From the NCBI GenBank assembly GCA_965198175.1, contig OZ240245.1, positions 2,365,382 through 2,429,381 on the forward strand: a stretch of 64,000 nucleotides of DNA. The letters run 5' to 3'. The notes below the pieces were generated by a model that saw only the letters and a list, made by a program, of their open reading frames with translations, had not been told where the DNA came from and searched no databases. The translations under genes were made by a program, and so were the position numbers. The stretch comes from Candidatus Poribacteria bacterium (lineage in GTDB: Bacteria; Poribacteria; WGA-4E; PCPOR2b). Below, piece after piece: positions 1 through 64,000 of this stretch. Positions within the stretch are counted from its first letter, which is position 1. Each line of letters starts with the position of its first letter.

Positions 1-124
1 AAACGAGAGTAAGTCGGATGAAAGAAGGATAGAAATTGTACATGCAGGCGGAAAACTCCTCTCTCCTAAGAAGAAAGATTCGAAAGATAACGATACCAAA
101 AATCCATTTCACCAGGGGATCTGG

Positions 125-694
125 GTGAGTCATGGATGGTCAGAGAACATCCATGACAATGGCGGCCTCGTTTCACAATGGGATAGAGGTGATATACTCA
201 GTTTCAGTTACCTGAGTGAAGGCAAAGGCTATCGGACGCTCGGCGTAAAGATAGATTTTTCATATCACATTCCCACCAATACAAGCGCGACAGTGCAGTG
301 GTGGCCGGCAATGAGAGAACGTACTGTTGGGTTTGCGCTATTGGGGGGAGTTGCGCGATACAGAGATGCCGACGCCGGTCGCCTTCAGTCAAGTTGGACA
401 GGTGGAGAAACCTCAAATGAGTCCAGTCACATTACGCCGTTTCTCGGTGCTAGTTTGAAACTCTACCCGATGGATACTGTCACAGTTGACATCGCAATTT
501 CGACTAAACTTAGGTCGGTCGACACATTCTCTAGCCGAGAATCAGATTCTATCGCGACACATCTACACCACTACGAAGTTGAAACTCGGGTTTACATTAC
601 CCCCGCGTTGAATCTGAGGCTCAGCTACGGAAAATGGTACCTAGGAGATCGTGGAAACACAACTGTACAGCTTGGGCTCGGGGTTACCTTCTGA
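125..694 (+). CDS. hypothetical protein, possible outer-membrane beta-barrel
   Basis: Six-frame ORF of 189 aa. Alternating amphipathic pattern and a C-terminal ...LGLGVTF ending with aromatic Phe, typical of OM beta-barrels. No clear signal peptide, so it may be truncated or mis-started. Confidence 0.3.
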   Translation: MSHGWSENIHDNGGLVSQWDRGDILSFSYLSEGKGYRTLGVKIDFSYHIPTNTSATVQWWPAMRERTVGFALLGGVARYRDADAGRLQSSWTGGETSNESSHITPFLGASLKLYPMDTVTVDIAISTKLRSVDTFSSRESDSIATHLHHYEVETRVYITPALNLRLSYGKWYLGDRGNTTVQLGLGVTF

Positions 695-805
695 GCTTAA
701 ATAACTGGGAACCGTTAACACTGTTCTGACTGAGATGCTTTTTGAGAATGGGTATCGCCTTGGGAATCGCGCCTTTTTTCACGCACTCATAGGCTGCTTC
801 TTGGT

Positions 806-1552
806 TTAGCGGAAGGTTAAGCCAACTCCAAAGGTAGTATCCGAGTGGTCGAATGAGAATGAAAAAGCCCCGTGGGCGATAACGGAGGGGGATAAGTGGA
901 GTTCCATTCCAATTTGGGCGCCTGTGCTACCTTCATCTTCGCTTTCGTCAAAATCGCGTCGTTTGTCCGTAACCGTTGTCCAAATATGGGTGTACGATAT
1001 TCCAAAGTACGGTGTCAGCTTCATACCGGATTCCGTTTCTATGCGCTTTAAGAGTCCCCCCATGCCGGCAAGCCCCAAAGCCCGTGCACTTTCACGAGTC
1101 TCCGCCCCAACAACTTCTTTGGCGAAACTAGCGCTACCCTCAATTGTGAGAAAGGTATCAAAACCCGTTTGTTGCAACGGGTTCATATACAGGATGCCTA
1201 GTCCAATCGAGGGTGATGGGGGTATTTCGACTCCAGGTCTATAATCCACAGAATCGTCGTCGACAAAACCGATACCGCCAGCGCCGTAGACCTTTGTCCC
1301 AGAATTAATTCCGAATTCGAGGACGCCGCTTATTCTCCGAGAATCTTCCATGAATTGGATGCCGAACCCGTAAGCGCTTTGATCTTTCCCCAACTTCAGA
1401 AAACTGAGTTGGCTGTGTGCAGTCGTGGGATACACCAAACCAATGAGGAATGTAGCGGCAAGCAATAGACAGAATACGGTAAACTCGTATCTTTTGACAG
1501 GAAATTGTTTTCGCACCGGACATCGGTATTTCTTTCTAACCTTGTCTATCAT
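806..1552 (-). CDS. outer-membrane beta-barrel-like protein with signal peptide
   Basis: 248 aa. Basic N-region, hydrophobic h-region (FTVFCLLLAATFLIGLV) and an AHS-Q cleavage-like site. C-terminus ...FGVGLTFR resembles the C-terminus of the convergent neighbour at 125..694. Confidence 0.45.
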   Translation of the reverse strand: MIDKVRKKYRCPVRKQFPVKRYEFTVFCLLLAATFLIGLVYPTTAHSQLSFLKLGKDQSAYGFGIQFMEDSRRISGVLEFGINSGTKVYGAGGIGFVDDDSVDYRPGVEIPPSPSIGLGILYMNPLQQTGFDTFLTIEGSASFAKEVVGAETRESARALGLAGMGGLLKRIETESGMKLTPYFGISYTHIWTTVTDKRRDFDESEDEGSTGAQIGMELHLSPSVIAHGAFSFSFDHSDTTFGVGLTFR

Positions 1553-1842
1553 AGGTTCTCCTCAAAAAAGTGATGGTTTATGATACCACAAGAAGCCCTT
1601 CCGGGCAACACTAAAACTGTGGGCGCCACTTGACGGTGGGTTTTGTCCTCGTGTATAATGGCAGCTGTACACGATCAGTCTTTTTCAAGATGGAAATCAT
1701 TATAGTGGTAGAGGAAGGGCGGAAGAAATATTTCTTGTTCTTTCAATACCTACGTGTTGTTGAATATCTAAACGTCAAGGCGGGCTTGATGCCCCAAGTC
1801 ATTTTCAGCTAAAAACCTTCAGGCTTTCATGAAGGGACGATT

Positions 1843-3522
1843 ATGATGAAATCGTACTCCCGTTTTTCTCAATTCCTGGTGACTCTTGTTTGCTTAAGTT
1901 CATCTTGTTATGCCCATTTTTGGGCGCCTCCCACAAGGATTCACGAATTTGTGAGGAAGTCCGACTTAGTGGTGATTGGAACTGTAGTGAAAGACCAAAG
2001 TGTAATGAATCCAGCGAAAGGCGATGGAGATATCTCGAAGTTATTCATTGGGGCTTTATTTACGGTTCGCGTTGATAAAGTTCTTTATGGAAGGGCGGAA
2101 ATTACACAATCCATTTTCGCCACAAGCGATCTTCAGCGCATTAACTCGACCTTAAAGCGAAATCCAAGGAAAAAGTCTTTAAATATTTATGCCTTTCACC
2201 AGAGTGAGCTGGCATGGGGCTTAGGCATGCCAACATACCGCGAGAATCGACCACAACTTTTCTTTTTCAAGGTCTCAAAGTTCCCAACCAATTTTCCGAG
2301 TAATACCTTGATTTATGATGGTAGTCAGGAGTATGAACGTGAGTCCCAAATACCAACCGTTGCGAGCTTAAAGGAAAAGTTCTATTTTGAAGCGACTTCT
2401 GGAACCGTAGATAGCACATGGGATCTGACGAACAAAAAAGAAAAAGAATGGGTTCCCATTGTTGAAGCCCTTGGTGAAGTGATGTCGGTTCCGGATCTCA
2501 CTCAACGTGAGCAAAAGCTTCGCGAACTACTCAACCATGACGATGTACTGCTCGCCAGTAATGCTGAGGCAGCATTAGGGGAAATCAAAAACGTTAGCGA
2601 TGCAAAGAAAACGCAGGTCGAGCGGAAACAGAACATCAGTGTCGCACAAACACCGGTGAAAGAGAAGCAGATCGATGTAATTACCGATACATCTTCAGGA
2701 GCTTTAAGGGCGGAGAAAGTGACGGTTGATGCGAGAGAAGCGGCTCGCAATCTGCACAATAAAGAGATATTTGACAAAGTCTCTAGAGTTTTGTTTATGG
2801 TTGATGACGCTTATCTCTCCTCTGGCACGGTGAATCTGTTGAAGACTGCTCTAAACGACAACTCTGTTGAAGTTAGGCAGCGCGCAATCCTCTTACTAGG
2901 GCTTTCAAGAAACCCCGAAGCGATAGAAGTTATCTCCAATCGCTTGCGGAACGATCCGTCTTGGCACGTGAAATCAGTGGCAGCGGTGAACTTAGGAATA
3001 CTAGCAGGGGGAGCAGCGGTGCCCGTGTTAAAAGCCGCACTGGTTGAGGAAGAAAAAACTTCGGCGTCATTATCATTGATGTCAAAGATTTCACCGTCAT
3101 TAATTTCTGGATTAGGCAGAGCGGGTGGCACGGCTGTTCCACTGCTGATTGAGAGGTTGAAAGATGACTTAAAATTGGGTGGACATGACGCTAATTTTAT
3201 TATTCAAAGCTTGAAATGGACTGGCGATAGGAGGGCAATTAAGTCCCTTCTCGCTATCATATCACACCCCGCCTCTCCTTCCGACGCGGTCATGAGTGAG
3301 GTACAATTGGACGCAGCGAGAGCCTTAGCGCACTTTGCAACAGATCGGCGCTATGAGGATATCCTGAAGTTTCGCAACAAGTTTGCGGAGGGTTATCCGG
3401 TGACCCCGCGAGAGAATCGGAGAGTCAATGCGTCGGATCGAGCCCGAATCGTTGAAGCGCTTAAAACCGCTGGGTATGACATCAACCGTTTAGCAGAGCG
3501 TGATGTGGTAATTTTTCATTGA
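1843..3522 (+). CDS. exported HEAT-repeat (PBS-lyase-type) protein
   Basis: 559 aa. N-terminal signal peptide (FLVTLVCLSSSCYA). Repeated HEAT-like units (VRQRAILLLGLSRNPEAIEVISNRLRNDPSWHVKSVAAVNLG). The C-terminal ~290 aa is paralogous to the next gene. Confidence 0.6.
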   Translation: MMKSYSRFSQFLVTLVCLSSSCYAHFWAPPTRIHEFVRKSDLVVIGTVVKDQSVMNPAKGDGDISKLFIGALFTVRVDKVLYGRAEITQSIFATSDLQRINSTLKRNPRKKSLNIYAFHQSELAWGLGMPTYRENRPQLFFFKVSKFPTNFPSNTLIYDGSQEYERESQIPTVASLKEKFYFEATSGTVDSTWDLTNKKEKEWVPIVEALGEVMSVPDLTQREQKLRELLNHDDVLLASNAEAALGEIKNVSDAKKTQVERKQNISVAQTPVKEKQIDVITDTSSGALRAEKVTVDAREAARNLHNKEIFDKVSRVLFMVDDAYLSSGTVNLLKTALNDNSVEVRQRAILLLGLSRNPEAIEVISNRLRNDPSWHVKSVAAVNLGILAGGAAVPVLKAALVEEEKTSASLSLMSKISPSLISGLGRAGGTAVPLLIERLKDDLKLGGHDANFIIQSLKWTGDRRAIKSLLAIISHPASPSDAVMSEVQLDAARALAHFATDRRYEDILKFRNKFAEGYPVTPRENRRVNASDRARIVEALKTAGYDINRLAERDVVIFH

Positions 3523-3594
3523 AGCCCTTAAACCGCACAGTATAACATCAATCGTTTAACACGGTGCTTCTAGCTGGTACTCTAATTCGGTTTC

Positions 3595-4533
3595 ATGATG
3601 CGAAGAATTGAGTCTCACCCCATCATTTTTGGTCTGTTATTGTGTTTCATCTGTTGCGCGGTGGCACCTAGTACCCGTGTCGCACAAACGCCGGTGAAAG
3701 AGAAGCAGGTGGATGTGATTACCCTAGACCCACCTCCAGGGGCTTTGGGAAGGGAGAAAGTGACGGTTGATGTGAGAGAAGCAGCTCGCGACTTACGTAA
3801 TAAAGAGATGTTTAAAAAAGCCTCGGGAGTTTTGCATGTGGCTGATAACGCCTATCTCTCGTCTAGCACGGTGAACTTATTGAAAACAGCGTTGAATGAC
3901 GGGTCAGTTGAAGTCAGGATACGCGCAATTAATTTACTGGGAGTTTCAAGAAATCCCGATGCAATAGAGGTAATCTCCAATCGCTTGCAGAACGACCCAT
4001 CTTATCGAGTGAGATGGGCAGCGGCAATTAGCTTGGGGAGGCTAGCCGGGCAAGCGGCAGTTCCCGCATTAAAAATCGCGCTGGATGAGGACAAAAGGAT
4101 TGAAACGGCGGTAATTAATGGGTTAGGATATGCTGGTGGCAAGGCAGTAGCTCTCCTCATCCAGATGTTGAAAGAAGATGGAAAAGAAGGTGGAAACAAT
4201 GCAAATTATTTTATTCAAAGTTTGGAAACAACTTGCGACAGAAGAGCGATTAAGCCTCTCCTCGCTATTATATCGTACCCCACCTCTCCCACCGACCCGA
4301 ATATGAGTCAGGTGCAATTGAACGCAGCGACGGTCTTAGCGCACTTTGCAACGGATTGGATCTATACGCGAATGTTGAAGTCGCGCGACAAATTTTTTGC
4401 GGAGGATTACCCGGCAACTCCGCGTGAGAGCCAACGGGTCAATGCGTCGGATCGAGCCCGGATTGTTGAGGCGCTTAAAACCACCGGGTACGACATCAAC
4501 CGTTTAGCAGAGCGTTTTTGGAGAGTGAATTGA
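3595..4533 (+). CDS. exported HEAT-repeat protein (paralog of the C-terminal part of the upstream gene)
   Basis: 312 aa. Signal peptide (IIFGLLLCFICCAVA). Near-collinear similarity to residues ~265-559 of the 1843..3522 product (VAQTPVKEKQ.DVIT..., VEVR.RAI.LLG.SRNP.AIEVISNRL.NDPS, ...RVNASDRARIVEALKT.GYDINRLAER). Confidence 0.6.
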   Translation: MMRRIESHPIIFGLLLCFICCAVAPSTRVAQTPVKEKQVDVITLDPPPGALGREKVTVDVREAARDLRNKEMFKKASGVLHVADNAYLSSSTVNLLKTALNDGSVEVRIRAINLLGVSRNPDAIEVISNRLQNDPSYRVRWAAAISLGRLAGQAAVPALKIALDEDKRIETAVINGLGYAGGKAVALLIQMLKEDGKEGGNNANYFIQSLETTCDRRAIKPLLAIISYPTSPTDPNMSQVQLNAATVLAHFATDWIYTRMLKSRDKFFAEDYPATPRESQRVNASDRARIVEALKTTGYDINRLAERFWRVN

Positions 4534-4577
4534 ATCACTTTAAAATGCTCAGTCGCTGAATTACCTTAGACTGAACA

Positions 4578-5156
4578 ATGATCCATACCTCACCTTTAAA
4601 AAATTTGTGGTCTATCATGCTACTGTGTGTCATTCTACAGTTCATGGGCTGTTCAGGCAAGTGGGTGGATACGGATGATTTAGTCGGGCTTGACGAAGGC
4701 ATCCAAAGAGCCATCAGAACACCATCTCGTGTCTCTCTCGCCATTGTTTGGAGCGATAAGATCCGGAAGCAATTCGCCCCGGGCTATAAATTTAAATCGC
4801 TCCGTGGGCACCTAAAACAACTTCCCGATGGTAAACGTTGTTGGTATGATGAAAAACAGATCGAATTCCAGATACGTCATAAACAACAAAAATTGCCGAA
4901 ACTTGTGATAGGAACCCATGAGTTATTGCTACGCCTGTCTAACGAGGGCACGAAGGATTATAAAATCCATATCAACGGAGAAAATTGCTATCCGAATAAA
5001 AACGGGGAATGGCATATAATTACGCCATTTACGCGTAACACACATCGGTCCATTGATGCATATTTTCCTGCTATATCCACAGTTTCCATTCAATCTGAGC
5101 AAGGCGTTTGTTTGAGTTCCATCATACTGGTGGATCACGGTATAATGATTAAGTAA
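4578..5156 (+). CDS. hypothetical lipoprotein
   Basis: 192 aa. Signal peptide with a lipobox-like FMGC followed by SGK. No recognisable catalytic motifs. Confidence 0.4.
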   Translation: MIHTSPLKNLWSIMLLCVILQFMGCSGKWVDTDDLVGLDEGIQRAIRTPSRVSLAIVWSDKIRKQFAPGYKFKSLRGHLKQLPDGKRCWYDEKQIEFQIRHKQQKLPKLVIGTHELLLRLSNEGTKDYKIHINGENCYPNKNGEWHIITPFTRNTHRSIDAYFPAISTVSIQSEQGVCLSSIILVDHGIMIK

Positions 5157-5241
5157 AGCAAATCATGTCGTCTTTCGCTAAGTTTGAGAGATGGGGGTAG
5201 TGTAGCTATAGCTAGGTCTTTGGAAAGTAAAAAGGTAAGTT

Positions 5242-6432
5242 GTGCGATGTTCCAGTGGAAATATAGCCAAGTTCTACATCAGCTCAGCACTCGGCGGTTT
5301 TACGTTGTTTCACGGTGTGTTGGGTTTTTACATGAGGCAAATTGGATTTTCGTACACTCAAATCTTCTTTTTAGCCGCTTTATACGAAATCTTGGTATTC
5401 CTTTTAGAAATTCCGACTGGGGTATTTGCAGACCGTTTCGGTCTGAAAAAGAGCGCAGTTCTGGGGCACTTCATATCTGCTGCAAGTTGTTTTCCAATTG
5501 CACTGTTCCCGACATCTTACAGCGTATTCCTTCTTTGGAGTCTGCTGTCGGCAATATGCACTACACTGAATTCTGGTTCGGTAGAGGCGCTACAATATGA
5601 GTCTCTGCGAGATATATCGCGCGAAGCAGAATACACAAAGTTGCGCGGCAGGTTAGCTGCAATTGGTGGGTTTTCAATGCCGGTTGGGGCTTTTATCGGC
5701 GGCACTCTCTGTGGAAACATCGGATTTGGTACAGTAGTCGCTCTTGGAGGGCTAACCGGACTGTTTATTACAGCAGTATTTGTTAGCATGAGCGAACCAA
5801 GGGGGGTTCAACTTGAGCGCGAAAAATCGAAATCCCGAAATACTTTTGAGGCGATAAGCGAAAACTTTCGGTTCATTCAAGGGGATAGGGAATTGACCGG
5901 AGTTATCATCGCTGGATCGATAGTTTATGCAGCGTATCTACTAATCAATAACTATTCGCAGCCGTGCCTGGAAGAGGCAGGTATACAGTCTTATCGAATT
6001 GTAGGCTTGGTTAGCGGGACGCTCATGGTGGTTTTCGCCGTTGTTTCATGGTGGGCGGGATATTTGACTCAACGCATCGGTACAAAAGGCATATTCGTAT
6101 GGTTGTCTGGTGTCCCTATTTTGAGTTTAGTGGGATTGGGAAAACTGAAGGGGATCACACTATTAGCGCCGCTTTATCTCTCCCGATTGGGCGAAGGCGT
6201 TGCCGAGCCCTTCATCTCGAATAGGCTGCTTCAGAAGAGTCCTTTGGGAAAAAGCGCGACACTCCTTTCCACGCAGAGCCTTCTTACATCACTGGTGTTT
6301 TCCATATGGAGCATGGCAAGCGGGTTCGGTCTAGACTATGTTGGACGTTTCTTCATATTTTCTGCAGGTGCAGCATTCGCGCTTATTATATTGTTGTGGG
6401 GCGGCAAATGGGTAGTGCGAACAAACGATTAG
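5242..6432 (+). CDS. MFS transporter
   Basis: About 12 predicted TM segments. MFS motif-A-like GVFADRFGLKKS after TM2. Exact start uncertain. Confidence 0.6.
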   Translation: MRCSSGNIAKFYISSALGGFTLFHGVLGFYMRQIGFSYTQIFFLAALYEILVFLLEIPTGVFADRFGLKKSAVLGHFISAASCFPIALFPTSYSVFLLWSLLSAICTTLNSGSVEALQYESLRDISREAEYTKLRGRLAAIGGFSMPVGAFIGGTLCGNIGFGTVVALGGLTGLFITAVFVSMSEPRGVQLEREKSKSRNTFEAISENFRFIQGDRELTGVIIAGSIVYAAYLLINNYSQPCLEEAGIQSYRIVGLVSGTLMVVFAVVSWWAGYLTQRIGTKGIFVWLSGVPILSLVGLGKLKGITLLAPLYLSRLGEGVAEPFISNRLLQKSPLGKSATLLSTQSLLTSLVFSIWSMASGFGLDYVGRFFIFSAGAAFALIILLWGGKWVVRTND

Positions 6433-6678
6433 AATTCGCAAAGCCAAGTAATTTATTGAGTTAGTATCGCGGGGGTACGTTTTTGATATGTTCTGCAGGA
6501 ACATACATCGGTATTATCGGAAGATTTCTATCACCGAAGAGACGGTTATCCAATTTCGATCTCCCCAAAGGTCGGAAATCGTTGCTCCCAATTTCTCGCT
6601 TCCTGCTTTTGGCGGGAGTTGGAATGATTGCCGTCGTTTTCGTGGCAGCGGGATACGGAAAACAGGAGGAGGAACCAA

Positions 6679-8315
6679 TGATGCATAATGAACAACTAGC
6701 GGGGACATCCAACACGCTGGATTTGGTAGAGCGGGCTGGATATGCGATTAACGCGATGACGCAAAGCACTAATCCGGAAGCGGAGTATGCGGTCTACTTC
6801 ACCGGGGTTCTCCACCGCAATCCGCCAACCCTGTTGAGGGAAATCCCGCTGTATGGCAAATTCATGGAAGGGCTGGCGTTAATGCGCATCATGACAAACG
6901 GCGAATTCGACACACGCCCATCTACTCAACCGAAGGATTTCAATCGGCACGTAGACAAAATTTGGCGTGAAGCGTTTCTACGCAAGCTTAACGGACAGGA
7001 ACTCGGACTAATTGGCGCCGAAGGCGGCAGGCAACTCGCTTGGCTGGCGATACAGTATCGGCAGACCAAAGACTCAATGTGGAAAGAACTCGGCGACTCA
7101 GTGATTCAACAGGCGCTCGAAACGACTATCCATCAAGATGACTACTGCTATTTCCCCCAAGACTCGGAAGGCACAATGCCGTGGAGATGGGGGGCAACCT
7201 ATCAGGGGTGGACGCTTCAAGGCGTGACCCAGTATTATATTGCGACCGGCTCTGAAGCAGCTCTGGAACTCGCGGGCAAACTCGCTCGCTACTTGAAGGA
7301 TCACTCCGGTATTTTTGATACCAACGGGCGGTTTCTTGCACGTCACGACGTAGATGCGCCGCTCAACCCGCCGACTACTCTCGGACCAGCGCTGCATTTC
7401 CATCACAACGGCAATGCGATGGAAGCGCTCTCGGAGTATGCGTGGGCGAGCGGCGAAACGGAATTTGGCGAGTTCGCGAAGAAATGCTATGAATACGCGT
7501 GTTCGCTCCCCGACTCGTCACCGCTTATCGGCTTTTTCCAAGAGTACATTGACGATTGGCCCGACCATCGCGGAGTAATAGACTGTGAAACCTGTTGTGT
7601 CGTTGACATGCTCCTCACAGCGCTTTGGATGACGAAGGCGGGTGTGGGCGATTATTGGGATGATATCGACCGCTACTTGAGAAACCAGTTCGCCGAGATG
7701 CAGATGACCTCCGGCGATTGGCTGGTTCGAATGAGTGAGGAATTACCATATCGGCCGCCGGGGGAGGATGAGGTTGCGATGGGGTCGCCGGACCGTTGGG
7801 TCGGCACCTTCGCCGGGTGGGCGACTGCGAATGACTTCTTCGCTATCGGTGCGGGTCCCGGCATCATGCACTGCTGCACCGGCAACGGGTCACGGGCGCT
7901 ATACTACCTCTGGGAGAACATGCTTGAGTTCAACAACGGGGAGTTACAACTGCATTTACTTCTCAACCGGAAGTCACCCTGGGCAGAGGTCATCAGTTAC
8001 GTCCCGTATCAAGGGAAAGTTGCGTTGAAGGTCAAGGAGGCGTGTGAGAATATTGCGGTGCGAGTACCCGACTGGGTCGAGAGTTCGAGCCTGTCATGCC
8101 TAGTCAACGGCGTCTCCTGCATGCCCAGTTGGAACGGTCGCTATGTGAACATCGGCAGAGCATCGCCCGGAGATACGGTTGAACTCGCGTTTCCGATTTC
8201 GGAACGGACGGTTGAGGAAACGGTGGGCGGCGTTCAATATACGCTTGTGATTAGAGGAAACAACGTAATTTCCATCTCACCACCGGGAAAGAATTATCCC
8301 TTCTATGACCGATGA
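6679..8315 (+). CDS. conserved hypothetical protein, paralog A (CETCC motif)
   Basis: Start placed at ATGATG preceded by AGGAGGAGGAACCA (strong RBS); the six-frame ORF extends upstream to 6483. About 80% identical to paralog B at 8938..10582. Motifs HFHHNGNAMEAL and DCETCCVVDML suggest a possible metal site. Confidence 0.55.
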
Positions 8316-8346
8316 TGTATTTGGAGCTTGCGCGGGCTGGATTCTA

Positions 8347-8523
8347 CAGTCATTTGCATTTATGATTACACATATGAGCGATGATTGACTCGACTTAGCT
8401 CACAATCTCCCGGTTTGCGACGCTTCCCATTGAGCGGGTCGGGCTGGAAGCCCGACCTACGGGAATGGGTGGGAACTTGGATATGTTAATAAATACACGT
8501 GTAATTTTTAGTTGCGTGACTAT
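8347..8523. mobile_element. MITE-like ~178-bp insertion flanked by a TA duplication, absent from the paralogous site at ~10612
   Basis: Aligning the 3' flanks of the two paralog copies gives attcTA[insert]TAaatctt at copy A and attcTAaatctt at copy B. Insert termini cagtcat.../...gtgacta form an imperfect inverted repeat. Internal 9-bp perfect hairpin at 8437..8457. Confidence 0.45.
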
Positions 8524-8937
8524 AAATCTTAGGGGCTTGGGTAGGGGTCAATAGATAAACAGTTACCCTTACAATGTGATCATATCCTAACCGCGTTGTG
8601 TTTGATATGTGCCGTTCAACTTAACCGACGCGCTGAAATCAACTAGATGCGATGAGGCGTTGGCATGACCTTAACAGTGGCGTATCTACACAAGGACTGA
8701 TTTAATCGTGTAGGCGGTCTAATCAGGTCGGGAGATAACGTTAATGTTACATCCTAAAGATACACATATCAGTATTATCGAAAGATTCCAATCTTGGAAC
8801 AGACGGTTATTCAAAATCGGTGCTCCCAAAAGTTGGAAACTGCGGCTCTCAATGTCTCGCCCAGGTGTATTGATGTGGGTGGGTTTGACGGCTGTCGTTT
8901 TCGTTTCGGGCGGCTACGGAAAGCTAAAGGAGGAACC

Positions 8938-10582
8938 AATGATGCAAAATGAACAACTAGCGCAGACACCTGACACACTAGATTTAGTAACACGGGCTGG
9001 ATATGCAATTAACGCGATGACGCGAAGCACGAATCCGGAAGCAGAATACGCGGTCTACTTCACCGGAGTTCTGCACCGCAATCCGCCGACTCTATCGGGT
9101 GAAATCCCGCTATATGGAAAATTCATGGAAGGGTTGGCGTTTATGCGCATCATGACAAGCGGTGATTTTGACACGCGCCCATCTACTCAACCCAAAGATT
9201 TCAACCGGCACGTCGACCGTGTCTGGCGGGACACGTTTCTGCGGCGGCTAAACGAACAGAAGCCGGTGCTTACGGGGCCCGAAGGCGGACGACAGCTCGC
9301 ATGGCTGGCAATTCAGTATCGGCAGACCAAGGACTCAATGTGGAAAGAACTCGGTGAAGCGGCGATTCAACGGGCGCTCAATGCGGCAGTGCATCAGGAT
9401 GACTACTGTTATTTCCCGCACGACGCAGAAGGGACGATGCCGACTAGCTGGGCAGCGACCTATCAAGGCTGGACGCTTCAGGGGGTGACCCAGTTTTATA
9501 TGGCGACCGAATCAGAAGCCGCGCTGGAACTGGCGGGCAAACTCGCACGCTACTTAAAGGATCACGCCGGTGTCTTCGATTCTGAAGGGCGGTTTCTCGC
9601 ACGTCACGACGAATCAATACCGTTCAGTCCGCCATCCAGGCTTGGGCCCGCGCTACATTTCCATCACAACGGCAACGCAATGGAAGCGCTCACGGAGTAC
9701 GCGTGGGCAAGCGGCGAACCGGAGTTTGGCGAGTTCGTGAAGAAATGCTATGACTACGCTCGCTCGCTCTCCGACTCATCACCGCTTATCGGCTTTTTCC
9801 AGGAATACATCGACGATTGGCCCGACCATCGCAGCGTAATAGACTGTGAAACCTGCTGCGTCGTTGATATGCTGCTGACGGCGCTCTGGATGACGAAAGC
9901 GGGCTTGGGTGATTATTGGGATGATATCGACCGATACTTGCGAAACCAGTTCGCCGAGATGCAGATGACCTCCGGCGATTGGCTAACCCGGATGAATGAG
10001 GGGCTGCCATATCAGCCGGCGGGAGAGGATGAGGTTGCGATGGGGTCGCCCGACCGTTGGGTCGGCACCTTCGCCGGTTGGGCGACTGCGAATGATTTCT
10101 TCGCCATCGGCGCAGGGGCTGGCATCATGCACTGTTGCACCGGCAACGGGTCACGGGCGCTATACTACCTCTGGGAAAATATGCTTGAGTTCAATGACGG
10201 GGAATTGCGACTCCATCTACTTCTCAACCGGAAGTCCCCTTGGGCAGAGGTCATCAGTTACGTCCCAAATCAAGGCAAGGTTGAGTTGAAGGTCAAGGAG
10301 ACGTGTGAAAATATTGCGGTGCGCGCACCGGAATGGGTCGAGGGTTCAAGTGACGCCCTATCCTGTCGAATCAACGGCGACGCCCGCAATCTCAGTTGGA
10401 AGGGCCGCTATGTGAACATCGGCAAAGCGTCGCCCGGTGATACGGTTCAGCTTGCGTTCCCAATCACGGAACGAACGGTTGATGAAACGGTGGCTGGTGT
10501 CCCTTACACGCTTGTGATTAGAGGAAACAACGTGATTTCCATCTCACCGCCGGGAAAGAATTATCCATTCTATGACCGATAA
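8938..10582 (+). CDS. conserved hypothetical protein, paralog B (CETCC motif)
   Basis: Start at ATGATG preceded by AAGGAGG. Collinear with paralog A, including the ~200-nt upstream leader and ~100 bp downstream. Confidence 0.55.
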
Positions 10583-10817
10583 TGAATTTGGACCTTGCGC
10601 GGGCTGCATTCTAAATCTTAGGGGCTTGCGTAGGTCCAATATCTAAACAATTACCCTTTCAATGTGATTCAGATTTACAGCATTCCCAAACCGTTATATG
10701 AACAACGACGCGCAACCGACTTTGGTTTTGCGGTTGTCGGATGTTTTCTGAGAGACTCCTGTCGCAATTCGACTTAGTCCTCTGCACTCACTTGAATAAC
10801 GGAAAAAACCGTATCCG

Positions 10818-11123
10818 TCAGCACTTGACTTGGATTTGACCGTCTTCAACGAGGACTTCATAAGATTTCACTTGCAGCCGCACATCTGTCCGGCAGACAC
10901 CGGTTTTGGCATCATACGCGTAGCCATGAACAGGACAGATTGCCAGCCCATTTTTTATGCGTCCTCTGCCCAGCGACCCCAGCGCGTGGGCGCATGTATT
11001 GTTGAGTGCGTAGAAATTTTCTCCGTCGTTGAAAACCGCAATCCGTTTTCCGTTAACGGTGAAGGCTTTGCTTCGTCCGACGGGAATATCTGACGTTTTT
11101 GCAACGGGAGCGTAAGATGACAT
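10818..11123 (-). CDS. Rieske [2Fe-2S] ferredoxin-like small protein (NirD-like)
   Basis: Rieske boxes CAH (C-x-H) and CPVH (C-x-x-H) at the correct spacing. Start trimmed to MSSYAPV, which has a GGAG RBS. About 101 aa. Confidence 0.65.
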   Translation of the reverse strand: MSSYAPVAKTSDIPVGRSKAFTVNGKRIAVFNDGENFYALNNTCAHALGSLGRGRIKNGLAICPVHGYAYDAKTGVCRTDVRLQVKSYEVLVEDGQIQVKC

Positions 11124-11273
11124 CGTAATTCTCCTCTTGTGTTCAGCTTTCATCGGCACTGGAAACATAACAAACTTGTGTGAAACGTGAAGAAACACTT
11201 TGGCGTGCCCTGATTCTACCTTCCCCATTTTACATCGATCTACGACCGATTGTAAAGCAGGAAATTCCTTCTT

Positions 11274-13379
11274 CTACTCGCTCTCGGTTTGTTCATCTTC
11301 CATCTTTTTTACCAGCCGGTCCATTTTCTGAAACTGCCACGTCCATCGGACATTGTATAGAAACTGTCTGAGGTCGAATCGATTGTCGTCGGGTGAATAG
11401 GATTCGGCGTGGTATGAAGGCGTCAACGTTGTCATCTTATGACGGTTGAGTGAATAGTGGTAGAAGAAATACTTGACCTTTGCCGCCACCTCCTGCCGCC
11501 CAAGATGACCCCACTCATGTATCAATTTCTCAAACATGCTCACAGGTCCGCATCGATCAATTTTGCGGAGTCTTCCGAACCGGCTGAGTTCCTGATAGGT
11601 CAGCCCCATGTCCGCTTCGTCCTCTTGCACATACGTTTCGGTGATGGGTTCTAGCTCTGCCGTTGGCGGCGCTTTGAGCACATCGTTAAGAGAAGTGTAC
11701 CCCAGATGCACCGCCGCCCACCGCAAAAACCGGCGAAGATCTGCCTTACTTATTGCGCCAATCGGATTGATGTCTGCGCTGCTGCAGTCGTACTTCGTCA
11801 CGTAGCCACGCAGACTCTCGTCCACATTCGCTGTGCCTAACACCAGCAGTGTCCCGCGTTTGCCGCGCACCCACGGGAGCAGTTGCGCCAATAAATAAGA
11901 GAACACCATGCGCAGGCGTGCTTGGATGTTCTGCAGCGCGGCGTTTTCCGGCACTGACCCGCCGTCTACCTTGAATCGCGGTGTTTTCTGGGTCAGCCGT
12001 ATAAACAGGGAAAGCATTGCGGCGACGATGGAATCGATATTGACGTTCAGGTGGTAAGTTCCGATCTGCCCCGCTAGTTTTTTTGCACGCGCACGTGTCG
12101 TCTCTGAGCTATTCTTGGTCGCCAGATAGCAAGTGCAAAATATTCGGTTGGCGAATTCACGTGCATCTGTCGGGAGATAGTCGCCCGCCTCATCCTCACC
12201 GGCGATACGGCGAGCGTCCCGGATGACCGCACGATTCCCGGCTTTCGCTTCTTTGGCTACCATTTGACACATCGATCCAACCAGCGCAGCGACAGTGGAA
12301 CTATCCGCGCCGCCCGAGATCGGCAGGAAATACCCCGCTGCACCGGAACGTCTCAGATAATCCCATAGCCAACACGCCGGACCATATGCAATTTCTCCTT
12401 CAGGTGTGTGATAGTGGATTTCAATCGGTGGTGATGGTGCAACCCGATAATCCTCTGCGGTAAGGTCGAAATCCACGGCGACTCTCGGAACCGACTCCGA
12501 TTGGCTCGCCTGCACACCACGGCTGGTCTTCGCGCCCCGATAAGAGCGCACATCTTCCAAGTCGAGCGTGGCAGTTACAACTTCGACATCGTTCAGCGAA
12601 AACTGTGAACCCTGCGCCACAATCTCGCCATTGACGGCAATCATCGCGCACCCGTCGAAATAAAGACGACCTCCATCGCAGCCTTGCTGATTCGCATAGA
12701 GATAGATTCCACCGGCTTTTGACGTAGCGCTGCGGATGAGATTCACCCGCTGGTCAAGTTTACGAAGTTCGTGATGTGAGCCAGAAGCGTTGGTGATGAT
12801 CTCAACCCCATTCAAGCTGAGGTAGATATGTGGGCTATTCGGCGCGAAAAGCCCCTCACAGGTTTCTGCGGCTAGCACGGTATCGCGCGTCGCGACCGCA
12901 GCATCCCCGAACGGGACGGTATCCTGACCCGTAATTTCTCGAATCATTCGTGGCAGATAGAAGTCTTCTAGTGTTTTGAGATGCTGCCAAGCTGCGAACC
13001 ACCGCATTTCACGGTAATTTCCGTCCGCCGCCAGAATCGGTTTTGGAAGAATCAGGACAATTTTTCCATCTAGCGCGAGGATGCGGCAGTTGTATCGCAC
13101 ATTCTTGTGCATCACTGGCATCCCAATATCGCAGAGCATCCCTGCTGTCAAATCGCCCTTGAGTATCTCAGCGAGGCATTCCCATGAATGGAGAAATGTA
13201 TCCTGCTCCAGAAAATGATCTTCGCACCCGTAGCCGGAAATCTCCAATTCGGGACCCAGCCGATACCGCGCCCCACTTTCTTTCGCAATCTGGATGGACT
13301 GGGCAATGCGCTCTAAATTGCCTTCAAAATCCATCGCCCATTGGTTGAGATTGCACGTTGCGAGGGTTGCTAATTTCAT
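11274..13379 (-). CDS. nadE: glutamine-dependent NAD+ synthetase
   Basis: 701 aa. N-terminal nitrilase/CN-hydrolase-like domain plus a C-terminal NAD synthetase domain with the PP-loop ISGGADSS. Confidence 0.85.
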
Positions 13380-13606
13380 AATCTTTTCTATTCCGTGTCA
13401 GACGCGTAGGTTCAGATAGACCGCCCTACGACGGTGTTTCACCTTTCAGTTCCGCCTTCTGTCCGGAGCGCGGCTTGCGACAACATTACAGTAATTACAG
13501 TCTATAAAAAAAGGGCGTCTTTCAGTCCTCCGCCTTATCGCGGAATGAAGTGTGATGTGCAACCACTCGCTTATCAAGCTTTCAATCATCCGTTTCTCAA
13601 CCCTGC

Positions 13607-14560
13607 TTAAATCTGTATATCTCGCAGGAGATTATCCCAGCTTTGGCGTTCTCGGGCGGGGTCTACAAGCGGTTCAAGCCGTTCGCACCACGCTTTGATT
13701 GTATTGTAAAACGCCGTGTCTGTCTCAACGCGCGCTAGGAGATTTTCCAGCGCCTGTGTGTCGCCCACCGGAAAGTAGCCGGGGTAATCATCCCCCAGCA
13801 GACCGATTGAACCCGATATTCGCGACGAGATGACAGGCACCGAACAGGCGATAGCCTCGCCGACCACATTTGCGCCGCCCTCCATTTGTGAAGTCAGCAC
13901 GAGAAGGCGACATTGAGCTAGCCGGCGGAGCGTCTTCCAGCGAGGAAGCCCGCCTAACCAGCGATAGCGCGGATTGGACGCTGCCTCTGCTCTGGCAACT
14001 CTCTCCATTTCTTCACTGAGTGCTGCGCCCATATGCACCACCTGAATTCGCGAGTCGGAAGGCAGGGCGCGAGCAGCCATCGCTGTCCGGAATGGGTCCT
14101 TCACGGGACGCAGATGTCCAATCACTCACACCTCAAAGGCACCCTTCTTCGGAGGAAAGTTGCCCGACAGTTTTTTCACGGATTGATAAATGACCTGAGC
14201 CTTGTTGCGCAAACGTTCTGGAAGTTCGTCGATACCCTTCGGTTGCAGCACAATGAACCGTGACGCCATCTCTAGGGATTCCTGAGCGGACGAATCGGTG
14301 TGGATATCGTCGTAGAGGTCCGTTCCGGTCAGCGCCAGAATGAGCGGTAAGTCGGGGTGTTCATCTCGAAAGCGTTTCACAGAGGCATAGCTGCGGCGTG
14401 CGTGAAGGGCGACCATCAGATTGCACCGCTCTCCTTGATACACTTGTTGAATAAGGACGCGATGACCGAGTTCTCGCAAGATACGCGCCCAGCGAAGCGC
14501 TGTTACGCGATTTCCTTTGCGGGAGTGTGGCGGCGCCGGGGTAATCAGACAAATTTTCAT
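13607..14560 (-). pseudogene. GT4/GT1-family glycosyltransferase interrupted by an in-frame TGA
   Basis: ORFs 14126..14560 (N-terminal Rossmann half, MKICLITPAPP...) and 13607..14125 (C-terminal half, ...EGGANVVGEAIACSVPVISS...) are in the same frame. They are separated only by a TGA at 14126..14128 (...FEV*VIGH...). Confidence 0.5.
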
Positions 14561-14661
14561 GTTGCTACCTTAACAATTAGACGTAGATGCGAATGGGGTT
14601 GAAATTCCCGAAGTTGCTTATTTTGTCATATTGGGCTCATCGCGCTAATCGCGCCTGCGAA

Positions 14662-15975
14662 TCAGTCCAACGTACAGGTGCGAAATCCAGCTAACACGTC
14701 TCGTCGCTCGGGTGTGTAGAAGTTCCGCCACGTGTTGCGAAGCATCCGGGATCGGGTTGTCCAGCACCCGCCCCGCAGGGCTTTACGGGTACCAAACCAA
14801 GGTTCGGAATACTCTTTGTATAGGTCAATCTCGAAGCCTGGGTAAGGAAGAAAGCTGCTGCACGTCCATTCCCACACGTTACCAATCATTTGCCGGCATC
14901 CGAAGGCGCTGTCGCCATCTGGAAGGGCGTTCACGTTGATACATCCCATTCCATTCCAATCCAAGTTTGCCTGTGCTGGAGTCGGCGGCTCGCCCCCCCA
15001 GGGGAAGCGTCGTTTCACGGGCGAAAGTCCCTGACCGTCCGGATGCGGTTCCGCGGCGGCAGCTACTTCCCACTCAACTTCCGTTGGGAGTCGGCGCCCT
15101 GCCCAACGACAATAGGCTTCAGCTTCATACCAGTTGACGTGGATGACAGGAAGGTGAGGTTCGAGAGGCGCCCAGTTGTCAAAATGCCGACGCACCCAGC
15201 CGCCATCCGTGTCAAATTGCCAGTAAACTGGATATTCAGCGGCGACCGATTCGCGCCAATCCCAACCTTCAGGACTCCATAGGTCCTTTCGGAGATAGCC
15301 ATCAGCTCCCACAAATGCGGCGAATTCGGATTGGGTGACGGGGACACGCCCAATAGCGAATGGCTTGACATTGACGGGGTGCGCCCATTTCTCGTTGTCA
15401 AACACGAATCCTTCATCCCGCTTGGCACCCAACAGAAACGTTCCTCCGGGGATTTCAACGTCACCGAGAAGCGGACTGTCCATGCCATCTTCAGAGCGGG
15501 ACTTCAGACAACCCGATAATCGGGGCGGAGGATATTCCAGGGTCTGCCGCGTGTAGGTGAACGCTTCGGTGTGCATATCTTCGTGAAAGACAGCGTAGCG
15601 AACGAGGTAGGTTAGCTTTTCACTCGGTTCACTCTTTTCAAGCGTTTCAATAACCGCATCCCGGACTTCGCGCATATACGCCAATGTCTCTTCACGAGAT
15701 GGAATTGACAGCGCCCACCGCGTATCATGCGCGATCGCAATCGAATCCCAGAAGCCGTCAGTGTCGTGGCGAATCGGCTTCTGTTTGCAGCCGTGCCGTA
15801 GAACCCATTTTTCTTGAAACCACGCCACATGCCCAATTTCCCATAGCGGCGGGTTGACGATCGGGAGGTATGGTCCTATTAGTTGCTCGTCGTTTAAATC
15901 GGCGACCAAATCGAAGGTTCGCTGACGGGCATCGTACACCCACTCGGCGAGCTGTGTTGATGTTTCGTATGTCAT
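14662..15975 (-). CDS. EgtB-like sulfoxide synthase family protein (DinB_2 + FGE-sulfatase domains)
   Basis: 437 aa. N-terminal NPPLWEIGHVAWFQEKWV and an H-x3-H-x-E motif (FHEDMHTE). C-terminal FGE-type GGCWTTRSRMLRNTWRNFYTPERRDVLAGFRTC. Confidence 0.55.
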   Translation of the reverse strand: MTYETSTQLAEWVYDARQRTFDLVADLNDEQLIGPYLPIVNPPLWEIGHVAWFQEKWVLRHGCKQKPIRHDTDGFWDSIAIAHDTRWALSIPSREETLAYMREVRDAVIETLEKSEPSEKLTYLVRYAVFHEDMHTEAFTYTRQTLEYPPPRLSGCLKSRSEDGMDSPLLGDVEIPGGTFLLGAKRDEGFVFDNEKWAHPVNVKPFAIGRVPVTQSEFAAFVGADGYLRKDLWSPEGWDWRESVAAEYPVYWQFDTDGGWVRRHFDNWAPLEPHLPVIHVNWYEAEAYCRWAGRRLPTEVEWEVAAAAEPHPDGQGLSPVKRRFPWGGEPPTPAQANLDWNGMGCINVNALPDGDSAFGCRQMIGNVWEWTCSSFLPYPGFEIDLYKEYSEPWFGTRKALRGGCWTTRSRMLRNTWRNFYTPERRDVLAGFRTCTLD

Positions 15976-16237
15976 GACTTAATCTCTTGGCTTGTTTCAA
16001 AAGGGAGTGCAAAGCGATCCAGAGAAACCAAGTGTTTGGCGAACACTCGGATTCTCTGCACGAATATCAAAAAGTCTAGCACAACACAAATAGGGATGCA
16101 ACTGAAATTACTCGGTATGAGATGTAACAACTCACTGGCGGAGGAAAAAAACTTGGGAAAACAGTTGCGTTTCAAACCGAAACAGGGTAGAATATCGGCA
16201 CGCCGTGATACGAATTGATGAGTCAGATTGCTCGCGC

Positions 16238-18334
16238 ATGAACGATGAAAAATTTAAACTTAGGTTGGTCGTCATGGGAGATCTCTCGCTGTCTCCAAAG
16301 GGATTACCCGAGGTGGAAGAGGCGATTGACGATCTCAACCAGCTACATCCAGATGTTATCTTGGTGCCCGGAGATTTGGACGACACCCGGCAAGGCTTTG
16401 ACGCTGCTAGCGAAACGCTGCGTGCCTTCAACGGGATTGTGTTACCGGCAATTGGCAATCATGACCTTGAAGTGGAATGTTGCAAGACAGACGAAGAAAA
16501 TGTCGAACTGTTCGTCGAAGCCTTTGGGCTAGAAAACCACTACTACGCTTACGAATATGCAGGAATTTTGTTCATCACGCTCAGCACGGAGCGGTATCGA
16601 TCCCATCGCTGGCAGCCGCATGAGGTTTTTCTGAGCGATGAACAACTCGATTGGTTTCGTCAAACCTTGGAAGTGCACCCAACGATGCCGACAATCGTGC
16701 AGTGCCACGCTCCGATTTTCGGCACTCAGATTCCGGTGATTCCAACGGTTCATGTCCGTTCAACGAACCCTTACACCAATCACAACCATCACCCCGAACG
16801 GATCCTCGAGCTCATCGGAGGGCATCCACAGATTATCCTGTGGTTTTCAGGACACTCTCATCTCGGTCAAGGCTATCCCAATTCTATCTGCCAGCACCGC
16901 GGCGTCTACTATGTCCATGTTGGTGTCCACGGCAGTCGCGCGACTCGCGACGGATGTCGACACTCTCGTGTTGTTGAAATTGAACCCGACCATATCTTGA
17001 TTCGGACCTTTGATCACGCCCAACGAGCGATTGACCCCCGCTTCGACTATGGGTTAGATGAGGGAGCCGACGGATTGATGTCGAGTTGGGAGGCTTCAAC
17101 ATGTTCAGGTTTTCTGTCTGGACGCTTGAAAGGATTCCATGTCGGTCAAAACGGATTATCTCTGAAGCCGTTGCCGACAAGCGGTTTTCTGGCTTACCTC
17201 GATAAACCCGCATCCCCAAGCGTCCATGCAATTTGCCCCACCGAGAGAAAAATCTATGTGGCGACACAAGGCGGTTATGTGTGGGAATATGACCACACTT
17301 CGGGATTACCACTCGGCACAATCTACATGGATAAATCTCCCACTTGCATCCTCGCAACCGATTCGCATGTGTGGATTGGCGGGGGAGATCGGTATCTGCG
17401 CAAAGTTCCCACCGATAAACCCGAACGATTCCTGCGAAAAAATAGCACTGACGTTCATGATGAGGAGATTCATATCAAGGGAATTGTCCGCGCAATGCGA
17501 CTTATCGACCGAAATCGCATCCTTGTGGGCGCGGACCGGCGACTCTATGAGATAAACAGTCAAACCGATGAGCTAACGCCGAAAGCGATATTCAAAAAGA
17601 ATGTCCTTGCACTAATGCCAGATCGAGAGAGTCTCTACGTGCTCACGGAGAACGGTGAACTTGAGGTTTTCTCTCTTGCCGATCTCCAACTGCAAGAACC
17701 GCTCAAAATTCCATCACAACTCAGCGAATCGGGATTCCGGTTCGGGATTGATTTCATCCATATCACAAATCAGATTTGCTTTCTCGTTTCCAAGAAACAT
17801 CACACCATTATCAAATGTACATTGGATGATATGAAGGTTACCGATCAGTTCCGTATCCCTGGGAAAATTCAAACGACTCTGTTTGATGAACGGGAGATTT
17901 ACGTCTTAACCGAATCTGGACGCCTTATCTGCCTAGATGTGAAGGGGATGACAATCAAGATGCAACGTGACCTTGAGATGGAAGCCGCATCCACCATGGG
18001 GTTGGACGACCAATTCATCTATGTTGCAACGTCAAACCCTGACAGCCCGTGGCAAGAAGTTCAAATCATTGAACGATCTGCAAACATGATCGGGGAACTC
18101 GCCTTTTCTGTTCGTAGTGTTAATGACATCTATCCTCAATTGGAGATGGATATGGAGTTAATAGAGGGGAATTTTTTTCATGCCGACCTCCGCGCAAAAG
18201 TCGGTGGAAAATGGGTGAAGCTGGAGGGTCAGGATTTGCTGAGCCGAGAGTTTGAAATTCGTATGGCACTGGGGCGAGGTCGAGCAGAGGAGTCGCCCTA
18301 TATCTCACGCATGAAGTTGAAGGGTAGGCACTAA
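16238..18334 (+). CDS. calcineurin-like metallophosphoesterase fused to a C-terminal beta-propeller-like domain
   Basis: N-terminus has GDLS...VPGDLDD...GNHDLE...GHSH phosphoesterase motifs. The C-terminal ~400 aa are repetitive and beta-rich. The ORF could start at 16205. Confidence 0.5.
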   Translation: MNDEKFKLRLVVMGDLSLSPKGLPEVEEAIDDLNQLHPDVILVPGDLDDTRQGFDAASETLRAFNGIVLPAIGNHDLEVECCKTDEENVELFVEAFGLENHYYAYEYAGILFITLSTERYRSHRWQPHEVFLSDEQLDWFRQTLEVHPTMPTIVQCHAPIFGTQIPVIPTVHVRSTNPYTNHNHHPERILELIGGHPQIILWFSGHSHLGQGYPNSICQHRGVYYVHVGVHGSRATRDGCRHSRVVEIEPDHILIRTFDHAQRAIDPRFDYGLDEGADGLMSSWEASTCSGFLSGRLKGFHVGQNGLSLKPLPTSGFLAYLDKPASPSVHAICPTERKIYVATQGGYVWEYDHTSGLPLGTIYMDKSPTCILATDSHVWIGGGDRYLRKVPTDKPERFLRKNSTDVHDEEIHIKGIVRAMRLIDRNRILVGADRRLYEINSQTDELTPKAIFKKNVLALMPDRESLYVLTENGELEVFSLADLQLQEPLKIPSQLSESGFRFGIDFIHITNQICFLVSKKHHTIIKCTLDDMKVTDQFRIPGKIQTTLFDEREIYVLTESGRLICLDVKGMTIKMQRDLEMEAASTMGLDDQFIYVATSNPDSPWQEVQIIERSANMIGELAFSVRSVNDIYPQLEMDMELIEGNFFHADLRAKVGGKWVKLEGQDLLSREFEIRMALGRGRAEESPYISRMKLKGRH

Positions 18335-18356
18335 TTCAGTTAAAATATTACGCAGG

Positions 18357-18923
18357 TCACTTGGACGTTAAGTATAACAGGGCTGCTATCACCTCGAGTC
18401 CTGATGCTATAAGGTCCAAATACTCTGTGAGCTTCCTAGGGTTCATACCTTCTTCTTCTAGGGTTTTTACTGAGTGGGTTTCTGAAACCGTCGTATGCGT
18501 TTCGCGTACTAGAAATTTTTCGAGTTCGCCGGTTTTAGGATTTGGTACGTACTCCCATTCTTCCTCAATTGTCTCCGAGGGGGTTTGTGTAACTATCGTT
18601 TGCGTTTTGTGTACTGGCAGTTTTTCGAGTTCGCCGGTTTCAGGATTTAGTACGTACCTGCATTCTACCTCAGTTGTCTCCGTTGTTATTCTGGTTACAG
18701 ACCCCGTCGATTCTATTTTTGCAGCTCCTGAGCAACCATGAAGAAATATTAACGCGAGAACGATACATATGCAGTAGCAAGTTGTTAAAACGGTACCGTG
18801 TCTATTCTTTATCACTATAGCCTTCCTTTCGTCATTGGTTGTTCTAGCACTCGCCCGAAGAATTTCGTACAGCTTGGGCTTCAGTCGAAAGCGAAAAGGA
18901 ACAAGTTTACCCTCAAATCTCAT
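18357..18923 (-). CDS. repeat-containing lipoprotein
   Basis: 188 aa. Lipobox-like LHGCSG. Contains two copies of a 35-aa unit (YV.NP.TGELEK...), encoded by a 105-bp tandem DNA repeat. Confidence 0.45.
   Translation of the reverse strand: MRFEGKLVPFRFRLKPKLYEILRASARTTNDERKAIVIKNRHGTVLTTCYCICIVLALIFLHGCSGAAKIESTGSVTRITTETTEVECRYVLNPETGELEKLPVHKTQTIVTQTPSETIEEEWEYVPNPKTGELEKFLVRETHTTVSETHSVKTLEEEGMNPRKLTEYLDLIASGLEVIAALLYLTSK
18488..18692. repeat. 2 x ~105-bp tandem direct repeat inside a CDS
   Basis: Units starting at ~18491 and ~18596 align at about 75% identity: tcgtatgcgtttcgcgtact...tttttcgagttcgccggtttt versus tcgtttgcgttttgtgtact...tttttcgagttcgccggtttc. Confidence 0.6.
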
Positions 18924-19170
18924 TTGCAGGGTGTCCTCACAGTTGTCGAGTCCCCTTCAGCAGGCTCAGGGATAGTTGAATCGCCAAGTTATTTTTACAG
19001 ATAAAACAGCATGATGTCAAGAAAAAAGTAAAAGACGCTCCTTTCCGATTCTTAAGGGTTGTATAAGCTGAAATTTCAGTTGCGATTTTCTTGTCGGCGT
19101 GCTATGCTTTTTCTAGTTATTTCCGATTCGCTGATGCGGTGACCACATAAATAGCCAATGATTGTGACGA

Positions 19171-19995
19171 ATGCAGACTTATACATCCGATCAACCCAAG
19201 AAATTCGACCTAGCTACAAAGATTCTCGCCAACGAGCAGGTCGCCCAAGATCACTATCTGCTGCGCTGTGTATGCCCTGAGATTGCAGAGAGCGCGCTGC
19301 CCGGTCAATTTATCCACGTCCTGATTTCGCAGGGGCCCGCACTGCTGCTTCGCCGTCCATTCACAATCTACACCGTTGAAGGCGATCAGTTTACGATTCT
19401 TTACCAGCTTATCGGCGCAGGAACGGAGATGCTGTCTCACCTCCGTTGTGGCAATCTGCTTCGTGTGATGGGACCTCTTGGAAATACCTTCCGTATCCCA
19501 CCGAATCTGGATCCAGCGATTATCGTTGGCGGCGGTGCCGGAATCGCATCGTTGCTGCTGCATGCCGTTGCCTTGCGAAAGCTGGGCGTGCGCACCCTAG
19601 GGCTGGTTGGATCGGTCAACTCTGCTCGACTGTTGACCGTTGCGGATTTGGAGGAAATTGGCGTTGAAACGCACATTTCGACAGATGACGGCAGCGTTAG
19701 GCATCATGGATTTGTTACGGAGGTTCTCACACAGATTTTGGAACAACCGCAAGCCTATGAACTGCACAATCCTGTTATCTACGCCTGTGGTCCTCACGGT
19801 ATGCTTCGCGCCGTGACGAAGATTTCGCAAGCGTACGGTGTTCCCACGCAACTGGCGATGGAGAATCGGATGGGCTGTGCGATGGGAGTCTGTCTCGGCT
19901 GCGTGTGCAAAATTCGCACGCCGCATGGCGGGATTGAGTATCAACGCGTGTGTACAGAAGGGCCTGTGTTTGATGCGGAGGACATCGTTTGGTGA
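19171..19995 (+). CDS. pyrK: dihydroorotate dehydrogenase electron-transfer subunit
   Basis: FNR-like FAD/NAD domains plus a C-terminal Cys cluster, CAMGVCLGCVC...C, for a 2Fe-2S centre. Immediately upstream of pyrD. Confidence 0.8.
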   Translation: MQTYTSDQPKKFDLATKILANEQVAQDHYLLRCVCPEIAESALPGQFIHVLISQGPALLLRRPFTIYTVEGDQFTILYQLIGAGTEMLSHLRCGNLLRVMGPLGNTFRIPPNLDPAIIVGGGAGIASLLLHAVALRKLGVRTLGLVGSVNSARLLTVADLEEIGVETHISTDDGSVRHHGFVTEVLTQILEQPQAYELHNPVIYACGPHGMLRAVTKISQAYGVPTQLAMENRMGCAMGVCLGCVCKIRTPHGGIEYQRVCTEGPVFDAEDIVW

Positions 19996-20074
19996 ATACG
20001 CTACCGCACAGCGAAACTGGTTGAGGCGAGTAATTCTAAATCAGTGCCGCATTTCCAATCGTAGATGATGAACA

Positions 20075-20998
20075 ATGGATAGCAACTCACCTTCTCTTGA
20101 AACTCATGTCGCGGGCATCCGAATGAAAAACCCTGTCATGACGGCATCGGGGACATTTGGCTACGGCAGCGAATACGCGGACTTCATCGATCTGAATCAG
20201 CTCGGCGCAACGGTTGTCAAAGGCATTACGAACGTGCCTTGGCCCGGTAACCCAATGCAACGGATTGCCGAAACGCCATCAGGGATGCTCAATGCAATCG
20301 GTTTGCAGAACGTCGGTGTCGACGGCTTCATTGAAAAAAAGCTTCCCTATCTCCGAAACTTCGACGTCCCCGTTATAGTAAATATCTGCGGTGAGCGGCT
20401 AGAAGAGTACGAAGAAGTCACAGAAAAACTGGATGGCACTGATGGGGTTGCAGCGATAGAACTCAACATCTCCTGTCCTAACCTCCACTGCGGCGGGATG
20501 AGTTTTGGAGTCGATCCCAAATTAACCAATCAACTTGTCAGCGCGGCGCGAGAAAAAACCGCATTGCCGCTGCTCGTGAAGCTTTCACCGAACGTCACAG
20601 ACATAACTGTCATTGCTTCTGCCGCAGCGGATGCCGGCGCAGACGGACTTTCCGTAATCAACACGTTACTAGGTATGGCAATCGACATTAAAACAAGACG
20701 ACCAATGCTTGAGAATGTCACTGGGGGGCTTTCTGGACCGGCGATTAAGCCGATTGCGTTACGCATGGTCTGGCAAGTCTACAATACCGTTAAGATACCA
20801 ATTATCGGCATGGGCGGCATCATGACCCGCGATGACGCGATTGAGTTTTTCATTGCGGGTGCTTCCGCGGTTGCGGTAGGAACAGCCAACTTCGTCAATC
20901 CACGAGCCCCCTTGGACATAATTGACGGCATTCGTGAATATCTGGATCAAAACGGGATTAATTCGATTGAGGAATTGGTGGGTAGCTTGCAAACGTGA
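20075..20998 (+). CDS. pyrD: dihydroorotate dehydrogenase catalytic subunit (class 1B)
   Basis: TIM-barrel DHOD motifs ([25 protein letters not shown]). 307 aa. Confidence 0.85.
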
Positions 20999-21049
20999 AA
21001 CGTATCACCCAACCTATTACGCATTCGTACATAAATTGAGGTTGAGGCA

Positions 21050-22129
21050 ATGCGGCATTTGATAACGCTTGATGACTTCTCGAATTTTGAGATTCAACAA
21101 ATCTTTCGGCTAGCGGATCAGATGCGGACTCAGTTGGCAACGTGGTCGGGTTTCTGCAAAGGGAAATTGCTGGCAACGCTATTTTACGAGCCGAGCACGC
21201 GGACCCGCCTCTCGTTTGAAAGTGCAGTGGAACGGCTCGACGGGCGAGCAATCGGTTTTTCCGATCCGCACGCTGCATCCGTTGCCAAAGGTGAAACCAT
21301 CGCCGATACGGTTCGCATGGTCGCCAACTATTCAGATCTCATCGTCGTGCGCCACAATTGGGCGGGATCGGCGCGAGTCATGGCATGTTATTCCACCGTC
21401 CCAGTCATCAACGGCGGGGATGGCAGCCATTGCCACCCCACGCAGGCGCTCACAGATTTGTACACCATCCTTCAACGTAAAGGAGGTATAGAAGGCGTAA
21501 GGGTTGGTATCTGTGGCGATTTGCGATACGGCAGGTCTGCTCATTCGCTTGCGCTTGGCGTGGCACGATTCGGTGGAAGGCTGGTCCACATTGCCCCCGA
21601 CAGTTTTCAGATGCCTGAATGGGTTCTGGTGCAGTTGAAACATCTTTACGATCAGGAACCAATTGAGAGCTGTCAACTCAGCGATGTGATTGGTGAGCTT
21701 GATGTCATCTATGTCAATCGGCTTCAGCAGGAACGTCTGCCGCCAGAAATTGATCGAGAAGCGGCTAGTAGAAGTTATCTTGTGAACGCTGCGGTGATGA
21801 GCGGGGCTAAACCCGATGCAATTATCATGCACCCGCTACCGCGTGTTAACGAGCTGGCTTATGAATTAGACGCGGACGCACGCGCCGCTTATTTTGAACA
21901 GTCTGCGAACGGAGTTCCCATTCGGATGGCGCTGATTGCCAGTCTGTTAGGACTTGAACAGTTAATTTTGACCCAACCGCCAGAGCGAAGGATCATATCT
22001 GAGAATCGACCCTGTGAAAATCCAAACTGTGTCACCGCTCATGAGCGCTATCTGGAACCTGAAACGGAGATTATCACCGATGATTCGCTGATTACGGCGT
22101 GTGCTTATTGTGGCGACATCAAACGTTAA
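21050..22129 (+). CDS. pyrB: aspartate carbamoyltransferase catalytic chain with a fused C-terminal PyrI-type zinc domain
   Basis: STRTR carbamoyl-phosphate motif and HPLP motif. The extra ~50 C-terminal residues, CENPNCVTAHE...CAYCGD, match the 4-Cys zinc domain of the ATCase regulatory chain. Confidence 0.8.
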   Translation: MRHLITLDDFSNFEIQQIFRLADQMRTQLATWSGFCKGKLLATLFYEPSTRTRLSFESAVERLDGRAIGFSDPHAASVAKGETIADTVRMVANYSDLIVVRHNWAGSARVMACYSTVPVINGGDGSHCHPTQALTDLYTILQRKGGIEGVRVGICGDLRYGRSAHSLALGVARFGGRLVHIAPDSFQMPEWVLVQLKHLYDQEPIESCQLSDVIGELDVIYVNRLQQERLPPEIDREAASRSYLVNAAVMSGAKPDAIIMHPLPRVNELAYELDADARAAYFEQSANGVPIRMALIASLLGLEQLILTQPPERRIISENRPCENPNCVTAHERYLEPETEIITDDSLITACAYCGDIKR

Positions 22130-22162
22130 ACATCATGAAAGGGGAACTGCCAACGCGATTCC

Positions 22163-23599
22163 ATGAACCGTGTTTTTGAAAATACATCCGCGCTCTTTAT
22201 CGCCCAACTGATTGGTCGCCTCCTGTCGTTTGGCTTGATGGTTGTCCTGATGCCTCGCTATTTCACAGAGGAGGCGTTGGGAGGCTACATCACGGCGATG
22301 TCCCTGACCAATATGATTGCCGCCATTGCTGAATTGGGTATGCAATCCCCTCTGATTCGTGAGATGGCACTGCATCGCCGGCAAGCGCGCCATTTCTTGG
22401 GAAATGCGCTCATAATAAGATTTCTCTTGTCGATCATTGCTTTTGGGTTGATGGTTGGAATCGGCTATTGGCGTTATCAGCCAATCATTGTTCGGATGAT
22501 TCTCCTGCTCGGTTTATCGGACATCATTAACTCAACCGCTCAACTCTTTCGGTTTGTCTTTCGTGCATTTGAACGGATGAGATATGAGGCGTTCACGGTG
22601 GTGGTGGAACGCTCCCTAGTTGTTTTCGTTGGAGGAGCGCTCATTTTCTTGGGAATAGACCTTGTTAATTTCTGCGTTGTTGTGTTGATTGCGAGCATTT
22701 TCAACCTCGCCCTCAGTGTCGGAATTGTTGCCAGAAGATTCATGTCTCTTCGATTCCGTGCCGATCTGGGGATTTGGAAGGCGCTTATGCACCAAGCATT
22801 GCCCTTTGCGCTCGGCAATATCTGCAACCAAATCTATTTTCGAATCGACACGGTCCTACTCCCCATTTTAAGCTCACATGGGGTTACTGCTAACGCTTGG
22901 TACGGTCTAGCGTATCAACTGGTGAATGCTTTCACGATTCTCCCAGGTGCATTTATGGGAGCGATGTTTCCTGTGATGGCGCGGACCTTTGCGAATAAGA
23001 GGATGGATTTTAGCAGCATATACACCGACGCACTGCGATGGATGTTTTTGGTGGGCGTGCCCTTTGCTGTCGGGATGGCGACTTTGTCCGAAAAAATATC
23101 GTCTGCCCTTTTCTCGCATTATGAATGGGTAGAAATTGCCCCCGCCTTGCGTCTGCTGAGTTGGTCTGGGGGGTTGAGTTTCTTAACGACGGTCGTAATC
23201 ACAGTGCTTCGGGCAACTGACAAACGTCGTTCTTTTCCAATTTTAATGGCGACGACAGCACTTCTCAACATTGCATTGAACTTTATCCTCATCCCCCGCT
23301 TTAGCCATGTCGGCGCAGCCATGGCGATGATTGTCAGCGAGGTTTACTTATTTATCGGCAGTTTTATTTATATTTCTCAGCGAATCTCGAAATTAACCTA
23401 CATCAGATTTGCAATCAAAACCGTTATCGTCTCCGCGCTGATGGGTGCAGCCTTAATGTTCCTTCGAGACCGCTTTTCCATCTGGCTATTGATTCCGTGT
23501 GCGATTTTATTTTATCTTGCTGGAATGGCTGCCGTTGGCGAACTCAAACGGGGTAAAATCCCAAAAAGCATAGAGCTCAAAGATGAATCGTCTTTTTAA
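22163..23599 (+). CDS. MOP-superfamily oligosaccharide flippase (Wzx/MurJ-like)
   Basis: 478 aa, about 14 TM helices, with the typical polysaccharide-biosynthesis-protein layout. Confidence 0.55.
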   Translation: MNRVFENTSALFIAQLIGRLLSFGLMVVLMPRYFTEEALGGYITAMSLTNMIAAIAELGMQSPLIREMALHRRQARHFLGNALIIRFLLSIIAFGLMVGIGYWRYQPIIVRMILLLGLSDIINSTAQLFRFVFRAFERMRYEAFTVVVERSLVVFVGGALIFLGIDLVNFCVVVLIASIFNLALSVGIVARRFMSLRFRADLGIWKALMHQALPFALGNICNQIYFRIDTVLLPILSSHGVTANAWYGLAYQLVNAFTILPGAFMGAMFPVMARTFANKRMDFSSIYTDALRWMFLVGVPFAVGMATLSEKISSALFSHYEWVEIAPALRLLSWSGGLSFLTTVVITVLRATDKRRSFPILMATTALLNIALNFILIPRFSHVGAAMAMIVSEVYLFIGSFIYISQRISKLTYIRFAIKTVIVSALMGAALMFLRDRFSIWLLIPCAILFYLAGMAAVGELKRGKIPKSIELKDESSF

Positions 23600-23608
23600 T
23601 CGACTTTT

Positions 23609-24121
23609 TTAAGATGACATTTCTTCTCCTGTTTCCCTGCGAATTTCAAACGTCTGTATCACTTCATTTGCTAGAAGTCGCTGGGCGATTGTTTCCAGCT
23701 TTGCTCGATCTAAATCGCCTTGTAGCCAGTATTTTTTTCCGGTCTGTGCGGACTGAACGTCTGATGTACCTGGGTCACGAACTCCTTTAAGGACGCTATC
23801 GGCAACCGCATCTGTCACACCAGCCTTAAATCGAATTTCAATTGTCCAGGTGTCAATCAAACGTGCTGAACGAACGCCTTGCACTGGCGTGTCATTATTG
23901 AATTCCCGGTAAACATAACGCTGCGTTACCGGATCGGCGAGGAGAACTGTACAGATACGTTCTACTGTGTGAGAATCGATCTTACCTTCAATCCAATAAA
24001 TTTGCGCGGTACGAACGGAGGTAACACCAACGACGCCCAAATCAGCGATATCCTCAAGGATGCCTTGCCCAATAACATCCGGTGTTTCAGATTTGTAGCT
24101 AACTTCAATCTTCCATCTCAA
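23609..24121 (-). CDS. purS: tandem-domain PurS (phosphoribosylformylglycinamidine synthase subunit PurS x2)
   Basis: 170 aa made of two ~80-aa PurS-like halves (MRWKIEVSYK...ADPVTQRY and TWTIEIRFKAG...LANEVIQTFEI). Confidence 0.5.
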   Translation of the reverse strand: MRWKIEVSYKSETPDVIGQGILEDIADLGVVGVTSVRTAQIYWIEGKIDSHTVERICTVLLADPVTQRYVYREFNNDTPVQGVRSARLIDTWTIEIRFKAGVTDAVADSVLKGVRDPGTSDVQSAQTGKKYWLQGDLDRAKLETIAQRLLANEVIQTFEIRRETGEEMSS

Positions 24122-24213
24122 TCTTGACGTCTCCTAGGTGCCGATCCGAATATCTAGGATGTTTCGCTGTTATTTATGTTTTGCCTTGTTCTCTGAATCG
24201 CAAGGAGTAAAGC

Positions 24214-24468
24214 GTGCCGACTGAAAAAGCTAACGCTCGAATGCTAATGATTATTGTCAGCGTGATTGGACTGATATTTGCCATCGTTATGGTTATTCTG
24301 TTCTTCAACGCAGCCCCCGCGCTTTCTAAGCTACGAGAGCATCAAACGTACACGGACGCCTCTGCGTGTTTGAAGTGTCACTTGACTGGTGATGAACAAT
24401 CGCCAACCATGCCCCACCTCAATATTGGCGGCTGTCATCTCTGCCACAAACTAGCCAAGGGGGAATAG
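24214..24468 (+). CDS. membrane-anchored di-heme c-type cytochrome
   Basis: 84 aa. One N-terminal TM helix. Two CxxCH motifs (CLKCH, CHLCH). Confidence 0.5.
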   Translation: MPTEKANARMLMIIVSVIGLIFAIVMVILFFNAAPALSKLREHQTYTDASACLKCHLTGDEQSPTMPHLNIGGCHLCHKLAKGE

Positions 24469-24736
24469 CAACGCAAGCCGTAAAAACAGCTTGGGGGTTC
24501 CGCATCACTGGAAATCTTGGTTAGTAGTGAAGTGATTCCGAAGGTTATCACATTCTCTTTACGAATGCAAGTATCATGTCGTCATTAATTTTGAAACCGG
24601 AAACGGCGCCGGGGGTAGGCGTTGTGGCTTTTCTGTTGACGCTGACTTTGAAAATGGTATAATGCACAGCACCGTCGGCTGTTTCAGATCGTCGCAGAAG
24701 TACACATAAACTTAAATAATCTGGAGGAACCCTCAG

Positions 24737-25594
24737 ATGAATTTTGGACCCTTGGGTTGGGGCAAAACAAATCGATTAGCGCAGATGTTCAAACCCAATC
24801 GCCATGGTGAATATCATACCGCCATGTTGGCAGTGGACCACCCGTATTTCTATGGGCCGACTGAAGGATTAATCGATCCGAGAAAAACAATACGTCCGAT
24901 AGTCTCCTATGCAGATGCTATCAGTCCTGCAAAAGGGACTTTGGAATATTGCTTGGACCCATTCGTAACCACACCCGTCATTTTAAGGGTAACGGGCGGT
25001 AATAGTTTGACAAGGCGTGACGAACTATCTAATGAACACATTATAACGTCTGTCGAAGAAGCAGTAAGGCTGAATGCAATCGGTGTTTCAGTCTCAGTGT
25101 ACATTGATAGTGAACATCAAACCCAAACCATTAGAAATTTAGGAATGTTGGCAAACCAAGCCAGCAAATATGGATTACTAGTACTAGGCATCACGGCTGT
25201 GGGCGCGACATTAGAGCAGCGAATTAAAGGCGAAGGCGCCGGAGATGACACGTTTGATGCTGCCAGATATTTTGCCCATGCCGGCAGAATCATCCAAGAA
25301 AATGGCGCCGATATCGTCAAAACATATTATTGCGACCATTTTGAGCAAGTTAGAGAGGGAATACAAGTTCCCATCGTCATTGCAGGTGGCAAAAAGATAC
25401 CTGAGCGCGAAGCGTTGGAATTCACATATAATGCGATAGGCGCGGGCGCCAACGGCGTCGATATGGGGCGAAACATCTTTCAAGCGGAGGCACCCGTTGC
25501 CATGATACAAGCTGTGCAGTCAATCGTCCACGAAGGGAATACGCCCGATCAAGCTTCTGTAATCTATGATGAACTCAAACAAAGGACAGCGTAA
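24737..25594 (+). CDS. class I fructose-bisphosphate aldolase, DhnA/FbaB type
   Basis: TIM-barrel aldolase with DhnA-family features (VDHPYFYGP, VTGGNSL, KTYY, VIAGGKK). Confidence 0.55.
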   Translation: MNFGPLGWGKTNRLAQMFKPNRHGEYHTAMLAVDHPYFYGPTEGLIDPRKTIRPIVSYADAISPAKGTLEYCLDPFVTTPVILRVTGGNSLTRRDELSNEHIITSVEEAVRLNAIGVSVSVYIDSEHQTQTIRNLGMLANQASKYGLLVLGITAVGATLEQRIKGEGAGDDTFDAARYFAHAGRIIQENGADIVKTYYCDHFEQVREGIQVPIVIAGGKKIPEREALEFTYNAIGAGANGVDMGRNIFQAEAPVAMIQAVQSIVHEGNTPDQASVIYDELKQRTA

Positions 25595-25598
25595 GACG

Positions 25599-26636
25599 AT
25601 GAAAGTCGGTATGTATTATAATAACAGCGATGTAAGGATAGAACACATGCCGGTTCCAGCCATTGGCAATGGCGATTTGTTGATGGAAGTGAACACGAGC
25701 GGTATTTGTGGGAGTGATATCATGGAATGGTATCGCATCCAGAAAGCGCCGTTAGTATTGGGTCATGAGGTGACTGGGACAATTGTCGAAGTAGGAAAGA
25801 ATGTCGCTTCATTTCAGGTTGGCGACAGAATTTCTTCCACCCATCATGTTCCTTGCGATGTATGTCATTACTGTTTACACGGGCATCATACTGCTTGTGA
25901 AACCTTTCATGCCGAAAACAATTTTGACCCCGGTGGTTTTTCGGAGTATTTAAGAATCACAGGAAAAAGTGTAACGAAAGGTACATTAAAGCTCCCCGAC
26001 GAAGTCTCCTATGAACAGGGCGCATTTATCGAACCGCTCGGCACGGTAGTGAGGGGGGTGAGGGCAGTGGACGTACAACCTGACGATAGTATGCTCATTC
26101 TAGGAAGCGGTCTGGTCGGTTTGCTCCACATGAAATTAGGAAAGGCACTGGGCGCTGGGCGAATTATCGCAACGGACATGCACGATTCGCGACTGCGGTT
26201 CGCAGAGAAGGTTGGCGCCGACCATATCATTGATGCCAGAGCCGATTTGCCCAGTCTCATTAGGGAGGTCAACGATGGACATCTTGTTGACAAAGTAATC
26301 GTCTGTACAGGCGCCCTATCAGCCGCTGCACAAGCGTTAAAATCCGTTGGCAAGGGTGGAACGGTATTGTTTTTCGCTGTCCCCAAACCGGATGAGTCCA
26401 TTGCGGTTGACATCAATGCGTTTTGGAGAGATGATATTAGCGTGAAAGTAAGTTATGGCGCTGCGCCGGCGGATAACGAACAAGCCTTAGCACTTATTAG
26501 AACAGGAAAGGTTATCGTGACCGATATGATTACGCATCGATTGAGTCTTGATGACATCTGTGATGGCTTCAGGCTCGCGAATGAAGGCGCCGAATGCCTC
26601 AAGGTCATGATAGAACCAAACAGAGGCAACAGCTAA
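25599..26636 (+). CDS. zinc-dependent alcohol dehydrogenase (MDR family)
   Basis: GICGSD/GHE catalytic zinc motif and a structural-zinc Cys cluster (C..C..C..C). GxGxxG Rossmann motif (GSGLVG). Start trimmed to MKVG. Confidence 0.75.
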   Translation: MKVGMYYNNSDVRIEHMPVPAIGNGDLLMEVNTSGICGSDIMEWYRIQKAPLVLGHEVTGTIVEVGKNVASFQVGDRISSTHHVPCDVCHYCLHGHHTACETFHAENNFDPGGFSEYLRITGKSVTKGTLKLPDEVSYEQGAFIEPLGTVVRGVRAVDVQPDDSMLILGSGLVGLLHMKLGKALGAGRIIATDMHDSRLRFAEKVGADHIIDARADLPSLIREVNDGHLVDKVIVCTGALSAAAQALKSVGKGGTVLFFAVPKPDESIAVDINAFWRDDISVKVSYGAAPADNEQALALIRTGKVIVTDMITHRLSLDDICDGFRLANEGAECLKVMIEPNRGNS

Positions 26637-26746
26637 CACACGCAGCCGGAATAATCAATGCGGCAGGAAGCAACCCCCTAGTCCAAGTCAAAACTGAAAG
26701 CCGATGATTTGGATGTCGCCTAGCCTGGTGTCAGGGCGTTTAGTCC

Positions 26747-27985
26747 TTATATTTGTTCCTGTAGTTTTGGATGGCTACCGAGCACCTTGATGAGTGTTCG
26801 TACTAGCTTTTCTGGGTCATGGCGGATTACTGTTAGGGGGACTCCATTCTCAACAATAACCGTATCTCGAATAAGATCTGATTCCAAAACGCGGATGCCA
26901 CCGAGATTGTCTTGATCGGAATCGTAGAAGATTTGCACCTTGGAGGGATCCGCCATCTGTTTGGTCTCATCAGAGAGTTGCGAAATATGTTTGGTTAGAT
27001 TAAGCAGCGAGTCTGTCACATGTTGCGGCTGTTCTTTAAGCGCGGAAAGTGCTTCTTCTGTGTGCATCTTAATGCGTGTAAATTGTTCCATAAGCTCTTT
27101 CTGGACATAGTTGTTGATTAGGGTTTCAGGGGCAGGCTGATTGTTAACAATAACATAATCTATTGAAAGATTTACGTGGTTAATGATAGCTTGAATATGG
27201 TCACTGACCGAGTAGCCGTCAGTTTCGCCGGGTTGAGACATCACATTACAGATGTAAACCTTCATAGCCTTCGAGGATCGGATTGCCTTGGCGATTCCCT
27301 TGACAACGAGATTGGGCATAATGCTGGTGTATAAACTACCGGGACCGATTGCAATGACATCGGAATTTTGAATTGCCTCTTCAGCCTCCTGGTTCGCGGT
27401 GCATTCATAGGACTGGTTCGATGGACGATGATTTTTGCCATTATCGCGGGGCTCAAGAAAAACTCTCCGAATTGGTTCCCGATTCTCCCGTTTCGGAATT
27501 TTGGATTCGCCGCGGACTACATCGCCATCGGCGAGTTCTGCACACAATACGGTGTAATTCAAGCTAACGGGGATAATTTTCCCGCGTACAGCGAGCAATT
27601 TTGATGCTGCTCGAATTGCCTTGGGAAAACTGCCGTCATTCAATTCGGTAAGTGCGGTCAAGAGAAGATTGCCAACAGTATGTCCACCGAGATCGCCATC
27701 ATTTGAAAAACGATATTCAAAGAGGCTGTCTAATTCATCTGCCTCGGACAGGGCAACCAAGAGCTTACGAATGTCACCCGGTGGAGGCACATCAAATTCC
27801 TGGATTAATCGTCCACTGCTGCCACCATCGTCAGAAACAGAAACAATTGCGGACAGATTGTCTATATCAATTATTCCTGAGCAATCGTGTGTTCTATCTG
27901 TGTATTGTTTAATCCCACTGAGGAGAGATGATAATCCTGTTCCTCCGCCTATACACACGAGCCTTAGAGCACTTCCAGCTTCCAT
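26747..27985 (-). CDS. YvcK/CofD-family gluconeogenesis-factor-like protein with a C-terminal extension
   Basis: N-terminal LVCIGGGTGLSSLL motif. Start chosen at the ATG with a GGAG RBS. About 100 extra C-terminal residues compared with the typical family size. Confidence 0.6.
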   Translation of the reverse strand: MEAGSALRLVCIGGGTGLSSLLSGIKQYTDRTHDCSGIIDIDNLSAIVSVSDDGGSSGRLIQEFDVPPPGDIRKLLVALSEADELDSLFEYRFSNDGDLGGHTVGNLLLTALTELNDGSFPKAIRAASKLLAVRGKIIPVSLNYTVLCAELADGDVVRGESKIPKRENREPIRRVFLEPRDNGKNHRPSNQSYECTANQEAEEAIQNSDVIAIGPGSLYTSIMPNLVVKGIAKAIRSSKAMKVYICNVMSQPGETDGYSVSDHIQAIINHVNLSIDYVIVNNQPAPETLINNYVQKELMEQFTRIKMHTEEALSALKEQPQHVTDSLLNLTKHISQLSDETKQMADPSKVQIFYDSDQDNLGGIRVLESDLIRDTVIVENGVPLTVIRHDPEKLVRTLIKVLGSHPKLQEQI

Positions 27986-28208
27986 AATCGTTCTCCATAA
28001 ATGAGATCTAATGATCAGTTCTTTAAATTGACCCGCAGTTATAAGCCTCAATCACAGATTGGGGTCTGAGGTGGCGCACCCGATACGCACTTCTGAAATA
28101 AACCACTCGAAAGGGAGGTATCCAGAAGTGTTGGGACATTTGATAATATCAACGTTGTGAAACTTCTTGCGTTTCAGGGACACGAATACTGCAATTGCTT
28201 AATACCTT

Positions 28209-29606
28209 TCAATTGGACGAGGTCATTAGATCTCTCAAAGTTTTAAGCGTTGAATCACAAAGCACCTCCGCCTGTTCAGACGTAAGCGCTTCACTGAATA
28301 CACGGATAACCGGTTCCGTGCCTGACTTACGGATGTTTACCCATCGATCCTTCCAAACACGCTTCACACCATCGGTTAGATCGAGTGAAGGTTCTTGATT
28401 GACCCACGCTACCTGTTCGTCACGATAAGTTTCGTGGGCGAGTTTCATGACGGTATCAGCGATTTCTTGTGAGGAAACTTCCAATTTTTTCTTACTTATT
28501 GCGTAACGTGGCATGGCGGTAACGAGTTCCGAAATCGCTGATACACTTGAATCCGCAAGCAACTGGACGATTGCAGCAATAGATGCTATTCCATCTGTGG
28601 TGTATTGGACTTCTGGATAGATAACACCGCCTGTTCCCTCCCCACCGATAATTGCCTTGGTAGCACGCATCTTCTCAACGACGAAGCCGACTCCCACCGC
28701 TGTACGGTGAATTTCGACGCCATGTCGATCAGCGATATCATCTAACATGCGGCTCGTGGATACGGTGGCAACAATGTCCCCCTTGCGTTTGCTCAACAAG
28801 AATTCAGCCGCCAATGCAAAAGTATATTCGCTGCTTAAGGGAAAACCCCCATCTGTAACAACCACAAGGCGATCCGCATCAACATCATGCGCGAATCCGA
28901 TGTCGGCTCCTTCGGATTGAACAACTTGGCACAGTTGATTCAGCGCGTCGGGTGTTGGTTCTGTAGCGTGAGGGAAATTACCATCGGGCACACAATTCAG
29001 TTCGATGACTCGACACCCCAGTTCACTCAACAGGCGTGGGCTAATCACGCAGCCTGCTCCGTTGCAACAATCGATGACGACCTTCAACCTGTGCGAGCGA
29101 GTTTGATTGAGGTCTATCCAATCACAACTGAGGATGTTGGCAATATGACGATCGATTGCAGCGTCGAAGGCTTCCACAGTGCCTTGTTCATACCATCTCG
29201 CGAGCCTGAAATCCTCAGATTCATAGATGTGCATCAGTTGCGCTTGTTCGGCCTGATTCAAAAGCCGACCGGATTCAGCCGCGAACTCGAGTCCATTCCA
29301 ATCGATTGGATTGTGACTCGCTGTGATAACGAGGCTACCTTGCGCATTTAATGTCTTAGAGGTGAATAAGGCAGTTGGTGTCGGGCAAATTCCAACGTCA
29401 ATGACTTTGCAGCCGGATGCGACTAGCCCTGCAAGCACCGCGTGGCGCGCCATTAACCCAGATGTCCGTGTGTCTCTTCCGATGACGACGGTTTTACCAC
29501 CGACAAAGGTTCCAAATGCTGCTGCGAACCGCGTTAGTACCTCCGGCCCCAATGTCTCACCGATTTTCCCTCTCACACCTGAGACGCTAACGATGAAGTC
29601 CCGCAT
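28209..29606 (-). CDS. glmM: phosphoglucosamine mutase / phosphohexomutase
   Basis: GVRG start motif, active-site TASHNP, metal loop DVDADR, sugar-binding GEGTGG. Confidence 0.8.
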   Translation of the reverse strand: MRDFIVSVSGVRGKIGETLGPEVLTRFAAAFGTFVGGKTVVIGRDTRTSGLMARHAVLAGLVASGCKVIDVGICPTPTALFTSKTLNAQGSLVITASHNPIDWNGLEFAAESGRLLNQAEQAQLMHIYESEDFRLARWYEQGTVEAFDAAIDRHIANILSCDWIDLNQTRSHRLKVVIDCCNGAGCVISPRLLSELGCRVIELNCVPDGNFPHATEPTPDALNQLCQVVQSEGADIGFAHDVDADRLVVVTDGGFPLSSEYTFALAAEFLLSKRKGDIVATVSTSRMLDDIADRHGVEIHRTAVGVGFVVEKMRATKAIIGGEGTGGVIYPEVQYTTDGIASIAAIVQLLADSSVSAISELVTAMPRYAISKKKLEVSSQEIADTVMKLAHETYRDEQVAWVNQEPSLDLTDGVKRVWKDRWVNIRKSGTEPVIRVFSEALTSEQAEVLCDSTLKTLRDLMTSSN

Positions 29607-29856
29607 ACAGATTCCTAACGGTTCAAAGATTGTTACATTTCGGACGGCTGTTGCGCTTAATCCTGAACAGCATTTCCAGATGCTGCGTAGTTTTCCGTAA
29701 TTTCCTAATCTTAGAGTTGTAATCCCTTACGAGATTGCAACATCTATATCCAATAGTTTAGAGACTTTAGCACAGCATCTTGAAAATGATGCTTCCACTA
29801 ATCAGGGTTGCAGGCGCTGATCCAGAAAACAATAGGGCTACTGTCACATAAGAACT

Positions 29857-30648
29857 TCAGAAGGATAATTTTCGAGCTACTAGGACACAACAACAAAATC
29901 CAATCAGCATCTGCCAACCGCAGATTTGGTACCATGGCGGATAAACAAACAAGTACGATGGAATTGGCGTCAATTCGTATAAGGCAGGTGTCCTGAAAAT
30001 ATCGATTTCAAGCAGATGGCATACAGCAATTAGCGGGTTGATATGCAAAACCGGCGGTATGATTGGTTGAAGATTCTCTAGATACCGATCTAAAGGAGTA
30101 AGCAGGAAAACGCCACCGATGAAAAACGCCCACACAAGATACGTCAGTTCAACAGCAAATAGTGTTTGCCGGAAAATCTGCCAACCCAATGCACCGATTG
30201 ACGCTCCCACAAATATGTAATCGATAAACACCAGATGCAACAATATGACTCTATAACGCAGAAGTTCGCCGGCTGAAACTGTAAATACGAGGGTTGTCAC
30301 TCCAAGAAAACAAAGGCTGTATATCTGACTCCCAAAAAGTATACGCACCAGAATGCTTCGCGAACGTATCGGGCTCAATAACATGAGACCATCTGATAAC
30401 CTCAAATCAAAGTGCTTTTTAAGCGTGCTGCAAGCCAAGTATGGCGAGACAATCAGAATTAGTATTGCTTCGGCTAGAAAGATGAGATCAGTAAACTGTC
30501 CCAGCTTCGCACGTATCAGTAGCTGACAAATCGCCAGAAGCAGAGCGCTTTGTACGATTACGGCGAAACAGATTTTGCCAACTCCTCTCCATCGTTGGCA
30601 CATTACCCGGCTGAGAATTGGGTTTTCAAGTTGCCACACTAGGTTCAT
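29857..30648 (-). CDS. hypothetical integral membrane protein (about 6 TM)
   Basis: Hydrophobic profile only. Possibly an ABC-2-type permease fragment. An IS lies immediately upstream. Confidence 0.35.
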   Translation of the reverse strand: MNLVWQLENPILSRVMCQRWRGVGKICFAVIVQSALLLAICQLLIRAKLGQFTDLIFLAEAILILIVSPYLACSTLKKHFDLRLSDGLMLLSPIRSRSILVRILFGSQIYSLCFLGVTTLVFTVSAGELLRYRVILLHLVFIDYIFVGASIGALGWQIFRQTLFAVELTYLVWAFFIGGVFLLTPLDRYLENLQPIIPPVLHINPLIAVCHLLEIDIFRTPALYELTPIPSYLFVYPPWYQICGWQMLIGFCCCVLVARKLSF

Positions 30649-30699
30649 CGGCGAACCTTTCCAAAATGAAGCAAAGAATCACGAATAGGAGTTACGCGG

Positions 30700-31800
30700 A
30701 GCAGATAGACACGGACAGTAAAAAGCAGTAAAATAAGGAACGAGGAGGTAAGTATGGTGAAACCAACCCGGCTTGATTACTGTCAGTATCTGCTGAGCAG
30801 TCCAATTAACTATACCTTAACGCACTTCGCCGACCACAGCGAAGATTTCAGTCATGATATGATAAACCGTTATCTGGCGGGAGATTGTATTCCTCCTCGC
30901 TTGGTGTGGGAAAACGTTAAACCTCATCTGGTTCAAGTTGAAGAAGGATATGTCATCTTTGATGACACGGTTTTAGATAAAAAGCACGCTAGGCATATTG
31001 AGTTAGTACGTCGTCAATACAGTGGCAACGCCCGGGGTGTTATCAACGGCATCGGAGTAGTTACTTGTGTCTATGTGAATCCACTGCTAGACCGTTTCTG
31101 GGTAATTGACTACCGGATTTACGACCCAGAAGGAGACGGCAAAACGAAGTTAGACCACGTCAGAGACATGTTATCTCTACTGGTCTACCAGAGACAACTT
31201 CTCTTTCAAGCAGTGCTGATGGACAGTTGGTATGCTACCAAAACCGTGATGCTACACATTGAAAACTTGGGAAAAGTCTACTACTGCCCACTAAAAACCA
31301 ATCGGCTGGTTGACGATTCAAACGCCAATAAACCGTACCAACGCATTGACAACTTAGCTTGGACACCGACCGAACTTCATGAAGGCAAACGTATCAAAAT
31401 CAAAGGGTTTCCCAGAGACCACAAGGTGAAATTATTTCGGGTGGCGTCTGATACCGGACGCACGGATTATGTCGTCACTAACGACTTAGCACAAAACGAC
31501 ACTTCAGTGACACAACAGGCGTGTAACTGGCGGTGGAAGATTGAGCAATTTCACCGTGAAGCCAAACAACTCACCGGTCTCGAAAAATGTCAATGTCGAT
31601 TGGCACGGATTGTTCGCAACCATATCGGTTGTGCATTGTTAGTTTGGATTCGACTTGCAACTATGGCGTACCAGACTGGACGAACCATTTATCAGGTTAA
31701 ACACGGGATGCTGGAAGCGTATTTACGACAACAGTTAAAATCTCCGGCTATTAACATGGCGCTTGCGTAAGTCCTAACGAAGTGTACCATCCCTTTTCTG
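30700..31800. mobile_element. IS element (IS4/IS701-like), boundaries approximate
   Basis: Contains a single DDE transposase gene. Terminal inverted repeats could not be resolved by eye. Confidence 0.45.
30754..31770 (+). CDS. DDE transposase, IS4/IS701-like
   Basis: 338 aa. Candidate catalytic D (FDDTV), D (LMDSWYA) and E (HREAKQ, with K downstream), in the typical IS4-type arrangement. Confidence 0.65.
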   Translation: MVKPTRLDYCQYLLSSPINYTLTHFADHSEDFSHDMINRYLAGDCIPPRLVWENVKPHLVQVEEGYVIFDDTVLDKKHARHIELVRRQYSGNARGVINGIGVVTCVYVNPLLDRFWVIDYRIYDPEGDGKTKLDHVRDMLSLLVYQRQLLFQAVLMDSWYATKTVMLHIENLGKVYYCPLKTNRLVDDSNANKPYQRIDNLAWTPTELHEGKRIKIKGFPRDHKVKLFRVASDTGRTDYVVTNDLAQNDTSVTQQACNWRWKIEQFHREAKQLTGLEKCQCRLARIVRNHIGCALLVWIRLATMAYQTGRTIYQVKHGMLEAYLRQQLKSPAINMALA

Positions 31801-31926
31801 CCATCTATGCGTCAATGAATCAAGTCAATCGATCGACGAATCCGGGGTTATTCACCTCTTTTTACTTCTTCTCTCAACGAGGTTTTCCACGACAGCTTGA
31901 CTCGTCAACTGTTATCGTGTCAATCG

Positions 31927-32607
31927 TCAATTTTCCTCATCTTCAAGGTGTTCCTGCAACGCGACCTGAATTTGCAAGATGGTATGTGCTATTGCATAAA
32001 GATTCGGATTAACTTCCAAGGCTCGTTGATAAGCATCTATTGCTTGTCTAAGGTGTCCTAACCTGAGATAACAGTGTCCCAGTCCCGCAAATGCGCCGAA
32101 GTGATAGGGATTAAGGGCAATCGCTTGCTCGCAATCATCAATTGACTTTTCCCACTCTTCTTGCATAAAGTAGGCAATCGCTCGTTGATTATACCCTTCA
32201 GCGAATTTCGGGGCGACTTGAATTACCGCTGTCAATTTTTCTATTGCATCTTCATACTGTTCTTTTTTTAATGTATCTTGCGCCCTCTTGAGCATTGCAT
32301 CGACTGATTCATTGCCAGAACGAAACCAAATCGCCCATAACGCCTGCTCGGCATTGGATCGCAACCCTGGATCTTCATGCTGAAGCGATTCAACCAAAGG
32401 CTGTACCGCTTGCGCGTCGCTGATGACTCCAAGTGTATAGGTCGCTGCGCGTCGGGTTGGGGCAATTTCGTGCGATAGCAACTCGATTAAAGTTTCCTGC
32501 GTGTAATTCTTATTCCTCAGCGCACGCTTCAAATCTTCTTTCTGTTCTTGATTCGGATAACGCAACAACAATTTTGCTAGATCAGAATGTCCATTACTTC
32601 CTGACAT
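31927..32607 (-). CDS. TPR-repeat protein
   Basis: Multiple 34-aa TPR units (W..A...G.CYLRLG....AI..YQ.ALE..P). Confidence 0.6.
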   Translation of the reverse strand: MSGSNGHSDLAKLLLRYPNQEQKEDLKRALRNKNYTQETLIELLSHEIAPTRRAATYTLGVISDAQAVQPLVESLQHEDPGLRSNAEQALWAIWFRSGNESVDAMLKRAQDTLKKEQYEDAIEKLTAVIQVAPKFAEGYNQRAIAYFMQEEWEKSIDDCEQAIALNPYHFGAFAGLGHCYLRLGHLRQAIDAYQRALEVNPNLYAIAHTILQIQVALQEHLEDEEN

Positions 32608-32965
32608 TGTCTATTCCTCAAGAAAGACGAGTGCATATTGAATGGAGTATATGGAACTCTTGTGCAGTGCGGTTCAGTATCGCTTGGAACGCCACAATGC
32701 GGCGCTTAGAAAATTATCAAATTTTGGGCGGCTTGATTGCTTTTCATCTTATCACACCGCCTGAACAATGACAAGGCAAAAGTGTTGAGTGGAGTTCATG
32801 AAGCGCTCTAATTTTAGAAATTTTAGCTGAGAAGGTGAGTTAGATTGGCGGTTAGGCTTGCGAAGATGTATTGATATTGGATATAATCAGTTGTTAAGGA
32901 AAACTGTCTATCTGTCAGATTTTCATATCCAGCGCCCTATTCGGGCAAATTAAGAGCTTTTTACC

Positions 32966-34000
32966 ATGTATACGCTCGAACCGCTGAATAGAGAACGTTC
33001 AGATGTGTGGGACAAAATTTTGAGTCATTGTCCGAACAGTACTGCTTTTCACTCAACCACTTGGCGCAATGCGCTGGCGGGTTCTTTCAAACAGTTGACT
33101 CCCACTTACTTTCTGATTAAGGAAAATGGCACGACGATTGGCGGATTGCCTGTTTTCGTTTTTCAACCTATTCCCAGTATCAAGATGTTACAGTCAATGC
33201 CGTGGAATCTGTCCGGTGGGATTCAACTGATCGAGGAATCATCGGTGAATCTCAACCTCCTGTTTCAAGCCGTTGAAAGTCGTTTGAATCGGTTCGTCAG
33301 TGAACATGGCCTCTGTGAAACGCTCTTCACCCTCTCGCCAAGCCAGACAGATGACCTTGGGCAGAAGTTGATTGAATTGGGGTATCGAAGGTGCGAGAAG
33401 CGCTTTACACACCTTCTCAAAACCCATCCGGATTACGATGTCGTCTGGACAGGCTACAAGAAGTCAATAAGAAAGGCGGTCAGAAAGGCGGTGAAATCAG
33501 GGGTATCGGTTTACGACACGGACAAGGAGAGCGATCTCGAAGCATTCTACGAGATTTACTTGGCAACGCAAAAGAAGGTCCGGGGTGTTCCCAAACCCTT
33601 GTCTCTGCTGAAATTTCTTTTTCACAGCGACCTTGCGAAGTTAGTAATCGCAAAACATGATGGATTGATTATCGCAGGGGTGCTATATTTGTACTTCAAC
33701 CGCACCGTAACGCCTTGGTGCGGTGGTTCTGTGCCTGAGTTTCTTGAGTATCGTCCGAACAACGTGATCCTCCATCACATCATCAAATGGGCATGTTCCG
33801 ATGGATATGCGTGGGTGGATCTCGGGGCGTCGCCCCCGGATAATCCTGGATTGATTGTTTACAAAGAACAGCATCGAGCAAAGCGATTTGATTTTTGTAG
33901 TTATTTAAAAATCCACTCTCCTATTAAAAGAGCGGTATGGCAAAGGTCTGAACCAGCACTCCGAAAGATCTACACTTGGGTGCAGCACGCGCGAAGTTAA
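32966..34000 (+). CDS. FemAB/GNAT-fold acyltransferase family protein
   Basis: 344 aa. N-terminal ...NSTAFHSTTW... and overall layout resemble the FemAB / CelD-like GNAT family. Confidence 0.45.
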   Translation: MYTLEPLNRERSDVWDKILSHCPNSTAFHSTTWRNALAGSFKQLTPTYFLIKENGTTIGGLPVFVFQPIPSIKMLQSMPWNLSGGIQLIEESSVNLNLLFQAVESRLNRFVSEHGLCETLFTLSPSQTDDLGQKLIELGYRRCEKRFTHLLKTHPDYDVVWTGYKKSIRKAVRKAVKSGVSVYDTDKESDLEAFYEIYLATQKKVRGVPKPLSLLKFLFHSDLAKLVIAKHDGLIIAGVLYLYFNRTVTPWCGGSVPEFLEYRPNNVILHHIIKWACSDGYAWVDLGASPPDNPGLIVYKEQHRAKRFDFCSYLKIHSPIKRAVWQRSEPALRKIYTWVQHARS

Positions 34001-34273
34001 ATGGCAGCAGGTCCATCCTGCCCCTAGTATCTGCGCTTCTTCGTAAAGAATACTGGGCCCACAGGTTATCCAGAGCGAATAAACTCAAATAAGTCAGGTG
34101 CTGTATTCATGCGACGCGGAGTAGTTTAGATTTTGCTTTCTGTTTTTTGTCATACGTGCTAGAATAGTCACCGAAGCATAATAACCTTCAGATTGGCTTC
34201 ACACGCCGGGTTGCTACAATCCATGCAACCTCTCACAGTTTTCTGAGGAAATTCAACAAGGAGGTGTACTAAA

Positions 34274-35083
34274 GTGAAAGCCGCATTTAGGAAACTAACC
34301 CTCGTATGCGTAAGTTCTAGTTTTCTTGGGCTGATAATCGCAAGCCCAAGTTATTCCAAAATTAACTCAGAAACCATCGTCGGAATCTGGTTACTTGATG
34401 AAGGTCAAGGAGATATAGCAAAAGACGCTTCTGGCAACGGCCATGATGGAGAGTTCATCGGTTTAAACCCTCAATGGGTAAAAGGCAAGTTCGGCAGGGC
34501 GTTTGAATTTGACGGACAGGATGATTCTGTCCTATTTAATGCCAAAGAACGTCCCGAACACGCTTTTATATTTCATCAGCCGACCGACGCGACATTCCTG
34601 TTTTGGGTGAAAAGACTCACGTTACCTCATGTTGCGATATTCTGGACGAGAGGGGATAACTCCGATAACGGTAGATTTAATGTCTATGCGGGCGCAGGTG
34701 AAAATTTTGGCTTCACTTACAAAGCTGATGATGGAACACCACATGGGATTTTTTCTCGCACAGTTGAACTCCCTTTAAAGGAATGGACGCACTTAGCAAT
34801 AACACGGGAAGGCAATACCTATGTTGCTTACAAAGATGGAATTATAGCGGACGAAACCGTTGATCCAGAACCAGACCTGCCCACAGCTAAAAGATGGATC
34901 GCTTCGGGCAGAGATGGTTTTCTTTTCAACGGCATCCTCGACGAAATTGCCGCGTTCAATGCCGTCCTGAGTGAAGAGGATATTAACAGGATCATGAATG
35001 ATGGACTTGAGAAATCAGCGCTCACTGTTTCCTTGGCTGGGAAACTGACGACAATTTGGGGACAAATAAAGCACGTGGAATAA
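34274..35083 (+). CDS. secreted LamG (concanavalin-A-like lectin) domain protein, array member 1
   Basis: GTG start after AAGGAGG. Signal peptide. LamG_3-like motifs (DASGNGHDGEF, KGKFGRAFEFDGQDDSV, WTHLAITREG, ILDEIAAFNAVLSEEDI). Confidence 0.6.
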   Translation: MKAAFRKLTLVCVSSSFLGLIIASPSYSKINSETIVGIWLLDEGQGDIAKDASGNGHDGEFIGLNPQWVKGKFGRAFEFDGQDDSVLFNAKERPEHAFIFHQPTDATFLFWVKRLTLPHVAIFWTRGDNSDNGRFNVYAGAGENFGFTYKADDGTPHGIFSRTVELPLKEWTHLAITREGNTYVAYKDGIIADETVDPEPDLPTAKRWIASGRDGFLFNGILDEIAAFNAVLSEEDINRIMNDGLEKSALTVSLAGKLTTIWGQIKHVE

Positions 35084-35417
35084 TTCTGGCTTGAAGCTTC
35101 CAGAATAAGGCATCTGAAAATTGCTTAGGAAATATGCACCAAGTTTTGCGCTGTCACAACATCAACAGAGATCCCACAGAAAGTCTAAGCGGCCCCATCC
35201 GCAGCCGAACTCGCGGAAGTCCGAGAGAATGTCCAAATTATTCAAAATTTGCCTTAGAAACCGTCGTCAAGGTCTGGGGATATTCGATTAAGGCAAAGGC
35301 GACGAGGATTTAGATTCTTCTGAGAGCGAGTTGCACGGTGTGATCGCCGGGAATCCCGCTTGGGTCAAAGGGGAGCTGAAGCAAAATAGAACCCATCAAA
35401 ACCAAAGGAGGACAGCG

Positions 35418-36212
35418 ATGCGTGCTTTAATATTCGCGCTTTTGACAATTGCTTTGATTTATGCTTTTTCCTTCACAGCAGAGGCGGCAATCAACCCGGA
35501 AGCTATAGTGCTTTCGTTGTCGTTTGACGAAGGAGCAGGTGAAGAAGCTAAGGACGCCTCCCCACTCGGGAACAACGTGTTTTTCGTTGAAGGGGCGAAA
35601 TGGGGTGAGGGAAAATTCGGAAAGTGTGTACGGTTGAAAAAGACCGCTCACCTAGAGACTGAGATGCCAAACCTTGAGCTACACAATACTGATTTGACGA
35701 TGGCAATGTGGGTTAACTTCGCCGAGGAACCCGGCTGGGTTGCGCTTATGAGTCACGATGAAGGCGCGCAAATAGGCGCGAAAAAATGGGCCTGGTGGTA
35801 TTCGGCCGGCGCGTTCGTTTTCTATATTGATGACGCAGATGAAAAGCGCGAGTGGGTGCGTTCCGATTTCTTTGGGACACCAGAGCTTAATCGGTGGTAT
35901 CACCTCGCGTTTGTCAAGCAGAATGACCTACATACACATTATGTGGACGGTGAACCGTTTGGGGAGGAAGAAAAAAAAGCGCCTGTACCCGAAGCAATTA
36001 TAGGGCCATTATCCATCGGTGCGACAGGTATTAGGTATTTTTTCCAGGGTCTACTGGACGAGGCTTTGATTGTGCGGCAAGCGTTAAGCCAGAACGACAT
36101 CCAGAAGCATCTCGACGGCGGCGTTGACGGAATCCTGGCGGTCGACCCGGGTGGAAAACTCGCAACTAGATGGGGCAGCCTGAAGATGGAACGCAATTTG
36201 TCCGGCAATTGA
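35418..36212 (+). CDS. secreted LamG-domain protein, array member 2
   Basis: Signal peptide MRALIFALLTIALIYAFSFTAEA. Shares the core LSFDEG.GEEAKDAS..GN, AKWGEGKFGKCVRL, LAMWVNF, NRWYHLAFVKQ, FQGLLDEALIV.QALSQNDIQKH and KLATRWGSLKM with members 3-6. Confidence 0.65.
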   Translation: MRALIFALLTIALIYAFSFTAEAAINPEAIVLSLSFDEGAGEEAKDASPLGNNVFFVEGAKWGEGKFGKCVRLKKTAHLETEMPNLELHNTDLTMAMWVNFAEEPGWVALMSHDEGAQIGAKKWAWWYSAGAFVFYIDDADEKREWVRSDFFGTPELNRWYHLAFVKQNDLHTHYVDGEPFGEEEKKAPVPEAIIGPLSIGATGIRYFFQGLLDEALIVRQALSQNDIQKHLDGGVDGILAVDPGGKLATRWGSLKMERNLSGN

Positions 36213-36303
36213 TGGATTAATCCCTCAAATATTCAGTCCACTTCCGGCAAGATGGAAGGGCAATACCAAATTGAAAGCTAATCAGCGGCTAGGGAGGAAA
36301 ACA

Positions 36304-37101
36304 ATGCGTGTTTCGATATCCATGTTCTTAATGATAGTTTCGGTGTGGACGTTTCCATTCGGAGCAGAGGCGGCAATCAACCCGGAAGCTATAGTGCTTG
36401 CGTTGTCGTTTGACGCAGGAGAAGGTGAAGAAGCTAAGGACGCCTCCCCACTCGGGAACAACGTCTTACTCGTAGAAGAGGCAAAATGGGATGAAGGGAA
36501 GTTGGGTAAGTGTGTGCGACTTAAAAAGACCGCTCACCTAGAGACTGAGATGCCAAACCTTGAGCTACACAATACCGATTTGACGCTGGCGATGTGGGTA
36601 AACTTCGCCGAGGAACCCGGCTGGGTTGCCCTGATGAGTCACGATGAAGGCGCTGGATTAAATCTCAAGAAATGGGCTTGGTGGCTTCAGTCCGGTACGT
36701 TCGTGTTCCACATTGATGATGCGATTGAGAAGCGCGAATGGATCCGTTCCGATTTCTTTGGTGCACCGGAACTCAACCGGTGGTACCATCTCGCGTTTGT
36801 CAAACAGAAGGCCCTACATACGCATTATGTAGACGGTGAACCGTTTGGGGATGAGGAAAAAAAAGCACCTATTCCCGAAGCAATTGAAGGACCATTCTCT
36901 ATCGGTGCGACGGGTATTAGGTACTTTTTCCAAGGCTTGCTAGATGAAGCATTGATCGTAAAGCAGGCGTTGAGCCAGAACGACATTCAGAAGCATTTCG
37001 CTGGCGGCGTTGCCCGCATTCTAGCAGTGGAGCCGGGTGGAAAGCTCGCAACCAGATGGGGCAGCCTGAAGATGGGACGCGGCTATTCTTACGGTCAATG
37101 A
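36304..37101 (+). CDS. secreted LamG-domain protein, array member 3
   Basis: Close paralog of member 2 (about 85% aa identity). RBS-supported ATG at 36304. Confidence 0.65.
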   Translation: MRVSISMFLMIVSVWTFPFGAEAAINPEAIVLALSFDAGEGEEAKDASPLGNNVLLVEEAKWDEGKLGKCVRLKKTAHLETEMPNLELHNTDLTLAMWVNFAEEPGWVALMSHDEGAGLNLKKWAWWLQSGTFVFHIDDAIEKREWIRSDFFGAPELNRWYHLAFVKQKALHTHYVDGEPFGDEEKKAPIPEAIEGPFSIGATGIRYFFQGLLDEALIVKQALSQNDIQKHFAGGVARILAVEPGGKLATRWGSLKMGRGYSYGQ

Positions 37102-37184
37102 AGCAATATCCCAAGAAATTCAATCTGCTTCCAGCGACTTGGCGGGTCGATTATCAATACATCCACGACAATAGAGTGACAATA

Positions 37185-37985
37185 ATGCGTGCTTCGAGAT
37201 TCATATGTTTAACGATTGCTTTGGTGTGGGCTCCTTCCTTCAGTGCGAATGCGGGAATCAATGCGGACGCAGTTGTGCTCGCGCTGTCGTTTGACGAAGG
37301 AGAGGGCGAAGAAGCCGTAGACGCATCTCCAAAGAGAAACGACGCAACTCTGGTACAGGGCGCTAAATGGGGTGAAGGAAAGTTTGAAACATGCGTCCGT
37401 TTAAAAAAGATTGCCCATGTAGAGGTTGCAAACCATCCAACCCTTGATTTGCACGACACTGACTTTACGCTGGCAATGTGGATGAACTTTTCCGACGAAC
37501 CCGGCTGGTATAACCTGATGGCACACAGTGAGGGGCCTGGAGGAGATGATAAGAAGTGGTTCTGGATGTTCTCTGGCGGCAAGTTCAAATTCCACATCTT
37601 TAACCCGGGAGGCGAGCTAGTGTGGATAGATTCCGACTTCTTTGGGTTCCCTGAGCTTAACCGTTGGTACCACCTCGCCTTGGTCAAGCAGGGTGACCAG
37701 TACAGTTTTTTTCTGGATGGCGAACTGTTCGGGGAATCAGTAAAAGACTTGCCTGTTCCCAAGGAGATTAACAACGCTCTCACCATTGGATGGTCGCAAG
37801 AAGATCGCTATTTTCAGGGCCTTCTAGATGAGGTGTTCATTGTGAAACAGGCACTGACCCAAGACGATGTCCAAAGGCATCTATCCGGTGGCATCCAAGG
37901 GATTTTAGCTGTCGAACCCGGTGAGAAGTTTACGACCAGATGGGGTAGCTTGAAGATAGGACACGGATTGTCCAATGACCGATGA
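37185..37985 (+). CDS. secreted LamG-domain protein, array member 4
   Basis: Paralog with signal peptide MRASRFICLTIALVWAPSFSANA. ATG at 37185. Confidence 0.65.
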   Translation: MRASRFICLTIALVWAPSFSANAGINADAVVLALSFDEGEGEEAVDASPKRNDATLVQGAKWGEGKFETCVRLKKIAHVEVANHPTLDLHDTDFTLAMWMNFSDEPGWYNLMAHSEGPGGDDKKWFWMFSGGKFKFHIFNPGGELVWIDSDFFGFPELNRWYHLALVKQGDQYSFFLDGELFGESVKDLPVPKEINNALTIGWSQEDRYFQGLLDEVFIVKQALTQDDVQRHLSGGIQGILAVEPGEKFTTRWGSLKIGHGLSNDR

Positions 37986-38052
37986 AGTAATCTCTTGAAA
38001 TAACTATCCAATTTCAGCAAGACGACGCAACAATACACAATAGGGTACAGCG

Positions 38053-38850
38053 ATGCGCGTTACGAGATTCACTTTATTTTTGATTGCTACGCTGTGGGCG
38101 TTATCCTTCACAGTGGCGATTGCAATCGAGCGTGACGCTATTATATTGGCGTTGCCGTTTGACGAAGGAAAGGGCAGAGAAGCCAAGGACGTCTCCATGC
38201 ACGGAAATCACAGCGTCCTATCGGACACCGCCAAGTGGGCACAGGGGAAAATTGGGATGTGTGCACGCTTGAAGGACGCCTACGTGGAAGTGGCGAATCA
38301 CCCAAGTCTCAGCCTGCATAACACCGACTTTACAATGGCGATTTGGATAAAGTTTACCGAGGAGGCAGGCTGGTATGACCTAATGGCTCACAGCGAAGGC
38401 GGTGGAGGTGATGATAAACAGTGGATTTGGCTGCTTTCCGGCGGAAAATTCAAATTCCACCTTCATAACAGAGGAGTTGATATTACGTGGATCGACTCCG
38501 ATTTCTTTGGGTTTCCTGAGCTTGACCGCTGGTACCACCTCGCTCTTCTAAAGCAGGGGAACCAATACACGCATTATCTAGATGGCGAATTGTTCGGGGA
38601 AGAGATGGATGATACCCGCATCCCAGATGAAATCAATCACCCACTCACCATCGGTACGGGACCAGGCGAATTCTTTATACAAGGATTCGTAGATGAGGCT
38701 TTCATCACACGGCAGCCATTGACACAGAACGACATCCGTAACCATTTTGCTGGCGGCATCCAGGGCATTTTGTCAGTTGAACCGAGTGAGAAACTCGCAA
38801 CCAAATGGGGTTATTTGAAGATGGGACACAATGTGTCTCGCCTACAATGA
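38053..38850 (+). CDS. secreted LamG-domain protein, array member 5
   Basis: Paralog with signal peptide MRVTRFTLFLIATLWALSFTVAIA. Confidence 0.65.
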   Translation: MRVTRFTLFLIATLWALSFTVAIAIERDAIILALPFDEGKGREAKDVSMHGNHSVLSDTAKWAQGKIGMCARLKDAYVEVANHPSLSLHNTDFTMAIWIKFTEEAGWYDLMAHSEGGGGDDKQWIWLLSGGKFKFHLHNRGVDITWIDSDFFGFPELDRWYHLALLKQGNQYTHYLDGELFGEEMDDTRIPDEINHPLTIGTGPGEFFIQGFVDEAFITRQPLTQNDIRNHFAGGIQGILSVEPSEKLATKWGYLKMGHNVSRLQ

Positions 38851-38933
38851 AGCAATGCGCCAAGAGATCCAATCCGATTCCAGAAACGTGGAGAGTGAAC
38901 TATAAACTCATCATCAGCATTGGAGTAACAACG

Positions 38934-39737
38934 ATGTGTATTTCAAAGTTCATGTTATTGACGATTGCTTTACTGTGGGCGTTTCCCTTCACCGTATCAA
39001 CAGCAATCGACCAAGACGTTATTGTACTAGCGCTGTCGTTTGACGAGGGAAAAGGCAGAGACGCCAAGGACATCTCCTCACAGGGAAACCACGGCGTCCT
39101 ATCAGAGACTGCCAAGTGGGCACAGGGGAAAATCGGAATGTGCGCACGCCTAAAGAACGCATATGTAGAAGTGGCGAACCACCCAACACTCAGTCTGCAC
39201 GACACGGACTTTACGATGGCGATCTGGTTAAATTTTGCTGAAGAGGAAAGTTGGTATGACCTAATAGCGCACAACGAAGCACCCGCAATAGATGTCAAGA
39301 AATGGATCTGGATGTTTGCCGGTGGCAAATTTAAATTCCACATTAACGACAGAGGGGTTAAGATTGCGTGGATTGACTCCGAATTCTTCGGGTTTCCCGA
39401 GCTTGACCGCTGGTACCACCTCGCTCTTGTCAAGCAGGGAAACCAATACACGCATTATTTGGATGGAGAATTCTTTGGAGAAGAAACGGATGACACCCCC
39501 ATCCCCGATGAAATCGATCACGTACTCACAATCGGCTCGGGACCAGGCGATCGGTTTATCCAAGGATTTGTGGATGAGCTTTTCATCACGCGGCAGCCAT
39601 TGACACAGAACGATATCCTTAACCATTTTGCTGGGGGCGTCCAGGGCGTTTTGTCAGTTGAGTTAGGAGACAAACTCGCAACTAGATGGGGAGACCTAAA
39701 GACTGGTCGGACATCCCTTCCTTCGAATCCTCCGTAA
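38934..39737 (+). CDS. secreted LamG-domain protein, array member 6
   Basis: Close paralog of member 5. Signal peptide MCISKFMLLTIALLWAFPFTVSTA. Confidence 0.65.
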   Translation: MCISKFMLLTIALLWAFPFTVSTAIDQDVIVLALSFDEGKGRDAKDISSQGNHGVLSETAKWAQGKIGMCARLKNAYVEVANHPTLSLHDTDFTMAIWLNFAEEESWYDLIAHNEAPAIDVKKWIWMFAGGKFKFHINDRGVKIAWIDSEFFGFPELDRWYHLALVKQGNQYTHYLDGEFFGEETDDTPIPDEIDHVLTIGSGPGDRFIQGFVDELFITRQPLTQNDILNHFAGGVQGVLSVELGDKLATRWGDLKTGRTSLPSNPP

Positions 39738-39944
39738 GCCCGGATGTAAAATGTCGATTTGGAATAACTTAGAACTTAAGTGATATGGTTTGTGCATGCA
39801 TTTTGTTGAGGTTTGAAGGCGCTGAGTCTAGGTGTCACGTGCATAATGCTGCTTGAAGATGATTGATTCTTCGTCTAACAGAAGTGTCCACGGCGACTAG
39901 ACTGACGCCCACTTTCAGGTTATCGCAACCATGGGAAAAATATC

Positions 39945-39958
39945 TTGCTAAATAGCAA
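39945..39958. promoter_or_regulatory. perfect palindrome TTGCTA-AA-TAGCAA, candidate operator, ~80 bp upstream of the first PhyH gene
   Basis: 6-2-6 inverted repeat seen directly in the sequence, positioned in the intergenic region before 40038. Confidence 0.25.
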
Positions 39959-40037
39959 AGGTTTGGCTATCGTACAAACATGAAGCCAACTTGAGAAATT
40001 GGTTTTTTCGTTTGTTTCAATTATAGGAGATAAGGAA

Positions 40038-40889
40038 ATGGGTGAGTTGTTTACAGAAGAAGAAGTCAACCGATTCCATCGAGATAGTTTTATCATTGTC
40101 GAGAACTTTCTGGATGCGGAGGAGACTCAACTCCTTTATGAGGCAGCCAAAGGAGACTATGTACTGATGCAACACGCTCACGAGGTTAAGGACACAGAAG
40201 GGAAGAACTCTAAGCTGGCGCTTTGGGATCAACCTGGCAACGACATCTACGGGCTGATTGCTAAAAGCCATAAGATGGTGGACAGGATAGAGCAGTTGCT
40301 CGGCGCCGAAGTATATCACTACCATTCCACGATGATGCTCAAAGAACCCCGGGTCGGCGGAGCGTGGGAATGGCATCAGGACTATGGATACTGGTATCAC
40401 TACGGCTGTCTATTCCCAGATGTTGCCGCGTGTATGGTCGCGATTGATGAGCAGACGGAAGAAAACGGCTGCCTACAGGTGATTAAAGGATCACACCGGC
40501 TAGGACGTTTGGATCATGTGGAACAAACCTCTGCGGGCAGTACCCAGACCAGTATCGATCCAGAACGCATAGAAGCCATCCTAGCACGCATGGAATTGGT
40601 CTATTGTGAAATGCCGCCAGGCGCCGGGATTTTCTTTCATGGCAATATCCTACACCGATCCGATGCGAATCTGAGCGACAAACCCCGCTGGGCGCTGAGA
40701 TGTGTTTATAACACGGTTTACAATGACCCCTACAAAGATATCAAACATGCCCGCTATACGCCGCTACAGAAGGTTCCCGATTCGGCAATCAAAGCCGGCG
40801 CCGCTAAAATCAGTGACTCTGCCAAAGAATATTACTCCGGAGAATCACTGCGAACTTCTCGACCCGATGCTTCCGAATCCTCATCCTGA
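40038..40889 (+). CDS. PhyH-family Fe(II)/2-oxoglutarate dioxygenase
   Basis: RBS AGGAG before the ATG. PhyH-type motifs (WHQDYGYW with His-x-Asp, distal FHGNILHRS). Confidence 0.6.
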   Translation: MGELFTEEEVNRFHRDSFIIVENFLDAEETQLLYEAAKGDYVLMQHAHEVKDTEGKNSKLALWDQPGNDIYGLIAKSHKMVDRIEQLLGAEVYHYHSTMMLKEPRVGGAWEWHQDYGYWYHYGCLFPDVAACMVAIDEQTEENGCLQVIKGSHRLGRLDHVEQTSAGSTQTSIDPERIEAILARMELVYCEMPPGAGIFFHGNILHRSDANLSDKPRWALRCVYNTVYNDPYKDIKHARYTPLQKVPDSAIKAGAAKISDSAKEYYSGESLRTSRPDASESSS

Positions 40890-40979
40890 TGGTTCGTTTG
40901 ATGGATCCCACAAAATACTAAATTCCAACCCGATTCGGAATCATCAAATAGAACGTTTGAACTTAATCCACGAAAATAG

Positions 40980-41852
40980 ATGCTGGGGACCAATGTGCTC
41001 AGTCAAAACCAAATTGATGAGTTTCGTACCAAAGGCTTTCTCCTCGGTGGATGCGTGGTGAGTGGCAAACAGGTTGACGTTCTGAGGGCGGAAATCGATC
41101 GCGTGCTTGTTAAACAAAATACTGACAAGCCCCAGCCGATCCGGCTTGTGAACCTGTCCCCTAATCCCGATAGCGTAACTTGGCAAATTACGAACATGTG
41201 GGAAGCTAGCGATCCTTTCTGTGAGCTCATATACAACCCCAAAATTGTCGGTGAGGTTGTCCAACTGACGGGGGCGCACCAATTGCGGGTCTGGCACGAT
41301 CAAATCCAGTATAAACTAGCGGAGCGAGGCGGCATCACCGGCTGGCATCAAGATTCGCCTTGTTGGCCCATCCTGACGCCGAAGACAAGCCAAGTGACGG
41401 CATGGGTTGCGCTGGACGATGTAGATACATCCAACGGTTGCATGAGTATGGTCGCAGGGGCATACCATTGGGGAGATCAGATCGATTTTTTGCACAGCAT
41501 ACAGGATTTCAATGCGATGCCGTCAACTTTCCAGGATCGCGACGTGCAGGTAGAGTTGTGTCCGGTACCGGCGGGACATGTTCACTATCATCACGGTTTG
41601 GCTTGGCACGGTTCTCACGCAAATACCAGCACCCGACCGCGTCGAGCGATTGCAATTCACTACATGACCGGTGAGACACGCTACGATTCCACCGGCAACC
41701 ACACGATGAAACCCTTTGTTGAAGTCGCCAATGGAGAGATATTGACAGGTAACCGCTTCCCGTTAGTTTCGGATGATGGCAATGTGATACGCCCGAAATT
41801 GCCGAAGTTTCTCGATTCATTAGGTATTCGGGAAATTAGATGTAGGTTTTAG
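40980..41852 (+). CDS. PhyH-family Fe(II)/2-oxoglutarate dioxygenase (second, divergent copy)
   Basis: WHQDSPCWP with H-x-D, distal HHGLAWHGSHAN. Same fold family as the upstream gene but low identity to it. Confidence 0.55.
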   Translation: MLGTNVLSQNQIDEFRTKGFLLGGCVVSGKQVDVLRAEIDRVLVKQNTDKPQPIRLVNLSPNPDSVTWQITNMWEASDPFCELIYNPKIVGEVVQLTGAHQLRVWHDQIQYKLAERGGITGWHQDSPCWPILTPKTSQVTAWVALDDVDTSNGCMSMVAGAYHWGDQIDFLHSIQDFNAMPSTFQDRDVQVELCPVPAGHVHYHHGLAWHGSHANTSTRPRRAIAIHYMTGETRYDSTGNHTMKPFVEVANGEILTGNRFPLVSDDGNVIRPKLPKFLDSLGIREIRCRF

Positions 41853-41861
41853 GAGTATTCA

Positions 41862-44059
41862 ATGAAGCAGCTGTTCAGCGTAGAGCATTTGATGAACCTC
41901 CAACGCCCAACAGATCGTGTACCAATGAATCTATCGCCAGACGGTCGTTTACTAGCTGTGAGCGTACAGGGAATACGGCGAAAAGCGGTAGATATACGAG
42001 AAGACGGATTTGGCGTAGACGGTGTTTACGAAGCAATGGATGGCAGCCATATATTTGTCATAGATACAATAACTGGAAAAGCTCAAGAGCCATTTCCGAC
42101 TTGAAAGCGTTAGTTGGGGCGGACAGTGGTCACCTGATGGAAGCCGTTTAGCAGCATACGTGCGACACAACGGATTAGTGTGTTTAGGAGTTTGGTCTCC
42201 GGAGACCGATACTTTCCAGTTGTTTCAGCAAGCATTGATACGGACCAAATACGGATTTGAAATCCCGCGATGGACTCCAGATAGCAGAAAGGTTATCGTG
42301 AAGTTATGCCCTGTGAGTGGCGCGTTCAAACCGCCCGCACCAGACCAAGCATTGCTTCCTAATCAACCACCTCCCGTTAGCGTCTTCTCGTTTGATTCCA
42401 CCCGTGAAGTCGATACCCGCCCGACAGGTGCTTGGCTATATGATGGCACATGCTGCGATCTTGGATGTATAGATGTCACTACAGGTGAGGTAACAAGATT
42501 GGTCTGCGATTGGCCTGTGTGGAACTGGCGGGTTGCACCCGATGGTAAAACAGTCGCCGCATTCAAGTTGGCAGAATATGATTCGCAAAGCTACCGGATG
42601 ACCTACGATTTGGTCGTTGTTCCACTAGATGGAACACCTCCACGGACAATTGCTAGCAAGATATATCACGGCGGGGGTGGATTTAACTGGTCTCCCAACA
42701 GTTAGCTTATTGCCATTACAATGGACGATGGGGACGACGACGGATCCCCCAAACAACTCTTTGTTGTACCCGCAGACGGTTCTGAGAGTCCCAGAGCTCT
42801 AATAGACGAGATGACGATTAAGATGGATGATTATCTTGGACCGCACTGGAGTGAAGACAACTCTTCCATATTTTGTTTAACGCGAGATCACGTATGGATA
42901 TTCAATGCTGACGGGAGCAATCAACGCCAAATGAATGTCGTTCTTCCCGGCTGGCGGGTGGTTTTTTGGATTCAGCCTCCGATGGATTCAATATTACGGT
43001 CGTCACCGGATGGTTCTCTTTTCGCTGTTGTTCGAAATGACGTCTGGGACGAAGCAGTGGTTCGCGTTTCTCTTGAAAGTGGCGAAGGGACAATCCTGAC
43101 AGAATTTACCAAGTCGTGTTGGGATCCATTTCAGACCGAAGTTGCCTCCGATTTTTCTGCATGTTACCTTGTGGCTGAATCGGCAGAACACCCCGCAGAA
43201 ATTTGGCGTGTCTCTCTTGATACACCCGTTCTCAACCGTCTCTTTTCACTCAATTCGGATTTAGAGGGCGTTGCGTTAGGTAAACCTCGCTTGATTGAGT
43301 GGCGGGCATTGGACAAACAAATGCGACGTGGTGCGCTGCTCTTGCCTCCAAACTACAGTGAAGGAGAGCGTATTCCGGTGATTGTCCATGTATATCGCGG
43401 TAATTTCTCGTCCTGGATTCACGACTTTGGCTTTGGTGGAGGACACTACGATAATGCGCAATTGCTAGCGAGTCAGGGCTACGCTGTGCTCTGGCCAGAT
43501 CTCCCGATTGATAGACGTAAAATGCAGGAAATACCCAAATTCGTCTTACCTGCTGTTAATCGGTTGATTGATTTAGACATCGCCGATCCCAATCGAATTG
43601 GACTGATGGGGCATAGTGACGGAGGGTACTGTGTGTTAGCACTTCTAGCCCAAACGGATTGTTTTCGAACAGCTGTCTGTTCTGCAGGTGTGGTCAATAT
43701 TACGAGTGATTACGGTACAATGAATGACAAAGGCGATAATTCTCATGGCTATGAACTAGGAAGCGAAATGGGCGGAACGTTATGGGAAAAACGGGATGCC
43801 TACATAGAAAATTCACCCTTGTTCTACCTTCACCGTGTAAAAACACCATTGCTATTTAGTACAGGGCACGGAGGATATATGGGGGGCAAACCAGGTCAAA
43901 GAAGCGTTTAGTGCATTGCGGCGCCTCGGGAAACCGGTGGAGTTGCGGTTATACCATGGGGAAGAACATTGGCCAGGTGCATGGTCTGAACGTAATTTTC
44001 GGGACGTATGTCACCGAGTCCTAGCCTGGTTTAACCAGTATCTTGGAGCGCCCCAGTGA
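41862..44059 (+). pseudogene. S9-family (prolyl oligopeptidase / dipeptidyl peptidase-like) serine peptidase disrupted by an in-frame TAG and at least two frameshifts
   Basis: The N-terminal beta-propeller (WSPDGR) and C-terminal alpha/beta hydrolase (GHSDGGY = GxSxG; ...VELRLYHGEEHW...) are spread over ORFs 41862..42104, 42160..42705 and 42721..43911 plus an unlisted frame 43893..44059. TAG at 42706..42708 is in frame. The last frameshift sits in a G6 homopolymer at ~43885. Confidence 0.5.
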
Positions 44060-44403
44060 AGAACATGTGGCCCAGTTGATGGCATTCAGTGTTGCTTGCA
44101 CATCGAGTTCAGAGGTGCAGAGAATTACGTCGAATCGGAAATTCCTGATTATCACCGGCTTTTATGCGGCAGGAATCTGTGCTTATTCTTAGAGATTCGC
44201 ATCGACAGTCAGATAGACTATGGGTAAAATTGAGATTTAAATCTGGGAACAACTAGCTTGAGGAACATATCGGCTGCCTTATCGGTTTTTTATCGAGTAA
44301 AGCTTAAAAGATAGGACGTTTCGGGCAAAACTACAAGAAGAAAGGAGGGAATCGCAAGTTTCTACCCATTTGAAAACACGGAATCCTCTGCGATGATTTT
44401 ATT

Positions 44404-44907
44404 GTGATTTTAGAGCGTTGGGTTGTATCGTTATCGAAATATACAAGGCTTACCCTAAAAATTGCTGACCGCCTGATTGATCGTATCAATCTTGAACCGA
44501 TTGAAGGTGAAAATGGGAACGTAGGGGTAAAAGCCGTATGGGTTGGCGAACCCGGTAAGATCATGATTGAATTAAACGCTCAGTCTTTGAAAGGGAGCAT
44601 TCAAACTGAGGGCAATCGCGCACCAACGATTGAGTATTGGCAAATAGGCGAGAGACGCGGATTTGCGTTAGGAAATCCCAAAAGCATTTCTTGTGAACTT
44701 GATGAGAAAACGCTACGAAACATTTTAACCCCTAAAGCTGCGGGGATTGCAATGGCTGCCGGCGCAGCGATTGGGTTGGTGAGCTGGTTTGCTACGGCAA
44801 TCGCTAGCCGGGTGACGTTAACTAAACAGGAAACGGGAAAGCCTGCGCCTCCGTTGCTCGACTCACAAAAGACCAGTACAGATGGTTTCATTGAAAGTGA
44901 AGGATAA
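44404..44907 (+). CDS. hypothetical protein with C-terminal TM segment
   Basis: ORF only. Hydrophobic stretch AAGIAMAAGAAIGLVSWFATAIA. Confidence 0.3.
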   Translation: MILERWVVSLSKYTRLTLKIADRLIDRINLEPIEGENGNVGVKAVWVGEPGKIMIELNAQSLKGSIQTEGNRAPTIEYWQIGERRGFALGNPKSISCELDEKTLRNILTPKAAGIAMAAGAAIGLVSWFATAIASRVTLTKQETGKPAPPLLDSQKTSTDGFIESEG

Positions 44908-45113
44908 AACTCACCGCCGTCAATTCATTTACTGTGTTTAACGCGCGTTGAAAAAGTGATAATTCAGTCTAATTCTGTATTCATTACGCACTAGAACAGA
45001 ATTGGTAAATTTCAGAAGACAGGAGAAGTGCAGACTCAGTATCATCCGTTACTACTAACGCGCGATGGTATCTCGCGTTACGATGAAGGCGTATTAGACG
45101 CCTTTCCTAGATT

Positions 45114-46034
45114 CTACCAATTGGGATCGTAGTCCCAGTCGACTTTCTGGTTTCCGTATCGCTTGTCATTAAACATCGTCTGATGACAATCGAGGCATCT
45201 GTCATACAGGTTCACGCCGTGAACCTCATGTGCAAGCTGAATCTCGGGTGTGTTGTGAACGTGACACGTCCGGCAGGTGTACGTTCCGTAGCTTACATCG
45301 GAGTGAATGTTGAGCTGTCTTTCATCGTTCCTGACAGAGTATCTCCGTCCGTTTCTTGGGTCGATTATCAGCCACTCATTACCCTTCTTTTTCATCGAAA
45401 TCACAGTATCTTCAGATATTGGAATCTCGCGAATATCAAATTCCCACTGCACATCTTCCGGAAGCCTGTCCTCCTTGTCAAACTCTTCTTGCAGGTGCAC
45501 ATCAAAACTGAATAACAGTGAATCCGTGGTATGACACCGCGCACAAGGAACATCGTGTAATTGCGTCAACGGAAAGAACTCGTCGTGATCGAGTTTCTCA
45601 CGACCGTGTACGATGATACCAACCATTAAGATTGGGGCAAGTGCGAGATGGACACGCAACAGAATCCGTCTTGCTCGACGCGCCGTTAGACTCACCGCGA
45701 TACCTGTTCCTAGGTTGAGCAATGCCAGGGTGAGTGTCAACCAAGAATGCCATGCAAGTGGGCGAACAGCGGAGTGAATAACAACGAGACACAAACCAAA
45801 AGACGCCAGCCTTTGATGATATTTCAACCAGATTTGCCGACTACCCCATCGAATCAGGCGTGTGCGCAGGATGTAACCGCTTGCAATCAGGATGGCAATT
45901 GCCCCAATGATGCTGAGTATATGCCGCACTTCGCCATAGCCCGATTCCCATAGCCCAAAGGGAGAGGATATCAACACGAATGCGACGACAACTGCTCCAG
46001 CAACACCGTAGGCAATTTGTATAAACTGGCTCAT
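45114..46034 (-). CDS. integral-membrane tri-heme c-type cytochrome, possibly with a b-heme-binding TM domain
   Basis: About 5 N-terminal TM helices carrying conserved His. The C-terminal soluble domain has three CxxCH motifs (CARCH, CRTCH, CLDCH). Confidence 0.5.
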   Translation of the reverse strand: MSQFIQIAYGVAGAVVVAFVLISSPFGLWESGYGEVRHILSIIGAIAILIASGYILRTRLIRWGSRQIWLKYHQRLASFGLCLVVIHSAVRPLAWHSWLTLTLALLNLGTGIAVSLTARRARRILLRVHLALAPILMVGIIVHGREKLDHDEFFPLTQLHDVPCARCHTTDSLLFSFDVHLQEEFDKEDRLPEDVQWEFDIREIPISEDTVISMKKKGNEWLIIDPRNGRRYSVRNDERQLNIHSDVSYGTYTCRTCHVHNTPEIQLAHEVHGVNLYDRCLDCHQTMFNDKRYGNQKVDWDYDPNW

Positions 46035-46153
46035 AATGTGGGATAGTTCATTTTCCCGAAACGTTGGCTGGTGATGAATGTATAATTGTTAGTCCATATA
46101 TTTTGAATACGCTAGTTCTTGGCTCAAGTCGGTTGGCACAGCCTTTAATTTCT

Positions 46154-47092
46154 TCAAATGCTCTTATCAGAGGTTGCAGGAAGCGTCACATCTATAAATA
46201 GGTCTTCCAACCAACGTTCAGTTTTTTGAAAACGCAAAATCGTCGCGCCTGCATGAATCAAATCTTTGAGCAGATTCGCGATTTCTGTGTCTGTGATCTG
46301 TGATTCAATCAAAATTTTTGCCTCTGTTACCTCAAACGACGTCAAATTCGATCTGCTTTTCAAGAGGGCTTCTGCTTTATCAATGCCCTCTATCACATCA
46401 ATTTCGATCCGATGGCTTTGTGTAATTTGACCGGCGATGTCCGTGACATCACCATACAGGGCGAAACTACCTTTATCCAGAATTCCCAGCCGGTTACAGG
46501 TAGTCACTACGTCTGTGAGCCGATTGGTACCTAAAATCACCGTTTTTCCCATCGCACCAAGTTCATTGATTAATGCCTGCATCTCGATCTGCCCTCGTGC
46601 ATCTAATGCTGAGAGCGTCTCATCCAGAAACCAGATCGGTGGATCGTGCAAGAAGGTCTTGGCAAGACAAAGCCTTCGTTTCTGGCCCAGAGAGAGCTGT
46701 TCGATTTTCTGATCGCGTAGGGCGGTCAAATCCATCAGCTCGAGGACATCTTTCATGCCCGCCGCACGCAGCGCCCGGTCTATTTTGTATGCAGATGCGA
46801 AAAAATCAAGATACTCCCAAACAGAGAGAGCCGGATAACCGTCAAAGGTTTGAGGCACGTACCCAATGAGCGGGCGGACTCTATTAAGGTTGGCAAATGC
46901 ATCATAGCCAGCAATTTCGACAACGCCAGACGTGGGTTTGACAAGCGTCGCAAGAATTTTCAGCAGAAGTGTTTTGCCGGAACCATTTAAGCCTAGCAGA
47001 GCAAATCGATCGCCTGCGGCGAGATCCCAGGAGAGGTTGGTAAGAATCTGTCTTTGTTGAATAGATTTGCATAATTCTTGAACACGAATCAT
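46154..47092 (-). CDS. ABC transporter ATP-binding protein
   Basis: Walker A GLNGSGKT, signature LSLGQKRR, Walker B IWFLDE. No canonical permease gene adjacent. Confidence 0.8.
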   Translation of the reverse strand: MIRVQELCKSIQQRQILTNLSWDLAAGDRFALLGLNGSGKTLLLKILATLVKPTSGVVEIAGYDAFANLNRVRPLIGYVPQTFDGYPALSVWEYLDFFASAYKIDRALRAAGMKDVLELMDLTALRDQKIEQLSLGQKRRLCLAKTFLHDPPIWFLDETLSALDARGQIEMQALINELGAMGKTVILGTNRLTDVVTTCNRLGILDKGSFALYGDVTDIAGQITQSHRIEIDVIEGIDKAEALLKSRSNLTSFEVTEAKILIESQITDTEIANLLKDLIHAGATILRFQKTERWLEDLFIDVTLPATSDKSI

Positions 47093-47201
47093 GACTTGTC
47101 AATCCTCGAAATTTTAGCAAAGAATATCCGCAAGGTTGATTAAATTATAGCATGTGAATCTAAGTTTCAAAACAAGTCTTTCCGCCCATCATTCAGAAAC
47201 A

Positions 47202-48311
47202 TCAAGCTTTTGATTGGCTTGCATTGACGTTTAGTAACTGCGCGTGAATGGGCTTCCAGTCACTGCGACGATTGCTGATGAGAATCAACCGATCTGTCGG
47301 CTGAATCTCGAAGTCAGGCGGCGGATTAATCCAGTGCTTACTGCTTCGGATAACCCCGACTAATATGACCTGCGCACCCAATTTCATGAGTAGAGATTGC
47401 AGTTCATTAAAGTGAAATCCCTCGACCTCAATAGTTTCAGTATACAATTCACTCCCTTCAGCCTGCGTCAACAGCTCGGCAATGGCGTGAGACAGTCCAT
47501 GATCTCGGACTTCCTGCGCTAATACTTTAGCAGCGATGTTACGTGTGGGAATGACTGCATCACAATTGAAAGCTCGAAACAGCGGTAGATGTCCGATACT
47601 ACTGCACTCAACAATTGTCCTGACCTTGGGATTGAGGGTCTCAATGAGGGAAACAATCGAAGATGTAATTGCATCTGCAGCATGTTCATCGGTTTTCGGC
47701 GTAAGAATCAGCGACGCATAAGCTCTTGCAACATTTGCTCTATTCAGGGATTCATCTTGCAATGGCGATCCTCGGACAAAATAGACATTCGGATTGTTGA
47801 AAGGGATTTCCTCAATATTGTCTGCCAGGATGACAAGAGATCGATCGGATGTAACTGGGTCTGATGCAAGCTGATCTATGATTGCGGCGACCTTCAATTC
47901 GGATGGAAAATTCACAATAACGATATGGTCATCAACAAGATCCCGGCAATCAATGAGTCCGTAACGGCGATTGTTCTGTCCTTCGACGGCAATATCCACG
48001 ATCTGGGTGATAACGTACGGGAAGCAAGCTAACCCAACCAGATATAGCAGAACCATTGTGCCGATACGCCCACCTACGGTCGTTGCAGAGTAATCCCCGT
48101 ATCCGACTGTTGTGATTGTCGTAAAACTCATCCAGACAGAATCCCAAAGTGTCAACTGAAGGTGTGCTTTTCGCTCAAAGAGATAAAAACATACTGAATT
48201 GAGAATGATACAAAGTAAAGCTAGACCGAGTACTCCTGCAATCCGTCGGATATGACGATTGTGATATGCACGACGAAGGCGACGGCAGTATCGAAGAGTA
48301 AGAGTAAGCAT
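47202..48311 (-). CDS. potassium channel (2TM/P-loop) with cytoplasmic RCK/TrkA-like domain
   Basis: Selectivity filter TTVGYGD. Followed by a Rossmann-like RCK region (IVIVNFPSE...). Confidence 0.7.
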   Translation of the reverse strand: MLTLTLRYCRRLRRAYHNRHIRRIAGVLGLALLCIILNSVCFYLFERKAHLQLTLWDSVWMSFTTITTVGYGDYSATTVGGRIGTMVLLYLVGLACFPYVITQIVDIAVEGQNNRRYGLIDCRDLVDDHIVIVNFPSELKVAAIIDQLASDPVTSDRSLVILADNIEEIPFNNPNVYFVRGSPLQDESLNRANVARAYASLILTPKTDEHAADAITSSIVSLIETLNPKVRTIVECSSIGHLPLFRAFNCDAVIPTRNIAAKVLAQEVRDHGLSHAIAELLTQAEGSELYTETIEVEGFHFNELQSLLMKLGAQVILVGVIRSSKHWINPPPDFEIQPTDRLILISNRRSDWKPIHAQLLNVNASQSKA

Positions 48312-48608
48312 CGTTTCTCCTTTTCACAGTAATTGAATTATCAGTTGGTTATTGTACCATAGAAGCAAACCCTATCAAAACAAAAATTTCGCATTAGATT
48401 TCCGCCTAATTGATGTGAAATAGTTGAACATAATGGGCTTTGACGGCACATCCATGCTTTCTGGGCAGTTTAAGTTTACTTCATTTGCACGTTAACACAA
48501 TTGACTGATACAACTCTTGCAATTTCTCTTTATATTTGTGATCATCTATAGTAGAATATATGACGTGACTTTTCAGTCTTCAGCCTTTAATACGAAAAGG
48601 GACAAGTT

Positions 48609-50285
48609 ATGCCCAAAATGACTGGCTCCAGGTATATTGCGGAGACACTGAAGGGCTATGGTGTTACCACAATCTTCTTCGTACCTGCCATTTTGAGAGG
48701 TGTCCTTGTAGAAGCGGAAATATTGGGAATAAAGCGCGTGCTCTGCCATTCCGAGAAAGCTGCGGCATACATGGCAGACGGCTATGCCCGAGCATCGCAT
48801 GGTCCCGGGATCGCCATGGCACAGTCTGTGGGCGCTGCTAATCTCGCCGCAGGATTGCAAGATGCCTATCTCGCTTTGTCACCGGTGCTGGCTATTACCG
48901 GTCGGTTGCCAGCGGTCTATCGGTACCGCCATGCATACCAAGAAATCGATCATTGGCCACTCTATGAACCTGTCACCAAGTATAACGCTTTCATTGATGC
49001 GGTCGACCAGTTGCCTGTAATGTTGCGCCAGGCTTTTCGAGAAGCAACATCCGGCGCACCAGGTCCGGTTCACTTGGAATTGCTAGGATTTCAAGGTGAA
49101 ATGGTTGCCGATTGTGAAGCCGACTTAGAAGTGATTATTGAGGAGTCTTTCAGGCAGTATCCGGCATTTCGCTCCGAACCTGCAGCGGAACTGGTGGACC
49201 AGGCAGCTAAACTCATCGCTCAGGCGCAACGGCCCGTCTTGGTTGCCGGTGGAGGGGTCGCTGCTTCTAAAGCGGGGGCAGAGATTATTAAGCTTGCAGA
49301 GATGCTCTCTATGCCCGTGGCGACTTCTCTAAACGCCAAGGGGAGTATCCCCGAAAATCACCCTTTATCTGTAGGAGTCGTCGGTGCTTACTCCCGTTCG
49401 TGCGCCAACCAGATAGTCTCTGAGGCCGATGTAGTACTTTTTGTGGGAAGTCATACCGGCGGACAAGTCACCCACTTCTGGCAAGTGCCTAGGCACGGTA
49501 CTGCGGTCATTCAGATTGACATAGATCCCTCAGCAATTGGGCGAAATTACCCGACACAAGTGGCACTGCTTGGGGATGCCAAGGTGAGTATACAGCGTCT
49601 CATTGAGGCTCTTGAACCCAAGACTGTGGACGCCCGGTGGACTGCCCGAGTGAGTGAGTTGGTCGCGCAGTGGCGAAAGGAACTTAAACCGTTATTCGAC
49701 TCAGACGCATCACCCATTAGGCCCGAGCGGCTATGTAAAGAAATATGCGATTTCCTTCCGTCCGATGCTGTTCTGGTTTCGGACACAGGACACGCCGGCA
49801 TCTGGACAGGAGCGATGGTCGACCTCAAGACTCCAGACCAGCGCTATCTGCGATGTGCAGGCTCCTTGGGCTGGGGGTTTCCGGCAGCTTTGGGTGCCAA
49901 GTGCGCTGTTCCTGATAGACCTGTAATCTGCTTCACAGGAGATGGCGGCTTCTGGTACCACCTCAGCGAGTTGGAGACAGCCCTTCGCTGTGGCATCAAC
50001 ACTGTAACAGTGATCAACAACAACCATTCGCTTAATCAGGACAAGGCGGGTGTAGACCGCGCTTATGGCGGCGTGACTGCCGGTAACCGCGAAGAGATTT
50101 GGGTCTTTCAGGACGTAGATTTCTCGCAAATTGCCCAGTCCATGGGATGTTTTGGGGTTCGGGTGGAACGCCCGGGGGATATTCAGAACGCCTTGGAACA
50201 GGCATTGGCTTCAGGCAAACCAGCGGTCGTGGATATAGCAAGCGATATCAACGCTTTCGCGCCGTTGCCACATGTTCCAGATTAA
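48609..50285 (+). CDS. thiamine-pyrophosphate enzyme (acetolactate synthase large-subunit-like)
   Basis: Three-domain TPP enzyme layout with the TPP motif GDGGFWY...NNN. Confidence 0.7.
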   Translation: MPKMTGSRYIAETLKGYGVTTIFFVPAILRGVLVEAEILGIKRVLCHSEKAAAYMADGYARASHGPGIAMAQSVGAANLAAGLQDAYLALSPVLAITGRLPAVYRYRHAYQEIDHWPLYEPVTKYNAFIDAVDQLPVMLRQAFREATSGAPGPVHLELLGFQGEMVADCEADLEVIIEESFRQYPAFRSEPAAELVDQAAKLIAQAQRPVLVAGGGVAASKAGAEIIKLAEMLSMPVATSLNAKGSIPENHPLSVGVVGAYSRSCANQIVSEADVVLFVGSHTGGQVTHFWQVPRHGTAVIQIDIDPSAIGRNYPTQVALLGDAKVSIQRLIEALEPKTVDARWTARVSELVAQWRKELKPLFDSDASPIRPERLCKEICDFLPSDAVLVSDTGHAGIWTGAMVDLKTPDQRYLRCAGSLGWGFPAALGAKCAVPDRPVICFTGDGGFWYHLSELETALRCGINTVTVINNNHSLNQDKAGVDRAYGGVTAGNREEIWVFQDVDFSQIAQSMGCFGVRVERPGDIQNALEQALASGKPAVVDIASDINAFAPLPHVPD

Positions 50286-50395
50286 TTTACCGGGTGGAGG
50301 ATTAGCCAAATAGATTCGGCGGTATGCTCGTTATCGTCTTACAAGGAAAGAGATAAGTCAGTCTAAGATTATCTCATTGTCCACGAAATCTGAAA

Positions 50396-51721
50396 ATGTG
50401 CAACTCTGAAATCCTGTCACAAATACCATCCCAAGTCCTAGCTGTGCTGCAAGAGATTGGGCAACTTGCGAATGAAGCATGCCTACCCGCCTACGTCGTT
50501 GGCGGCTTGGTCCGTGATTTTCTGCTCAATCGTGAGAATTTGGATTTTGATGTCGTCGTAGAAGGGGATGTCATCAGCTTAGCTCACCGTCTTTCCAAAA
50601 GGTGGGATAGCAAGATGCGGGTTCATCACAGCTTTGGTACAGGGACGCTGATACGCAGTGATGGGCTCAAAATCGATTTTGTCAGTGCACGATGCGAAAC
50701 TTATGTGCGCCCCGGAGCGTTACCCTTAGTTAAGTTCGGAACGATTGTGGACGATCTCCACCGCCGCGACTTTTCGATTAATGCACTCGCTATGTCACTT
50801 AATCCGGACGACTTTGGAGAGCTTGTCGATTGTACGAACGGGTTACGGGATTTACAGACTGGACTCATTCGCGCTCTACATGATCGGAGTTTCATTGATG
50901 ATCCAACCCGCATCTTCCGCGCGATTCGGTACGAGGGGCGTTACCACTTTAAAATCGTTGACAGCGATCAAAAACGCATTCGTGATGCGATTAACGAAGG
51001 GATTTTAGATTTAATCAGTGGTCAGCGCATACGAAACGAAATCGACCGCATCCTATCGGAAGAATCTGCGCCGAAGATGATTCAGCGGATGTGCGAATTT
51101 AATCTTTTTCGTGGAATCCACCCAGAGTGGGAACTTCGGCAGGACTTTGACGCACGCTGGGATACTGCCCGTCAAGCCATCAATTGGGCAAAAAAGCATC
51201 TACCGAATGACTCGATTGATACAAGGTCGCTATTTTGGATAGCACTGTTGACTGACCTCTTCTCGGTGCCGAGAGAGGTTCAGTCAGGAGAGGAAAAACT
51301 AAGGTTCGCCGAAGCAATCGAATCCGTGAAAGATCGATTATCGTTGGAAAACCGATTACGCAAAAAGCTGATCGGTAAGAGACAATTGGGCGACGCTTTA
51401 GCCACGTTATCGGAAAATTCTAGACCGAGCGAGGTTTATAGACTGTTGAAATCGTATCCGTTAGAGGCGTTGGTCTTCTCGATTGTAGAGCCGGATCAAC
51501 CTCAATGGCGTGCGGAAAAGATTAAGAATTTTTTGACAGATTTGAGGTCCGCCCTGCCGTTGATCGACGGAACAGATCTTATCCAACTAGACTTGAATCC
51601 GGGGCCAACATTTGCGGAGATACTGTGGACGACATTTGCAGCGCAGTTAGATGGAAAAATACAAAGCAAACCGGAGGCTTACAAATTTTTAGGACGAATT
51701 CATGAGACTCGATCCAGTTGA
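50396..51721 (+). CDS. CCA tRNA nucleotidyltransferase / poly(A) polymerase family protein
   Basis: Class II nucleotidyltransferase head VVGGLVRDFLL...DFDVVV, with RxxRF motif (RIFRAIRYE). Confidence 0.65.
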   Translation: MCNSEILSQIPSQVLAVLQEIGQLANEACLPAYVVGGLVRDFLLNRENLDFDVVVEGDVISLAHRLSKRWDSKMRVHHSFGTGTLIRSDGLKIDFVSARCETYVRPGALPLVKFGTIVDDLHRRDFSINALAMSLNPDDFGELVDCTNGLRDLQTGLIRALHDRSFIDDPTRIFRAIRYEGRYHFKIVDSDQKRIRDAINEGILDLISGQRIRNEIDRILSEESAPKMIQRMCEFNLFRGIHPEWELRQDFDARWDTARQAINWAKKHLPNDSIDTRSLFWIALLTDLFSVPREVQSGEEKLRFAEAIESVKDRLSLENRLRKKLIGKRQLGDALATLSENSRPSEVYRLLKSYPLEALVFSIVEPDQPQWRAEKIKNFLTDLRSALPLIDGTDLIQLDLNPGPTFAEILWTTFAAQLDGKIQSKPEAYKFLGRIHETRSS

Positions 51722-52382
51722 AGCAATCCTACGAGTGGTTCAGTTTATTATTTTGCTTACTTTTCACGAATGGGGCCACGCAAAATCCGCCAACATGCTA
51801 GGAGATCGAACTGCTGAAGATGAGGGCCGAATGACATTCAATCCTGGGGCGCATATCGACCTCATCGGAACAGTGATTTTGCCGCTGATTGGAACACTCT
51901 TTGGAGGAATGTTTTTTGGCTGGGCGAAGCCTGTGCCCGTTAATCCTTACAATTTGAGAAATCCCAAACGTGATTTGATGATTATTGCGGCGGCGGGACC
52001 GATTATGAACATTATTTGCACAATCGTGATTTTAGGTGGTCTATCACTTCTTTCCATGGCGATTGAATTCCCTGATAGAGGTTCGGCAATTCAAGTTGAA
52101 ATGTATCGGCAGTTGAAAATATCAGCGATTATTAGTGTTTTTTTGGCGGTATTCAATATGCTCCCGGTCTTCCCGCTTGACGGATATAGCGTTGTATATG
52201 GTCTGCTGCCTTGGAAACAGGCTCAAGAGTTCGAAAAACTGCGCCCTTACGGCATGATGATTCTTATGGGAATTATTTTCATTCCAGGCCTGATTGGAAT
52301 ACCGAATCCGGTCTTTATCATTATTAGTCTAGTAGCTTACGGTATGTTCGACCTAGCTCAAATACTTGTCGGTTTGTATTGA
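51702..52382 (+). CDS. M50-family (site-2 protease-like) zinc metalloprotease
   Basis: HEWGH (HExxH) in TM1 and an NMLPVFPLDG motif. Overlaps the preceding gene by 20 nt. Confidence 0.55.
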   Translation: MRLDPVEAILRVVQFIILLTFHEWGHAKSANMLGDRTAEDEGRMTFNPGAHIDLIGTVILPLIGTLFGGMFFGWAKPVPVNPYNLRNPKRDLMIIAAAGPIMNIICTIVILGGLSLLSMAIEFPDRGSAIQVEMYRQLKISAIISVFLAVFNMLPVFPLDGYSVVYGLLPWKQAQEFEKLRPYGMMILMGIIFIPGLIGIPNPVFIIISLVAYGMFDLAQILVGLY

Positions 52383-52579
52383 ATCCGACGGGAATAGATA
52401 GGTCTGAACCGGTAGAAGCATGTCACGAAAACCACTGAAAGACATGGTGTTGAAGCGCATAAAGCGGCAATAGTGAATGATGCTGCCGTAATTCTACGGG
52501 TTTCCTATTAGGTTATCGCAAAGATATTTGACTAAATACCCTAGGCTGATTCGGAGCGACTTTGGAGGAAGCAACAAGC

Positions 52580-53572
52580 ATGCAAATAACAAGATTAGTC
52601 AGCGGTGTCCGCCCAACAGGACTTCTACATATTGGACACCTCGAAGGGATGCTGAAAAATACAGCAAGCCTGCAAGAAAAATACGAATGTTATCCCTTCA
52701 TCGCCGATTGGCATTCGCTCACCGATGTGACCGACACATCGAACCTTCACCACTACATATTGCAGGCAGCGGTCGATTGGTTGAGTGCGGGGATTGACCC
52801 GGAAAAGAGCACTCTCTTCATTCAATCTCACGTTCCAGAACATGCGGAGCTATCAACTCTGCTTACAATGATTACACCGGTGTCTTGGCTTGAGCGGTGC
52901 CCTACGTATAAAGACAAGGTTCAAGATCTCAACCAGCATATCAATCAGCGCGAGGGACCTTCAACCGGATTGTTAGAATATCCGGTATTGATGACATCGG
53001 ATGTAATTGTTTACAAAGCCGCGGTAGTGCCTGTTGGGGCGGATAATGTCGCCCACCTTGAAATTTCGCGGGAAATCGTCCGCCGATTTAATCACATCTA
53101 CGGGGACGTTTTTCCGGAGCCACAGCCGCTGTTGACGGAAACCGCGGAATTGCCAGGACTTGATGGTCGCAAGATGAGCAAGAGCTACGGTAATACCATT
53201 CAGTTGTCAGACCCACCTGAGACCACACGGAAAAACATTATGAAAATGGTAACAGATCCAGGTCGTGTACGTCGCAATGACCCCGGTAATCCGGACGTAT
53301 GTCCGGTTTTTGCGTATCATAAAGTCTACAATCCCGATGAGGTTCCAAAAATCGATAAGGATTGTCGTTCCGCTGCAATAGGGTGTGTCGATTGTAAACG
53401 TAATCTCACCGATAATATGATTGCTGAGATAGCCCCATTCTATGAAAAACGGGCTCAATGGGCGTCAAAACCTAAAGTGGTTCGTGAAGTTCTCGCTTAT
53501 GGAGCAAATCGGGCACGAGGAGTTGCCCAAGAGACAATGGCAGAAGTCAGAGCTGCAATGAATTTAGTCTGA
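52580..53572 (+). CDS. trpS: tryptophan--tRNA ligase
   Basis: Class I motifs HIGH (GLLHIGH) and KMSKS. About 330 aa. Start trimmed to the ATG after a GGAGG RBS. Confidence 0.85.
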   Translation: MQITRLVSGVRPTGLLHIGHLEGMLKNTASLQEKYECYPFIADWHSLTDVTDTSNLHHYILQAAVDWLSAGIDPEKSTLFIQSHVPEHAELSTLLTMITPVSWLERCPTYKDKVQDLNQHINQREGPSTGLLEYPVLMTSDVIVYKAAVVPVGADNVAHLEISREIVRRFNHIYGDVFPEPQPLLTETAELPGLDGRKMSKSYGNTIQLSDPPETTRKNIMKMVTDPGRVRRNDPGNPDVCPVFAYHKVYNPDEVPKIDKDCRSAAIGCVDCKRNLTDNMIAEIAPFYEKRAQWASKPKVVREVLAYGANRARGVAQETMAEVRAAMNLV

Positions 53573-53609
53573 CCGTCTTTAACAGAAATTTTATCAATAA
53601 TGAGATTGT

Positions 53610-54365
53610 ATGCAAAACCGTGTTGAGATCTATGACTCTCAGGTGAAACCTATCTACGCAATCAAACTTGATGTTTTTGAAGGTCCTTTAGATCTCCTGC
53701 TCCATCTTATTCAACAAAATGAGATGGAGATCACGGATATCCCAATCGCAGAAATTACCGAGCAGTATCTAGAGTATCTCAACTTTATGGAACTGCTAGA
53801 TCTTGATGTCGCGTCGGACTTTCTGGTGGTGGCAGCGACTTTGCTTTATCTCAAATCTCAAAGCATTCTTCCATCGGTGACAGAAGACGATCAAAAACCG
53901 TTCAAGGATCGGGAAGAGCTAGTCAGACAACTGTTAGCGTATAAACAGTTCAAGGAAGCGGCGCAAGCGTTAGATTATCACGTCGCGAAGCGGGAACGAA
54001 TCTACGGAAGGAGCATCAATCCGGATACTGAGTTGGCTGATTTACGTGAAGTCCAGATTAAGGCGACGCTCTTTGATCTCCTATCCGCTTTCAAGCACGT
54101 GGTTGAAAGATCACAGTATGCAACGGATGATGATTTGTACGAAGAAATTGAAGAAGAGCCAATCACAGTTGAGGAAAAGATGGAGGTTGTGCAGCGCAGA
54201 CTCAGTGAGGAACCAATAAATTTCAATGACCTTTTATCGGAGTTTGCAAGCAAAATTGAACAGATTGTGACGTTTTTAGCGATTTTGGAGTTGATTCGCC
54301 TTCAGCGAATCGCTGCGGTGCAATCTGGACATCTTGAGGACATTTATATTGTCAAACTTAGTTAG
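53610..54365 (+). CDS. scpA: segregation and condensation protein A
   Basis: N-terminal IKLDVFEGPLDLLLHLIQ..EM.ITDIPIAEIT. Adjacent to scpB. Confidence 0.8.
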   Translation: MQNRVEIYDSQVKPIYAIKLDVFEGPLDLLLHLIQQNEMEITDIPIAEITEQYLEYLNFMELLDLDVASDFLVVAATLLYLKSQSILPSVTEDDQKPFKDREELVRQLLAYKQFKEAAQALDYHVAKRERIYGRSINPDTELADLREVQIKATLFDLLSAFKHVVERSQYATDDDLYEEIEEEPITVEEKMEVVQRRLSEEPINFNDLLSEFASKIEQIVTFLAILELIRLQRIAAVQSGHLEDIYIVKLS

Positions 54366-54425
54366 GTAATACGTAAAAACCCGCAAAGGTTACCCCTTAT
54401 ACTAAATCGTACCGACAGAAAATCC

Positions 54426-55013
54426 GTGACTGAAGAACTCACGCTTCCCATTCAAGATTCTGCGTTTAGCCCAGACGAGATGAAATCCATCCTCGAAGCG
54501 GTGCTGTTTGCTGTTAGCGAACCCATTTCCCTGAAACAGTTTAGCCAAGTATTGAATGGGGTGTCCACGAGACAGATTCGCCAAGTGCTCAAGCTGTTGC
54601 GTGATGAGTACCGTGACACAAACCGCAGTTTTGAGCTCATCGAAATTGCTAACGGGTTTCAAGTCTGTACACACCCCAAATATCACAGTTGGATTGAAAA
54701 ATTTCACACCCGTCAGGTGCGCGTCAAACTTTCACCTGCCGCACTTGAAACCCTCACCATTGCCGCCTACAAGCAGCCTGTTACGAGAACCGAAATCGAA
54801 GAAATCCGCGGCGTCAATAGCGATAGCGTCCTCAATTCCTTGATCGAAAAAGGATTAGTTCGCATCGCCGGAAGGAAACCCGGCCCTGGGCGTTCACTCT
54901 TATTCGCAACGACCGACGAATTTCTGCAACTATTCGGATTGAAGGATCTTGCTGAACTGCCTTCTATGGATGAGATTGAACAGATTTTAGATCGAGCGCA
55001 AACGGAAATGTAG
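54426..55013 (+). CDS. scpB: segregation and condensation protein B
   Basis: Winged-helix ScpB motifs (ILEAVLFAVSEPIS, RGV, GRKPGPGR). GTG start. Confidence 0.8.
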   Translation: MTEELTLPIQDSAFSPDEMKSILEAVLFAVSEPISLKQFSQVLNGVSTRQIRQVLKLLRDEYRDTNRSFELIEIANGFQVCTHPKYHSWIEKFHTRQVRVKLSPAALETLTIAAYKQPVTRTEIEEIRGVNSDSVLNSLIEKGLVRIAGRKPGPGRSLLFATTDEFLQLFGLKDLAELPSMDEIEQILDRAQTEM

Positions 55014-55466
55014 GTAATATCGTATTCCGTTGTGCGTATAACTTCTGCACACTTCTGCAGTAGGTCAATTCTCCGGATTTCACAGTAGGTCAATAGGCTT
55101 TATTGGGAAAAGTTATCCGGGTTAAGCGAAATATAGCTTCAGGCGTTAATCACCCACCTCCACACAATTACTCATAAGCGTATTGAATACTATCTTGTCA
55201 CCTTTGACGACTATGTTCCCAACCGAGAATCTCATGTCAAGGAAAACGAAACAACAATAGTGAACGTTTGTCCGACTCTCTCAGTTCCCCGAGCACCGTC
55301 AAGTGGTAGATTGTGACCGACAAAGCTAGTTGTGAGAAAAGCTTGGATTGCATTGAGGTTATGCTTGTTGATAACTCCTTCCGAGAAGCGGCTGAGCACC
55401 TCTTTCCTTTGTCCGTCGCCGACATGTGGTGATTAGCCTACGACGAATAGTTTGAAGAAATTCTAT

Positions 55467-55496
55467 TGACGACAGAGAGGGTTGAAAGGTACAATT
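55467..55496 (+). promoter_or_regulatory. candidate sigma70-type promoter (TTGACG-18-TACAAT) for thrC
   Basis: Near-consensus -35 and -10 hexamers about 110 nt upstream of the thrC start. Seen in the sequence only. Confidence 0.3.
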
Positions 55497-55604
55497 GTCA
55501 TATCAGAACCGTGCGAAGGGCGACCCCGTTGGATAATGAGCAAATCTGGAGGTATAGGCAACCTGTTAAAGCTTGATTCCAGCCGGAAGGAAAGGATTGA
55601 GGCG

Positions 55605-56939
55605 ATGAAATATCATGCGTGGTTTCAATGCAGTGAGGGCTGTGACGAAAAGTACCCGCTCAATGAAGTCATTTATCGTTGCCGAGCGTGCAATGGCTTA
55701 TTAGAGGTTAAACACGACATAGACCGCTTAAGGCATCGAAACGCCGCCGCGTGGAAGGAGTTGTTTAATGAGCGGTATATGAGAACGCAATACCCCTATG
55801 GCAGCAGCGTCTGGGGCAAAAAAGAGTTGGTTTGTCCGCATATTGATGATGAAAATGTGGTTTCAATGTATGAAGGAGGCACCAATCTCTTTTGGGCTGA
55901 GCGGTTTGGCAAAGAGATAGGTCTTTCTAATCTCTGGATAAAGCAGTGTGGAAACAGTCATACAGGCTCCTTCAAAGACTTAGGGATGACTGTTTTGGTT
56001 TCCATGGTGAAGCAGGTGATAAAAGGAGGCGGCGACATCCGCGTGGTTATGTGCGCTTCTACGGGTGACACCTCCGCTTCACTGGCAGCTTATGCAGCAG
56101 CAGCAGGCATTCCGGCGGTTATTCTTTTGCCACAGGACAAAGTGTCCCACGCACAACTCATTCAGCCGATTGCCAACGGGGCAATTACGCTTGCCTTAGA
56201 AACGGATTTCGATGGCTGCATGGCGGTTGTCCAAAAGCTTGCGGAGAGGAAGGATTTTTACCTGGCAAACTCAATAAATTCTCTACGGATTGAAGGGCAG
56301 AAAACAATCTCCATTGAGATAGTCCAGCAGTTTGACTGGGAAGCACCAGATTGGGTCATCATTCCGGGGGGTAATTTGGGAAATGTAACAGCACTTGGAT
56401 TGGGGTTTTTAATCATGCGAGATTTAGGGATTATCAATAGACTACCACGCATTGCTTGCGCTCAATCCGCCAAAGCGAATCCTTTGTACCAAAGTTACCT
56501 GAAACATTTCAAGACGTTTGACCCGGTTACGGCGCAGTCAACGATTGCAACAGCGATTCGAATTGGTCATCCTGTTTCCGTGAAAAAGGCGATAAAGGTA
56601 TTAAAACAGTTCGACGGAATTGTGGAGCAAGCAACGGAGGACGAGTTAGCAAATGCCGTAGCCAGGGCAGATCGAACAGGGTTATTCAACTGTCCTCATA
56701 CAGGGGTTGCTCTCGCAGTGCTGCTGAAAATGGTAGAAAGCAGGCTAATTCAACGCGATGATCGGGTTATCGTTATCTCGACAGCCAACGGACTCAAGTT
56801 CCCGGAGTTTAAGATTGATTACCACCAAAGCAAATTGAAAGAAGTTCAGCCTCAACATGTTAACTCACCGACAACACTCGAACCAAACTATGACACGGTG
56901 ATGAAAACGATTACCCATCAACTGAAAGCCTTGAACTAA
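55605..56939 (+). CDS. thrC: threonine synthase (long form with N-terminal zinc ribbon)
   Basis: PLP lysine motif GSFKDLG. N-terminal C..C...C..C ribbon. 444 aa. Confidence 0.75.
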   Translation: MKYHAWFQCSEGCDEKYPLNEVIYRCRACNGLLEVKHDIDRLRHRNAAAWKELFNERYMRTQYPYGSSVWGKKELVCPHIDDENVVSMYEGGTNLFWAERFGKEIGLSNLWIKQCGNSHTGSFKDLGMTVLVSMVKQVIKGGGDIRVVMCASTGDTSASLAAYAAAAGIPAVILLPQDKVSHAQLIQPIANGAITLALETDFDGCMAVVQKLAERKDFYLANSINSLRIEGQKTISIEIVQQFDWEAPDWVIIPGGNLGNVTALGLGFLIMRDLGIINRLPRIACAQSAKANPLYQSYLKHFKTFDPVTAQSTIATAIRIGHPVSVKKAIKVLKQFDGIVEQATEDELANAVARADRTGLFNCPHTGVALAVLLKMVESRLIQRDDRVIVISTANGLKFPEFKIDYHQSKLKEVQPQHVNSPTTLEPNYDTVMKTITHQLKALN

Positions 56940-56978
56940 TGAGTGAGGGCCTCCAAATATTCTGTTTCTCATCGTTCC

Positions 56979-58973
56979 CTATATTTTTAACGCTTTCTTC
57001 CCTGCTTCTAGCGTTTTGATGATTGCCTCAACGTCATAGACGCATCCGCCCCATGTTCCACCGCCAATGCTCTGAAGCGCAGCCCACAGGCGGGTATCCC
57101 CCGGCAGCATCTCGTCGGGAGCGAGGTCTGGACGTGGTAATCTTTCCGCTAAAACTCGCGCTCCTTCTTCTGGCCCAAAGGTAGTATAACCATGACCGAC
57201 CAAATCTACGCTCCCTTCCAGCCGATTTCGATCGATGACAATTTGAATAAGATCGCCGTTGATTACCTTGCCGATAGGACCATCAGCCAACGCTTCAGGT
57301 CCAATGTGTCCGATACATGCGCCGGTTGACACACCGGAGAATCGGGCATCAGTAATCAGGGCGATATGTTTACCGAAGGAGAGGTGCTTAAGAGCAGCAG
57401 TAATTTGATATACCTCTTCCATGCCAGTGCCCATTGGTCCTCGGCAGCAAAGCACCATCACCTCTCCCGGTCTGATTTGGTCTTGGTCTCCACGCTTAAT
57501 CGCGCGAATTGCGTCGCGTTCCCGAACAAAGACACGCGCAGCACCAGTCATACGATAGACGCCGTCGGGATCAACAACGCTCGAATCGATAGCGGTACTT
57601 TTGATTACCGATCCTTCAGGTGCAAGGTTGCCGCGCGGAAATGCGAGGGTACTCGTCAGTCCACGCTTCTGCGCAGTATTAGGATTCATAATTACATCGT
57701 CTGGATGGACGCCATCACTTTCCATCAGCAAAACCCGCAGCCGTTGACGTCGCTCAGACTTTTCCCACCAATCAAGGTTCCGCCCAAGGGTTTCGCCCGT
57801 CGCGGTGATAACATCTTCGTTGAGCACACCTAGGTCCCGTAAACGAAGCATCACTTCAGGAACACCACCCGCGAGAAAAACGCGGACCGTTGGATGTCCG
57901 ACAGGTCCATTTGGAAGCACATCCACAAGACGGGGTGTTTGGCGGTTGACACGAGTCCAATCTTCGATGTTGGGGCGATCTAATCCCGCTGCGTGAGCAA
58001 TCGCAGGAATGTGTAGGAGCAAGTTTGTAGAACCCCCGAAAGCGGCATGAACAACCATCGCGTTTTGAATTGCTTCGTCGGTGAGGATGGTTCGCATCGT
58101 GATGCCTTTTGCTTCGAGGTTGACGAGAGCGCGCGCCGATCGCTTTGCCATATCCAACCAAATCGCTTGCCCTGAAGGCGCGAGGGCTGCGTGAGTGAGC
58201 GTCATGCCCAAAGCCTCTCCGACGACCTGCGAGGTTGCAGCCGTGCCTAAGAATTGACACCCGCCCCCCGGCGTCGCACACGCTTTGCACCCGAGGTCGG
58301 AGGCATCCTGCAAAGAAATCTCACCGTGTGCGAAACGCGCACCAATCGTCTGAATCTTGCCCGCATCCTCACCTTCAATGGGTGGCAGTGTTACGCCGCC
58401 CGGCACTAATATACATGCTAGATTGGACATTGCCGCAAGCGCTATCATTGTCGCGGGTAGCCCCTTATCGCAGGTTGCCACGCCCATCACCCCTTTGCGT
58501 GTCGGCAGCGATCGAATGAGCCGACGGAAAATTTGTGCAGCGTCGTTGCGGAATGCTAGGCTATCCATCATACCAACTGTGCCCTGTGTACGCCCATCAC
58601 AGGGATCTGAGCAATAACCCGCAAATGGAATCGCGCCCAGCGATTTAAGCTCGCTTGCAGCAGCTTGCATCAACAAGCCTACTTCCCAATGCCCTGTATG
58701 ATATCCAAGCGCGATTGGTGTCCCATCGGATGCACGGATACCGCCTTGTGTGCTCAGAATTAGAAACTGTTTCCGATTCAATTCAGCGGGCGACCACCCC
58801 ATACCTACATTCTGGCTCAGCGCAAAAACATCGCCGCTCGGCAAATTGAGAAGCATTTCCTCCGTGAGTGGTAAACTGCCCTGGGGTCCAGAGGCATTCG
58901 TCTGACATGTGTAGATCGCGGCGTCGTCGGAAGCAACAATTTTGTCAAATTCGATGATTCCAGTCGAAACCAT
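56979..58973 (-). CDS. IlvD/EDD-family dehydratase (YjhG/YagF-size sugar-acid dehydratase-like)
   Basis: 664 aa. Fe-S ligand region CDKGLPA and substrate motif ITDARFSG. Longer than canonical IlvD. Confidence 0.75.
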
Positions 58974-60211
58974 ACTCTTCTTCCCCTTTTCCTGTTTTCA
59001 TCGTCAGTTTCATGATGCATTCGATAGCGTAGATTGTCTCCACCGTTACCTTTAGCTGTCCGGACCCAATAATGGGTTGTCAACACGGTTCCCAAGCTTC
59101 CTATGATAACGATTCAGAGTTTTTTGGGCTAGACTTCTCGGGGCGCCTTTATTGACATATTTTCAGCCGTGCAGGTTCGTGGAGGTGTGCGGCTTTGGTT
59201 TGATTGCGTCCAAGATGTCTGTATTTCGGCGATCGAGAATACCCATAGCATCTCGATTCCTATCGCTACAACGTTCTAATCGAATACCTGAACCTGTTTA
59301 TCCGGACATTGAACTGTCAGATGCTAAAGATTATCAGAATTTTCCCTCTCATGTCAAATCAATCGTCCAAAATGTCTGTGAAACATGAAGGCTATGACGT
59401 ATCAAGCGACTTACATTTCAACTTAGCAATTAATCGCAATCTGACGTGCCAATTTGCATGACATGGCACAAAATAGCGCACTTATCCATGCTTAACAAGG
59501 TAACTACTTGGAGTTTTGCCGAATCCAACAGCCAATATTGAGATCCACGCTCTACCTCCAAACTGAGCCATGCACATGCGTCCGTAGTGAGGTGCCGCGT
59601 TAGAGAGCACAAACAATTTGCTTGACAAAGTTGGCTGATAGTGATAACATTACAAAGTTTTGGGGCAGGCGGATACTGAGTGGGGAATGGGATGAATGTG
59701 GGCACGTTGTCAGTTGTCGAACATGGACTGATAATCGTCAAGGATAAGCACGGGGATTTGGTTTTCCTATCATTGAGAAACAAGAGGTATGGGGTTGCTT
59801 GGCTATCAAAAGGATATGAGGGAAGATGAGCGACTAGGAAAAAAAATAGATAGTATGCCCTAACCTTATATGTCCCTTGTGTTCATAAATGAAAGAAAAA
59901 CGAATCATCAGGGATTTCTAAGTGACGCAGCGTTTTCCGCAGAGAATAGAGATATGAACCCTAATTAACGATTTCTGTCCTGTGCACTCTGCGCCAACTA
60001 ATACTTTGTAAATGGATATTTTTCGGACAGAAATCACGCGGCAATTTCATTTCAGATTACCTCCAACGGGGCTGTTTACAAAGGGTCTGGCTGTACCCCC
60101 CAAATCTATCGTGGAGCATTGTTGCCGTATTGTCCATACAATTGCGTTGGAGTGAAAATAGGCAAATTCCGATTTGAACCGAGATTGCTTTTTAAGAACA
60201 TATGCCTTAAA

Positions 60212-60251
60212 ATGCCTATTATCACACTGGTGGTAGTAGGCATTTTTTTTC
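60212..60251 (+). terminator. intrinsic-terminator-like hairpin (14-bp stem, 4-nt loop) plus T8, 23 nt upstream of the thrC-like start codon
   Basis: 60212..60225 pairs with 60230..60243 (two G-U wobbles), followed by TTTTTTTT at 60244..60251. A terminator inside a leader marks either an attenuator/riboswitch or the 3' end of an upstream sRNA. Confidence 0.5.
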
Positions 60252-60274
60252 ACGGTTTCAGATAGGAGAAAAAA

Positions 60275-61510
60275 ATGGAAGAAAAAGTATTTGGATTGAA
60301 GTGTCGTGAATGTGAGAGAAAATATCCTAAAGAGCCCATTCACGTTTGCGAATTCTGTTTTGGCCCGCTCGAAGTGGATTACAACTATGCAACTATTCAG
60401 AAATCCATTTCGCGGAAATCCATTGAACGAGGTCCTGTCAACCTCTGGCGATATATCGATCTGTTGCCTATTGATGGTGAACCTACCGATGGATTGAACA
60501 CCGGCTTCACACCGCTGATTCGTGCGAAAAATTTGGAGGCTGCCTTCGGCGTCAAGGAATTGTATATCAAGGATGACTCCGTGTGTCACCCCACGCTTTC
60601 CTTCAAAGATCGAGTGGTTGCCGTGACACTGAGCAAGGCGAAGGAGTTTGGGTTCGATACTGTTGCATGTGCTTCGACCGGGAACCTCGCCAACTCTGTC
60701 GCCGCGAACGCGGCGGTCGCCAATTTTGACTGTTTCATCTTTATCCCTGCCGACCTCGAAATGGCGAAAATCGTCGCATCGCTGGTTTACGCGCCTACGG
60801 TGGTCGGTATTATGGGAACATATGACGATGTCAACCGGCTCTGTAGCGAGATTGCGGGTGTATATCCGTGGGCATTTGCCAACATCAACACCCGTCCATT
60901 CTACGCCGAGGGGTCGAAAACTTTTTGTTATGAAATCATTGAGCAACTCGACTGGAAAACGCCGGATCACATTATTGTGCCGGCGGCAGGCGGCTCGCTT
61001 GTCACAAAAGTGGGCAAAGCGCTGAAGGAATTTCACCTGCTAGGATTGATTGATGAGCCAAAAACGAAGATTCATGTAGCACAAGCTGAAGGCTGTGGGC
61101 CAATTGTCACAACGCTGAAGGAAAATAGCGATTTCGTCAAACCGGTACGAAAGCCAAGTAGCATTGCCAAGTCCCTGGCGATTGGAAATCCTGCCGACGG
61201 AATATATGCCGCCGCAACAGTACGAAATTCGGGCGGTTATGGAGAACATGCAACCGATGAGGAGATTGTCGACGCCATCAAACTCCTCGCAGCAGCCGAA
61301 GGAATCTTCACGGAGACAGCAGGCGGTGTCACCCTCGCAGCGACGCAGAAGTTGATCGAGAGTGGGCGCATCAATCGGGACGATTGCATCGTTATTGGCA
61401 TCACGGGGAACGGACTAAAAACCATCGAAGCCCTCGACGGCAAGGTTCCAGAAACGCATGTCATCCAACCGCAATTGAATGTGTTTCGGAAATTGATGAA
61501 AACACTTTAA
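60275..61510 (+). CDS. threonine synthase-like PLP enzyme (second ThrC homolog)
   Basis: PLP motif SFKDR. N-terminal zinc ribbon C.EC....C.FC. RBS AGGAG. 411 aa. Confidence 0.75.
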   Translation: MEEKVFGLKCRECERKYPKEPIHVCEFCFGPLEVDYNYATIQKSISRKSIERGPVNLWRYIDLLPIDGEPTDGLNTGFTPLIRAKNLEAAFGVKELYIKDDSVCHPTLSFKDRVVAVTLSKAKEFGFDTVACASTGNLANSVAANAAVANFDCFIFIPADLEMAKIVASLVYAPTVVGIMGTYDDVNRLCSEIAGVYPWAFANINTRPFYAEGSKTFCYEIIEQLDWKTPDHIIVPAAGGSLVTKVGKALKEFHLLGLIDEPKTKIHVAQAEGCGPIVTTLKENSDFVKPVRKPSSIAKSLAIGNPADGIYAAATVRNSGGYGEHATDEEIVDAIKLLAAAEGIFTETAGGVTLAATQKLIESGRINRDDCIVIGITGNGLKTIEALDGKVPETHVIQPQLNVFRKLMKTL

Positions 61511-61526
61511 TTCTCAGTCTACAAAA

Positions 61527-63794
61527 ATGGAAACACTTAGTGGCATTCTAGAACGCATCGTTTTTGAAAATACCGAAACAGGATACACGATTGCAAGACT
61601 TTCTTCGCGTGAGTATCCGGGTGAATTGATCACGGTCGTGGGGAATGTTGCGTCTGCCAACGCGGGAGAAAGCCTTCTACTCAAGGGGTGGTGGGGCAAC
61701 AATCCGAAATACGGCAGACAGTTTCAGATTGACTCGTATGAAACAGCATTGCCTGCGACGATTGTGGGATTGAGGAAATATCTGGGCTCCGGGCTCATCA
61801 AAGGCATTGGACCCGTGATGGCAACACGGATTGTGACCCATTTTGGCATGGACGCCATGGAGGTCATTGAGAAATCGCCTGAAAAGCTAAAGTCGGTTCC
61901 CGGAATAGGTAAAAAACGCGTAGATATGATTGTGCGCGCGTGGGAGGCACAGCGTGAAATCAAAAATGTGATGCTCTTTTTGCAATCCCACAACGTGAGT
62001 ACAACTCACGCTGCCAAGATTTACAAGACCTACGAGAATGAAGCCATTCCAATTGTCCGTGAAAACCCTTATCGTCTTGCCGATGACATCTACGGGATTG
62101 GATTCAAAACAGCGGACACAGTCGCTCAGAAACTCGGCGTAGATACTGAATCCCCCAATCGTGTCAAGGCGGGAATCAAATATGTCCTGAGCGAAAAAGC
62201 TGACGATGGTCATGTCTTCCTGTATCACGATGAATTAATCTCTGCGTGTCAGGACATTCTCAACCTCTCATCTGATGCCATTGAGAGTGCTATCATAGAG
62301 CTCACCGAGAAAAAGGAACTCATTACAGAAAATATCATGCCGTTCGATTCCATACAATGCCAAAAAAGCGTCTATCTCGCACCCTTTTACTATGCCGAAA
62401 TCGGCGTCGCCAAACGGCTAGTCAGGTTACTCAATGGGGATTTCCCTCAGCCGAATCTCGATTCTCCCGGTTCCGTTGATTGTTCCATAAATCAGATTGA
62501 GAAAAGTATGGGCATGTGTTTCGCTGAAAATCAGCGGGAAGCCATCAGAACAGCGTTAACGAGTCGCGTCACTATCTTGACGGGTGGACCAGGCACCGGA
62601 AAAACAACGACCACGATTGGCATGCTTCGTCTGTTCGAGGCACTTGGGATGCAAGTTGTGTTAGCCGCCCCGACAGGACGTGCAGCCAAACGCCTGAGTG
62701 AAACAACCGGACGTGAAGCAAAAACCATCCACCGCTTGCTGGAGTTCTCTCCGCAAGAAAATAGATTCAAACACGATTGGAATAATCCGCTGGAGGCAGA
62801 TGTAGTGATTATTGATGAGATGTCAATGGTCGATCTTGTGTTGATGAATAGTCTCATGAAAGCAGTACCACCGCTCGCAACCTTGATTATTATCGGTGAT
62901 GCTGATCAACTACCATCAGTGGGTGCGGGAAGTGTCCTGAAAGATCTCATCGCCTCTGGACAGATTACCACCGTGAGGCTGACAAAGATTTTCCGTCAAG
63001 CACAACAGAGCATGATTGTCATGAATGCGCATCGTATCAATCGGGGTGAATTTCCTCAAGTTGCCGGTCCAACGGACCGCAATTTCTTCTTCATTGAGGA
63101 AGAAGATCCAGAGACTGCGGTTGAACTCATCTGCGACCTTGTACACCGGCGATTACCCCAACACTACGACTATCACCCGATGGACGACATTCAGGTGTTA
63201 TGCCCGATGCGGCGTGGCGTCATTGGATCTGAAAACTTCAACAAGCAGTTGCAGGAGAAACTCAACGGAAATCCTGAGGAGGTCATTCGAGGCGGTCGAT
63301 CTTTCCGCATCGGGGACAAAGTGATGCAGGTTCGCAACAATTACGATTACGAAGTTTTCAATGGGGATATTGGGCGAATCACGGATGTAGATACCGTTGA
63401 GAGGTTGGTTACAATCACATTTGCTGAAAAGGTCGTCGCTTACGATATGGCAGATTTAAACGAACTAGTGCTGGCGTATGGCATAACAGTCCACAAGTCA
63501 CAGGGCAGCGAGTATCCCGCAATCGTCATCCCGCTCATGGCACAGCACTACATGATGCTGCAGCGCAATCTACTTTACACTGCTATCACACGGGCTAAGG
63601 AACTCGTTTTGGTTGTTGGGACGAAAAAAGCGCTCGGCATAGCGATTCGCAATAACAAAGTATCTGAACGAAATACGTATCTCGCTGAAAGACTTCAAGC
63701 ATTGCCCCACCAGGAATCGGATATCCCTGTGAGTTATCTAGAAGAAAACGGCTGGCTCCTTCCGAATTTGCATACCCCATTCAATTCACAGTAA
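61527..63794 (+). CDS. recD2: RecD2-type ATP-dependent SF1 DNA helicase
   Basis: HhH N-terminal region. Walker A GGPGTGKTT. Helicase motifs (VIIDE, GD..QLPSVG, VHKSQGSE). 755 aa. Confidence 0.85.
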   Translation: METLSGILERIVFENTETGYTIARLSSREYPGELITVVGNVASANAGESLLLKGWWGNNPKYGRQFQIDSYETALPATIVGLRKYLGSGLIKGIGPVMATRIVTHFGMDAMEVIEKSPEKLKSVPGIGKKRVDMIVRAWEAQREIKNVMLFLQSHNVSTTHAAKIYKTYENEAIPIVRENPYRLADDIYGIGFKTADTVAQKLGVDTESPNRVKAGIKYVLSEKADDGHVFLYHDELISACQDILNLSSDAIESAIIELTEKKELITENIMPFDSIQCQKSVYLAPFYYAEIGVAKRLVRLLNGDFPQPNLDSPGSVDCSINQIEKSMGMCFAENQREAIRTALTSRVTILTGGPGTGKTTTTIGMLRLFEALGMQVVLAAPTGRAAKRLSETTGREAKTIHRLLEFSPQENRFKHDWNNPLEADVVIIDEMSMVDLVLMNSLMKAVPPLATLIIIGDADQLPSVGAGSVLKDLIASGQITTVRLTKIFRQAQQSMIVMNAHRINRGEFPQVAGPTDRNFFFIEEEDPETAVELICDLVHRRLPQHYDYHPMDDIQVLCPMRRGVIGSENFNKQLQEKLNGNPEEVIRGGRSFRIGDKVMQVRNNYDYEVFNGDIGRITDVDTVERLVTITFAEKVVAYDMADLNELVLAYGITVHKSQGSEYPAIVIPLMAQHYMMLQRNLLYTAITRAKELVLVVGTKKALGIAIRNNKVSERNTYLAERLQALPHQESDIPVSYLEENGWLLPNLHTPFNSQ

Positions 63795-64000
63795 TCCCTG
63801 TCAATATTCCTGTTGTGTCAAGTCTTTTCGCTGCTAAGGTGGTCGTGAGATTGGTGTTTGGAATTACAAGACTCTATTGACAGTTGAAGCCTTCGAAAGG
63901 CTTGTAACCGTTCGGTTTCAAATCTATAATTTGGAGAATTGCATGAACTACAACAACCTATATTTACAAATTGACCGTCAGATGGTTGGTGACATCTACA

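Follow-up and report, generated by a model that had tools for sequence, protein, structure and literature searches.

Two adjacent and closely similar genes of Candidatus Poribacteria, a sponge symbiont, are each preceded by a conserved stretch of ~200 nt that carries a strong SD sequence close to its 3' end. Is this stretch an untranslated regulatory leader or the beginning of the gene, and what do the genes encode? These questions were addressed for a window of 64,000 nt (i.e. the whole stretch of contig OZ240245.1 that was analysed), in which all features described below lie on the + strand unless otherwise indicated. The tandem paralogues probably encode precursors of ~610 aa, in which an N-terminal targeting region that was formerly a Tat signal is joined to a GH127/GH146-type Zn-cysteine enzyme.

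The tandem duplication proposed in an earlier, sequence-only reading of this DNA was recovered by both alignment and a repeat search, with DNA identities of 81–88% for the gene pair. Local alignment of 6501–8346 with 8762–10613 gave 83.6% identity over 1484 nt and 84.8% over 257 nt, whilst the repeat search returned the segment pairs 6477–6599/8738–8860 (72% identity), 6609–6908/8870–9169 (82%) and 8090–8346/10357–10613 (85%). The copies are in register at an offset of 2261. Counted from the ATG that follows the SD sequence, copy A has 545 aa and copy B 547 aa. The ATGATG of these starts is located at 6678 and 8939, respectively, so that the starts given previously (i.e. 6679 and 8938) were each one base off, and the stops at 8315 and 10582 were correctly placed. 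Each copy contains both of the protein motifs that had been singled out (HFHHNGNAMEAL and DCETCCVVDML). The duplicated 5' region is also genuine: homology begins 195 nt before each AGGAGG/ATG, and 6483–6677 and 8744–8938 exhibit 68% identity with no net gaps. The edge of this homology is abrupt, with identity falling to 24% (i.e. the random level) just 5' of the 195-nt blocks.

The coding status of the 195-nt region was assessed by comparison of 14 distinct gene copies from seven Poribacteria assemblies. The region is in frame with the gene, and no stop codon occurs in that frame in any of the 14 copies, as against 67 and 17 stops in the other two frames. Extension lengths are restricted to 195 or 201 nt, differing by multiples of three, and a start codon occupies the homologous first column in every copy (ATG in eight, TTG in five and GTG in one). 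For at least 562 substitutions on a minimum spanning tree, the probability of the frame staying open under random substitution is ~3e-10. The 'leaders' of copy A (6483..6677) and copy B (8744..8938) each consist, on the evidence of the open frame and the conserved start column, of 65 in-frame codons. The long ORFs span 6483..8315 for copy A (TTG start, 610 aa) and 8744..10582 for copy B (ATG start, 612 aa); the 612-aa form is annotated publicly (an exact match, P0121). A longer coding extension from 6483 and 8744 had been named as the alternative to a leader, together with codon-level conservation. The in-frame ORF was found, open in 14/14 copies, but codon-level conservation is weak, with dN/dS values of 0.45–0.98 for the extension. 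By part, dN/dS is ~1 in the n-region (codons 2–38), mostly 0.2–0.9 in the h-region and 0.07–0.18 in the body of the gene, indicating that selection in the n-region acts on openness alone and not on sequence. Weak conservation of this kind is typical of targeting peptides, and values of 0.3–0.8 were obtained for the Tat signals of a sister clade. The start of the long ORF is preceded, 7–8 nt upstream, by no more than a weak G-rich SD sequence (GGGGG or GGGAGA), and an AF2 model contained no confident helix within residues 1–76.

The N-terminal region contains a hydrophobic segment, FLLLAGVGMIAVVFVAAGY, at residues 40–58 of copy A (6600..6656; Kyte-Doolittle 19-mer mean of 2.36), with a counterpart identified on the same scale at 8864–8920 in copy B. 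In copy A, the 12 residues before the segment carry a charge of +4 and the 12 after it a charge of −3. Eight copies were measured and all had a net charge of +2 to +5 before the 19-mer and of 0 to −3 after it, with 19-mer means of 1.55–2.39. The features of a Sec-type signal or type II anchor are thus present, namely a charged n-region, a hydrophobic core and positive-inside asymmetry. By the −3/−1 rule, cleavage between VAA and G and between VSG and G is plausible only.

The segment FLLLAGVGMIAVVFVAAGY aligns with the h-region of the Tat signal, SRRRFLMMAGTGVIAFVV, of a sister clade of Poribacteria that carries the gene as a single copy. Tat signals of this clade and of Chloroflexi homologs occur at the same position (ISRFLLLAGVGMIAVVF versus ISRRRFLMMAGTGVIAFVV) and have the same succession of a charged n-region and an h-region. 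They differ in that the clade of the window lacks the RR pair, has a longer hydrophobic segment with a higher Kyte-Doolittle mean (1.55–2.39 versus 1.41–1.47) and has an n-region of ~38 residues that is nearly unconstrained. The sister and Chloroflexi N-termini scored 16.4 and 15.1 bits with the TAT_signal HMM (cut-off, 16.7), whilst those of the window produced no match to TAT_signal or TIGR01409 even at E = 10. A functional Tat signal in the window copies was rejected, as they have ISRFLLL and MSRPGVL in place of S/T-R-R-x-F-L-K. The N-terminal region would descend from a Tat signal, which the Chloroflexi homologs and the single-copy sister clade have kept; in the window copies it has lost the RR motif and gained hydrophobicity, and now resembles a signal peptide of the Sec type or a signal anchor of N-in/C-out orientation. 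This apparent Tat-to-Sec or Tat-to-anchor switch would locate the enzyme on the outside of the cytoplasmic membrane, with the export route and signal cleavage likewise predicted. The open frame, the conserved start column and the homology to Tat signals together indicate that the products are most likely precursors of 610 and 612 aa that bear a membrane anchor or a signal of the Sec type.

The strong SD sequence that had been reported before each ATG is real, and within the long ORF it constitutes a near-perfect internal initiation site 195 nt downstream of the start. In copy A, the SD-like AGGAGGAGG (6664–6672) is followed by a 5-nt spacer and ATGATG (codons 66–67), the whole occupying 6664..6683; in copy B, AAGGAGG at 8927–8933 is followed by ATGATG at 8939–8944. 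Retention of this site in all copies makes a second, cytoplasmic isoform possible. Under dual initiation, an exported or anchored long form would be made at a low level alongside a cytoplasmic form of 545/547 aa, perhaps the dominant one, and we regard this as a serious though minority possibility. GAGG followed by ATG or GTG at 5–8 nt is kept in 14/14 copies, and all 14 use GAG for the first Glu of the motif although GAA is the preferred Glu codon of these genes (22:17 and 25:12). The ~30 nt around the SD motif are the best-conserved stretch of the extension, and dN/dS of the linker is mostly 0.07–0.3 in comparisons with the window copies, despite disorder predicted by AF2. Moreover, GGAGG precedes real genes in the window, many gene callers choose the SD-preceded ATG and the sister clade with Tat signals has a Met at this column. 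On the other hand, KEEPMM may be constrained as protein, the argument from synonymous sites concerns one or two codons, and one copy (L002_1) has ATT GTG with a weaker SD sequence. An extended version, in which the two starts supply two compartments with a degenerate ex-Tat precursor and a cytoplasmic form, and in which the clade may represent a new GH family acting on a sponge or algal glycan, is offered more tentatively still.

Another reading, that the signal has been lost and the 195 nt are a decaying, formerly coding 5' UTR with the SD-preceded ATG as the sole start of a cytoplasmic enzyme, is improbable. It would account for the missing RR motif, the n-region dN/dS of ~1, the strong SD sequence of the internal ATG and a nonsynonymous rate in the extension that is 2–3 times that of the sister-clade Tat signal. 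Neutral decay predicts stops and frameshifts, however, and the absence of stops from 14 copies across at least 562 substitutions (P ~3e-10), lengths that differ by 6 nt only and a first-column start codon in 14/14 copies are at odds with this prediction, as is retention of the hydrophobic segment and charge asymmetry in 8/8 measured copies.

The least probable reading is that of the sequence-only analysis, in which the ~200 nt before each copy are an untranslated cis-regulatory RNA (i.e. a riboswitch or attenuator): it is disfavoured by the frame being open in 14/14 copies and by the lack of any Rfam match, folding signal or covariation. The region does resemble such leaders in being a conserved ~200 nt 5' of a strong SD sequence, is duplicated with the gene at a recognisable level of conservation (68%), and contains both a hairpin just 5' of the SD sequence (GUUUUCG...CGGAAAAC), pairable in 91% of cells, and a U/C-rich stretch able to pair with the SD sequence. 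It differs from them in being an in-frame ORF without conserved structure, covariation, an Rfam family or a terminator, and a non-coding leader would not keep an ORF open. An Rfam scan of 6300–11000 returned no matches even at E = 1, and terminator-like sites were absent from 6483–6677 and 8744–8938. Folding z-scores were −0.27 and −1.78, different folds were obtained for the two copies, and the RNAalifold consensus reached only −6.8 kcal/mol with a covariation term of −1.09. Neither candidate helix rose above its shuffle controls in the covariation analysis (146/500 and 95/500 for the first, 500/500 and 464/500 for the second). The copies differ by 32% in this region, about twice the level of the coding body (12–19%), and its dS of 0.58 is on a par with the 0.62 of the body, which is far faster than expected of a riboswitch aptamer. 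The gap between the upstream MFS gene and the long ORF is, moreover, 50 nt only.

Returning to the encoded precursors, the family had been described as not assignable from sequence alone; Pfam, profile, Foldseek and hhalign comparisons allow it to be assigned as GH127/GH146-like. Pfam PF07944 matched the two copies at 25.9 (copy A) and 30.3 bits (copy B) against a cut-off of 24.9, with only profile positions 50–167 of 376 matched, and PF20736 also matched just above its cut-off. An NCBIfam model for aceric-acid hydrolase scored 19.5 (cut-off, 950), and single-sequence searches of the PDB with phmmer matched none of the solved structures. A profile search matched 5OPJ (GH146; the best match, E = 8e-4) and 4QJY (GH127) with the CC motif aligned, and hhalign against canonical GH127 (probability, 97.2%; E = 3e-11) brought both ETC and CC into register. 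NCBI gives some of the homologs the name 'glycoside hydrolase family 127 protein'. The AF2 model of copy A (pLDDT 84, pTM 0.84) was used in a Foldseek search of the PDB, in which the best 21 matches were all GH127/GH146 (E = 1e-15 to 4e-13) and the next fold class was GH76 (E ~1e-6). Profile searches and structural modelling hence both point to the GH127/GH146 clan, and on these sequence profiles and this model the family is a remote GH127/GH146-type cysteine glycosidase. Residues 77–610 are modelled as an (alpha/alpha)6 catalytic barrel and one beta-sandwich of the GH127/GH146 kind.

The nearest characterised GH127 enzymes, the beta-L-arabinofuranosidase HypBA1 of Bifidobacterium longum (3WKW/3WRE) and Ara127N of Geobacillus (4QJY), share the order of barrel then beta-sandwich, the aligned E-T-C and C-C motifs and the domains PF07944 and PF20736. 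Structure-based identity is only 13–15% with a TM of ~0.5, the family-specific HFHHNGN and DYWDD..RNQ motifs differ and the N-terminal targeting region is an addition here. The hhalign alignment spans only template positions 199–545 of 656, indicating that the third, C-terminal beta-sandwich of GH127 is without a counterpart in the 610-aa protein. Among GH146 enzymes, the beta-L-arabinofuranosidase BT0349 (5OPJ/6YQH) and Bll3HypBA1 (8K7X) matched at a Foldseek E of 2e-14 and a TMq of 0.55. Their cysteine-nucleophile chemistry (PMC10728902) is predicted here from sequence, but these enzymes exceed 770 aa with extra domains and their identity is 12–15%.

A metal centre had been guessed from the clustered Cys/Glu/His signature, and this guess is strengthened by the alignment of E-T-C and C-C with the Zn(Cys3Glu) site described for HypBA1, in which C417 is the nucleophile (PMC10728902). 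E369, C371, C464 and C465 are invariant in 63 homologs and align with E338, C340, C417 and C418 of HypBA1. The CETCC motif of copy A is encoded at 7584..7598 and contains the predicted Zn ligands E369 and C371 (hhalign to E338-T-C340); the flanking C368 and C372, unlike these, are not invariant. The C464-C465 pair (7872..7877), comprising the predicted nucleophile and a Zn ligand, was aligned by HMMER to the CC of 5OPJ/4QJY and by hhalign to C417-C418. In copy B, the CETCC motif (9845..9859) and the CC pair (10133–10138) were read from the sequence, the former in the copy A register. The enzyme would be a retaining cysteine glycosidase, in which a Glu and three Cys (E369, C371, C464 and C465) coordinate Zn2+ and one of these Cys, probably C464 as the counterpart of C417, is presented as the nucleophile. 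The candidate acid/base is E354 (7542..7544), a Glu that is invariant in the 63 homologs. It lies 15 residues before E369, against 16 between E322 and E338 of HypBA1, and hhalign sets the E322 column at F351, three positions from E354 and beside a 2-residue gap. The HFHHNGN motif (H305-N311; 7395..7415) is also conserved in these homologs, with F306, H307 and N311 invariant and H305, H308, N309 and G310 at least 90% conserved, and falls near H270 of HypBA1 in a profile alignment of uncertain register. By analogy, the substrate may be a terminal beta-L-arabinofuranoside-like sugar of algal or sponge glycans.

An MFS transporter gene (5242..6432; Pfam MFS_1, E = 5e-23) lies upstream of copy A, with 50 nt between its end and the long ORF, and adjoins the homologous locus in L001, L030 and L031 as well. 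It is likely to share an operon with copy A, and could plausibly act as an importer. The family occurs in Poribacteria, Chloroflexi, Armatimonadetes and others with varying copy number. Tandem copies were present in 7/7 related assemblies sampled (loci L001–L011 are from Ca. Poribacteria), indicating that the duplication is older than the split of these assemblies; it came after the loss of the RR motif. Copies A and B are more similar in their 3' halves than in their 5' halves, a pattern suggestive of gene conversion.

The family represents a deep and as yet uncharacterised lineage within the cysteine-glycosidase clan, ordinary but divergent, and no new kind of system is indicated. The locus corrects a plausible misreading, in that a conserved stretch before a strong SD sequence need not be a leader RNA and is here a fast-evolving targeting peptide whose frame, not sequence, is under selection. 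Gene callers disagree between the long ORF, an ATG in the middle of the hydrophobic segment and the SD-preceded ATG, and these three annotated starts within one gene family change the predicted location of the enzyme. Public annotation is therefore inconsistent for an enzyme class, GH127, that is reported to be enriched in sponge symbionts (PMC8163846). These observations are useful for CAZyme discovery and for the study of export-signal evolution.

A duplicated 3' flank of ~100 nt, also noted earlier, was confirmed, although in copy A it is split by an insert of ~176 nt. The first part of the copy A flank (8316..8346) falls within the 85% repeat described above and the second part (8523..8592) was delimited by an alignment that reaches ~8592/10692. 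Two sequences are homologous to the copy B flank (10583..10692), namely the split flank of copy A and the stretch that follows copy 2 in L002. The insert (8347..8522, defined by alignment; strand not assigned) is missing from the copy B flank and from L002, has no second copy within the window and was not found in the compared loci. It is MITE-like and highly structured, with a fold z-score of −2.5, and homology resumes directly beyond it, with 96% identity between 8523–8545 of copy A and 10612–10634 of copy B.

Two neighbouring genes on the same strand, running from their SD-proximal ATGs over 6678-8315 (copy A, 545 aa) and 8939-10582 (copy B, 547 aa), exhibited 81-88% DNA identity, with mismatches falling mostly at third codon positions (32/47, 73/114 and 42/60 in three segments). 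Each of these starts lies one base off the coordinate given by the sequence-only reading. SD-like sequences were located 5 nt ahead of the first ATG, AGGAGGAGG at 6664-6672 in copy A and AAGGAGG at 8927-8933 in copy B. Homology reached exactly 195 nt 5' of each ATGATG (6483-6677 versus 8744-8938; 68% identity, no net gap), and identity directly 5' of this stretch was down to 24%. In the 3' flank, local alignment matched 8316-8346 and 8523-8592 of copy A to 10583-10692 of copy B. DNA alignment thus confirmed the proposed tandem duplication with homology on both sides of the genes. In copy A, an insert of ~176 nt (8347-8522; fold z-score of -2.5) divides the duplicated 3' flank; it is missing after copy B and in the related locus L002. 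The ends of this insert are imperfect inverted repeats (AGTCA...ATTACAC) and its centre holds a GC hairpin, GGGTCGGGCTGGAAGCCCGACC; no second occurrence was found in the window and none in the 31 comparison loci, and the insert is possibly MITE-like or a structure that acts as a terminator.

The tandem pair encodes divergent proteins of the GH127/GH146 cysteine-glycosidase type. The profile searches and AlphaFold modelling suggested for the then unassigned family placed it here, sequence and fold being in agreement. Pfam matched the GH127 catalytic and middle domains weakly, just over threshold, and a 63-sequence profile matched 5OPJ (GH146) and 4QJY (GH127), the CC motif being in register. 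The AF2 model (pLDDT 84, pTM 0.84) was confident from residue 77 on (long copy A numbering), and its best 21 Foldseek PDB matches were GH127/GH146 throughout (E = 1e-15 to 4e-13, 13-15% identity, TM ~0.5), the next class, GH76, being nine orders of magnitude weaker. Neither phmmer of the protein nor hmmsearch with a 187-residue active-site sub-profile gave a match in the PDB. As the active site was not alignable by these direct searches, canonical GH127 genes from plasmids were compared using hhalign (probability 97.2%, E = 3e-11), and the numbering of HypBA1, the Bifidobacterium longum GH127 beta-L-arabinofuranosidase, was recovered from their PDB alignment. Some homologs are already labelled 'glycoside hydrolase family 127 protein' or 'DUF1680', and GH127 enrichment has been reported for sponge symbionts (PMC8163846).

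HypBA1 has a Zn(Cys3Glu) centre with C417 as nucleophile (PMC10728902). In the hhalign alignment, E369-T-C371 of copy A fell on E338-T-C340 of HypBA1 and C464-C465 on C417-C418; E369, C371, C464 and C465, together with E354, were invariant among 63 homologs, whereas C368 and C372, the flanking cysteines of 'CETCC', were variable. The metal centre suspected from the clustered motif is therefore borne out as a predicted site, the ETC and CC motifs coinciding with known ligands; the contrary case, a well-known family lacking a metal site, did not hold, as the family is known but has one. The window protein differs from canonical GH127 enzymes in its very low identity, in its own conserved motifs and in the uncertain position of its acid/base residue. 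It also has no counterpart of their third (C-terminal) beta-sandwich, since the hhalign match was confined to residues 199-545 of the 656-residue template and the window protein stops at 610 aa.

The 195-nt stretch upstream of each SD-ATG had been read as an untranslated leader, possibly a regulatory RNA. This reading is very unlikely. An Rfam scan of 6300-11000 gave zero matches at E values up to 1, and no terminator-like sites were found in the leader. Single-sequence folds of both leaders were no better than shuffles (z-scores of -0.27 and -1.78), the predicted structures of leaders A and B were unlike each other, and RNAalifold on eight leaders produced a negligible consensus (-6.8 kcal/mol, covariation term -1.09). 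RNAalifold had suggested two helices, one a 9-bp hairpin located 5' of the SD and the other pairing the SD with an anti-SD stretch (UUUCUC:GAGGAA). In a test with 14 sequences, both were pairable in 91-93% of cells, but neither outperformed column shuffles (146/500 and 95/500; 500/500 and 464/500) and compensatory changes were essentially none. Differences between A and B were about twofold more frequent in the leader (32%) than in the coding body (12-19%), with equal synonymous divergence (dS 0.58 versus 0.62). Only 50 nt separate the long ORF of copy A from the upstream MFS gene (5242-6432). A sigma-70 promoter scan placed no site near either start and was uninformative, yielding fewer sites than in shuffled sequence.

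Both 195-nt stretches were instead open in the gene frame for exactly 65 codons, beginning with TTG (6483) or ATG (8744) right where the A/B homology sets in. Conservation of this frame was examined in 14 distinct copies from seven Poribacteria assemblies, the relatives being three complete Candidatus Poribacteria MAG chromosomes (L001-L003), each with the same tandem pair, and three metagenome scaffolds (L029-L031) with two or more copies each. Across the 14 copies, frame 0 of the extension contained no stops as compared to 67 in frame +1 and 17 in frame +2; its length was always 195 or 201 nt, and its first column was always a start codon (8 ATG, 5 TTG, 1 GTG). With at least 562 substitutions along the minimum spanning tree, the probability of the frame staying open under an equal number of random changes was ~3e-10. 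An open frame in all 14 copies is predicted neither by neutral decay of a formerly coding region nor by a non-coding RNA. A start closer to the hydrophobic segment of the extension was rejected: none of the candidate positions was a start codon throughout the set, and copy L001_2 lacked one anywhere between -135 and the SD-ATG. Pairwise dN/dS was 0.45-0.98 for the whole extension; codons 2-38 gave ~1 and the hydrophobic part mostly 0.2-0.9, as compared to 0.07-0.18 for the enzyme body. The unambiguous Tat signal peptides of a sister clade of single-copy Poribacteria genes (MHESKQNNRKPDSSISRRRFLMMAGTGVIAFVVPPASDG...) served as a positive control and gave 0.3-0.8, indicating that weak codon-level conservation is normal for targeting peptides. 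The nonsynonymous rate of the extension was 2-3-fold faster in the window clade than in these Tat signals.

The extension is most likely translated, as a fast-evolving targeting region that was formerly a Tat signal. The window translations aligned with the sister-clade Tat signal (LPISRFLLLAGVGMIAVVFV versus SISRRRFLMMAGTGVIAFVV), and Chloroflexi homologs have Tat and lipobox signals (e.g. SRRDFLKIVAVVFGSGIASAC). Sister-clade and Chloroflexi N-termini scored 15-16.4 bits with TAT_signal HMMs, near the cut-off of 16.7; the window N-termini gave no match whatever. A 19-residue hydrophobic stretch was retained in the eight copies measured, with a Kyte-Doolittle mean of 1.55-2.39, above the 1.41-1.47 of the Tat signals, and a net charge of +2 to +5 before and 0 to -3 after it. 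In general, a Tat signal that both loses its RR motif and gains hydrophobicity is redirected to Sec. Our reading of these sequence features is that the extension is probably either a signal peptide of the Sec type or an anchor with N-in/C-out topology. AF2 gave residues 1-76 no confident structure. A search of the remaining genes in the window and loci for the n-region, as a possible lineage-specific sorting tag, placed it nowhere but ahead of these GH genes.

The internal SD and ATG were conserved in 14/14 copies. The Glu codon of the SD motif was GAG in every copy though the genes favour GAA, the linker around the motif was the best-conserved part of the extension though predicted to be disordered, and GGAGG serves as the SD of real genes within the window. 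Together these features make it a real possibility, though less likely than not, that translation also starts at 6678/8939 and yields a second isoform in the cytoplasm. Sister-clade genes (L004-L011, L017, L022, L024) have a Met at the same column as the internal SD-ATG (ERKGTTIMPTEPE), preceded by a purine-rich AAGGGGA-like stretch and lying ~30 nt before position 6001 of the loci; the internal start may thus be older than the loss of the RR motif. In the source genome's annotation, copy A begins within the hydrophobic segment at ATG 6624 (563 aa) and copy B at the long-ORF ATG, 8744 (612 aa), and other assemblies use the SD-ATG (543-548 aa), so that a single gene family has three different start choices across public gene calls.

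In an NJ tree, the tandem copies all grouped in a single clade whose sister group was the Tat-bearing single-copy Poribacteria genes, and copy-1 and copy-2 lineages were shared across genomes. The 3' halves of both window copies and both L002 copies were 88-92% alike throughout, which suggests gene conversion among copies. JGI protein P0001 (2899-nt contig) is an A/B chimera relative to window 6624-10582: residues 1-350 are almost exactly copy A and residues 351-565 match copy B, which reflects either a collapsed assembly or a population variant with a deletion by unequal crossover. Copy number varied, with at least three tandem copies in scaffold L029 (1237-6075), where the upstream regions of copies 2 and 3 are identical.

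In the window and in L001, L030 and L031, an MFS transporter gene lies on one side of the tandem pair and a Rieske/NadE pair on the other. Locus L003 shares these flanks except that the MFS gene is followed by a 2-kb gap, and in L002 no MFS gene occurs within 6 kb upstream of the pair. In L030, the MFS gene is separated from the pair by an extra gene (880-2652) for a 590-aa signal-peptide protein with no Pfam match. Neighbouring genes in the window (1843-4533, 10818-13379 and 14662-15975) include two adjoining HEAT-repeat proteins, a small Rieske protein beside a 701-aa glutamine-dependent NAD synthetase (CN_hydrolase and NAD_synthase) and an FGE-sulfatase/DinB protein. A second tandem array at 34274-37985 comprises four paralogous ORFs of ~270-310 aa with signal-peptide-like N-termini, each with a GGAGG SD ahead of it and with copies 2 and 3 highly similar.

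Follow-up and report, generated by a model that had tools for sequence, protein, structure and literature searches.

The 64,000-nucleotide stretch of Candidatus Poribacteria DNA analysed here (the window) carries a 176-bp insert, e176, which is very probably a MITE, because it is small and non-coding, has terminal repeats, is flanked by a TA duplication, and has independently inserted relatives. The fuller reading, that of a non-autonomous DNA transposon moved most likely by an IS630/Tc1-mariner-type DDE transposase, is the one that we favor and consider probable. The MITE reading rests on comparison with related genomes and not on copy number. Together with its relatives, e176 makes up a new family of a known kind; it is a real but ordinary miniature transposon, and our understanding of MITEs is unchanged by it; the sole unusual aspect is a GTAG-headed hairpin that is conserved inside the TA-flanked elements, which is a modest curiosity.

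The insert lies within a tandem duplication of GH127-like genes with a unit of ~2.26 kb, the stop codon of the upstream gene being 31 bp upstream of e176; any effect of the insertion on the flanking genes would be presumed. The features of the locus are as follows.

6624..8315, + strand: paralog A, a GH127-like (beta-L-arabinofuranosidase-like) gene with Pfam PF07944 and PF20736; a longer ORF runs from 6483.
8345-8346: left target TA; TA occurs once at the empty paralogous site and flanks the insert on each side at the filled one.
8347-8522: e176, a 176-bp non-coding element and the putative MITE body, CAGTCAT...GCGTGACTA.
8347..8376, + strand: left terminal inverted repeat of e176, CAGTCA-TTTGCATTTATG-ATTACAC-ATAT.
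8437..8460, - strand: GTAG-headed REP-like hairpin in e176, GTA-GGTCGGGCT-TCC-AGCCCGACC, with a perfect 9-bp stem.
8494..8522, - strand: right terminal inverted repeat of e176, reading TAGTCA-CGCAACTAAAA-ATTACAC-GTGT on the - strand.
8523-8524: right target TA, placed by comparison of the filled and empty sites.
8940..10582, + strand: paralog B, ~85% identical to A, its start placed after an AAGGAGG ribosome-binding site (the longest ORF begins at 8744).
10612-10613: empty paralogous TA in the 3' flank of paralog B, a single TA that is occupied by a 578-bp relative of e176 at sister locus L019.

The first-pass annotation described ~178 extra bp behind copy A, a TA target-site duplication, and an empty site preserved in the same window, and all three hold. 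When 8347..8524 (e176 and one TA) is cut out, the A flank becomes collinear with the B flank through the junction, with ~95 bp upstream and ~75 bp downstream aligning at ~90% identity. The filled site in the A flank reads attcTA[176]TAaatctt and the B flank reads attcTAaatctt; the empty site of paralog B is gcattcTAaatctt, in which TA occurs once. The start proposed for the insert, 8347, stands, and its proposed end, 8523, falls one base into the second TA.

We compared the syntenic locus in the window with those in L001, L002, L003, L004, L019, and L036. L019, on a 5.09-Mb contig, is 99.6% identical to the window over 1528-10613, and its A site is filled by e176 with 100% identity; L036, which is ~96% identical to the window, has e176 at the A site (178 of 180 bases) and an empty B site. 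In L004 (a 4.48-Mb contig with ~85% identity and two paralogs) e176 is absent and both flanks are empty, and in L002 (a JGI contig) the site is empty within a 3' flank that is 100% identical to the B flank of the window. One TA is thus present at the empty sites of window B, L036 B, and L002, and two TAs bracket the insert at the filled A sites of the window, L019, and L036. Because the B flank, both L004 flanks, and L002 are empty, the alignments indicate that the 178-bp difference is an insertion in A, not a deletion in B, and because the same site is filled in the window, L019, and L036 and empty in L004 and L002, e176 was inserted once, prior to the divergence of the three genomes that carry it, and has been kept since. 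The element is fixed in three genomes differing by no more than ~4% around the insertion and is absent from relatives of ~85% identity, and it serves as a marker, dated and at the level of strains, for the activity of transposons in this uncultured, sponge-associated lineage.

The locus varies among the relatives in other ways too. L002 has one GH127-like gene, L001 and L003 have three each, and the window, L004, L019, and L036 have two; in L002 an A-like gene is fused near its stop codon to a B-type 3' flank, as a result of unequal crossover or else of a collapsed assembly. The neighbourhood of the NAD synthase gene is also variable, with small toxin-antitoxin-like gene pairs (Gp49/HTH_37 and UPF0175/DUF3368) adjoining it in L003 (16428-17688) and L036 (17675-18531) and not in the window. 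Small non-coding mobile elements have shaped this variable GH127-like cluster in addition to gene duplication and recombination.

The two ends of e176 share a two-box design, (TA)YAGTCA-N11/12-ATTACAC-RTRT, with the ATTACAC box situated 11-12 nt inward of the YAGTCA tip box at each end. The terminal repeats are ~28 bp long and imperfect, with poor conservation between the two boxes, and the inverted repeat that had been read as cagtcat/gtgacta is weak over those seven bases and extends to the second box, ATTACAC, at both ends. The two-ended terminal-repeat pattern has no match in 100 shuffled versions of the window. Either strand folds into a single long hairpin (z = -4.2 for the + strand and -5.2 for the - strand). 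The element contains neither end of any ORF of 40 aa or more, it has no match in Rfam, a scan of its surroundings gave no sigma-70 promoter, and the one terminator-like match nearby (8335-8351, at the left junction) is a weak stem of 5 bp. Small size (<~600 bp), lack of coding capacity, terminal inverted repeats, and a target-site duplication, which are among the properties by which MITEs are recognized, are present in e176.

Two related elements are found at sister loci. In L019, a 578-bp non-coding element occupies exactly the B-flank TA that is empty in the window (cattcTA|TAGTCATTACAACTAAACATTACACATAT ... GTGTAAATAAAAATGTAAATGGCTA|TAatctt), and it is bounded by TA|TAGTCA-N12-ATTACACATAT ... 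TGGCTA|TA. Its left end is homologous to the right end of e176, with TAGTCA, CAACTAAA, and ATTACAC in common, and its right end is identical to the left end of e176 at 24 of 31 bases, the differences being mostly transitions. Its ORFs are short (66 aa or less) and it has no match in Rfam. The downstream flank is TA|ATCTT where a textbook duplication would leave TA|AATCTT, and so lacks one A; similar imperfect junctions arise at low frequency with ISY100 in vitro (PMC2170065). Directly downstream of the element (L019 14570-15168 compared with window 10614-11232) identity drops from 99.6% to 89.5% and then recovers to 97%, a pattern suggestive of a tract acquired by recombination from a strain of greater divergence, with its breakpoint at the 578-bp element, and because of this drop the insertion may have reached L019 by recombination from such a strain. 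The second relative, of 133 bp, is in L001, which is more distant and has three paralogs, at a TA 33 bp farther downstream in the same flank (atatcTA|TAGTCAATTC...TTTACAC ... TTTTTCTA|TAgacc), with the bounds TA|TAGTCA-N12-TTTACAC ... GCTA|TA. This element is also present at full length at two unrelated loci (L029 and L033) with 82-84% identity, and each of the three independent copies is flanked by exactly TA.

All five independent insertions are TA-flanked, and the TA has the same register relative to the symmetric ends in every one of them; for three the empty site is known, and it has one TA against two at the filled site. The targets are cTAa, cTAa, cTAg, tTAg, and cTAg. Because two different family members have taken the same TA in paralogous flanks that hold 12 and 21 TA dinucleotides, the insertion sites point to a local target preference. 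Lineage sampling included 12 further loci, ~235 kb, retrieved by searching with the multi-copy IS transposase of the window, and within the ~370 kb searched the end motif AGYCA-N10-13-WTWACAC is present only at element boundaries, plus one match at an IS3 end, which is consistent with chance as ~1.4 matches are expected in this amount of DNA. These comparisons support the view that e176 is part of a group of related non-coding elements that were independently inserted at TA sites.

The first-pass annotation suggested a search for other copies of the insert and for a cognate IS630 transposase. No second e176 copy is present outside the orthologous site in ~370 kb (the 64-kb window plus ~300 kb of same-lineage DNA). 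The 27 window ORFs that were scanned include no DDE_3/IS630-type (PF13358) gene, and the gene tables for L019 and L024-L036 list none; the cognate transposase was found neither in the window nor in ~300 kb of sister-genome DNA. The sampled DNA, ~6% of a genome, contains no autonomous IS sharing the e176 ends, and an ungapped search for TA-flanked inverted repeats returned other repeats and no autonomous partner. Three resident elements were considered as partners and discarded: the window's own IS (30686..31776), which has 5-bp duplications and TAGGACTTACGC ends, an IS1595 element in L019, whose ends differ, and an IS3 element, which has other ends. Wider collections yielded chance matches at most. 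The hairpin 21-mer and the left-end 25-mer have no match in viral contigs, in which the two-ended terminal-repeat pattern gave only six chance matches and the 133-bp element patterns one unrelated match; the end-1 pattern is absent from metagenome and viral contigs, a relaxed end-2 pattern gave four chance matches in metagenome contigs, and the plasmid collection gave none. In public genome contigs the two-ended pattern has eight chance matches in unrelated taxa and does not return the window itself, so the source genome is absent from this collection; as the other public collections lack it too, these scans are uninformative on its copy number.

The IS630/Tc1-mariner group is the classic family that targets and duplicates TA. 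We lean towards an enzyme of this type because the strict TA duplication and the short bipartite ends fit its mechanism; the MITE part of the first-pass assignment is backed by the TA duplication, the terminal repeats, and the relatives, and the IS630 part was drawn from the TA duplication. In the model that we propose, a transposase supplied in trans would bind the ~28-bp imperfect terminal repeats, each with a YAGTCA tip box and an ATTACAC inner box about one helical turn apart, excise the element, and insert it where a TA dinucleotide has been cut with a stagger, the TA being duplicated as the cut is repaired. We infer both this cut-and-paste chemistry and the identity of the transposase, which would most likely be a DDE enzyme of the IS630/Tc1-mariner type, and e176 itself has no gene but does carry the conserved GTAG-headed, GC-rich hairpin.

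ISY100, a member of the IS630 family, offers a useful comparison. It inserts almost exclusively at TA, which is duplicated, 24-bp imperfect repeats suffice for its movement, and these are bound via two HTH motifs (PMC2170065). ISY100/IS630 elements thus resemble e176 in their TA target and its duplication and in having imperfect repeats of 24-30 bp that are sufficient in cis, and the two-box ends of e176 would suit bipartite binding through a pair of HTH motifs (PMC2170065). They differ in that they are autonomous, ~0.95-1.2 kb long, and encode a transposase, whereas e176 encodes nothing.

Bacterial MITEs typically end in TA and form long stem-loops (PMC2229807), and two of them, RUP and Correia/NEMIS, are the closest known analogues of e176, although we claim no sequence relationship. 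RUP of pneumococcus, a MITE proposed to be moved by IS630-Spn1, is likewise small and non-coding, with no ORF, terminal inverted repeats, insertion at TA, and an intergenic location (PMC2229807). However, RUP is 107 bp long, numbers ~108 copies per genome, and shares its ends with a known IS of the IS630 family, whereas e176 is 176 bp, has no further copy or matching IS in ~370 kb, and belongs to another phylum, the two being compared by description. The Correia/NEMIS elements of Neisseria share with e176 a terminal TA with target duplication and terminal repeats of ~24 bp, their transcripts fold as long stem-loops, and their boundaries too were set by comparing filled and empty sites, with no known cognate transposase (PMC2229807). 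They occur in size variants of ~107 and ~155 bp that share ends and differ in their interiors (PMC2229807), as do the Poribacteria elements. The Poribacteria elements are unlike them in having a GTAG REP-like hairpin instead of an IHF site, and in their apparently low copy number.

The perfect 9-bp stem-loop at 8437..8457 that had been noted in the insert is real. On the + strand (8437-8457) its core is GGTCGGGCT-GGA-AGCCCGACC, and on the - strand (8460..8437) a GTAG head precedes a GC-rich palindrome, GTAGGTCGGGCT-TCC-AGCCCGACC. The 176-, 578-, and 133-bp elements have in common a module of GTAGG and a 9-bp, GC-rich stem with TCC or TCT as its loop; the 133-bp element has two such hairpins in inverted orientation and e176 has one. 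When five instances are aligned, pairing holds for 95.6% of cells and five of the nine stem pairs are changed on both sides, and slid registers of the same alignment show no such pairing or covariation. With five sequences only, the alignment suggests that the three elements keep the stem by compensatory change, and the hairpin probably acts at the single-stranded DNA or RNA level. The conserved ends are located ~30-60 nt outside the hairpin, and GTAGG-headed, short-loop hairpins are present in the sampled lineage loci only inside TA-flanked elements.

There are several explanations other than an IS630/Tc1-mariner-type MITE to consider. The simplest is that no mobile DNA is involved and that the length difference arose as an ordinary indel, through loss of 178 bp from the B flank, or by recombination between the paralogs. 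The exact e176 sequence is known in one copy only, and the locus is recombinogenic, as illustrated by its one to three gene copies, the A/B hybrid in L002, and the divergent tract downstream of B in L019. However, the paralog and two flanks of a distant relative have empty sites, the element has inverted-repeat ends and stops exactly at a duplicated TA, and relatives with the same ends are present at a paralogous TA and at unrelated loci. The family evidence thus contradicts an ordinary indel, which had been the fallback of the first-pass annotation and which we regard as very improbable. It is a different matter whether the MITE was moved by another DDE family. The IS427 and ISL2 groups of the IS5 family, and IS30, are candidates that can give 2-bp TA duplications. 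The structural evidence is the same for such an enzyme as for an IS630 enzyme, none of it identifying the enzyme, and the YTAR-like target context resembles IS5-type targets. Nonetheless, these groups more often duplicate 3-4 bp or a variable length, and the only DDE_Tnp_1 element seen gives 5-bp duplications and has different ends, whereas the strict TA duplication in five of five insertions is the hallmark of IS630/Tc1-mariner elements (PMC2170065). We consider movement by one of these other families to be unlikely.

The hairpin raises the further possibility of a REPIN/BIME-like element moved by a RAYT (IS200/IS605 type), in which the GTAG hairpin is the functional unit and the apparent terminal repeats form an outer palindrome. 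The resemblance is considerable, as REP, BIME, and REPIN sequences also have a GTAG head followed by a GC-rich hairpin (PMC2817692), and that of e176 is built like the published REPs GTAGGTCGGCCTTCAGGCCGAC and GTAGGGTGGGCTTcAGCCCACC (Table 1, PMC2817692); in addition, the stem covaries among the three elements, the two inverted hairpins of the 133-bp element are reminiscent of a REP doublet, and another REP-like family, with the head GTAGGTTGGGT, is abundant at sister loci (~28 copies in ~300 kb). However, REP, BIME, and REPIN sequences have neither target duplications nor terminal repeats beyond their hairpin. Y1 transposases leave the target unduplicated, whereas TA is duplicated at the filled sites here, with one TA empty and two filled in the three cases for which the empty site is known, and its register relative to the symmetric ends is the same in all five independent insertions. 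Moreover, the conserved ends reach ~30 nt beyond the hairpins, e176 has a single GTAG hairpin, the short-loop GTAGG-headed hairpins of the sampled loci are confined to TA-flanked elements, and neither the gene tables of these loci nor the window ORFs scanned contain a Y1_Tnp gene. On balance we think mobilization by a RAYT quite unlikely. The proposal that the insert might be a REP-like palindromic unit is therefore apt for the embedded hairpin and not for the whole element, at which TA is duplicated. An intermediate view, which we regard as doubtful, is that the Poribacteria elements are a hybrid class of TA-duplicating miniature transposons bounded by terminal inverted repeats that carry a REP-type GTAG hairpin as cargo, the hairpin being kept by selection, as the compensatory stem changes across the three subfamilies suggest. 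If this were true, it would join MITEs (with DDE transposases) and REPs (with RAYTs), which are usually treated apart; the hairpin could be a host-useful RNA or DNA structure spread by a transposon, or the element could be recognised by both types of enzyme, and repeated use of the same TA in paralogous flanks would reflect structure-guided targeting.

Apart from the IS630/Tc1-mariner-type MITE that we favor, the window has a complete IS with the following features.

30686-31776: complete IS of 1091 bp, with inverted ends TAGGA(G/C)TTACGC (TAGGACTTACGC in sister copies).
30754-31770: transposase of the 1091-bp IS, 338 aa, DDE_Tnp_1/DDE_5.

The 1091-bp IS generates a 5-bp target duplication (ACGAA in the window) and is unrelated to the TA-flanked elements. 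Relatives of its transposase are annotated as Candidatus Poribacteria, as is a protein that clusters with the PyrB of the window at 90% identity or more (MDE0184391.1). Since 99%-identical copies are present at at least 13 places in sister assemblies, and the protein is on at least 24 contigs, the sequence evidence indicates that the IS has been recently active.

The dispersed REP/BIME-like repeat headed GTAGGTTGGGT is present in L026, L027, L028, L029, L030, and L034, with a cluster of 11 copies in L034, and there is no true copy in the window; it suggests that there is a RAYT-type system in the lineage. The head is often followed by TGAGC and units of ~18 bp (GATCAAGCGAACGAATAG), and the repeat is sometimes closed by ACCCAACCTAC. 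One copy is nested in the 578-bp element (L019 14151, - strand). In the window, approximately seven tandem paralogous genes of ~290 aa with a Laminin_G_3 (concanavalin-like lectin) domain are present at 35331-41852, at a spacing of ~880 bp and with 60-84% DNA identity between units, and two adjacent HEAT-repeat protein genes at 1843-4533 have internal and mutual duplications, with units offset by ~1.0 kb and 72-91% identical, L036 having three such genes. We also note a 105-bp unit present twice in tandem at 18453-18662, with 76% identity, inside a - strand ORF (18357-18923).

Follow-up and report, generated by a model that had tools for sequence, protein, structure and literature searches.

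ATCase is a textbook allosteric enzyme. Bacterial ATCases are known to occur with DHOase, with the regulatory chain PyrI, or as bare trimers, and in reviews of the family no class appears beyond A, B ("fused or unfused"), and C (PMC4581275, PMC6022934). Where PyrI is the partner (class B), its zinc domain binds the catalytic (c) chain and is the sole part of the regulatory (r) chain that touches it (PMC13168310); the allosteric domain binds nucleotides and dimerises, joining two trimers as c6r6 (PMC13168310, PMC4581275). E. coli mutants altered at N111r/N113r lose the communication between c and r chains (Eisenstein et al. 1989, cited by bioRxiv 10.1101/662718). The fused PyrB-PyrI of Thermotoga maritima is allosteric according to Chen et al. 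(1998), as that work is cited in passages of PMC4581275 and PMC6022934.

The window analyzed here, a stretch of 64 kb that represents about 1% of its genome, carries a gene in which a PyrB catalytic chain continues through a linker into a tail resembling only the zinc domain of PyrI. This architecture, PyrB–Zn, has in common with the class B holoenzyme (E. coli, Sulfolobus, M. jannaschii PyrB6-PyrI6) the catalytic chain subfamily and the four-Cys zinc domain, in which the equivalents of N111r/N113r are kept. However, the zinc domain lies on a separate r chain in the holoenzyme and is covalently joined to the catalytic chain in the fused protein, which also lacks the CTP/ATP-binding, trimer-bridging nucleotide domain of the former. 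The c6r6 arrangement, with trimers bridged by three r2 dimers, is not one that the fused protein would be expected to form, as no dimerising domain was recognized in its sequence or in the window. The T. maritima fusion is likewise one polypeptide with PyrB first, but it carries the whole of PyrI (allosteric plus zinc domains), whereas only the zinc domain is present here; the Thermotoga-type model NF009916 (525 aa) gave our 359-aa protein 96.9 bits against a cut-off of 800, with positions 55-334 of 525 matched. The class C enzymes, such as the Bacillus subtilis PyrB trimer, are predicted to be alike in behavior, as unregulated trimers without a nucleotide-binding subunit. Yet these are bare chains without an accessory domain, whereas the fused protein has a conserved 46-residue zinc domain attached.

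The best functional analogue of PyrB–Zn appears to be an engineered one, the E. coli catalytic trimer (c3) combined with an isolated 70-residue PyrI zinc polypeptide, reportedly studied by Markby, Zhou and Schachman in 1991 and by Zhou and colleagues in 1994. In the 1991 work, the isolated zinc domain is said to bind c3 tightly and to alter its kinetics. The parts of the two systems are alike, namely catalytic chains and zinc domains without allosteric domains, but the engineered complex is non-covalent and man-made, whereas the natural fusion is covalent, conserved, and equipped with its own linker.

Gene context and catalytic chain

The fused gene (21050..22129, + strand) encodes PyrB, the linker, and the PyrI-type zinc domain in 359 aa plus stop. 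Read directly from the DNA, it starts with ATG, with a GAGG Shine-Dalgarno-like box 6 nt 5′ of it, and ends with TAA. It comes third in a cluster of genes that share one direction and that opens with a pyrK-like gene for the electron-transfer subunit of dihydroorotate dehydrogenase B (19171..19995, + strand; Pfam DHODB_Fe-S_bind, E 7e-15). The second gene is pyrD, for dihydroorotate dehydrogenase (20075..20998, + strand; Pfam DHO_dh, E 2e-86), and the gap from pyrD to the fused pyrB is 51 nt, with stop codon and spacing read from the DNA. A pyrK-like gene also lies upstream of the fused pyrB in two relatives (L002 and L003). The next gene downstream (22163..23599, + strand) encodes a polysaccharide/MurJ-type flippase (Pfam Polysacc_synt, E 5e-24; MurJ, E 9e-15) and takes the place that pyrI has in canonical pyrBI operons, in agreement with an earlier note on this DNA, which had stated that no separate pyrI follows. 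On the opposite strand near the flippase gene, a tandem PurS gene was also observed.

The catalytic chain comprises a carbamoyl-phosphate-binding domain (residues 2-141; 21053..21472, + strand; Pfam OTCace_N, E 1.6e-47), with STRTR at 49-53, and an aspartate-binding domain (residues 148-298; 21491..21943, + strand; Pfam OTCace, E 1.8e-25) with HPLP at 261-264 and a C-terminal helix. Both motifs, which the earlier note had already named, are invariant among 108 family members. The fused protein has the transcarbamoylase fold and scored above the ATCase equivalog cut-off of NCBIfam TIGR00670 (306.1 bits vs 236.95) as well as that of NF002032 (289.1 bits vs 263). The catalytic part is thus an ordinary ATCase catalytic chain and a bona fide PyrB.

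The closest solved catalytic relatives by sequence are all partnered by PyrI, with P. abyssi first (1ml4, E 4e-84), followed by M. jannaschii, Sulfolobus, and E. coli (2rgw, 1pg5, 1d09). The bare-trimer PyrB of B. subtilis (2at2/3r7d, E 1e-38) matched the query far less well than did the P. abyssi enzyme. By these comparisons, the catalytic chain belongs to the PyrI-associating class B type, similar to archaeal and enterobacterial enzymes.

The C-terminal tail and the missing allosteric domain

The catalytic domains are followed by a 23-residue linker (residues 299-321; 21944..22012, + strand), the first part of which is LLGLEQLILTQPP (299-311). The tail then reads GLEQLILTQPPERRIISENRP-C322-ENPN-C327-VTAHERYLEPETEIITDDSLITA-C351-AY-C354-GDIKR, in frame with PyrB and uninterrupted. 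Its predicted zinc-binding core, C322-x4-C327...C351-x2-C354 (22013..22111, + strand), was assigned from the motif and from the invariance of the four cysteines, and the C327-C351 spacer has 23 residues, as has that from C114 to C138 in E. coli. The earlier note had written this motif as CENPNCVTAHE-(x25)-CAYCGD; both halves were indeed located, but the stretch between them is 18 residues long, not 25. A second C-x4-C...C-x2-C match in the window, at 7485..7595, was judged to have arisen by chance.

The claim that this tail is homologous to the PyrI zinc domain held in each of four independent comparisons. In the alignment to Pfam PyrI_C (PF02748) that had been proposed as a check, residues 322-356 scored 26.0 bits, above the gathering cut-off of 23.4 (E 8e-6). 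When a profile of 12 diverse tails was searched against all PDB chains, the 12 best matches were all PyrI regulatory chains, led by 2yww of M. jannaschii (E 2.8e-5), 1pg5_B of Sulfolobus (1e-3), and 1d09_B of E. coli (3.7e-3), and the cysteine motifs lined up in the four alignments displayed. The tail profile also recovered canonical full-length PyrI from 1.84 billion representative proteins. Using hhalign, we obtained a 96.8% probability (E 2.2e-10) against 17 canonical PyrI sequences over 43 columns, including non-Cys residues. The pairing matched residues 314-359 of the fused protein (21989..22126, + strand) with residues 101-146 of E. coli PyrI, leaving the last ~7 r-chain residues missing from the fused tail. 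N324 and N326 correspond to N111r and N113r of E. coli. As the homology starts at r-chain residue 101, the fused piece begins where the allosteric domain gives way to the zinc domain.

A chance resemblance between PyrI and an unrelated zinc ribbon rich in Cys might be considered, given that the tail is short (about 46 residues), that CxxC-type knuckles are common, and that weak matches to unrelated, non-PyrI chains follow the PyrI chains in the PDB list. These matches all have E >0.2, however, and the agreement of Pfam, PDB, hhalign, and whole-database searches on PyrI makes such a coincidence hardly credible. On this sequence evidence, the tail is a PyrI-type four-Cys zinc domain, and its four cysteines probably bind Zn.

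The tail is strongly conserved. The best 120 whole-protein homologues share 54-92% identity, nearly all are 354-365 aa long, and their sources, where named, are Candidatus Poribacteria; the tail is kept in every full-length one among them. The four cysteines are invariant among about 115 homologues of the Poribacteria clade, and in 108 of 108 aligned sequences. In the same alignment, N324 is conserved at 99% and N326 at 93%, and E332, Y334, L335, E338, E340, Y353, and G355 each reach at least 92% (E332, Y334, Y353, and G355 at least 93%), with positions between them varying freely. Invariant cysteines and conserved positions set among variable ones are the signature of a folded, selected domain. 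Column conservation was 0.89 in the first part of the linker (299-311), compared with 0.83-0.88 in the catalytic domains and 0.41 in residues 312-321. Purifying selection is thus strong at the four cysteines and at those positions whose E. coli counterparts touch the catalytic chain. From the third cysteine onward, the Poribacteria tail reads C-A-Y-C-G-x, and E. coli E142r and K143r are not conserved there, so the interface may differ in detail.

The structure prediction that the earlier note had suggested was run with AlphaFold2 on the 108-sequence family alignment and gave a model with a mean pLDDT of 83.7 and a pTM of 0.86. The C-terminal helix of the catalytic domain spans residues 281-299, and the tail, for which significant sequence homology to PyrI had been found, was modeled as a confident beta-rich module with short strands at 315-317, 338-343, and 348-351. 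The sole low-confidence segment was 45-76, the region of STRTR and the 80s loop, which in real ATCases is completed by a neighboring chain of the trimer. In fold searches, only the catalytic body of the model was matched, and no solved chain with a fused tail was retrieved. The pLDDT was 85-87 in the linker and 81-91 in the tail, whereas a floppy appendage would normally score low. These values fit a tail docked on the catalytic body, with pLDDT being a local measure and no proof of the canonical interface.

The nucleotide-binding domain of PyrI (PF01948) was not matched in the fused protein by Pfam or NCBIfam, and curated whole-PyrI cut-offs were missed by a wide margin (NF002063, 20.9 bits vs 171; TIGR00240, 12.8 vs 148.55). 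When an unfiltered PyrI HMM was run over the six-frame translation of the window, the tail alone was matched, at model positions 103-141, and nothing at positions 1-100. A weak match at 34350..34171 was judged to be chance. The loss of the allosteric domain that the earlier note had reported was thus borne out for the protein and for all six frames of the 64 kb. In related Poribacteria loci, likewise, no pyrI was found after pyrB and no allosteric domain in the flanks.

Distribution and origin of the fusion

Many of the sequences matched by the tail profile were C-terminal pieces of PyrB that clearly belonged to other lineages. A profile of those pieces, spanning the PyrB C-terminus plus zinc domain, returned only short fragments, with Ruminococcus, Ruminiclostridium, Oscillospiraceae, and Bacillota among the named sources. 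A distinct short protein was rejected as their origin, as the DNA shows that each comes from one fused gene interrupted by frameshifts or a stop.

The distribution is described at the DNA level, from a scan in which each GTDB species was represented by a single genome and the query was a degenerate pattern encoding C-x-N-P-x-C-[IV]-T-x2-E-x-Y-[LF]. At least 119 loci were obtained. Among the matches listed, at least 109 are fused PyrB–Zn genes, in which a reading frame of PyrB size carries the motif C-terminally and HPLPR upstream; 98 of the 109 are complete, and the other 11 run off the edge of the locus. Canonical PyrI accounts for 8 of the 119 (7 Bacteroidales and 1 Clostridia), and the rest are one chance match and one too short to call. 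The fused genes listed come overwhelmingly from Oscillospiraceae and Ruminococcaceae, with at least 100 species of gut or rumen Clostridia, and include cultured strains (Pseudoflavonifractor phocaeensis An507, P. capillosus An386a, Ruminococcus flavefaciens SAb67, Ruminococcus spp. YE71 and YRD2003, and Clostridium sp. D33t1). One Poribacteria genome, one Armatimonadia MAG, and a few others complete the set. Of the 109 fused genes listed from other genomes, 88 have a linker of 14-16 residues, and the Clostridial tails listed typically end in C-E-Y-C-D-E-R plus 3-5 residues. The zinc-tailed PyrB, which the earlier note had presented as a feature of one gene, is accordingly real in its architecture but conserved and taxonomically widespread, and the "change in how ATCase is regulated or assembled" that it proposed concerns an entire enzyme class, not a single locus.

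In a neighbor-joining tree of catalytic cores, a crude one with few outgroups and without support values, the Clostridial fused clade adjoins canonical PyrB of Clostridia and Bacteroidales, and the Poribacteria clade, together with P0146, an Armatimonadia sequence, and L031, is placed elsewhere. These separate positions suggest at least two independent fusions, so that the architecture may have arisen more than once.

The most likely source would be a pyrBI operon in which an in-frame deletion removed the pyrB stop codon together with the nucleotide-binding domain of pyrI. The join would then lie at the exact boundary where the allosteric domain ends, bridged by a linker of roughly 15-23 residues. 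A deletion inside the operon, the simplest origin, could have left a functionless remnant of pyrI whose decay is pending, and the interruption of the fused gene in some gut Clostridia copies agrees with that. Decay is nevertheless highly improbable when, among 108 sequences with identities as low as 54%, the four cysteines never vary and about 10 further positions reach 92% conservation or more, when the architecture recurs in at least 109 further species with probably more than one origin, and when linker length is constrained and AlphaFold2 predicts a confident fold.

Predicted assembly and regulation

We consider it fairly probable that PyrB–Zn is a nucleotide-insensitive ATCase, fused from PyrB and the PyrI zinc domain, that carries a built-in zinc cap at the canonical catalytic–regulatory interface. 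The tethered zinc domain would dock on the carbamoyl-phosphate domain at this c:r interface, either on its own chain or on a neighbor within the trimer, and the product would be a catalytic trimer with three zinc "caps". Since the allosteric domain both binds nucleotides and dimerises, its removal takes away the effector site and the bridge together. Without it, there would be no CTP/UTP/ATP site, no dimerisation, and no equivalent of the three r2 dimers that bridge two trimers, and the enzyme is expected to be a nucleotide-insensitive, probably non-cooperative trimer. The zinc domain itself would permanently stabilize the trimer and modulate the conformation around the active site (130s loop). 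PyrB–Zn would then be the natural counterpart of the engineered complex of c3 with the zinc polypeptide, which reportedly behaves in this manner.

A different assembly can be conceived from the T state of E. coli ATCase, in which each r-chain zinc domain contacts both c1 and c4. The zinc domain might cross-brace two trimers in trans, giving a (c-Zn)6 hexamer that has lost nucleotide control but keeps aspartate cooperativity. The catalytic chain of class B type, the tightly conserved linker length, and the role of the class B zinc domain as the only r-chain part in contact with catalytic chains (PMC13168310) are compatible with such a hexamer, as is the acidic-basic D-E-R that Clostridial tails retain after the last Cys, at the E142r/K143r position. 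Mutation of K143r destabilises the E. coli T state, according to a passage of bioRxiv 10.1101/662718. Poribacteria tails, however, are without E142/K143 equivalents, and in the absence of r:r dimers nothing is known that would keep two trimers in register. The engineered complex of c3 with the zinc polypeptide also reportedly stays at the level of the trimer and shows hyperbolic kinetics. Taken together, we regard the hexamer as unlikely. The E. coli T-state contacts E239c/D236c were dropped as an argument against it, being unconserved even in allosteric archaeal enzymes.

Nucleotide control might instead be kept in trans, if a split-PyrI allosteric domain or another partner docked on the fused zinc domain to restore a class B-like holoenzyme. 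The DNA in view is 64 kb of the genome only, the conserved hydrophobic linker segment LEQLILT could serve as a docking surface, and the H2 helices of the PyrI allosteric domain pack on the zinc domain (PMC13168310). However, no allosteric-domain match was obtained in the window, and an HMM of that domain gave none in the stretches of at most 8 kb fetched around the fused genes listed (0/109), although the same HMM detected the canonical PyrI in 8 of 8 loci of the scan, and the tail is without the last ~7 r-chain residues. The matches listed from a profile search for split or stand-alone PyrI allosteric domains were dominated by Enterobacterial and Bacteroidales PyrI. An unlinked partner would also be unusual, as pyrI directly follows pyrB in canonical operons; in the scan, pyrB lay immediately upstream of pyrI in all six canonical loci with complete flanks. 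Regulation by such a partner therefore seems quite improbable.

The nucleotide-insensitive trimer with zinc caps thus remains our preferred reading, its mechanism being an inference; PyrB–Zn itself is real, conserved, and widespread, a rearrangement of domains in an enzyme that is already understood very well. A natural ATCase in which PyrI is reduced to its zinc half lies outside the three-class scheme. That this half is retained suggests that the zinc domain is valuable by itself, through trimer stabilization or the conformation of the 130s loop and active site. PyrB–Zn thereby offers a natural system to separate the effects of r-chain binding on the catalytic trimer from those of nucleotides, a question so far approached only with engineered fragments. 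As a more speculative and rather doubtful proposal, PyrB–Zn might add a fourth class to the natural ATCases of bacteria, one whose zinc domain either cross-braces trimers in trans (c1-Zn to c4, in a cooperative, nucleotide-blind hexamer) or acts as a Zn(Cys)4 zinc- or redox-sensitive switch on pyrimidine synthesis. At least two origins, one of Poribacteria type and one of Oscillospirales type, would, if true, imply a function of the zinc domain that is independent of nucleotide allostery.

No description of a PyrB fused to the zinc domain only was found in the literature searched, a body from which most subscription journals lay outside coverage. The combination of Pfam PF02729, PF00185, and PF02748 is precomputed on database proteins named just "aspartate carbamoyltransferase", and with this trio already visible in databases, the architecture is better called uncharacterized than undiscovered. 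Annotation as a plain "aspartate carbamoyltransferase (catalytic subunit)" means that reconstructions of pyrimidine synthesis, in Poribacteria as well as in the abundant gut and rumen Oscillospiraceae and Ruminococcus, overlook that feedback control at this step is probably absent or different.

Probable origin and variants of the fused zinc domain

Among the loci listed from a motif scan of species-representative genomes, the same flavour of zinc knuckle, C-x-N-P-x-C-[IV]-T-x2-E-x-Y-[LF], was common to PyrB–Zn fusions (the ATCase catalytic chain joined to the PyrI zinc domain) and canonical two-domain PyrI. The canonical proteins carrying this knuckle came from an uncultured Clostridia MAG (locus L061) and from Bacteroidales (L044, L055, L100, L101, L116, L117, and L123). 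PyrI of this subtype probably gave rise to the zinc domain of the fusions.

Four representative proteins from metagenomic lineages (P0130, P0144, P0153, and P0156) show a third form of the PyrB–Zn fusion, in which the linker is much longer. In these, an Arg/Pro/Lys-rich stretch of ~40–60 residues separates the last PyrB helix from the first Cys.

In the AlphaFold2 monomer model of the window protein, pLDDT fell below 50 only at residues 45–76 (window 21182–21277), the segment that holds STRTR and the 80s-loop region. As this region is ordered by the neighbouring chain of the trimer in known ATCases, the low values probably reflect a limit of monomer modelling.

Gene order and interrupted copies

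The window has a compact pyrK-pyrD-pyrB order (19171–22129). We compared this region with two related Poribacteria loci, L002 (2154–9080) and L003 (3267–9080), whose PyrB–Zn proteins are 82% identical to the window protein. In both relatives, a pterin-4a-carbinolamine dehydratase gene intervenes between pyrK and pyrD, and DDE_Tnp_1 transposase genes, together with an unknown ORF, lie between pyrD and pyrB.

In four human-gut Clostridia contigs, the fused gene was broken at a position that differed from sample to sample. Frameshifts lie within a few codons of each other in L004 and L005 (both 5474–6561) and further downstream in L007 (5340–6408), and L006 (5473–6561) has an in-frame stop (TL*EEKGRL). 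Either assembly errors recur in this gene, or pyrB has independently become a pseudogene in these lineages.

Other genes in the window

PurS was matched twice in a 170-aa protein encoded at 23609–24121 (minus strand). This product is a tandem PurS-PurS fusion, whereas the usual PurS has ~80 aa. An 84-aa ORF at 24214–24468 (plus strand), with a hydrophobic N-terminal helix and two CxxCH motifs (CLKCH and CHLCH), resembles a small dihaem c-type cytochrome anchored in the membrane.

What the first reader, a model, noticed from the sequence alone, without database searches (positions are those of the whole stretch)
34274..39737. Tandem array of six secreted LamG (concanavalin-A-like) single-domain paralogs with a conserved C-terminal motif
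Six same-strand genes of about 265-270 aa each encode a signal peptide plus one Laminin-G_3-like lectin fold. Members 2-6 share 55-85% identity (LSFDEGEGEEAKDAS..GN, AKWGEGKFGKCVRLKKTAH, LAMWVNF, NRWYHLAFVKQ, FQGLLDEALIV.QALSQNDIQKH), and so do the short intergenic spacers, which points to recent unequal-crossover amplification. All copies end with a conserved GGKLATRWGSLK(M/I)G segment just before a variable tail; this could be a sorting, anchoring or recognition signal. Free-standing single-LamG secreted proteins in a rapidly diversifying array are unusual and suggest surface ligand-binding, adhesion or decoy functions. The array sits directly downstream of an IS element (30754..31770) and is followed by two PhyH dioxygenases and a decayed peptidase, so the whole block looks accessory.
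Basis: partly seen in the sequence, partly recalled or inferred. Interest (0 to 1): 0.7.

Follow-up and report, generated by a model that had tools for sequence, protein, structure and literature searches.

The report
Lectin gene array with shared tail tag
Six neighbouring genes of an uncultured sponge-associated bacterium (Poribacteria) encode exported lectin-like proteins. Each ends in the same short tail motif, and this motif turns out to be an undescribed address tag carried by many unrelated exported proteins and often encoded beside one uncharacterised membrane protein.

Summary
There are six same-strand genes (34274-39737). Each has a signal-peptide-like N-terminus, one Laminin_G_3 domain, and the motif T-x-W-G-x-[IL]-K 3-11 residues before the stop.

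The evolutionary reading does not hold. The whole array has 1:1 orthologs in three other Poribacteria genomes (74-91% aa). Paralog dS is 0.65 to saturated. dN/dS is 0.12-0.36. The IS is a private insertion 2.5 kb upstream. So the array is old, conserved and under purifying selection.

The tail motif is the real finding. It is a 17-residue tag, L-A-V-[ES]-P-x-x-K-L-A-[TI]-x-W-G-x-[IL]-K, lying outside the fold (AF2 pLDDT <50).
- 44 of 46 Poribacteria loci carry it, against 1 of 32 loci from other taxa.
- In a metagenome scan, 131 of 133 matches lie within 25 residues of a stop codon.
- 104 of 109 complete carriers have signal-like N-termini.
- Carriers include LamG, CBM9, DUF1080, Kelch, PD40, NPCBM and esterase proteins, and ECF-sigma/TM/Kelch fusions.

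No Pfam or NCBIfam model and no paper covers the tag. Tagged genes repeatedly abut a polytopic DUF6785/DUF6784 membrane protein.

Most likely the tag is a docking or sorting signal. This function is inferred, not shown.

The parts
34274..35083 (+). c1: exported single-domain LamG protein, 269 aa. It belongs to a divergent subfamily, 28-31% identical to c2-c6. GTG start with an AAGGAGG Shine-Dalgarno site. The tail after the tag is 3 aa.
   Evidence: ORF. Laminin_G_3 1.1e-16. Identity. Orthologs 77-89% aa in L001-L003. dN/dS 0.16-0.18.
35418..36212 (+). c2: exported LamG protein, 264 aa, 81% identical to c3.
   Evidence: 2.5e-19; orthologs 80-88%; dN/dS 0.15-0.23.
36304..37101 (+). c3: exported LamG protein, 265 aa.
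   Evidence: 1.1e-19; 81-87%; 0.15-0.21.
37185..37985 (+). c4: exported LamG protein, 266 aa. The true ATG is at 37185. This copy was structure-modelled from 37188.
   Evidence: (6.5e-23). AF2 model: mean pLDDT 83, sandwich at residues 29-219, helix 225-239, tail <50. Foldseek hits to lectin-like jelly rolls. Orthologs 78-91%.
38053..38850 (+). c5: exported LamG protein, 265 aa, 72% identical to c6.
   Evidence: 4e-18; 80-83%; 0.19-0.36.
38934..39737 (+). c6: exported LamG protein, 267 aa.
   Evidence: 3.1e-17; 74-91%; 0.16-0.21.
35021..35071 (+). C-terminal tag core of c1 (LTVSLAGKLTTIWGQIK), followed by HVE and the stop.
   Evidence: (26.1 bits).
36135..36185 (+). C-terminal tag core of c2 (LAVDPGGKLATRWGSLK), followed by an 8-aa tail.
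   Evidence: 35.7 bits.
37021..37071 (+). C-terminal tag core of c3 (LAVEPGGKLATRWGSLK), followed by a 9-aa tail.
   Evidence: 36.7 bits.
37905..37955 (+). C-terminal tag core of c4 (LAVEPGEKFTTRWGSLK), followed by a 9-aa tail.
   Evidence: 33.7 bits. AF2 pLDDT <50.
38770..38820 (+). C-terminal tag core of c5 (LSVEPSEKLATKWGYLK), followed by a 9-aa tail.
   Evidence: 32.0 bits.
39651..39701 (+). C-terminal tag core of c6 (LSVELGDKLATRWGDLK), followed by an 11-aa tail.
   Evidence: 31.6 bits.
36213..36303 (+). Spacer c2-c3. It is one of four mutually homologous short spacers; the others are 37102-37184, 37986-38052 and 38851-38933. They are relics of a duplicated gene-plus-spacer unit. The only invariant part is the ribosome-binding site.
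   Evidence: Alignment of 16 spacers from four genomes: 48% mean column identity. RNAalifold predicts no conserved structure.

Best explanation
The locus is an old six-gene array in a conserved stretch of a Candidatus Poribacteria chromosome. Each gene encodes a Sec-exported protein of about 265 aa that is a single LamG / concanavalin-A-like beta-sandwich. After the sandwich come a short helix, a flexible linker, and a 17-residue linear motif: L-A-V-[ES]-P-x-x-K-L-A-[TI]-x-W-G-x-[IL]-K. A few unconstrained residues follow before the stop.

The six copies are kept separately by purifying selection. They are therefore best read as six binding modules with different specificities, probably for glycans. 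They are not a fast-evolving family.

The motif is not part of the LamG fold. It is a modular C-terminal tag shared by many otherwise unrelated exported proteins of Poribacteria and of uncultured bacteria in other metagenomes.

The mechanism I consider most likely is inferred, not shown. The tag is a short docking or sorting peptide, probably a beta-strand with an interfacial Trp flanked by two Lys. One common envelope component reads it. All tagged proteins, including the six lectins of this array, are thereby brought to the same address on the extracytoplasmic side.

The best candidate reader is the polytopic DUF6785/DUF6784 membrane protein, which is repeatedly encoded directly beside tagged genes.
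For: SHOWN
- Domain and fold. Pfam Laminin_G_3 is above threshold in all six. The AF2 model has mean pLDDT 83 and pTM 0.81. Foldseek hits lectin-like jelly rolls at E about 1e-10.
- Organism. The nearest loci are Candidatus Poribacteria MAG chromosomes.
- Age and selection. The region is colinear across four genomes at 79-89% nt, while paralogs are 63-73% nt. Orthologs are 1:1 at 74-91% aa. Ortholog dN/dS is 0.12-0.36. Paralog dS is 0.65 to saturated.
- The tag is separable. AF2 residues 242-265 have pLDDT <50, after helix 225-239.
- The tag sits on other folds. The same motif ends PD40 propellers and proteins with no Pfam match in Poribacteria loci.
- Position and taxa. All 87 HMM hits of at least 14 bits are C-terminal and none is internal. 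44 of 46 Poribacteria loci carry a tagged ORF, against 1 of 32 other loci.
- Metagenome scan with a degenerate DNA pattern. 131 of 133 peptide matches lie within 25 aa of a stop, and 126 within 5 aa. The median ORF is 270 aa. 104 of 109 complete ORFs have a signal-like hydrophobic N-terminus.
- Unconstrained positions are also conserved: A at -11, G/D at -6, T at -2 and -1.
- Negative control. In 2.9 million viral contigs there was one hit, and it is a genuine tagged LamG ORF.
- Cargo census of 118 carriers: Laminin_G_3 56, CBM9 8, DUF1080 8, Kelch 5, NPCBM 3, esterase 3, CBM_4_9 3, peptidase S9 2, F5/8-C 2.
- Constraint is on the protein, not the DNA. In the tag, dN/dS is 0.22 and dS is 0.54, like the rest of the gene. 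The tail after the tag is relaxed at 0.57.

INFERRED
- Docking rather than export. The tag also ends proteins made of an ECF sigma factor, one TM helix and a periplasmic Kelch propeller. These cannot leave the inner membrane.
- Partner. A tagged gene directly abuts a DUF6785/6784 gene in L009, L011, L016, L030, L048, L054, L107 and L180.
- Independent sample for the partner. When DUF6785 genes were picked by sequence alone, 4 of 7 distinct contexts had a tagged gene within 2.5 kb. The cargo domains differed: F5/8-C, DUF1080-like and LamG.
Against: - No experiment and no complex model links the tag to any partner.
- The 64-kb window holds no DUF6785 gene. Most tagged genes are not next to one.
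- The DUF6785 linkage counts include orthologous contexts, so they are not independent events. No rigorous background rate could be computed.
- The tag lacks the transmembrane helix that known sortase, exosortase and rhombosortase signals use to present the cleavage site.
- The tail after the tag is 8-11 aa in c2-c6, against a mode of 3 elsewhere. The array may therefore be an atypical user of the tag.
- Ligands of the LamG domains are unknown. 'Glycan-binding' rests on the fold family and on carbohydrate-related neighbours in other loci.
- Signal peptides were judged by hydrophobicity and by eye, not by a trained predictor.
Confidence: 0.55

Rival explanations
1. This is a specific form of docking. 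The tagged lectin-like proteins are extracytoplasmic substrate-binding partners of a DUF6785/6784 transporter. The tag is the peptide by which many different binders, including c1-c6, hand glycan fragments to one permease. The ECF-sigma/TM/Kelch/tag proteins sense occupancy of that permease.
For: - DUF6785 is a large polytopic protein with at least 10 hydrophobic segments.
- It sits in catabolic contexts. L030 has LamG-tag, then DUF6785, then a sulfatase without a signal peptide. L205 has a LacI regulator, a DUF1080 protein and GH2. L206 has GH38.
- The cargo is mostly carbohydrate-binding modules without catalytic domains.
- Tagged ECF-sigma fusions exist.
Against: - No similarity of DUF6785 to any known transporter family was found.
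- LamG and CBM folds are not known solute-binding proteins.
- Esterases and peptidases also carry the tag.
- Most tagged genes are unlinked to DUF6785.
Confidence: 0.2
2. The tag is a secretion or surface-attachment signal that is cleaved or covalently processed. This would be the functional analogue of the T9SS C-terminal domain with PorU, of PEP-CTERM with exosortase, or of Lpp-type Lys-to-peptidoglycan linkage. DUF6785 or another enzyme would be the sorting enzyme.
For: - The tag sits at the extreme C-terminus on Sec-exported, diverse cargo.
- Two near-invariant Lys residues are present, and the tail after the last Lys is short and unconstrained.
- Substrates are dispersed, with some genes next to a polytopic membrane protein. 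This is the pattern seen for exosortase-type systems (established knowledge).
- A FemAB-like gene resembling the PEP-CTERM-associated family lies just upstream of the array (TIGR03019, 87.8 bits, below the 260 cutoff).
Against: - There is no TM helix or basic anchor after the motif.
- No T9SS CTD, PEP-CTERM or other sorting-domain model matches, even at E<=10.
- The AF2 model shows no folded CTD.
- Inner-membrane-anchored sigma-factor fusions carry the tag. That argues against outer-membrane export as its sole role.
- T9SS genes were reported absent from Poribacteria (PMC3909097).
- The FemAB-like gene is simply part of a long syntenic block.
Confidence: 0.15
3. The motif has an intrinsic structural role. 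It could be a terminal strand that completes the domain, or one that drives homo-oligomerisation or fibre formation by strand exchange. In that case no dedicated reader exists.
For: - The composition is beta-strand-like: alternating L/T/W and beta-branched residues.
- There is weak similarity of the LamG body to the fimbrial TafC family.
Against: - The motif occurs after unrelated folds: beta-propellers, alpha/beta hydrolases and several beta-sandwich types.
- It is disordered in the confident c4 model.
- It is separated from the domain by a helix and a linker.
- The TafC match covers only the LamG domain and is far below the cutoff (about 12-31 bits in c1-c6 against 410).
Confidence: 0.07
4. 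The array is a recently amplified, rapidly diversifying accessory cassette, mobilised or seeded by the adjacent IS element.
For: The genes are in tandem with homologous spacers. An IS lies 2.5 kb upstream. A pseudogene lies downstream.
Against: - All six copies and their order are conserved in three other species.
- Paralog dS is 0.65 to more than 2.
- dN/dS is 0.12-0.36.
- The IS is absent from L001-L003.
- GC content is uniform.
Confidence: 0.03

Closest known systems
Pfam PF13385 Laminin_G_3 (concanavalin-A-like lectin/glucanase superfamily); structurally the lectin-like jelly roll of clostridial neurotoxin Hc-N and domain 4 of the GH43 arabinanase AbnA
   Same: All six proteins score above the curated threshold. 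The model is a confident jelly roll that superposes on these structures (Foldseek E 7e-11 to 1e-9, TM-score 0.58-0.66).
   Different: The proteins are free-standing single domains with their own signal peptide, a C-terminal helix and the tag. Sequence identity to solved structures is only 10-17%. No ligand is known.
T9SS type A C-terminal sorting domain (TIGR04183 / Por_Secre_tail)
   Same: It is a C-terminal signal on Sec-exported cargo of many domain types, including carbohydrate-binding modules and hydrolases. Kamke et al. 2014 (PMC3909097) reported possible TIGR04183 domains on poribacterial WD40-type genes and noted that no T9SS genes were found.
   Different: The tag has a 17-residue core, whereas the TIGR04183 profile is 72 positions long and, from my own knowledge, describes a folded domain. 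No HMM match falls on the tag. In a tagged PD40 protein the only TIGR04183 match (21.3 bits, below the cutoff of 23) falls on an internal PD40 repeat at residues 80-112. The tag also sits on inner-membrane-anchored proteins.
PEP-CTERM/exosortase, LPXTG/sortase, GlyGly-CTERM/rhombosortase sorting signals
   Same: It is a short conserved motif near the C-terminus of many dispersed secreted proteins. Some substrate genes lie next to a polytopic membrane protein. A 'V-E-P' tripeptide opens the tag. A FemAB-like gene related to the PEP-CTERM-associated family lies upstream.
   Different: There is no hydrophobic transmembrane segment and no terminal Arg/Lys cluster after the motif. No NCBIfam sorting-domain model matches. 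No sortase-like or exosortase-like gene was seen in the window.
Dockerin-cohesin docking of cellulosomal enzymes
   Same: It is a modular C-terminal appendage shared by otherwise unrelated carbohydrate-binding and hydrolytic proteins. That is consistent with docking to a common scaffold.
   Different: The tag shows no Pfam match of any kind, dockerin included, and its 17-residue core is far shorter than a dockerin module as I know it. No cohesin-like partner was identified.
Beta-strand augmentation peptides (TonB box; OMP C-terminal beta-signal; DegS-activating YxF tails)
   Same: It is a short extracytoplasmic peptide of strand-like composition with an aromatic residue. It is also present on sigma-factor-linked sensors, which recalls trans-envelope signalling.
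   Different: The consensus is different. The last residue is usually Arg or Lys, not aromatic. The motif can be followed by 0-20 residues.

Membership tests
Laminin_G_3 (PF13385) / ConA-like jelly roll | HMM score above the Pfam gathering threshold | tested here: met
   61.8-82 bits against a cutoff of 27.6 for all six.
Laminin_G_3 (PF13385) / ConA-like jelly roll | Two-sheet beta-sandwich (jelly-roll) fold | tested here: met
   AF2 gives 14 strands with pLDDT mostly >85 over residues 29-219. Foldseek probability is 1.00 to lectin-like jelly rolls.
Laminin_G_3 (PF13385) / ConA-like jelly roll | Carbohydrate or protein ligand binding | not testable with these tools
   No binding data. The invariant residues are the structural LamG_3 motifs (DG, DE, W).
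T9SS type A C-terminal domain (TIGR04183) | HMM match at the C-terminus | tested here: not met
   No hit at E<=1 on c1-c6. No hit at E<=10 on the isolated tag or on other carriers. The one weak hit lies on an internal PD40 repeat.
T9SS type A C-terminal domain (TIGR04183) | Folded beta-sandwich domain at the C-terminus (about 70-100 aa by my own knowledge of the family) | tested here: not met
   After the LamG domain there is only a helix (225-239) and a 24-residue low-confidence tail.
T9SS type A C-terminal domain (TIGR04183) | T9SS machinery (PorK/L/M/N, SprA, PorU/V) in the genome | not testable with these tools
Kamke et al. 2014 report none in poribacterial SAGs.
PEP-CTERM / exosortase-type signals | Motif followed by a transmembrane helix and a basic cluster | tested here: not met
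   After the motif come 0-12 mostly polar residues, with a mode of 3.
PEP-CTERM / exosortase-type signals | Match to curated sorting-domain HMMs | tested here: not met
   NCBIfam scans.
PEP-CTERM / exosortase-type signals | Cognate polytopic sorting enzyme that co-occurs with the signal | tested here: inconclusive
   DUF6785/6784 is gene-linked to tagged genes. Its activity is unknown, and genome-wide co-occurrence was not testable.
Dockerin | Dockerin HMM match / duplicated Ca-binding segment | tested here: not met
   No Pfam family covers the tail of any of the 118 carriers or of c1-c6.
OMP beta-signal | Terminal aromatic residue at the very C-terminus of a beta-barrel protein | tested here: not met
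   The last residue is R in 40, K in 19 and Q in 11 of 131 tags. Carriers are soluble domains.
Recently amplified tandem paralog array | Paralogs closer to each other than to orthologs, with low dS | tested here: not met
   Orthologs are 74-91% aa against paralogs at 28-81%. Paralog dS is at least 0.65.

The most novel reading that the evidence does not exclude
The 17-residue tail and the DUF6785/DUF6784 membrane protein together form a previously unrecognised protein docking or sorting system of Poribacteria and allied uncultured bacteria. It would be comparable in logic to exosortase/PEP-CTERM or T9SS/CTD, but it uses a short strand-like peptide without a membrane anchor. It would address dozens of exported glycan-binding and hydrolytic proteins per genome, and some sigma-factor-coupled sensors, to one envelope site. 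The six-gene LamG array would be one of its largest cargo sets.
Probability: 0.35. Interest if true: 0.85.

Novelty: new variant of a known kind. Interest (0 to 1): 0.68.

Why it matters
Poribacteria are dominant, uncultured sponge symbionts. Their many 'eukaryote-like' and carbohydrate-binding exported proteins are thought to mediate host-matrix use. How these proteins are placed on or around the cell is unknown. An earlier report of a 'Por secretion tail without a Por system' (PMC3909097) was left open.

A short, easily recognised C-terminal tag defines a testable cargo set. That set includes LamG, CBM9, DUF1080, Kelch, PD40, NPCBM and esterase proteins, and sigma-factor-linked sensors. The tag also points to one uncharacterised membrane protein family (DUF6785/6784, at least 824 clusters at 90% identity) as a candidate reader.

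If confirmed, this would add a new kind of bacterial sorting or docking signal. It would give a function to a DUF. It would also provide a sequence handle for predicting the surface or periplasmic glycan-binding repertoire of these symbionts from genomes alone.

The six-gene array itself is ordinary as a gene family: it is an old, conserved set of lectin paralogs.

Tried and rejected
1. A profile search of the 5.8-billion-protein database with the tag alone. With neutral X-padding to 40 aa it returned only 13 short gene fragments from 54 candidates. It confirmed the tag on a few more non-LamG tails but was useless as a census. The metagenome DNA-pattern scan replaced it.
2. A second AF2 job on c1 with only the six window paralogs as the alignment gave mean pLDDT 37. 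It is uninformative.
3. Conserved RNA structure in the homologous spacers: RNAalifold predicts none. The promoter and terminator scan was not above the shuffled expectation.
4. Exact look-up of c5 in public assemblies: not on record. The window's own genome is not in that collection.
5. T9SS CTD, PEP-CTERM and other curated sorting domains: no match.
6. A PDB profile search with DUF6785 gave a single dubious hit to Crov588, with no stretch passing on its own. NCBIfam gave nothing.
7. Literature: no paper holds the motif strings, 'Poribacteria' with 'sorting signal', or DUF6785/6784.
8. A functional link between the upstream FemAB-like gene and the array was considered. It was set aside because the gene is merely part of a 22-kb syntenic block.
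9. DNA-level constraint on the tag, such as a recombination or RNA signal, was rejected. dS in the tag equals that of the rest of the gene.

Full report
**1. What is in the window**

The ORF listing finds six + strand ORFs between 34274 and 39737. I used the signal-peptide methionines and the Shine-Dalgarno sites seen in the alignment and spacers to refine the starts. The genes are c1 34274-35083, c2 35418-36212, c3 36304-37101, c4 37185-37985, c5 38053-38850 and c6 38934-39737. The products are 264-269 aa.

All six exceed the Pfam gathering score for Laminin_G_3 (61.8-82 bits against 27.6). NCBIfam gives only weak domain-level similarity to the fimbrial TafC family, far below its cutoff.

Each N-terminus has a basic n-region, a hydrophobic core and an AxA-like site. 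This was judged by inspection, because no predictor was available.

An AlphaFold2 model of c4, built on 42 homologs, is confident (mean pLDDT 83, pTM 0.81).
- Residues 29-219 form a beta-sandwich.
- Residues 225-239 form a helix.
- Residues 242-265, which hold the conserved tail motif, are below pLDDT 50.

Foldseek places the sandwich with lectin-like jelly rolls. The top hits are the Hc-N domain of clostridial neurotoxins and domain 4 of the arabinanase AbnA, at E about 1e-10.

Identity is 81% for c2/c3, 72% for c5/c6 and 50-58% for the other pairs among c2-c6. c1 is only 28-31% identical to the rest.

The motif T-x-W-G-x-[IL]-K lies 3-11 residues before the stop in all six. It occurs nowhere else in the six-frame translation of the window.

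**2. Whose genome, and how old is the array**

A scan of one genome per species with a family profile returned Candidatus Poribacteria MAG chromosomes as the nearest loci. L001 (OZ245030.1) is 91% identical to c4, and L002 and L003 are about 80%.

Window 25.7-48.3 kb is colinear with all three at 79-89% nucleotide identity, apart from two local differences. One is the IS. The other is the S9-peptidase stretch (about 41.8-44.3 kb), which does not align in L002/L003. The paralogs match each other at only 63-73%.

Each of the six copies has an intact 1:1 ortholog in each genome, at 74-91% aa.

Nei-Gojobori estimates give the following.

| Comparison | dN/dS | dS |
|---|---|---|
| Orthologs | 0.12-0.36 | - |
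| Closest paralog pair c2/c3 | - | 0.65 |
| Paralog pair c5/c6 | - | 0.81 |
| Other paralog pairs | - | above 1.1 or saturated |

By region, dN/dS is 0.60 in the signal peptide, 0.14 in the LamG body, 0.15 in the helix, 0.22 in the tag and 0.57 in the tail after the tag.

The DDE transposase at 30754-31770 sits in a segment of about 1.1 kb that is missing from L001-L003. It is separated from c1 by a TPR/HEAT gene and a FemAB-like gene.

GC content is like the flanks. The neighbours include YvcK, NAD synthetase, IlvD and RecD2.

The array is therefore an old, stably inherited part of the chromosome of this clade. Every copy is under purifying selection. 'Recent unequal crossover', 'rapidly diversifying' and 'accessory block next to an IS' are not supported.

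The four short spacers are indeed homologous to one another, as expected if a gene-plus-spacer unit was duplicated long ago. They carry no conserved RNA structure.

**3. The tail motif is a modular tag**

I searched the roughly 1.3 Mb of fetched loci with a small HMM of the motif.
- All 87 hits of at least 14 bits lie within 25 residues of a stop codon. None is internal.
- 44 of 46 Poribacteria loci hold at least one tagged ORF, against 1 of 32 loci from other taxa. Those other loci were fetched with the same LamG-family query.

The consensus from 74 distinct instances is L-A-V-[ES]-P-x-x-K-L-A-[TI]-x-W-G-x-[IL]-K. W and the last K are invariant. The tail after the motif is usually 3 residues and often ends in R.

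In Poribacteria the same tail ends four PD40 beta-propeller proteins, a DUF1080-like protein, an unassigned protein family, and a LamG protein with an extra 60-residue insert before the tag.

- Of 133 peptide matches, 131 lie within 25 aa of a stop and 126 within 5 aa.
- The ORFs have a median length of 270 aa.
- 104 of 109 complete ORFs have a signal-like hydrophobic N-terminus.
- Positions the pattern left free are also conserved: A at -11, G/D at -6, T at -2 and -1.

The same pattern gave a single hit in 2.9 million viral contigs. That hit is again a complete tagged LamG ORF. The chance background is therefore negligible.

A Pfam census of 118 carriers gave these counts.

| Pfam family | Carriers |
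|---|---|
| Laminin_G_3 | 56 |
| CBM9 | 8 |
| 3-keto-disaccharide hydrolase / DUF1080 | 8 |
| Kelch | 5 |
| NPCBM | 3 |
| Esterase | 3 |
| CBM_4_9 | 3 |
| Peptidase S9 | 2 |
| F5/8 type C | 2 |

No Pfam family covers the tail itself. NCBIfam has no model for it either, even at E<=10 and with the isolated tail as the query.

Full-text searches found no paper with the motif, and none combining 'Poribacteria' with 'sorting signal'. Public records call these proteins 'hypothetical protein'.

That criterion is not met, so the motif is separable.

**4. What the tag probably does**

Three carriers (L090, L143, L149) have an ECF sigma factor, one transmembrane helix, a Kelch propeller and then the tag. 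The tag is thus also used at the extracytoplasmic end of proteins that stay in the inner membrane. This favours a docking or recognition role over a pure outer-membrane export signal.

I then looked at untagged neighbours of tagged genes. They include glycan-sensor-like Reg_prop/Y_Y_Y-SpoIIE proteins, GFO/IDH/MocA oxidoreductases and sulfatases. Most specifically, they include a polytopic membrane protein with Pfam DUF6785 plus DUF6784.

tblastn finds DUF6785 homologs (30-43% identical to each other) in 9 Poribacteria loci and 5 metagenome loci.
- A tagged gene directly abuts DUF6785 on the same strand in L009, L011, L016, L030, L048, L054, L107 and L180.
- A tagged gene lies within about 1.4 kb in four more loci.
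- L030 reads LamG-tag 9986-10795, then DUF6785 10832-12838, then a sulfatase.

As an independent test, I chose DUF6785 proteins by sequence alone and fetched their contigs. Four of seven distinct contexts carry a tagged gene within 2.5 kb, with different cargo domains.
- A context conserved in three genomes has an F5/8-type-C protein with the tag.
- L205 has a DUF1080-like tagged protein 184 bp upstream.
- L207 has two tagged LamG genes.

These counts include orthologous contexts, and no rigorous background could be computed. Linkage that survives across such divergent homologs and across different cargo folds still indicates functional coupling.

DUF6785 has at least 10 hydrophobic segments. 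It has no NCBIfam model and no convincing relative in the PDB.

My preferred reading is that the tag is a short docking or sorting peptide read by a common envelope component, with DUF6785/6784 as the leading candidate. The steps from 'tag' to 'docking' and to 'DUF6785' are inference.

Two specific versions are listed as rivals. In one, the lectins act as binding partners of a DUF6785 transporter. In the other, there is sortase-like processing or anchoring. An intrinsic structural or oligomerisation role is unlikely, given the variety of carrier folds and the disordered tail in the model.

**5. Comparison with what is known**

Membership in Laminin_G_3 is met on both sequence and fold.

The tag resembles known C-terminal sorting or docking devices in logic: T9SS CTD, PEP-CTERM/LPXTG/GlyGly-CTERM, and dockerin. 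It fails their defining features. It has no folded CTD, no HMM match, no transmembrane helix with a basic cluster, and no dockerin repeats.

Kamke et al. 2014 noted possible TIGR04183 'Por secretion tails' on poribacterial WD40-type genes, but no T9SS genes (PMC3909097). In the one tagged PD40 protein where that model appears here, the sub-threshold match lies on an internal PD40 repeat, not on the tail. That earlier signal may have been a repeat artefact. This is a suggestion from one case.

**6. Verdict**

The array is a genuine but evolutionarily ordinary set of six conserved lectin-like paralogs. The interesting content is the tail.

The tail is an apparently undescribed, highly position-specific C-terminal tag on exported proteins of Poribacteria and of unidentified bacteria from other metagenomes. 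It is gene-linked to an uncharacterised membrane protein family.

c2-c6 are slightly atypical users of the tag. Their post-tag tails are 8-11 aa, against the usual 0-5 aa.

I rate it as a new variant of a known kind (C-terminal sorting or docking signals), with interest 0.68. Function remains to be shown.

Noticed in passing
window 30686-31776 (ORF 30754-31770, +): A DDE-type IS transposase (DDE_Tnp_1/DDE_5) sits in a segment absent from the three syntenic Poribacteria genomes L001-L003. It is a private insertion between a membrane-protein gene and a TPR/HEAT gene.
   Followed up: yes
window 41862-43911 (+), three ORFs in different frames: The S9 prolyl-oligopeptidase-family gene is broken into pieces of 80, 181 and 396 aa here. 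Its ortholog in L001 (14745-16937) is an intact 730-aa ORF. L002 and L003 differ in this stretch. This is either a pseudogene or assembly frameshifts.
   Followed up: partly
L030:10832-12838; also L009, L011, L016, L048, L054, L107, L180, L201-L203, L205, L207, L208: Polytopic DUF6785/DUF6784 membrane proteins (at least 824 clusters; no literature, no NCBIfam model) are repeatedly encoded directly beside genes whose products end in the tag. The cargo domain varies: LamG, F5/8-C or DUF1080-like.
   Followed up: yes
L090:1973-3856 (+), L143:147-2168 (+), L149 (5'-truncated ORF ending at 1552, +): These are single polypeptides combining an ECF sigma-70 factor, one transmembrane helix, a periplasmic Kelch propeller and the C-terminal tag. 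They look like a sigma-factor-linked sensor that carries the same tail as the secreted proteins.
   Followed up: partly
window 32966-34000 (+): A FemAB/GNAT-like protein lies directly upstream of the array. Its best NCBIfam match is the PEP-CTERM-associated FemAB family TIGR03019 (87.8 bits, below the cutoff of 260). It is conserved in synteny, but no specific link to the array was shown.
   Followed up: partly
window 39999-40889 and 40980-41852 (+): Two PhyH (phytanoyl-CoA dioxygenase family) genes follow the array. The supplementary-table titles of Kamke et al. 2014 (PMC3909097; Tables S10 and S11) list phyH domain distribution and poribacterial phyH gene clusters.
   Followed up: no
window 45114-46034 (-): A 306-aa protein has several N-terminal hydrophobic segments and three CxxCH motifs in its C-terminal half (CARCH, CRTCH, CLDCH). 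It looks like a membrane-anchored multihaem cytochrome, but it has no NCBIfam match; it was not scanned against Pfam.
   Followed up: no
a tagged PD40 protein of L004 (1212-2324, -): The T9SS tail model TIGR04183 gives a sub-threshold hit (21.3 bits) on an internal PD40 repeat (residues 80-112), not on the C-terminus. This may explain the earlier report of 'Por secretion tails' in Poribacteria that lack a T9SS.
   Followed up: partly
L199 (IMGVR_UViG_2740892559_000001), match at 453-497 (-): The only match to the tag pattern in 2.9 million viral contigs is a complete tagged LamG ORF (264 aa) on a 78-kb contig classed as viral. It could be a misclassified bacterial contig or a phage-carried copy.
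   Followed up: no
L007 (OZ245030.1 682799-703566) and L008; L004-L006: The genomes that share the six-gene array hold further arrays of tagged LamG genes elsewhere: five in L007 and four in L008. So each genome has at least a dozen tagged lectin genes in several loci.
   Followed up: partly
window 37154-37786 (-) and 38900-39451 (-): Long antisense ORFs (210 and 183 aa) lie inside c4 and c6. They have no support and are probably frame artefacts of the conserved coding sequence.
   Followed up: no
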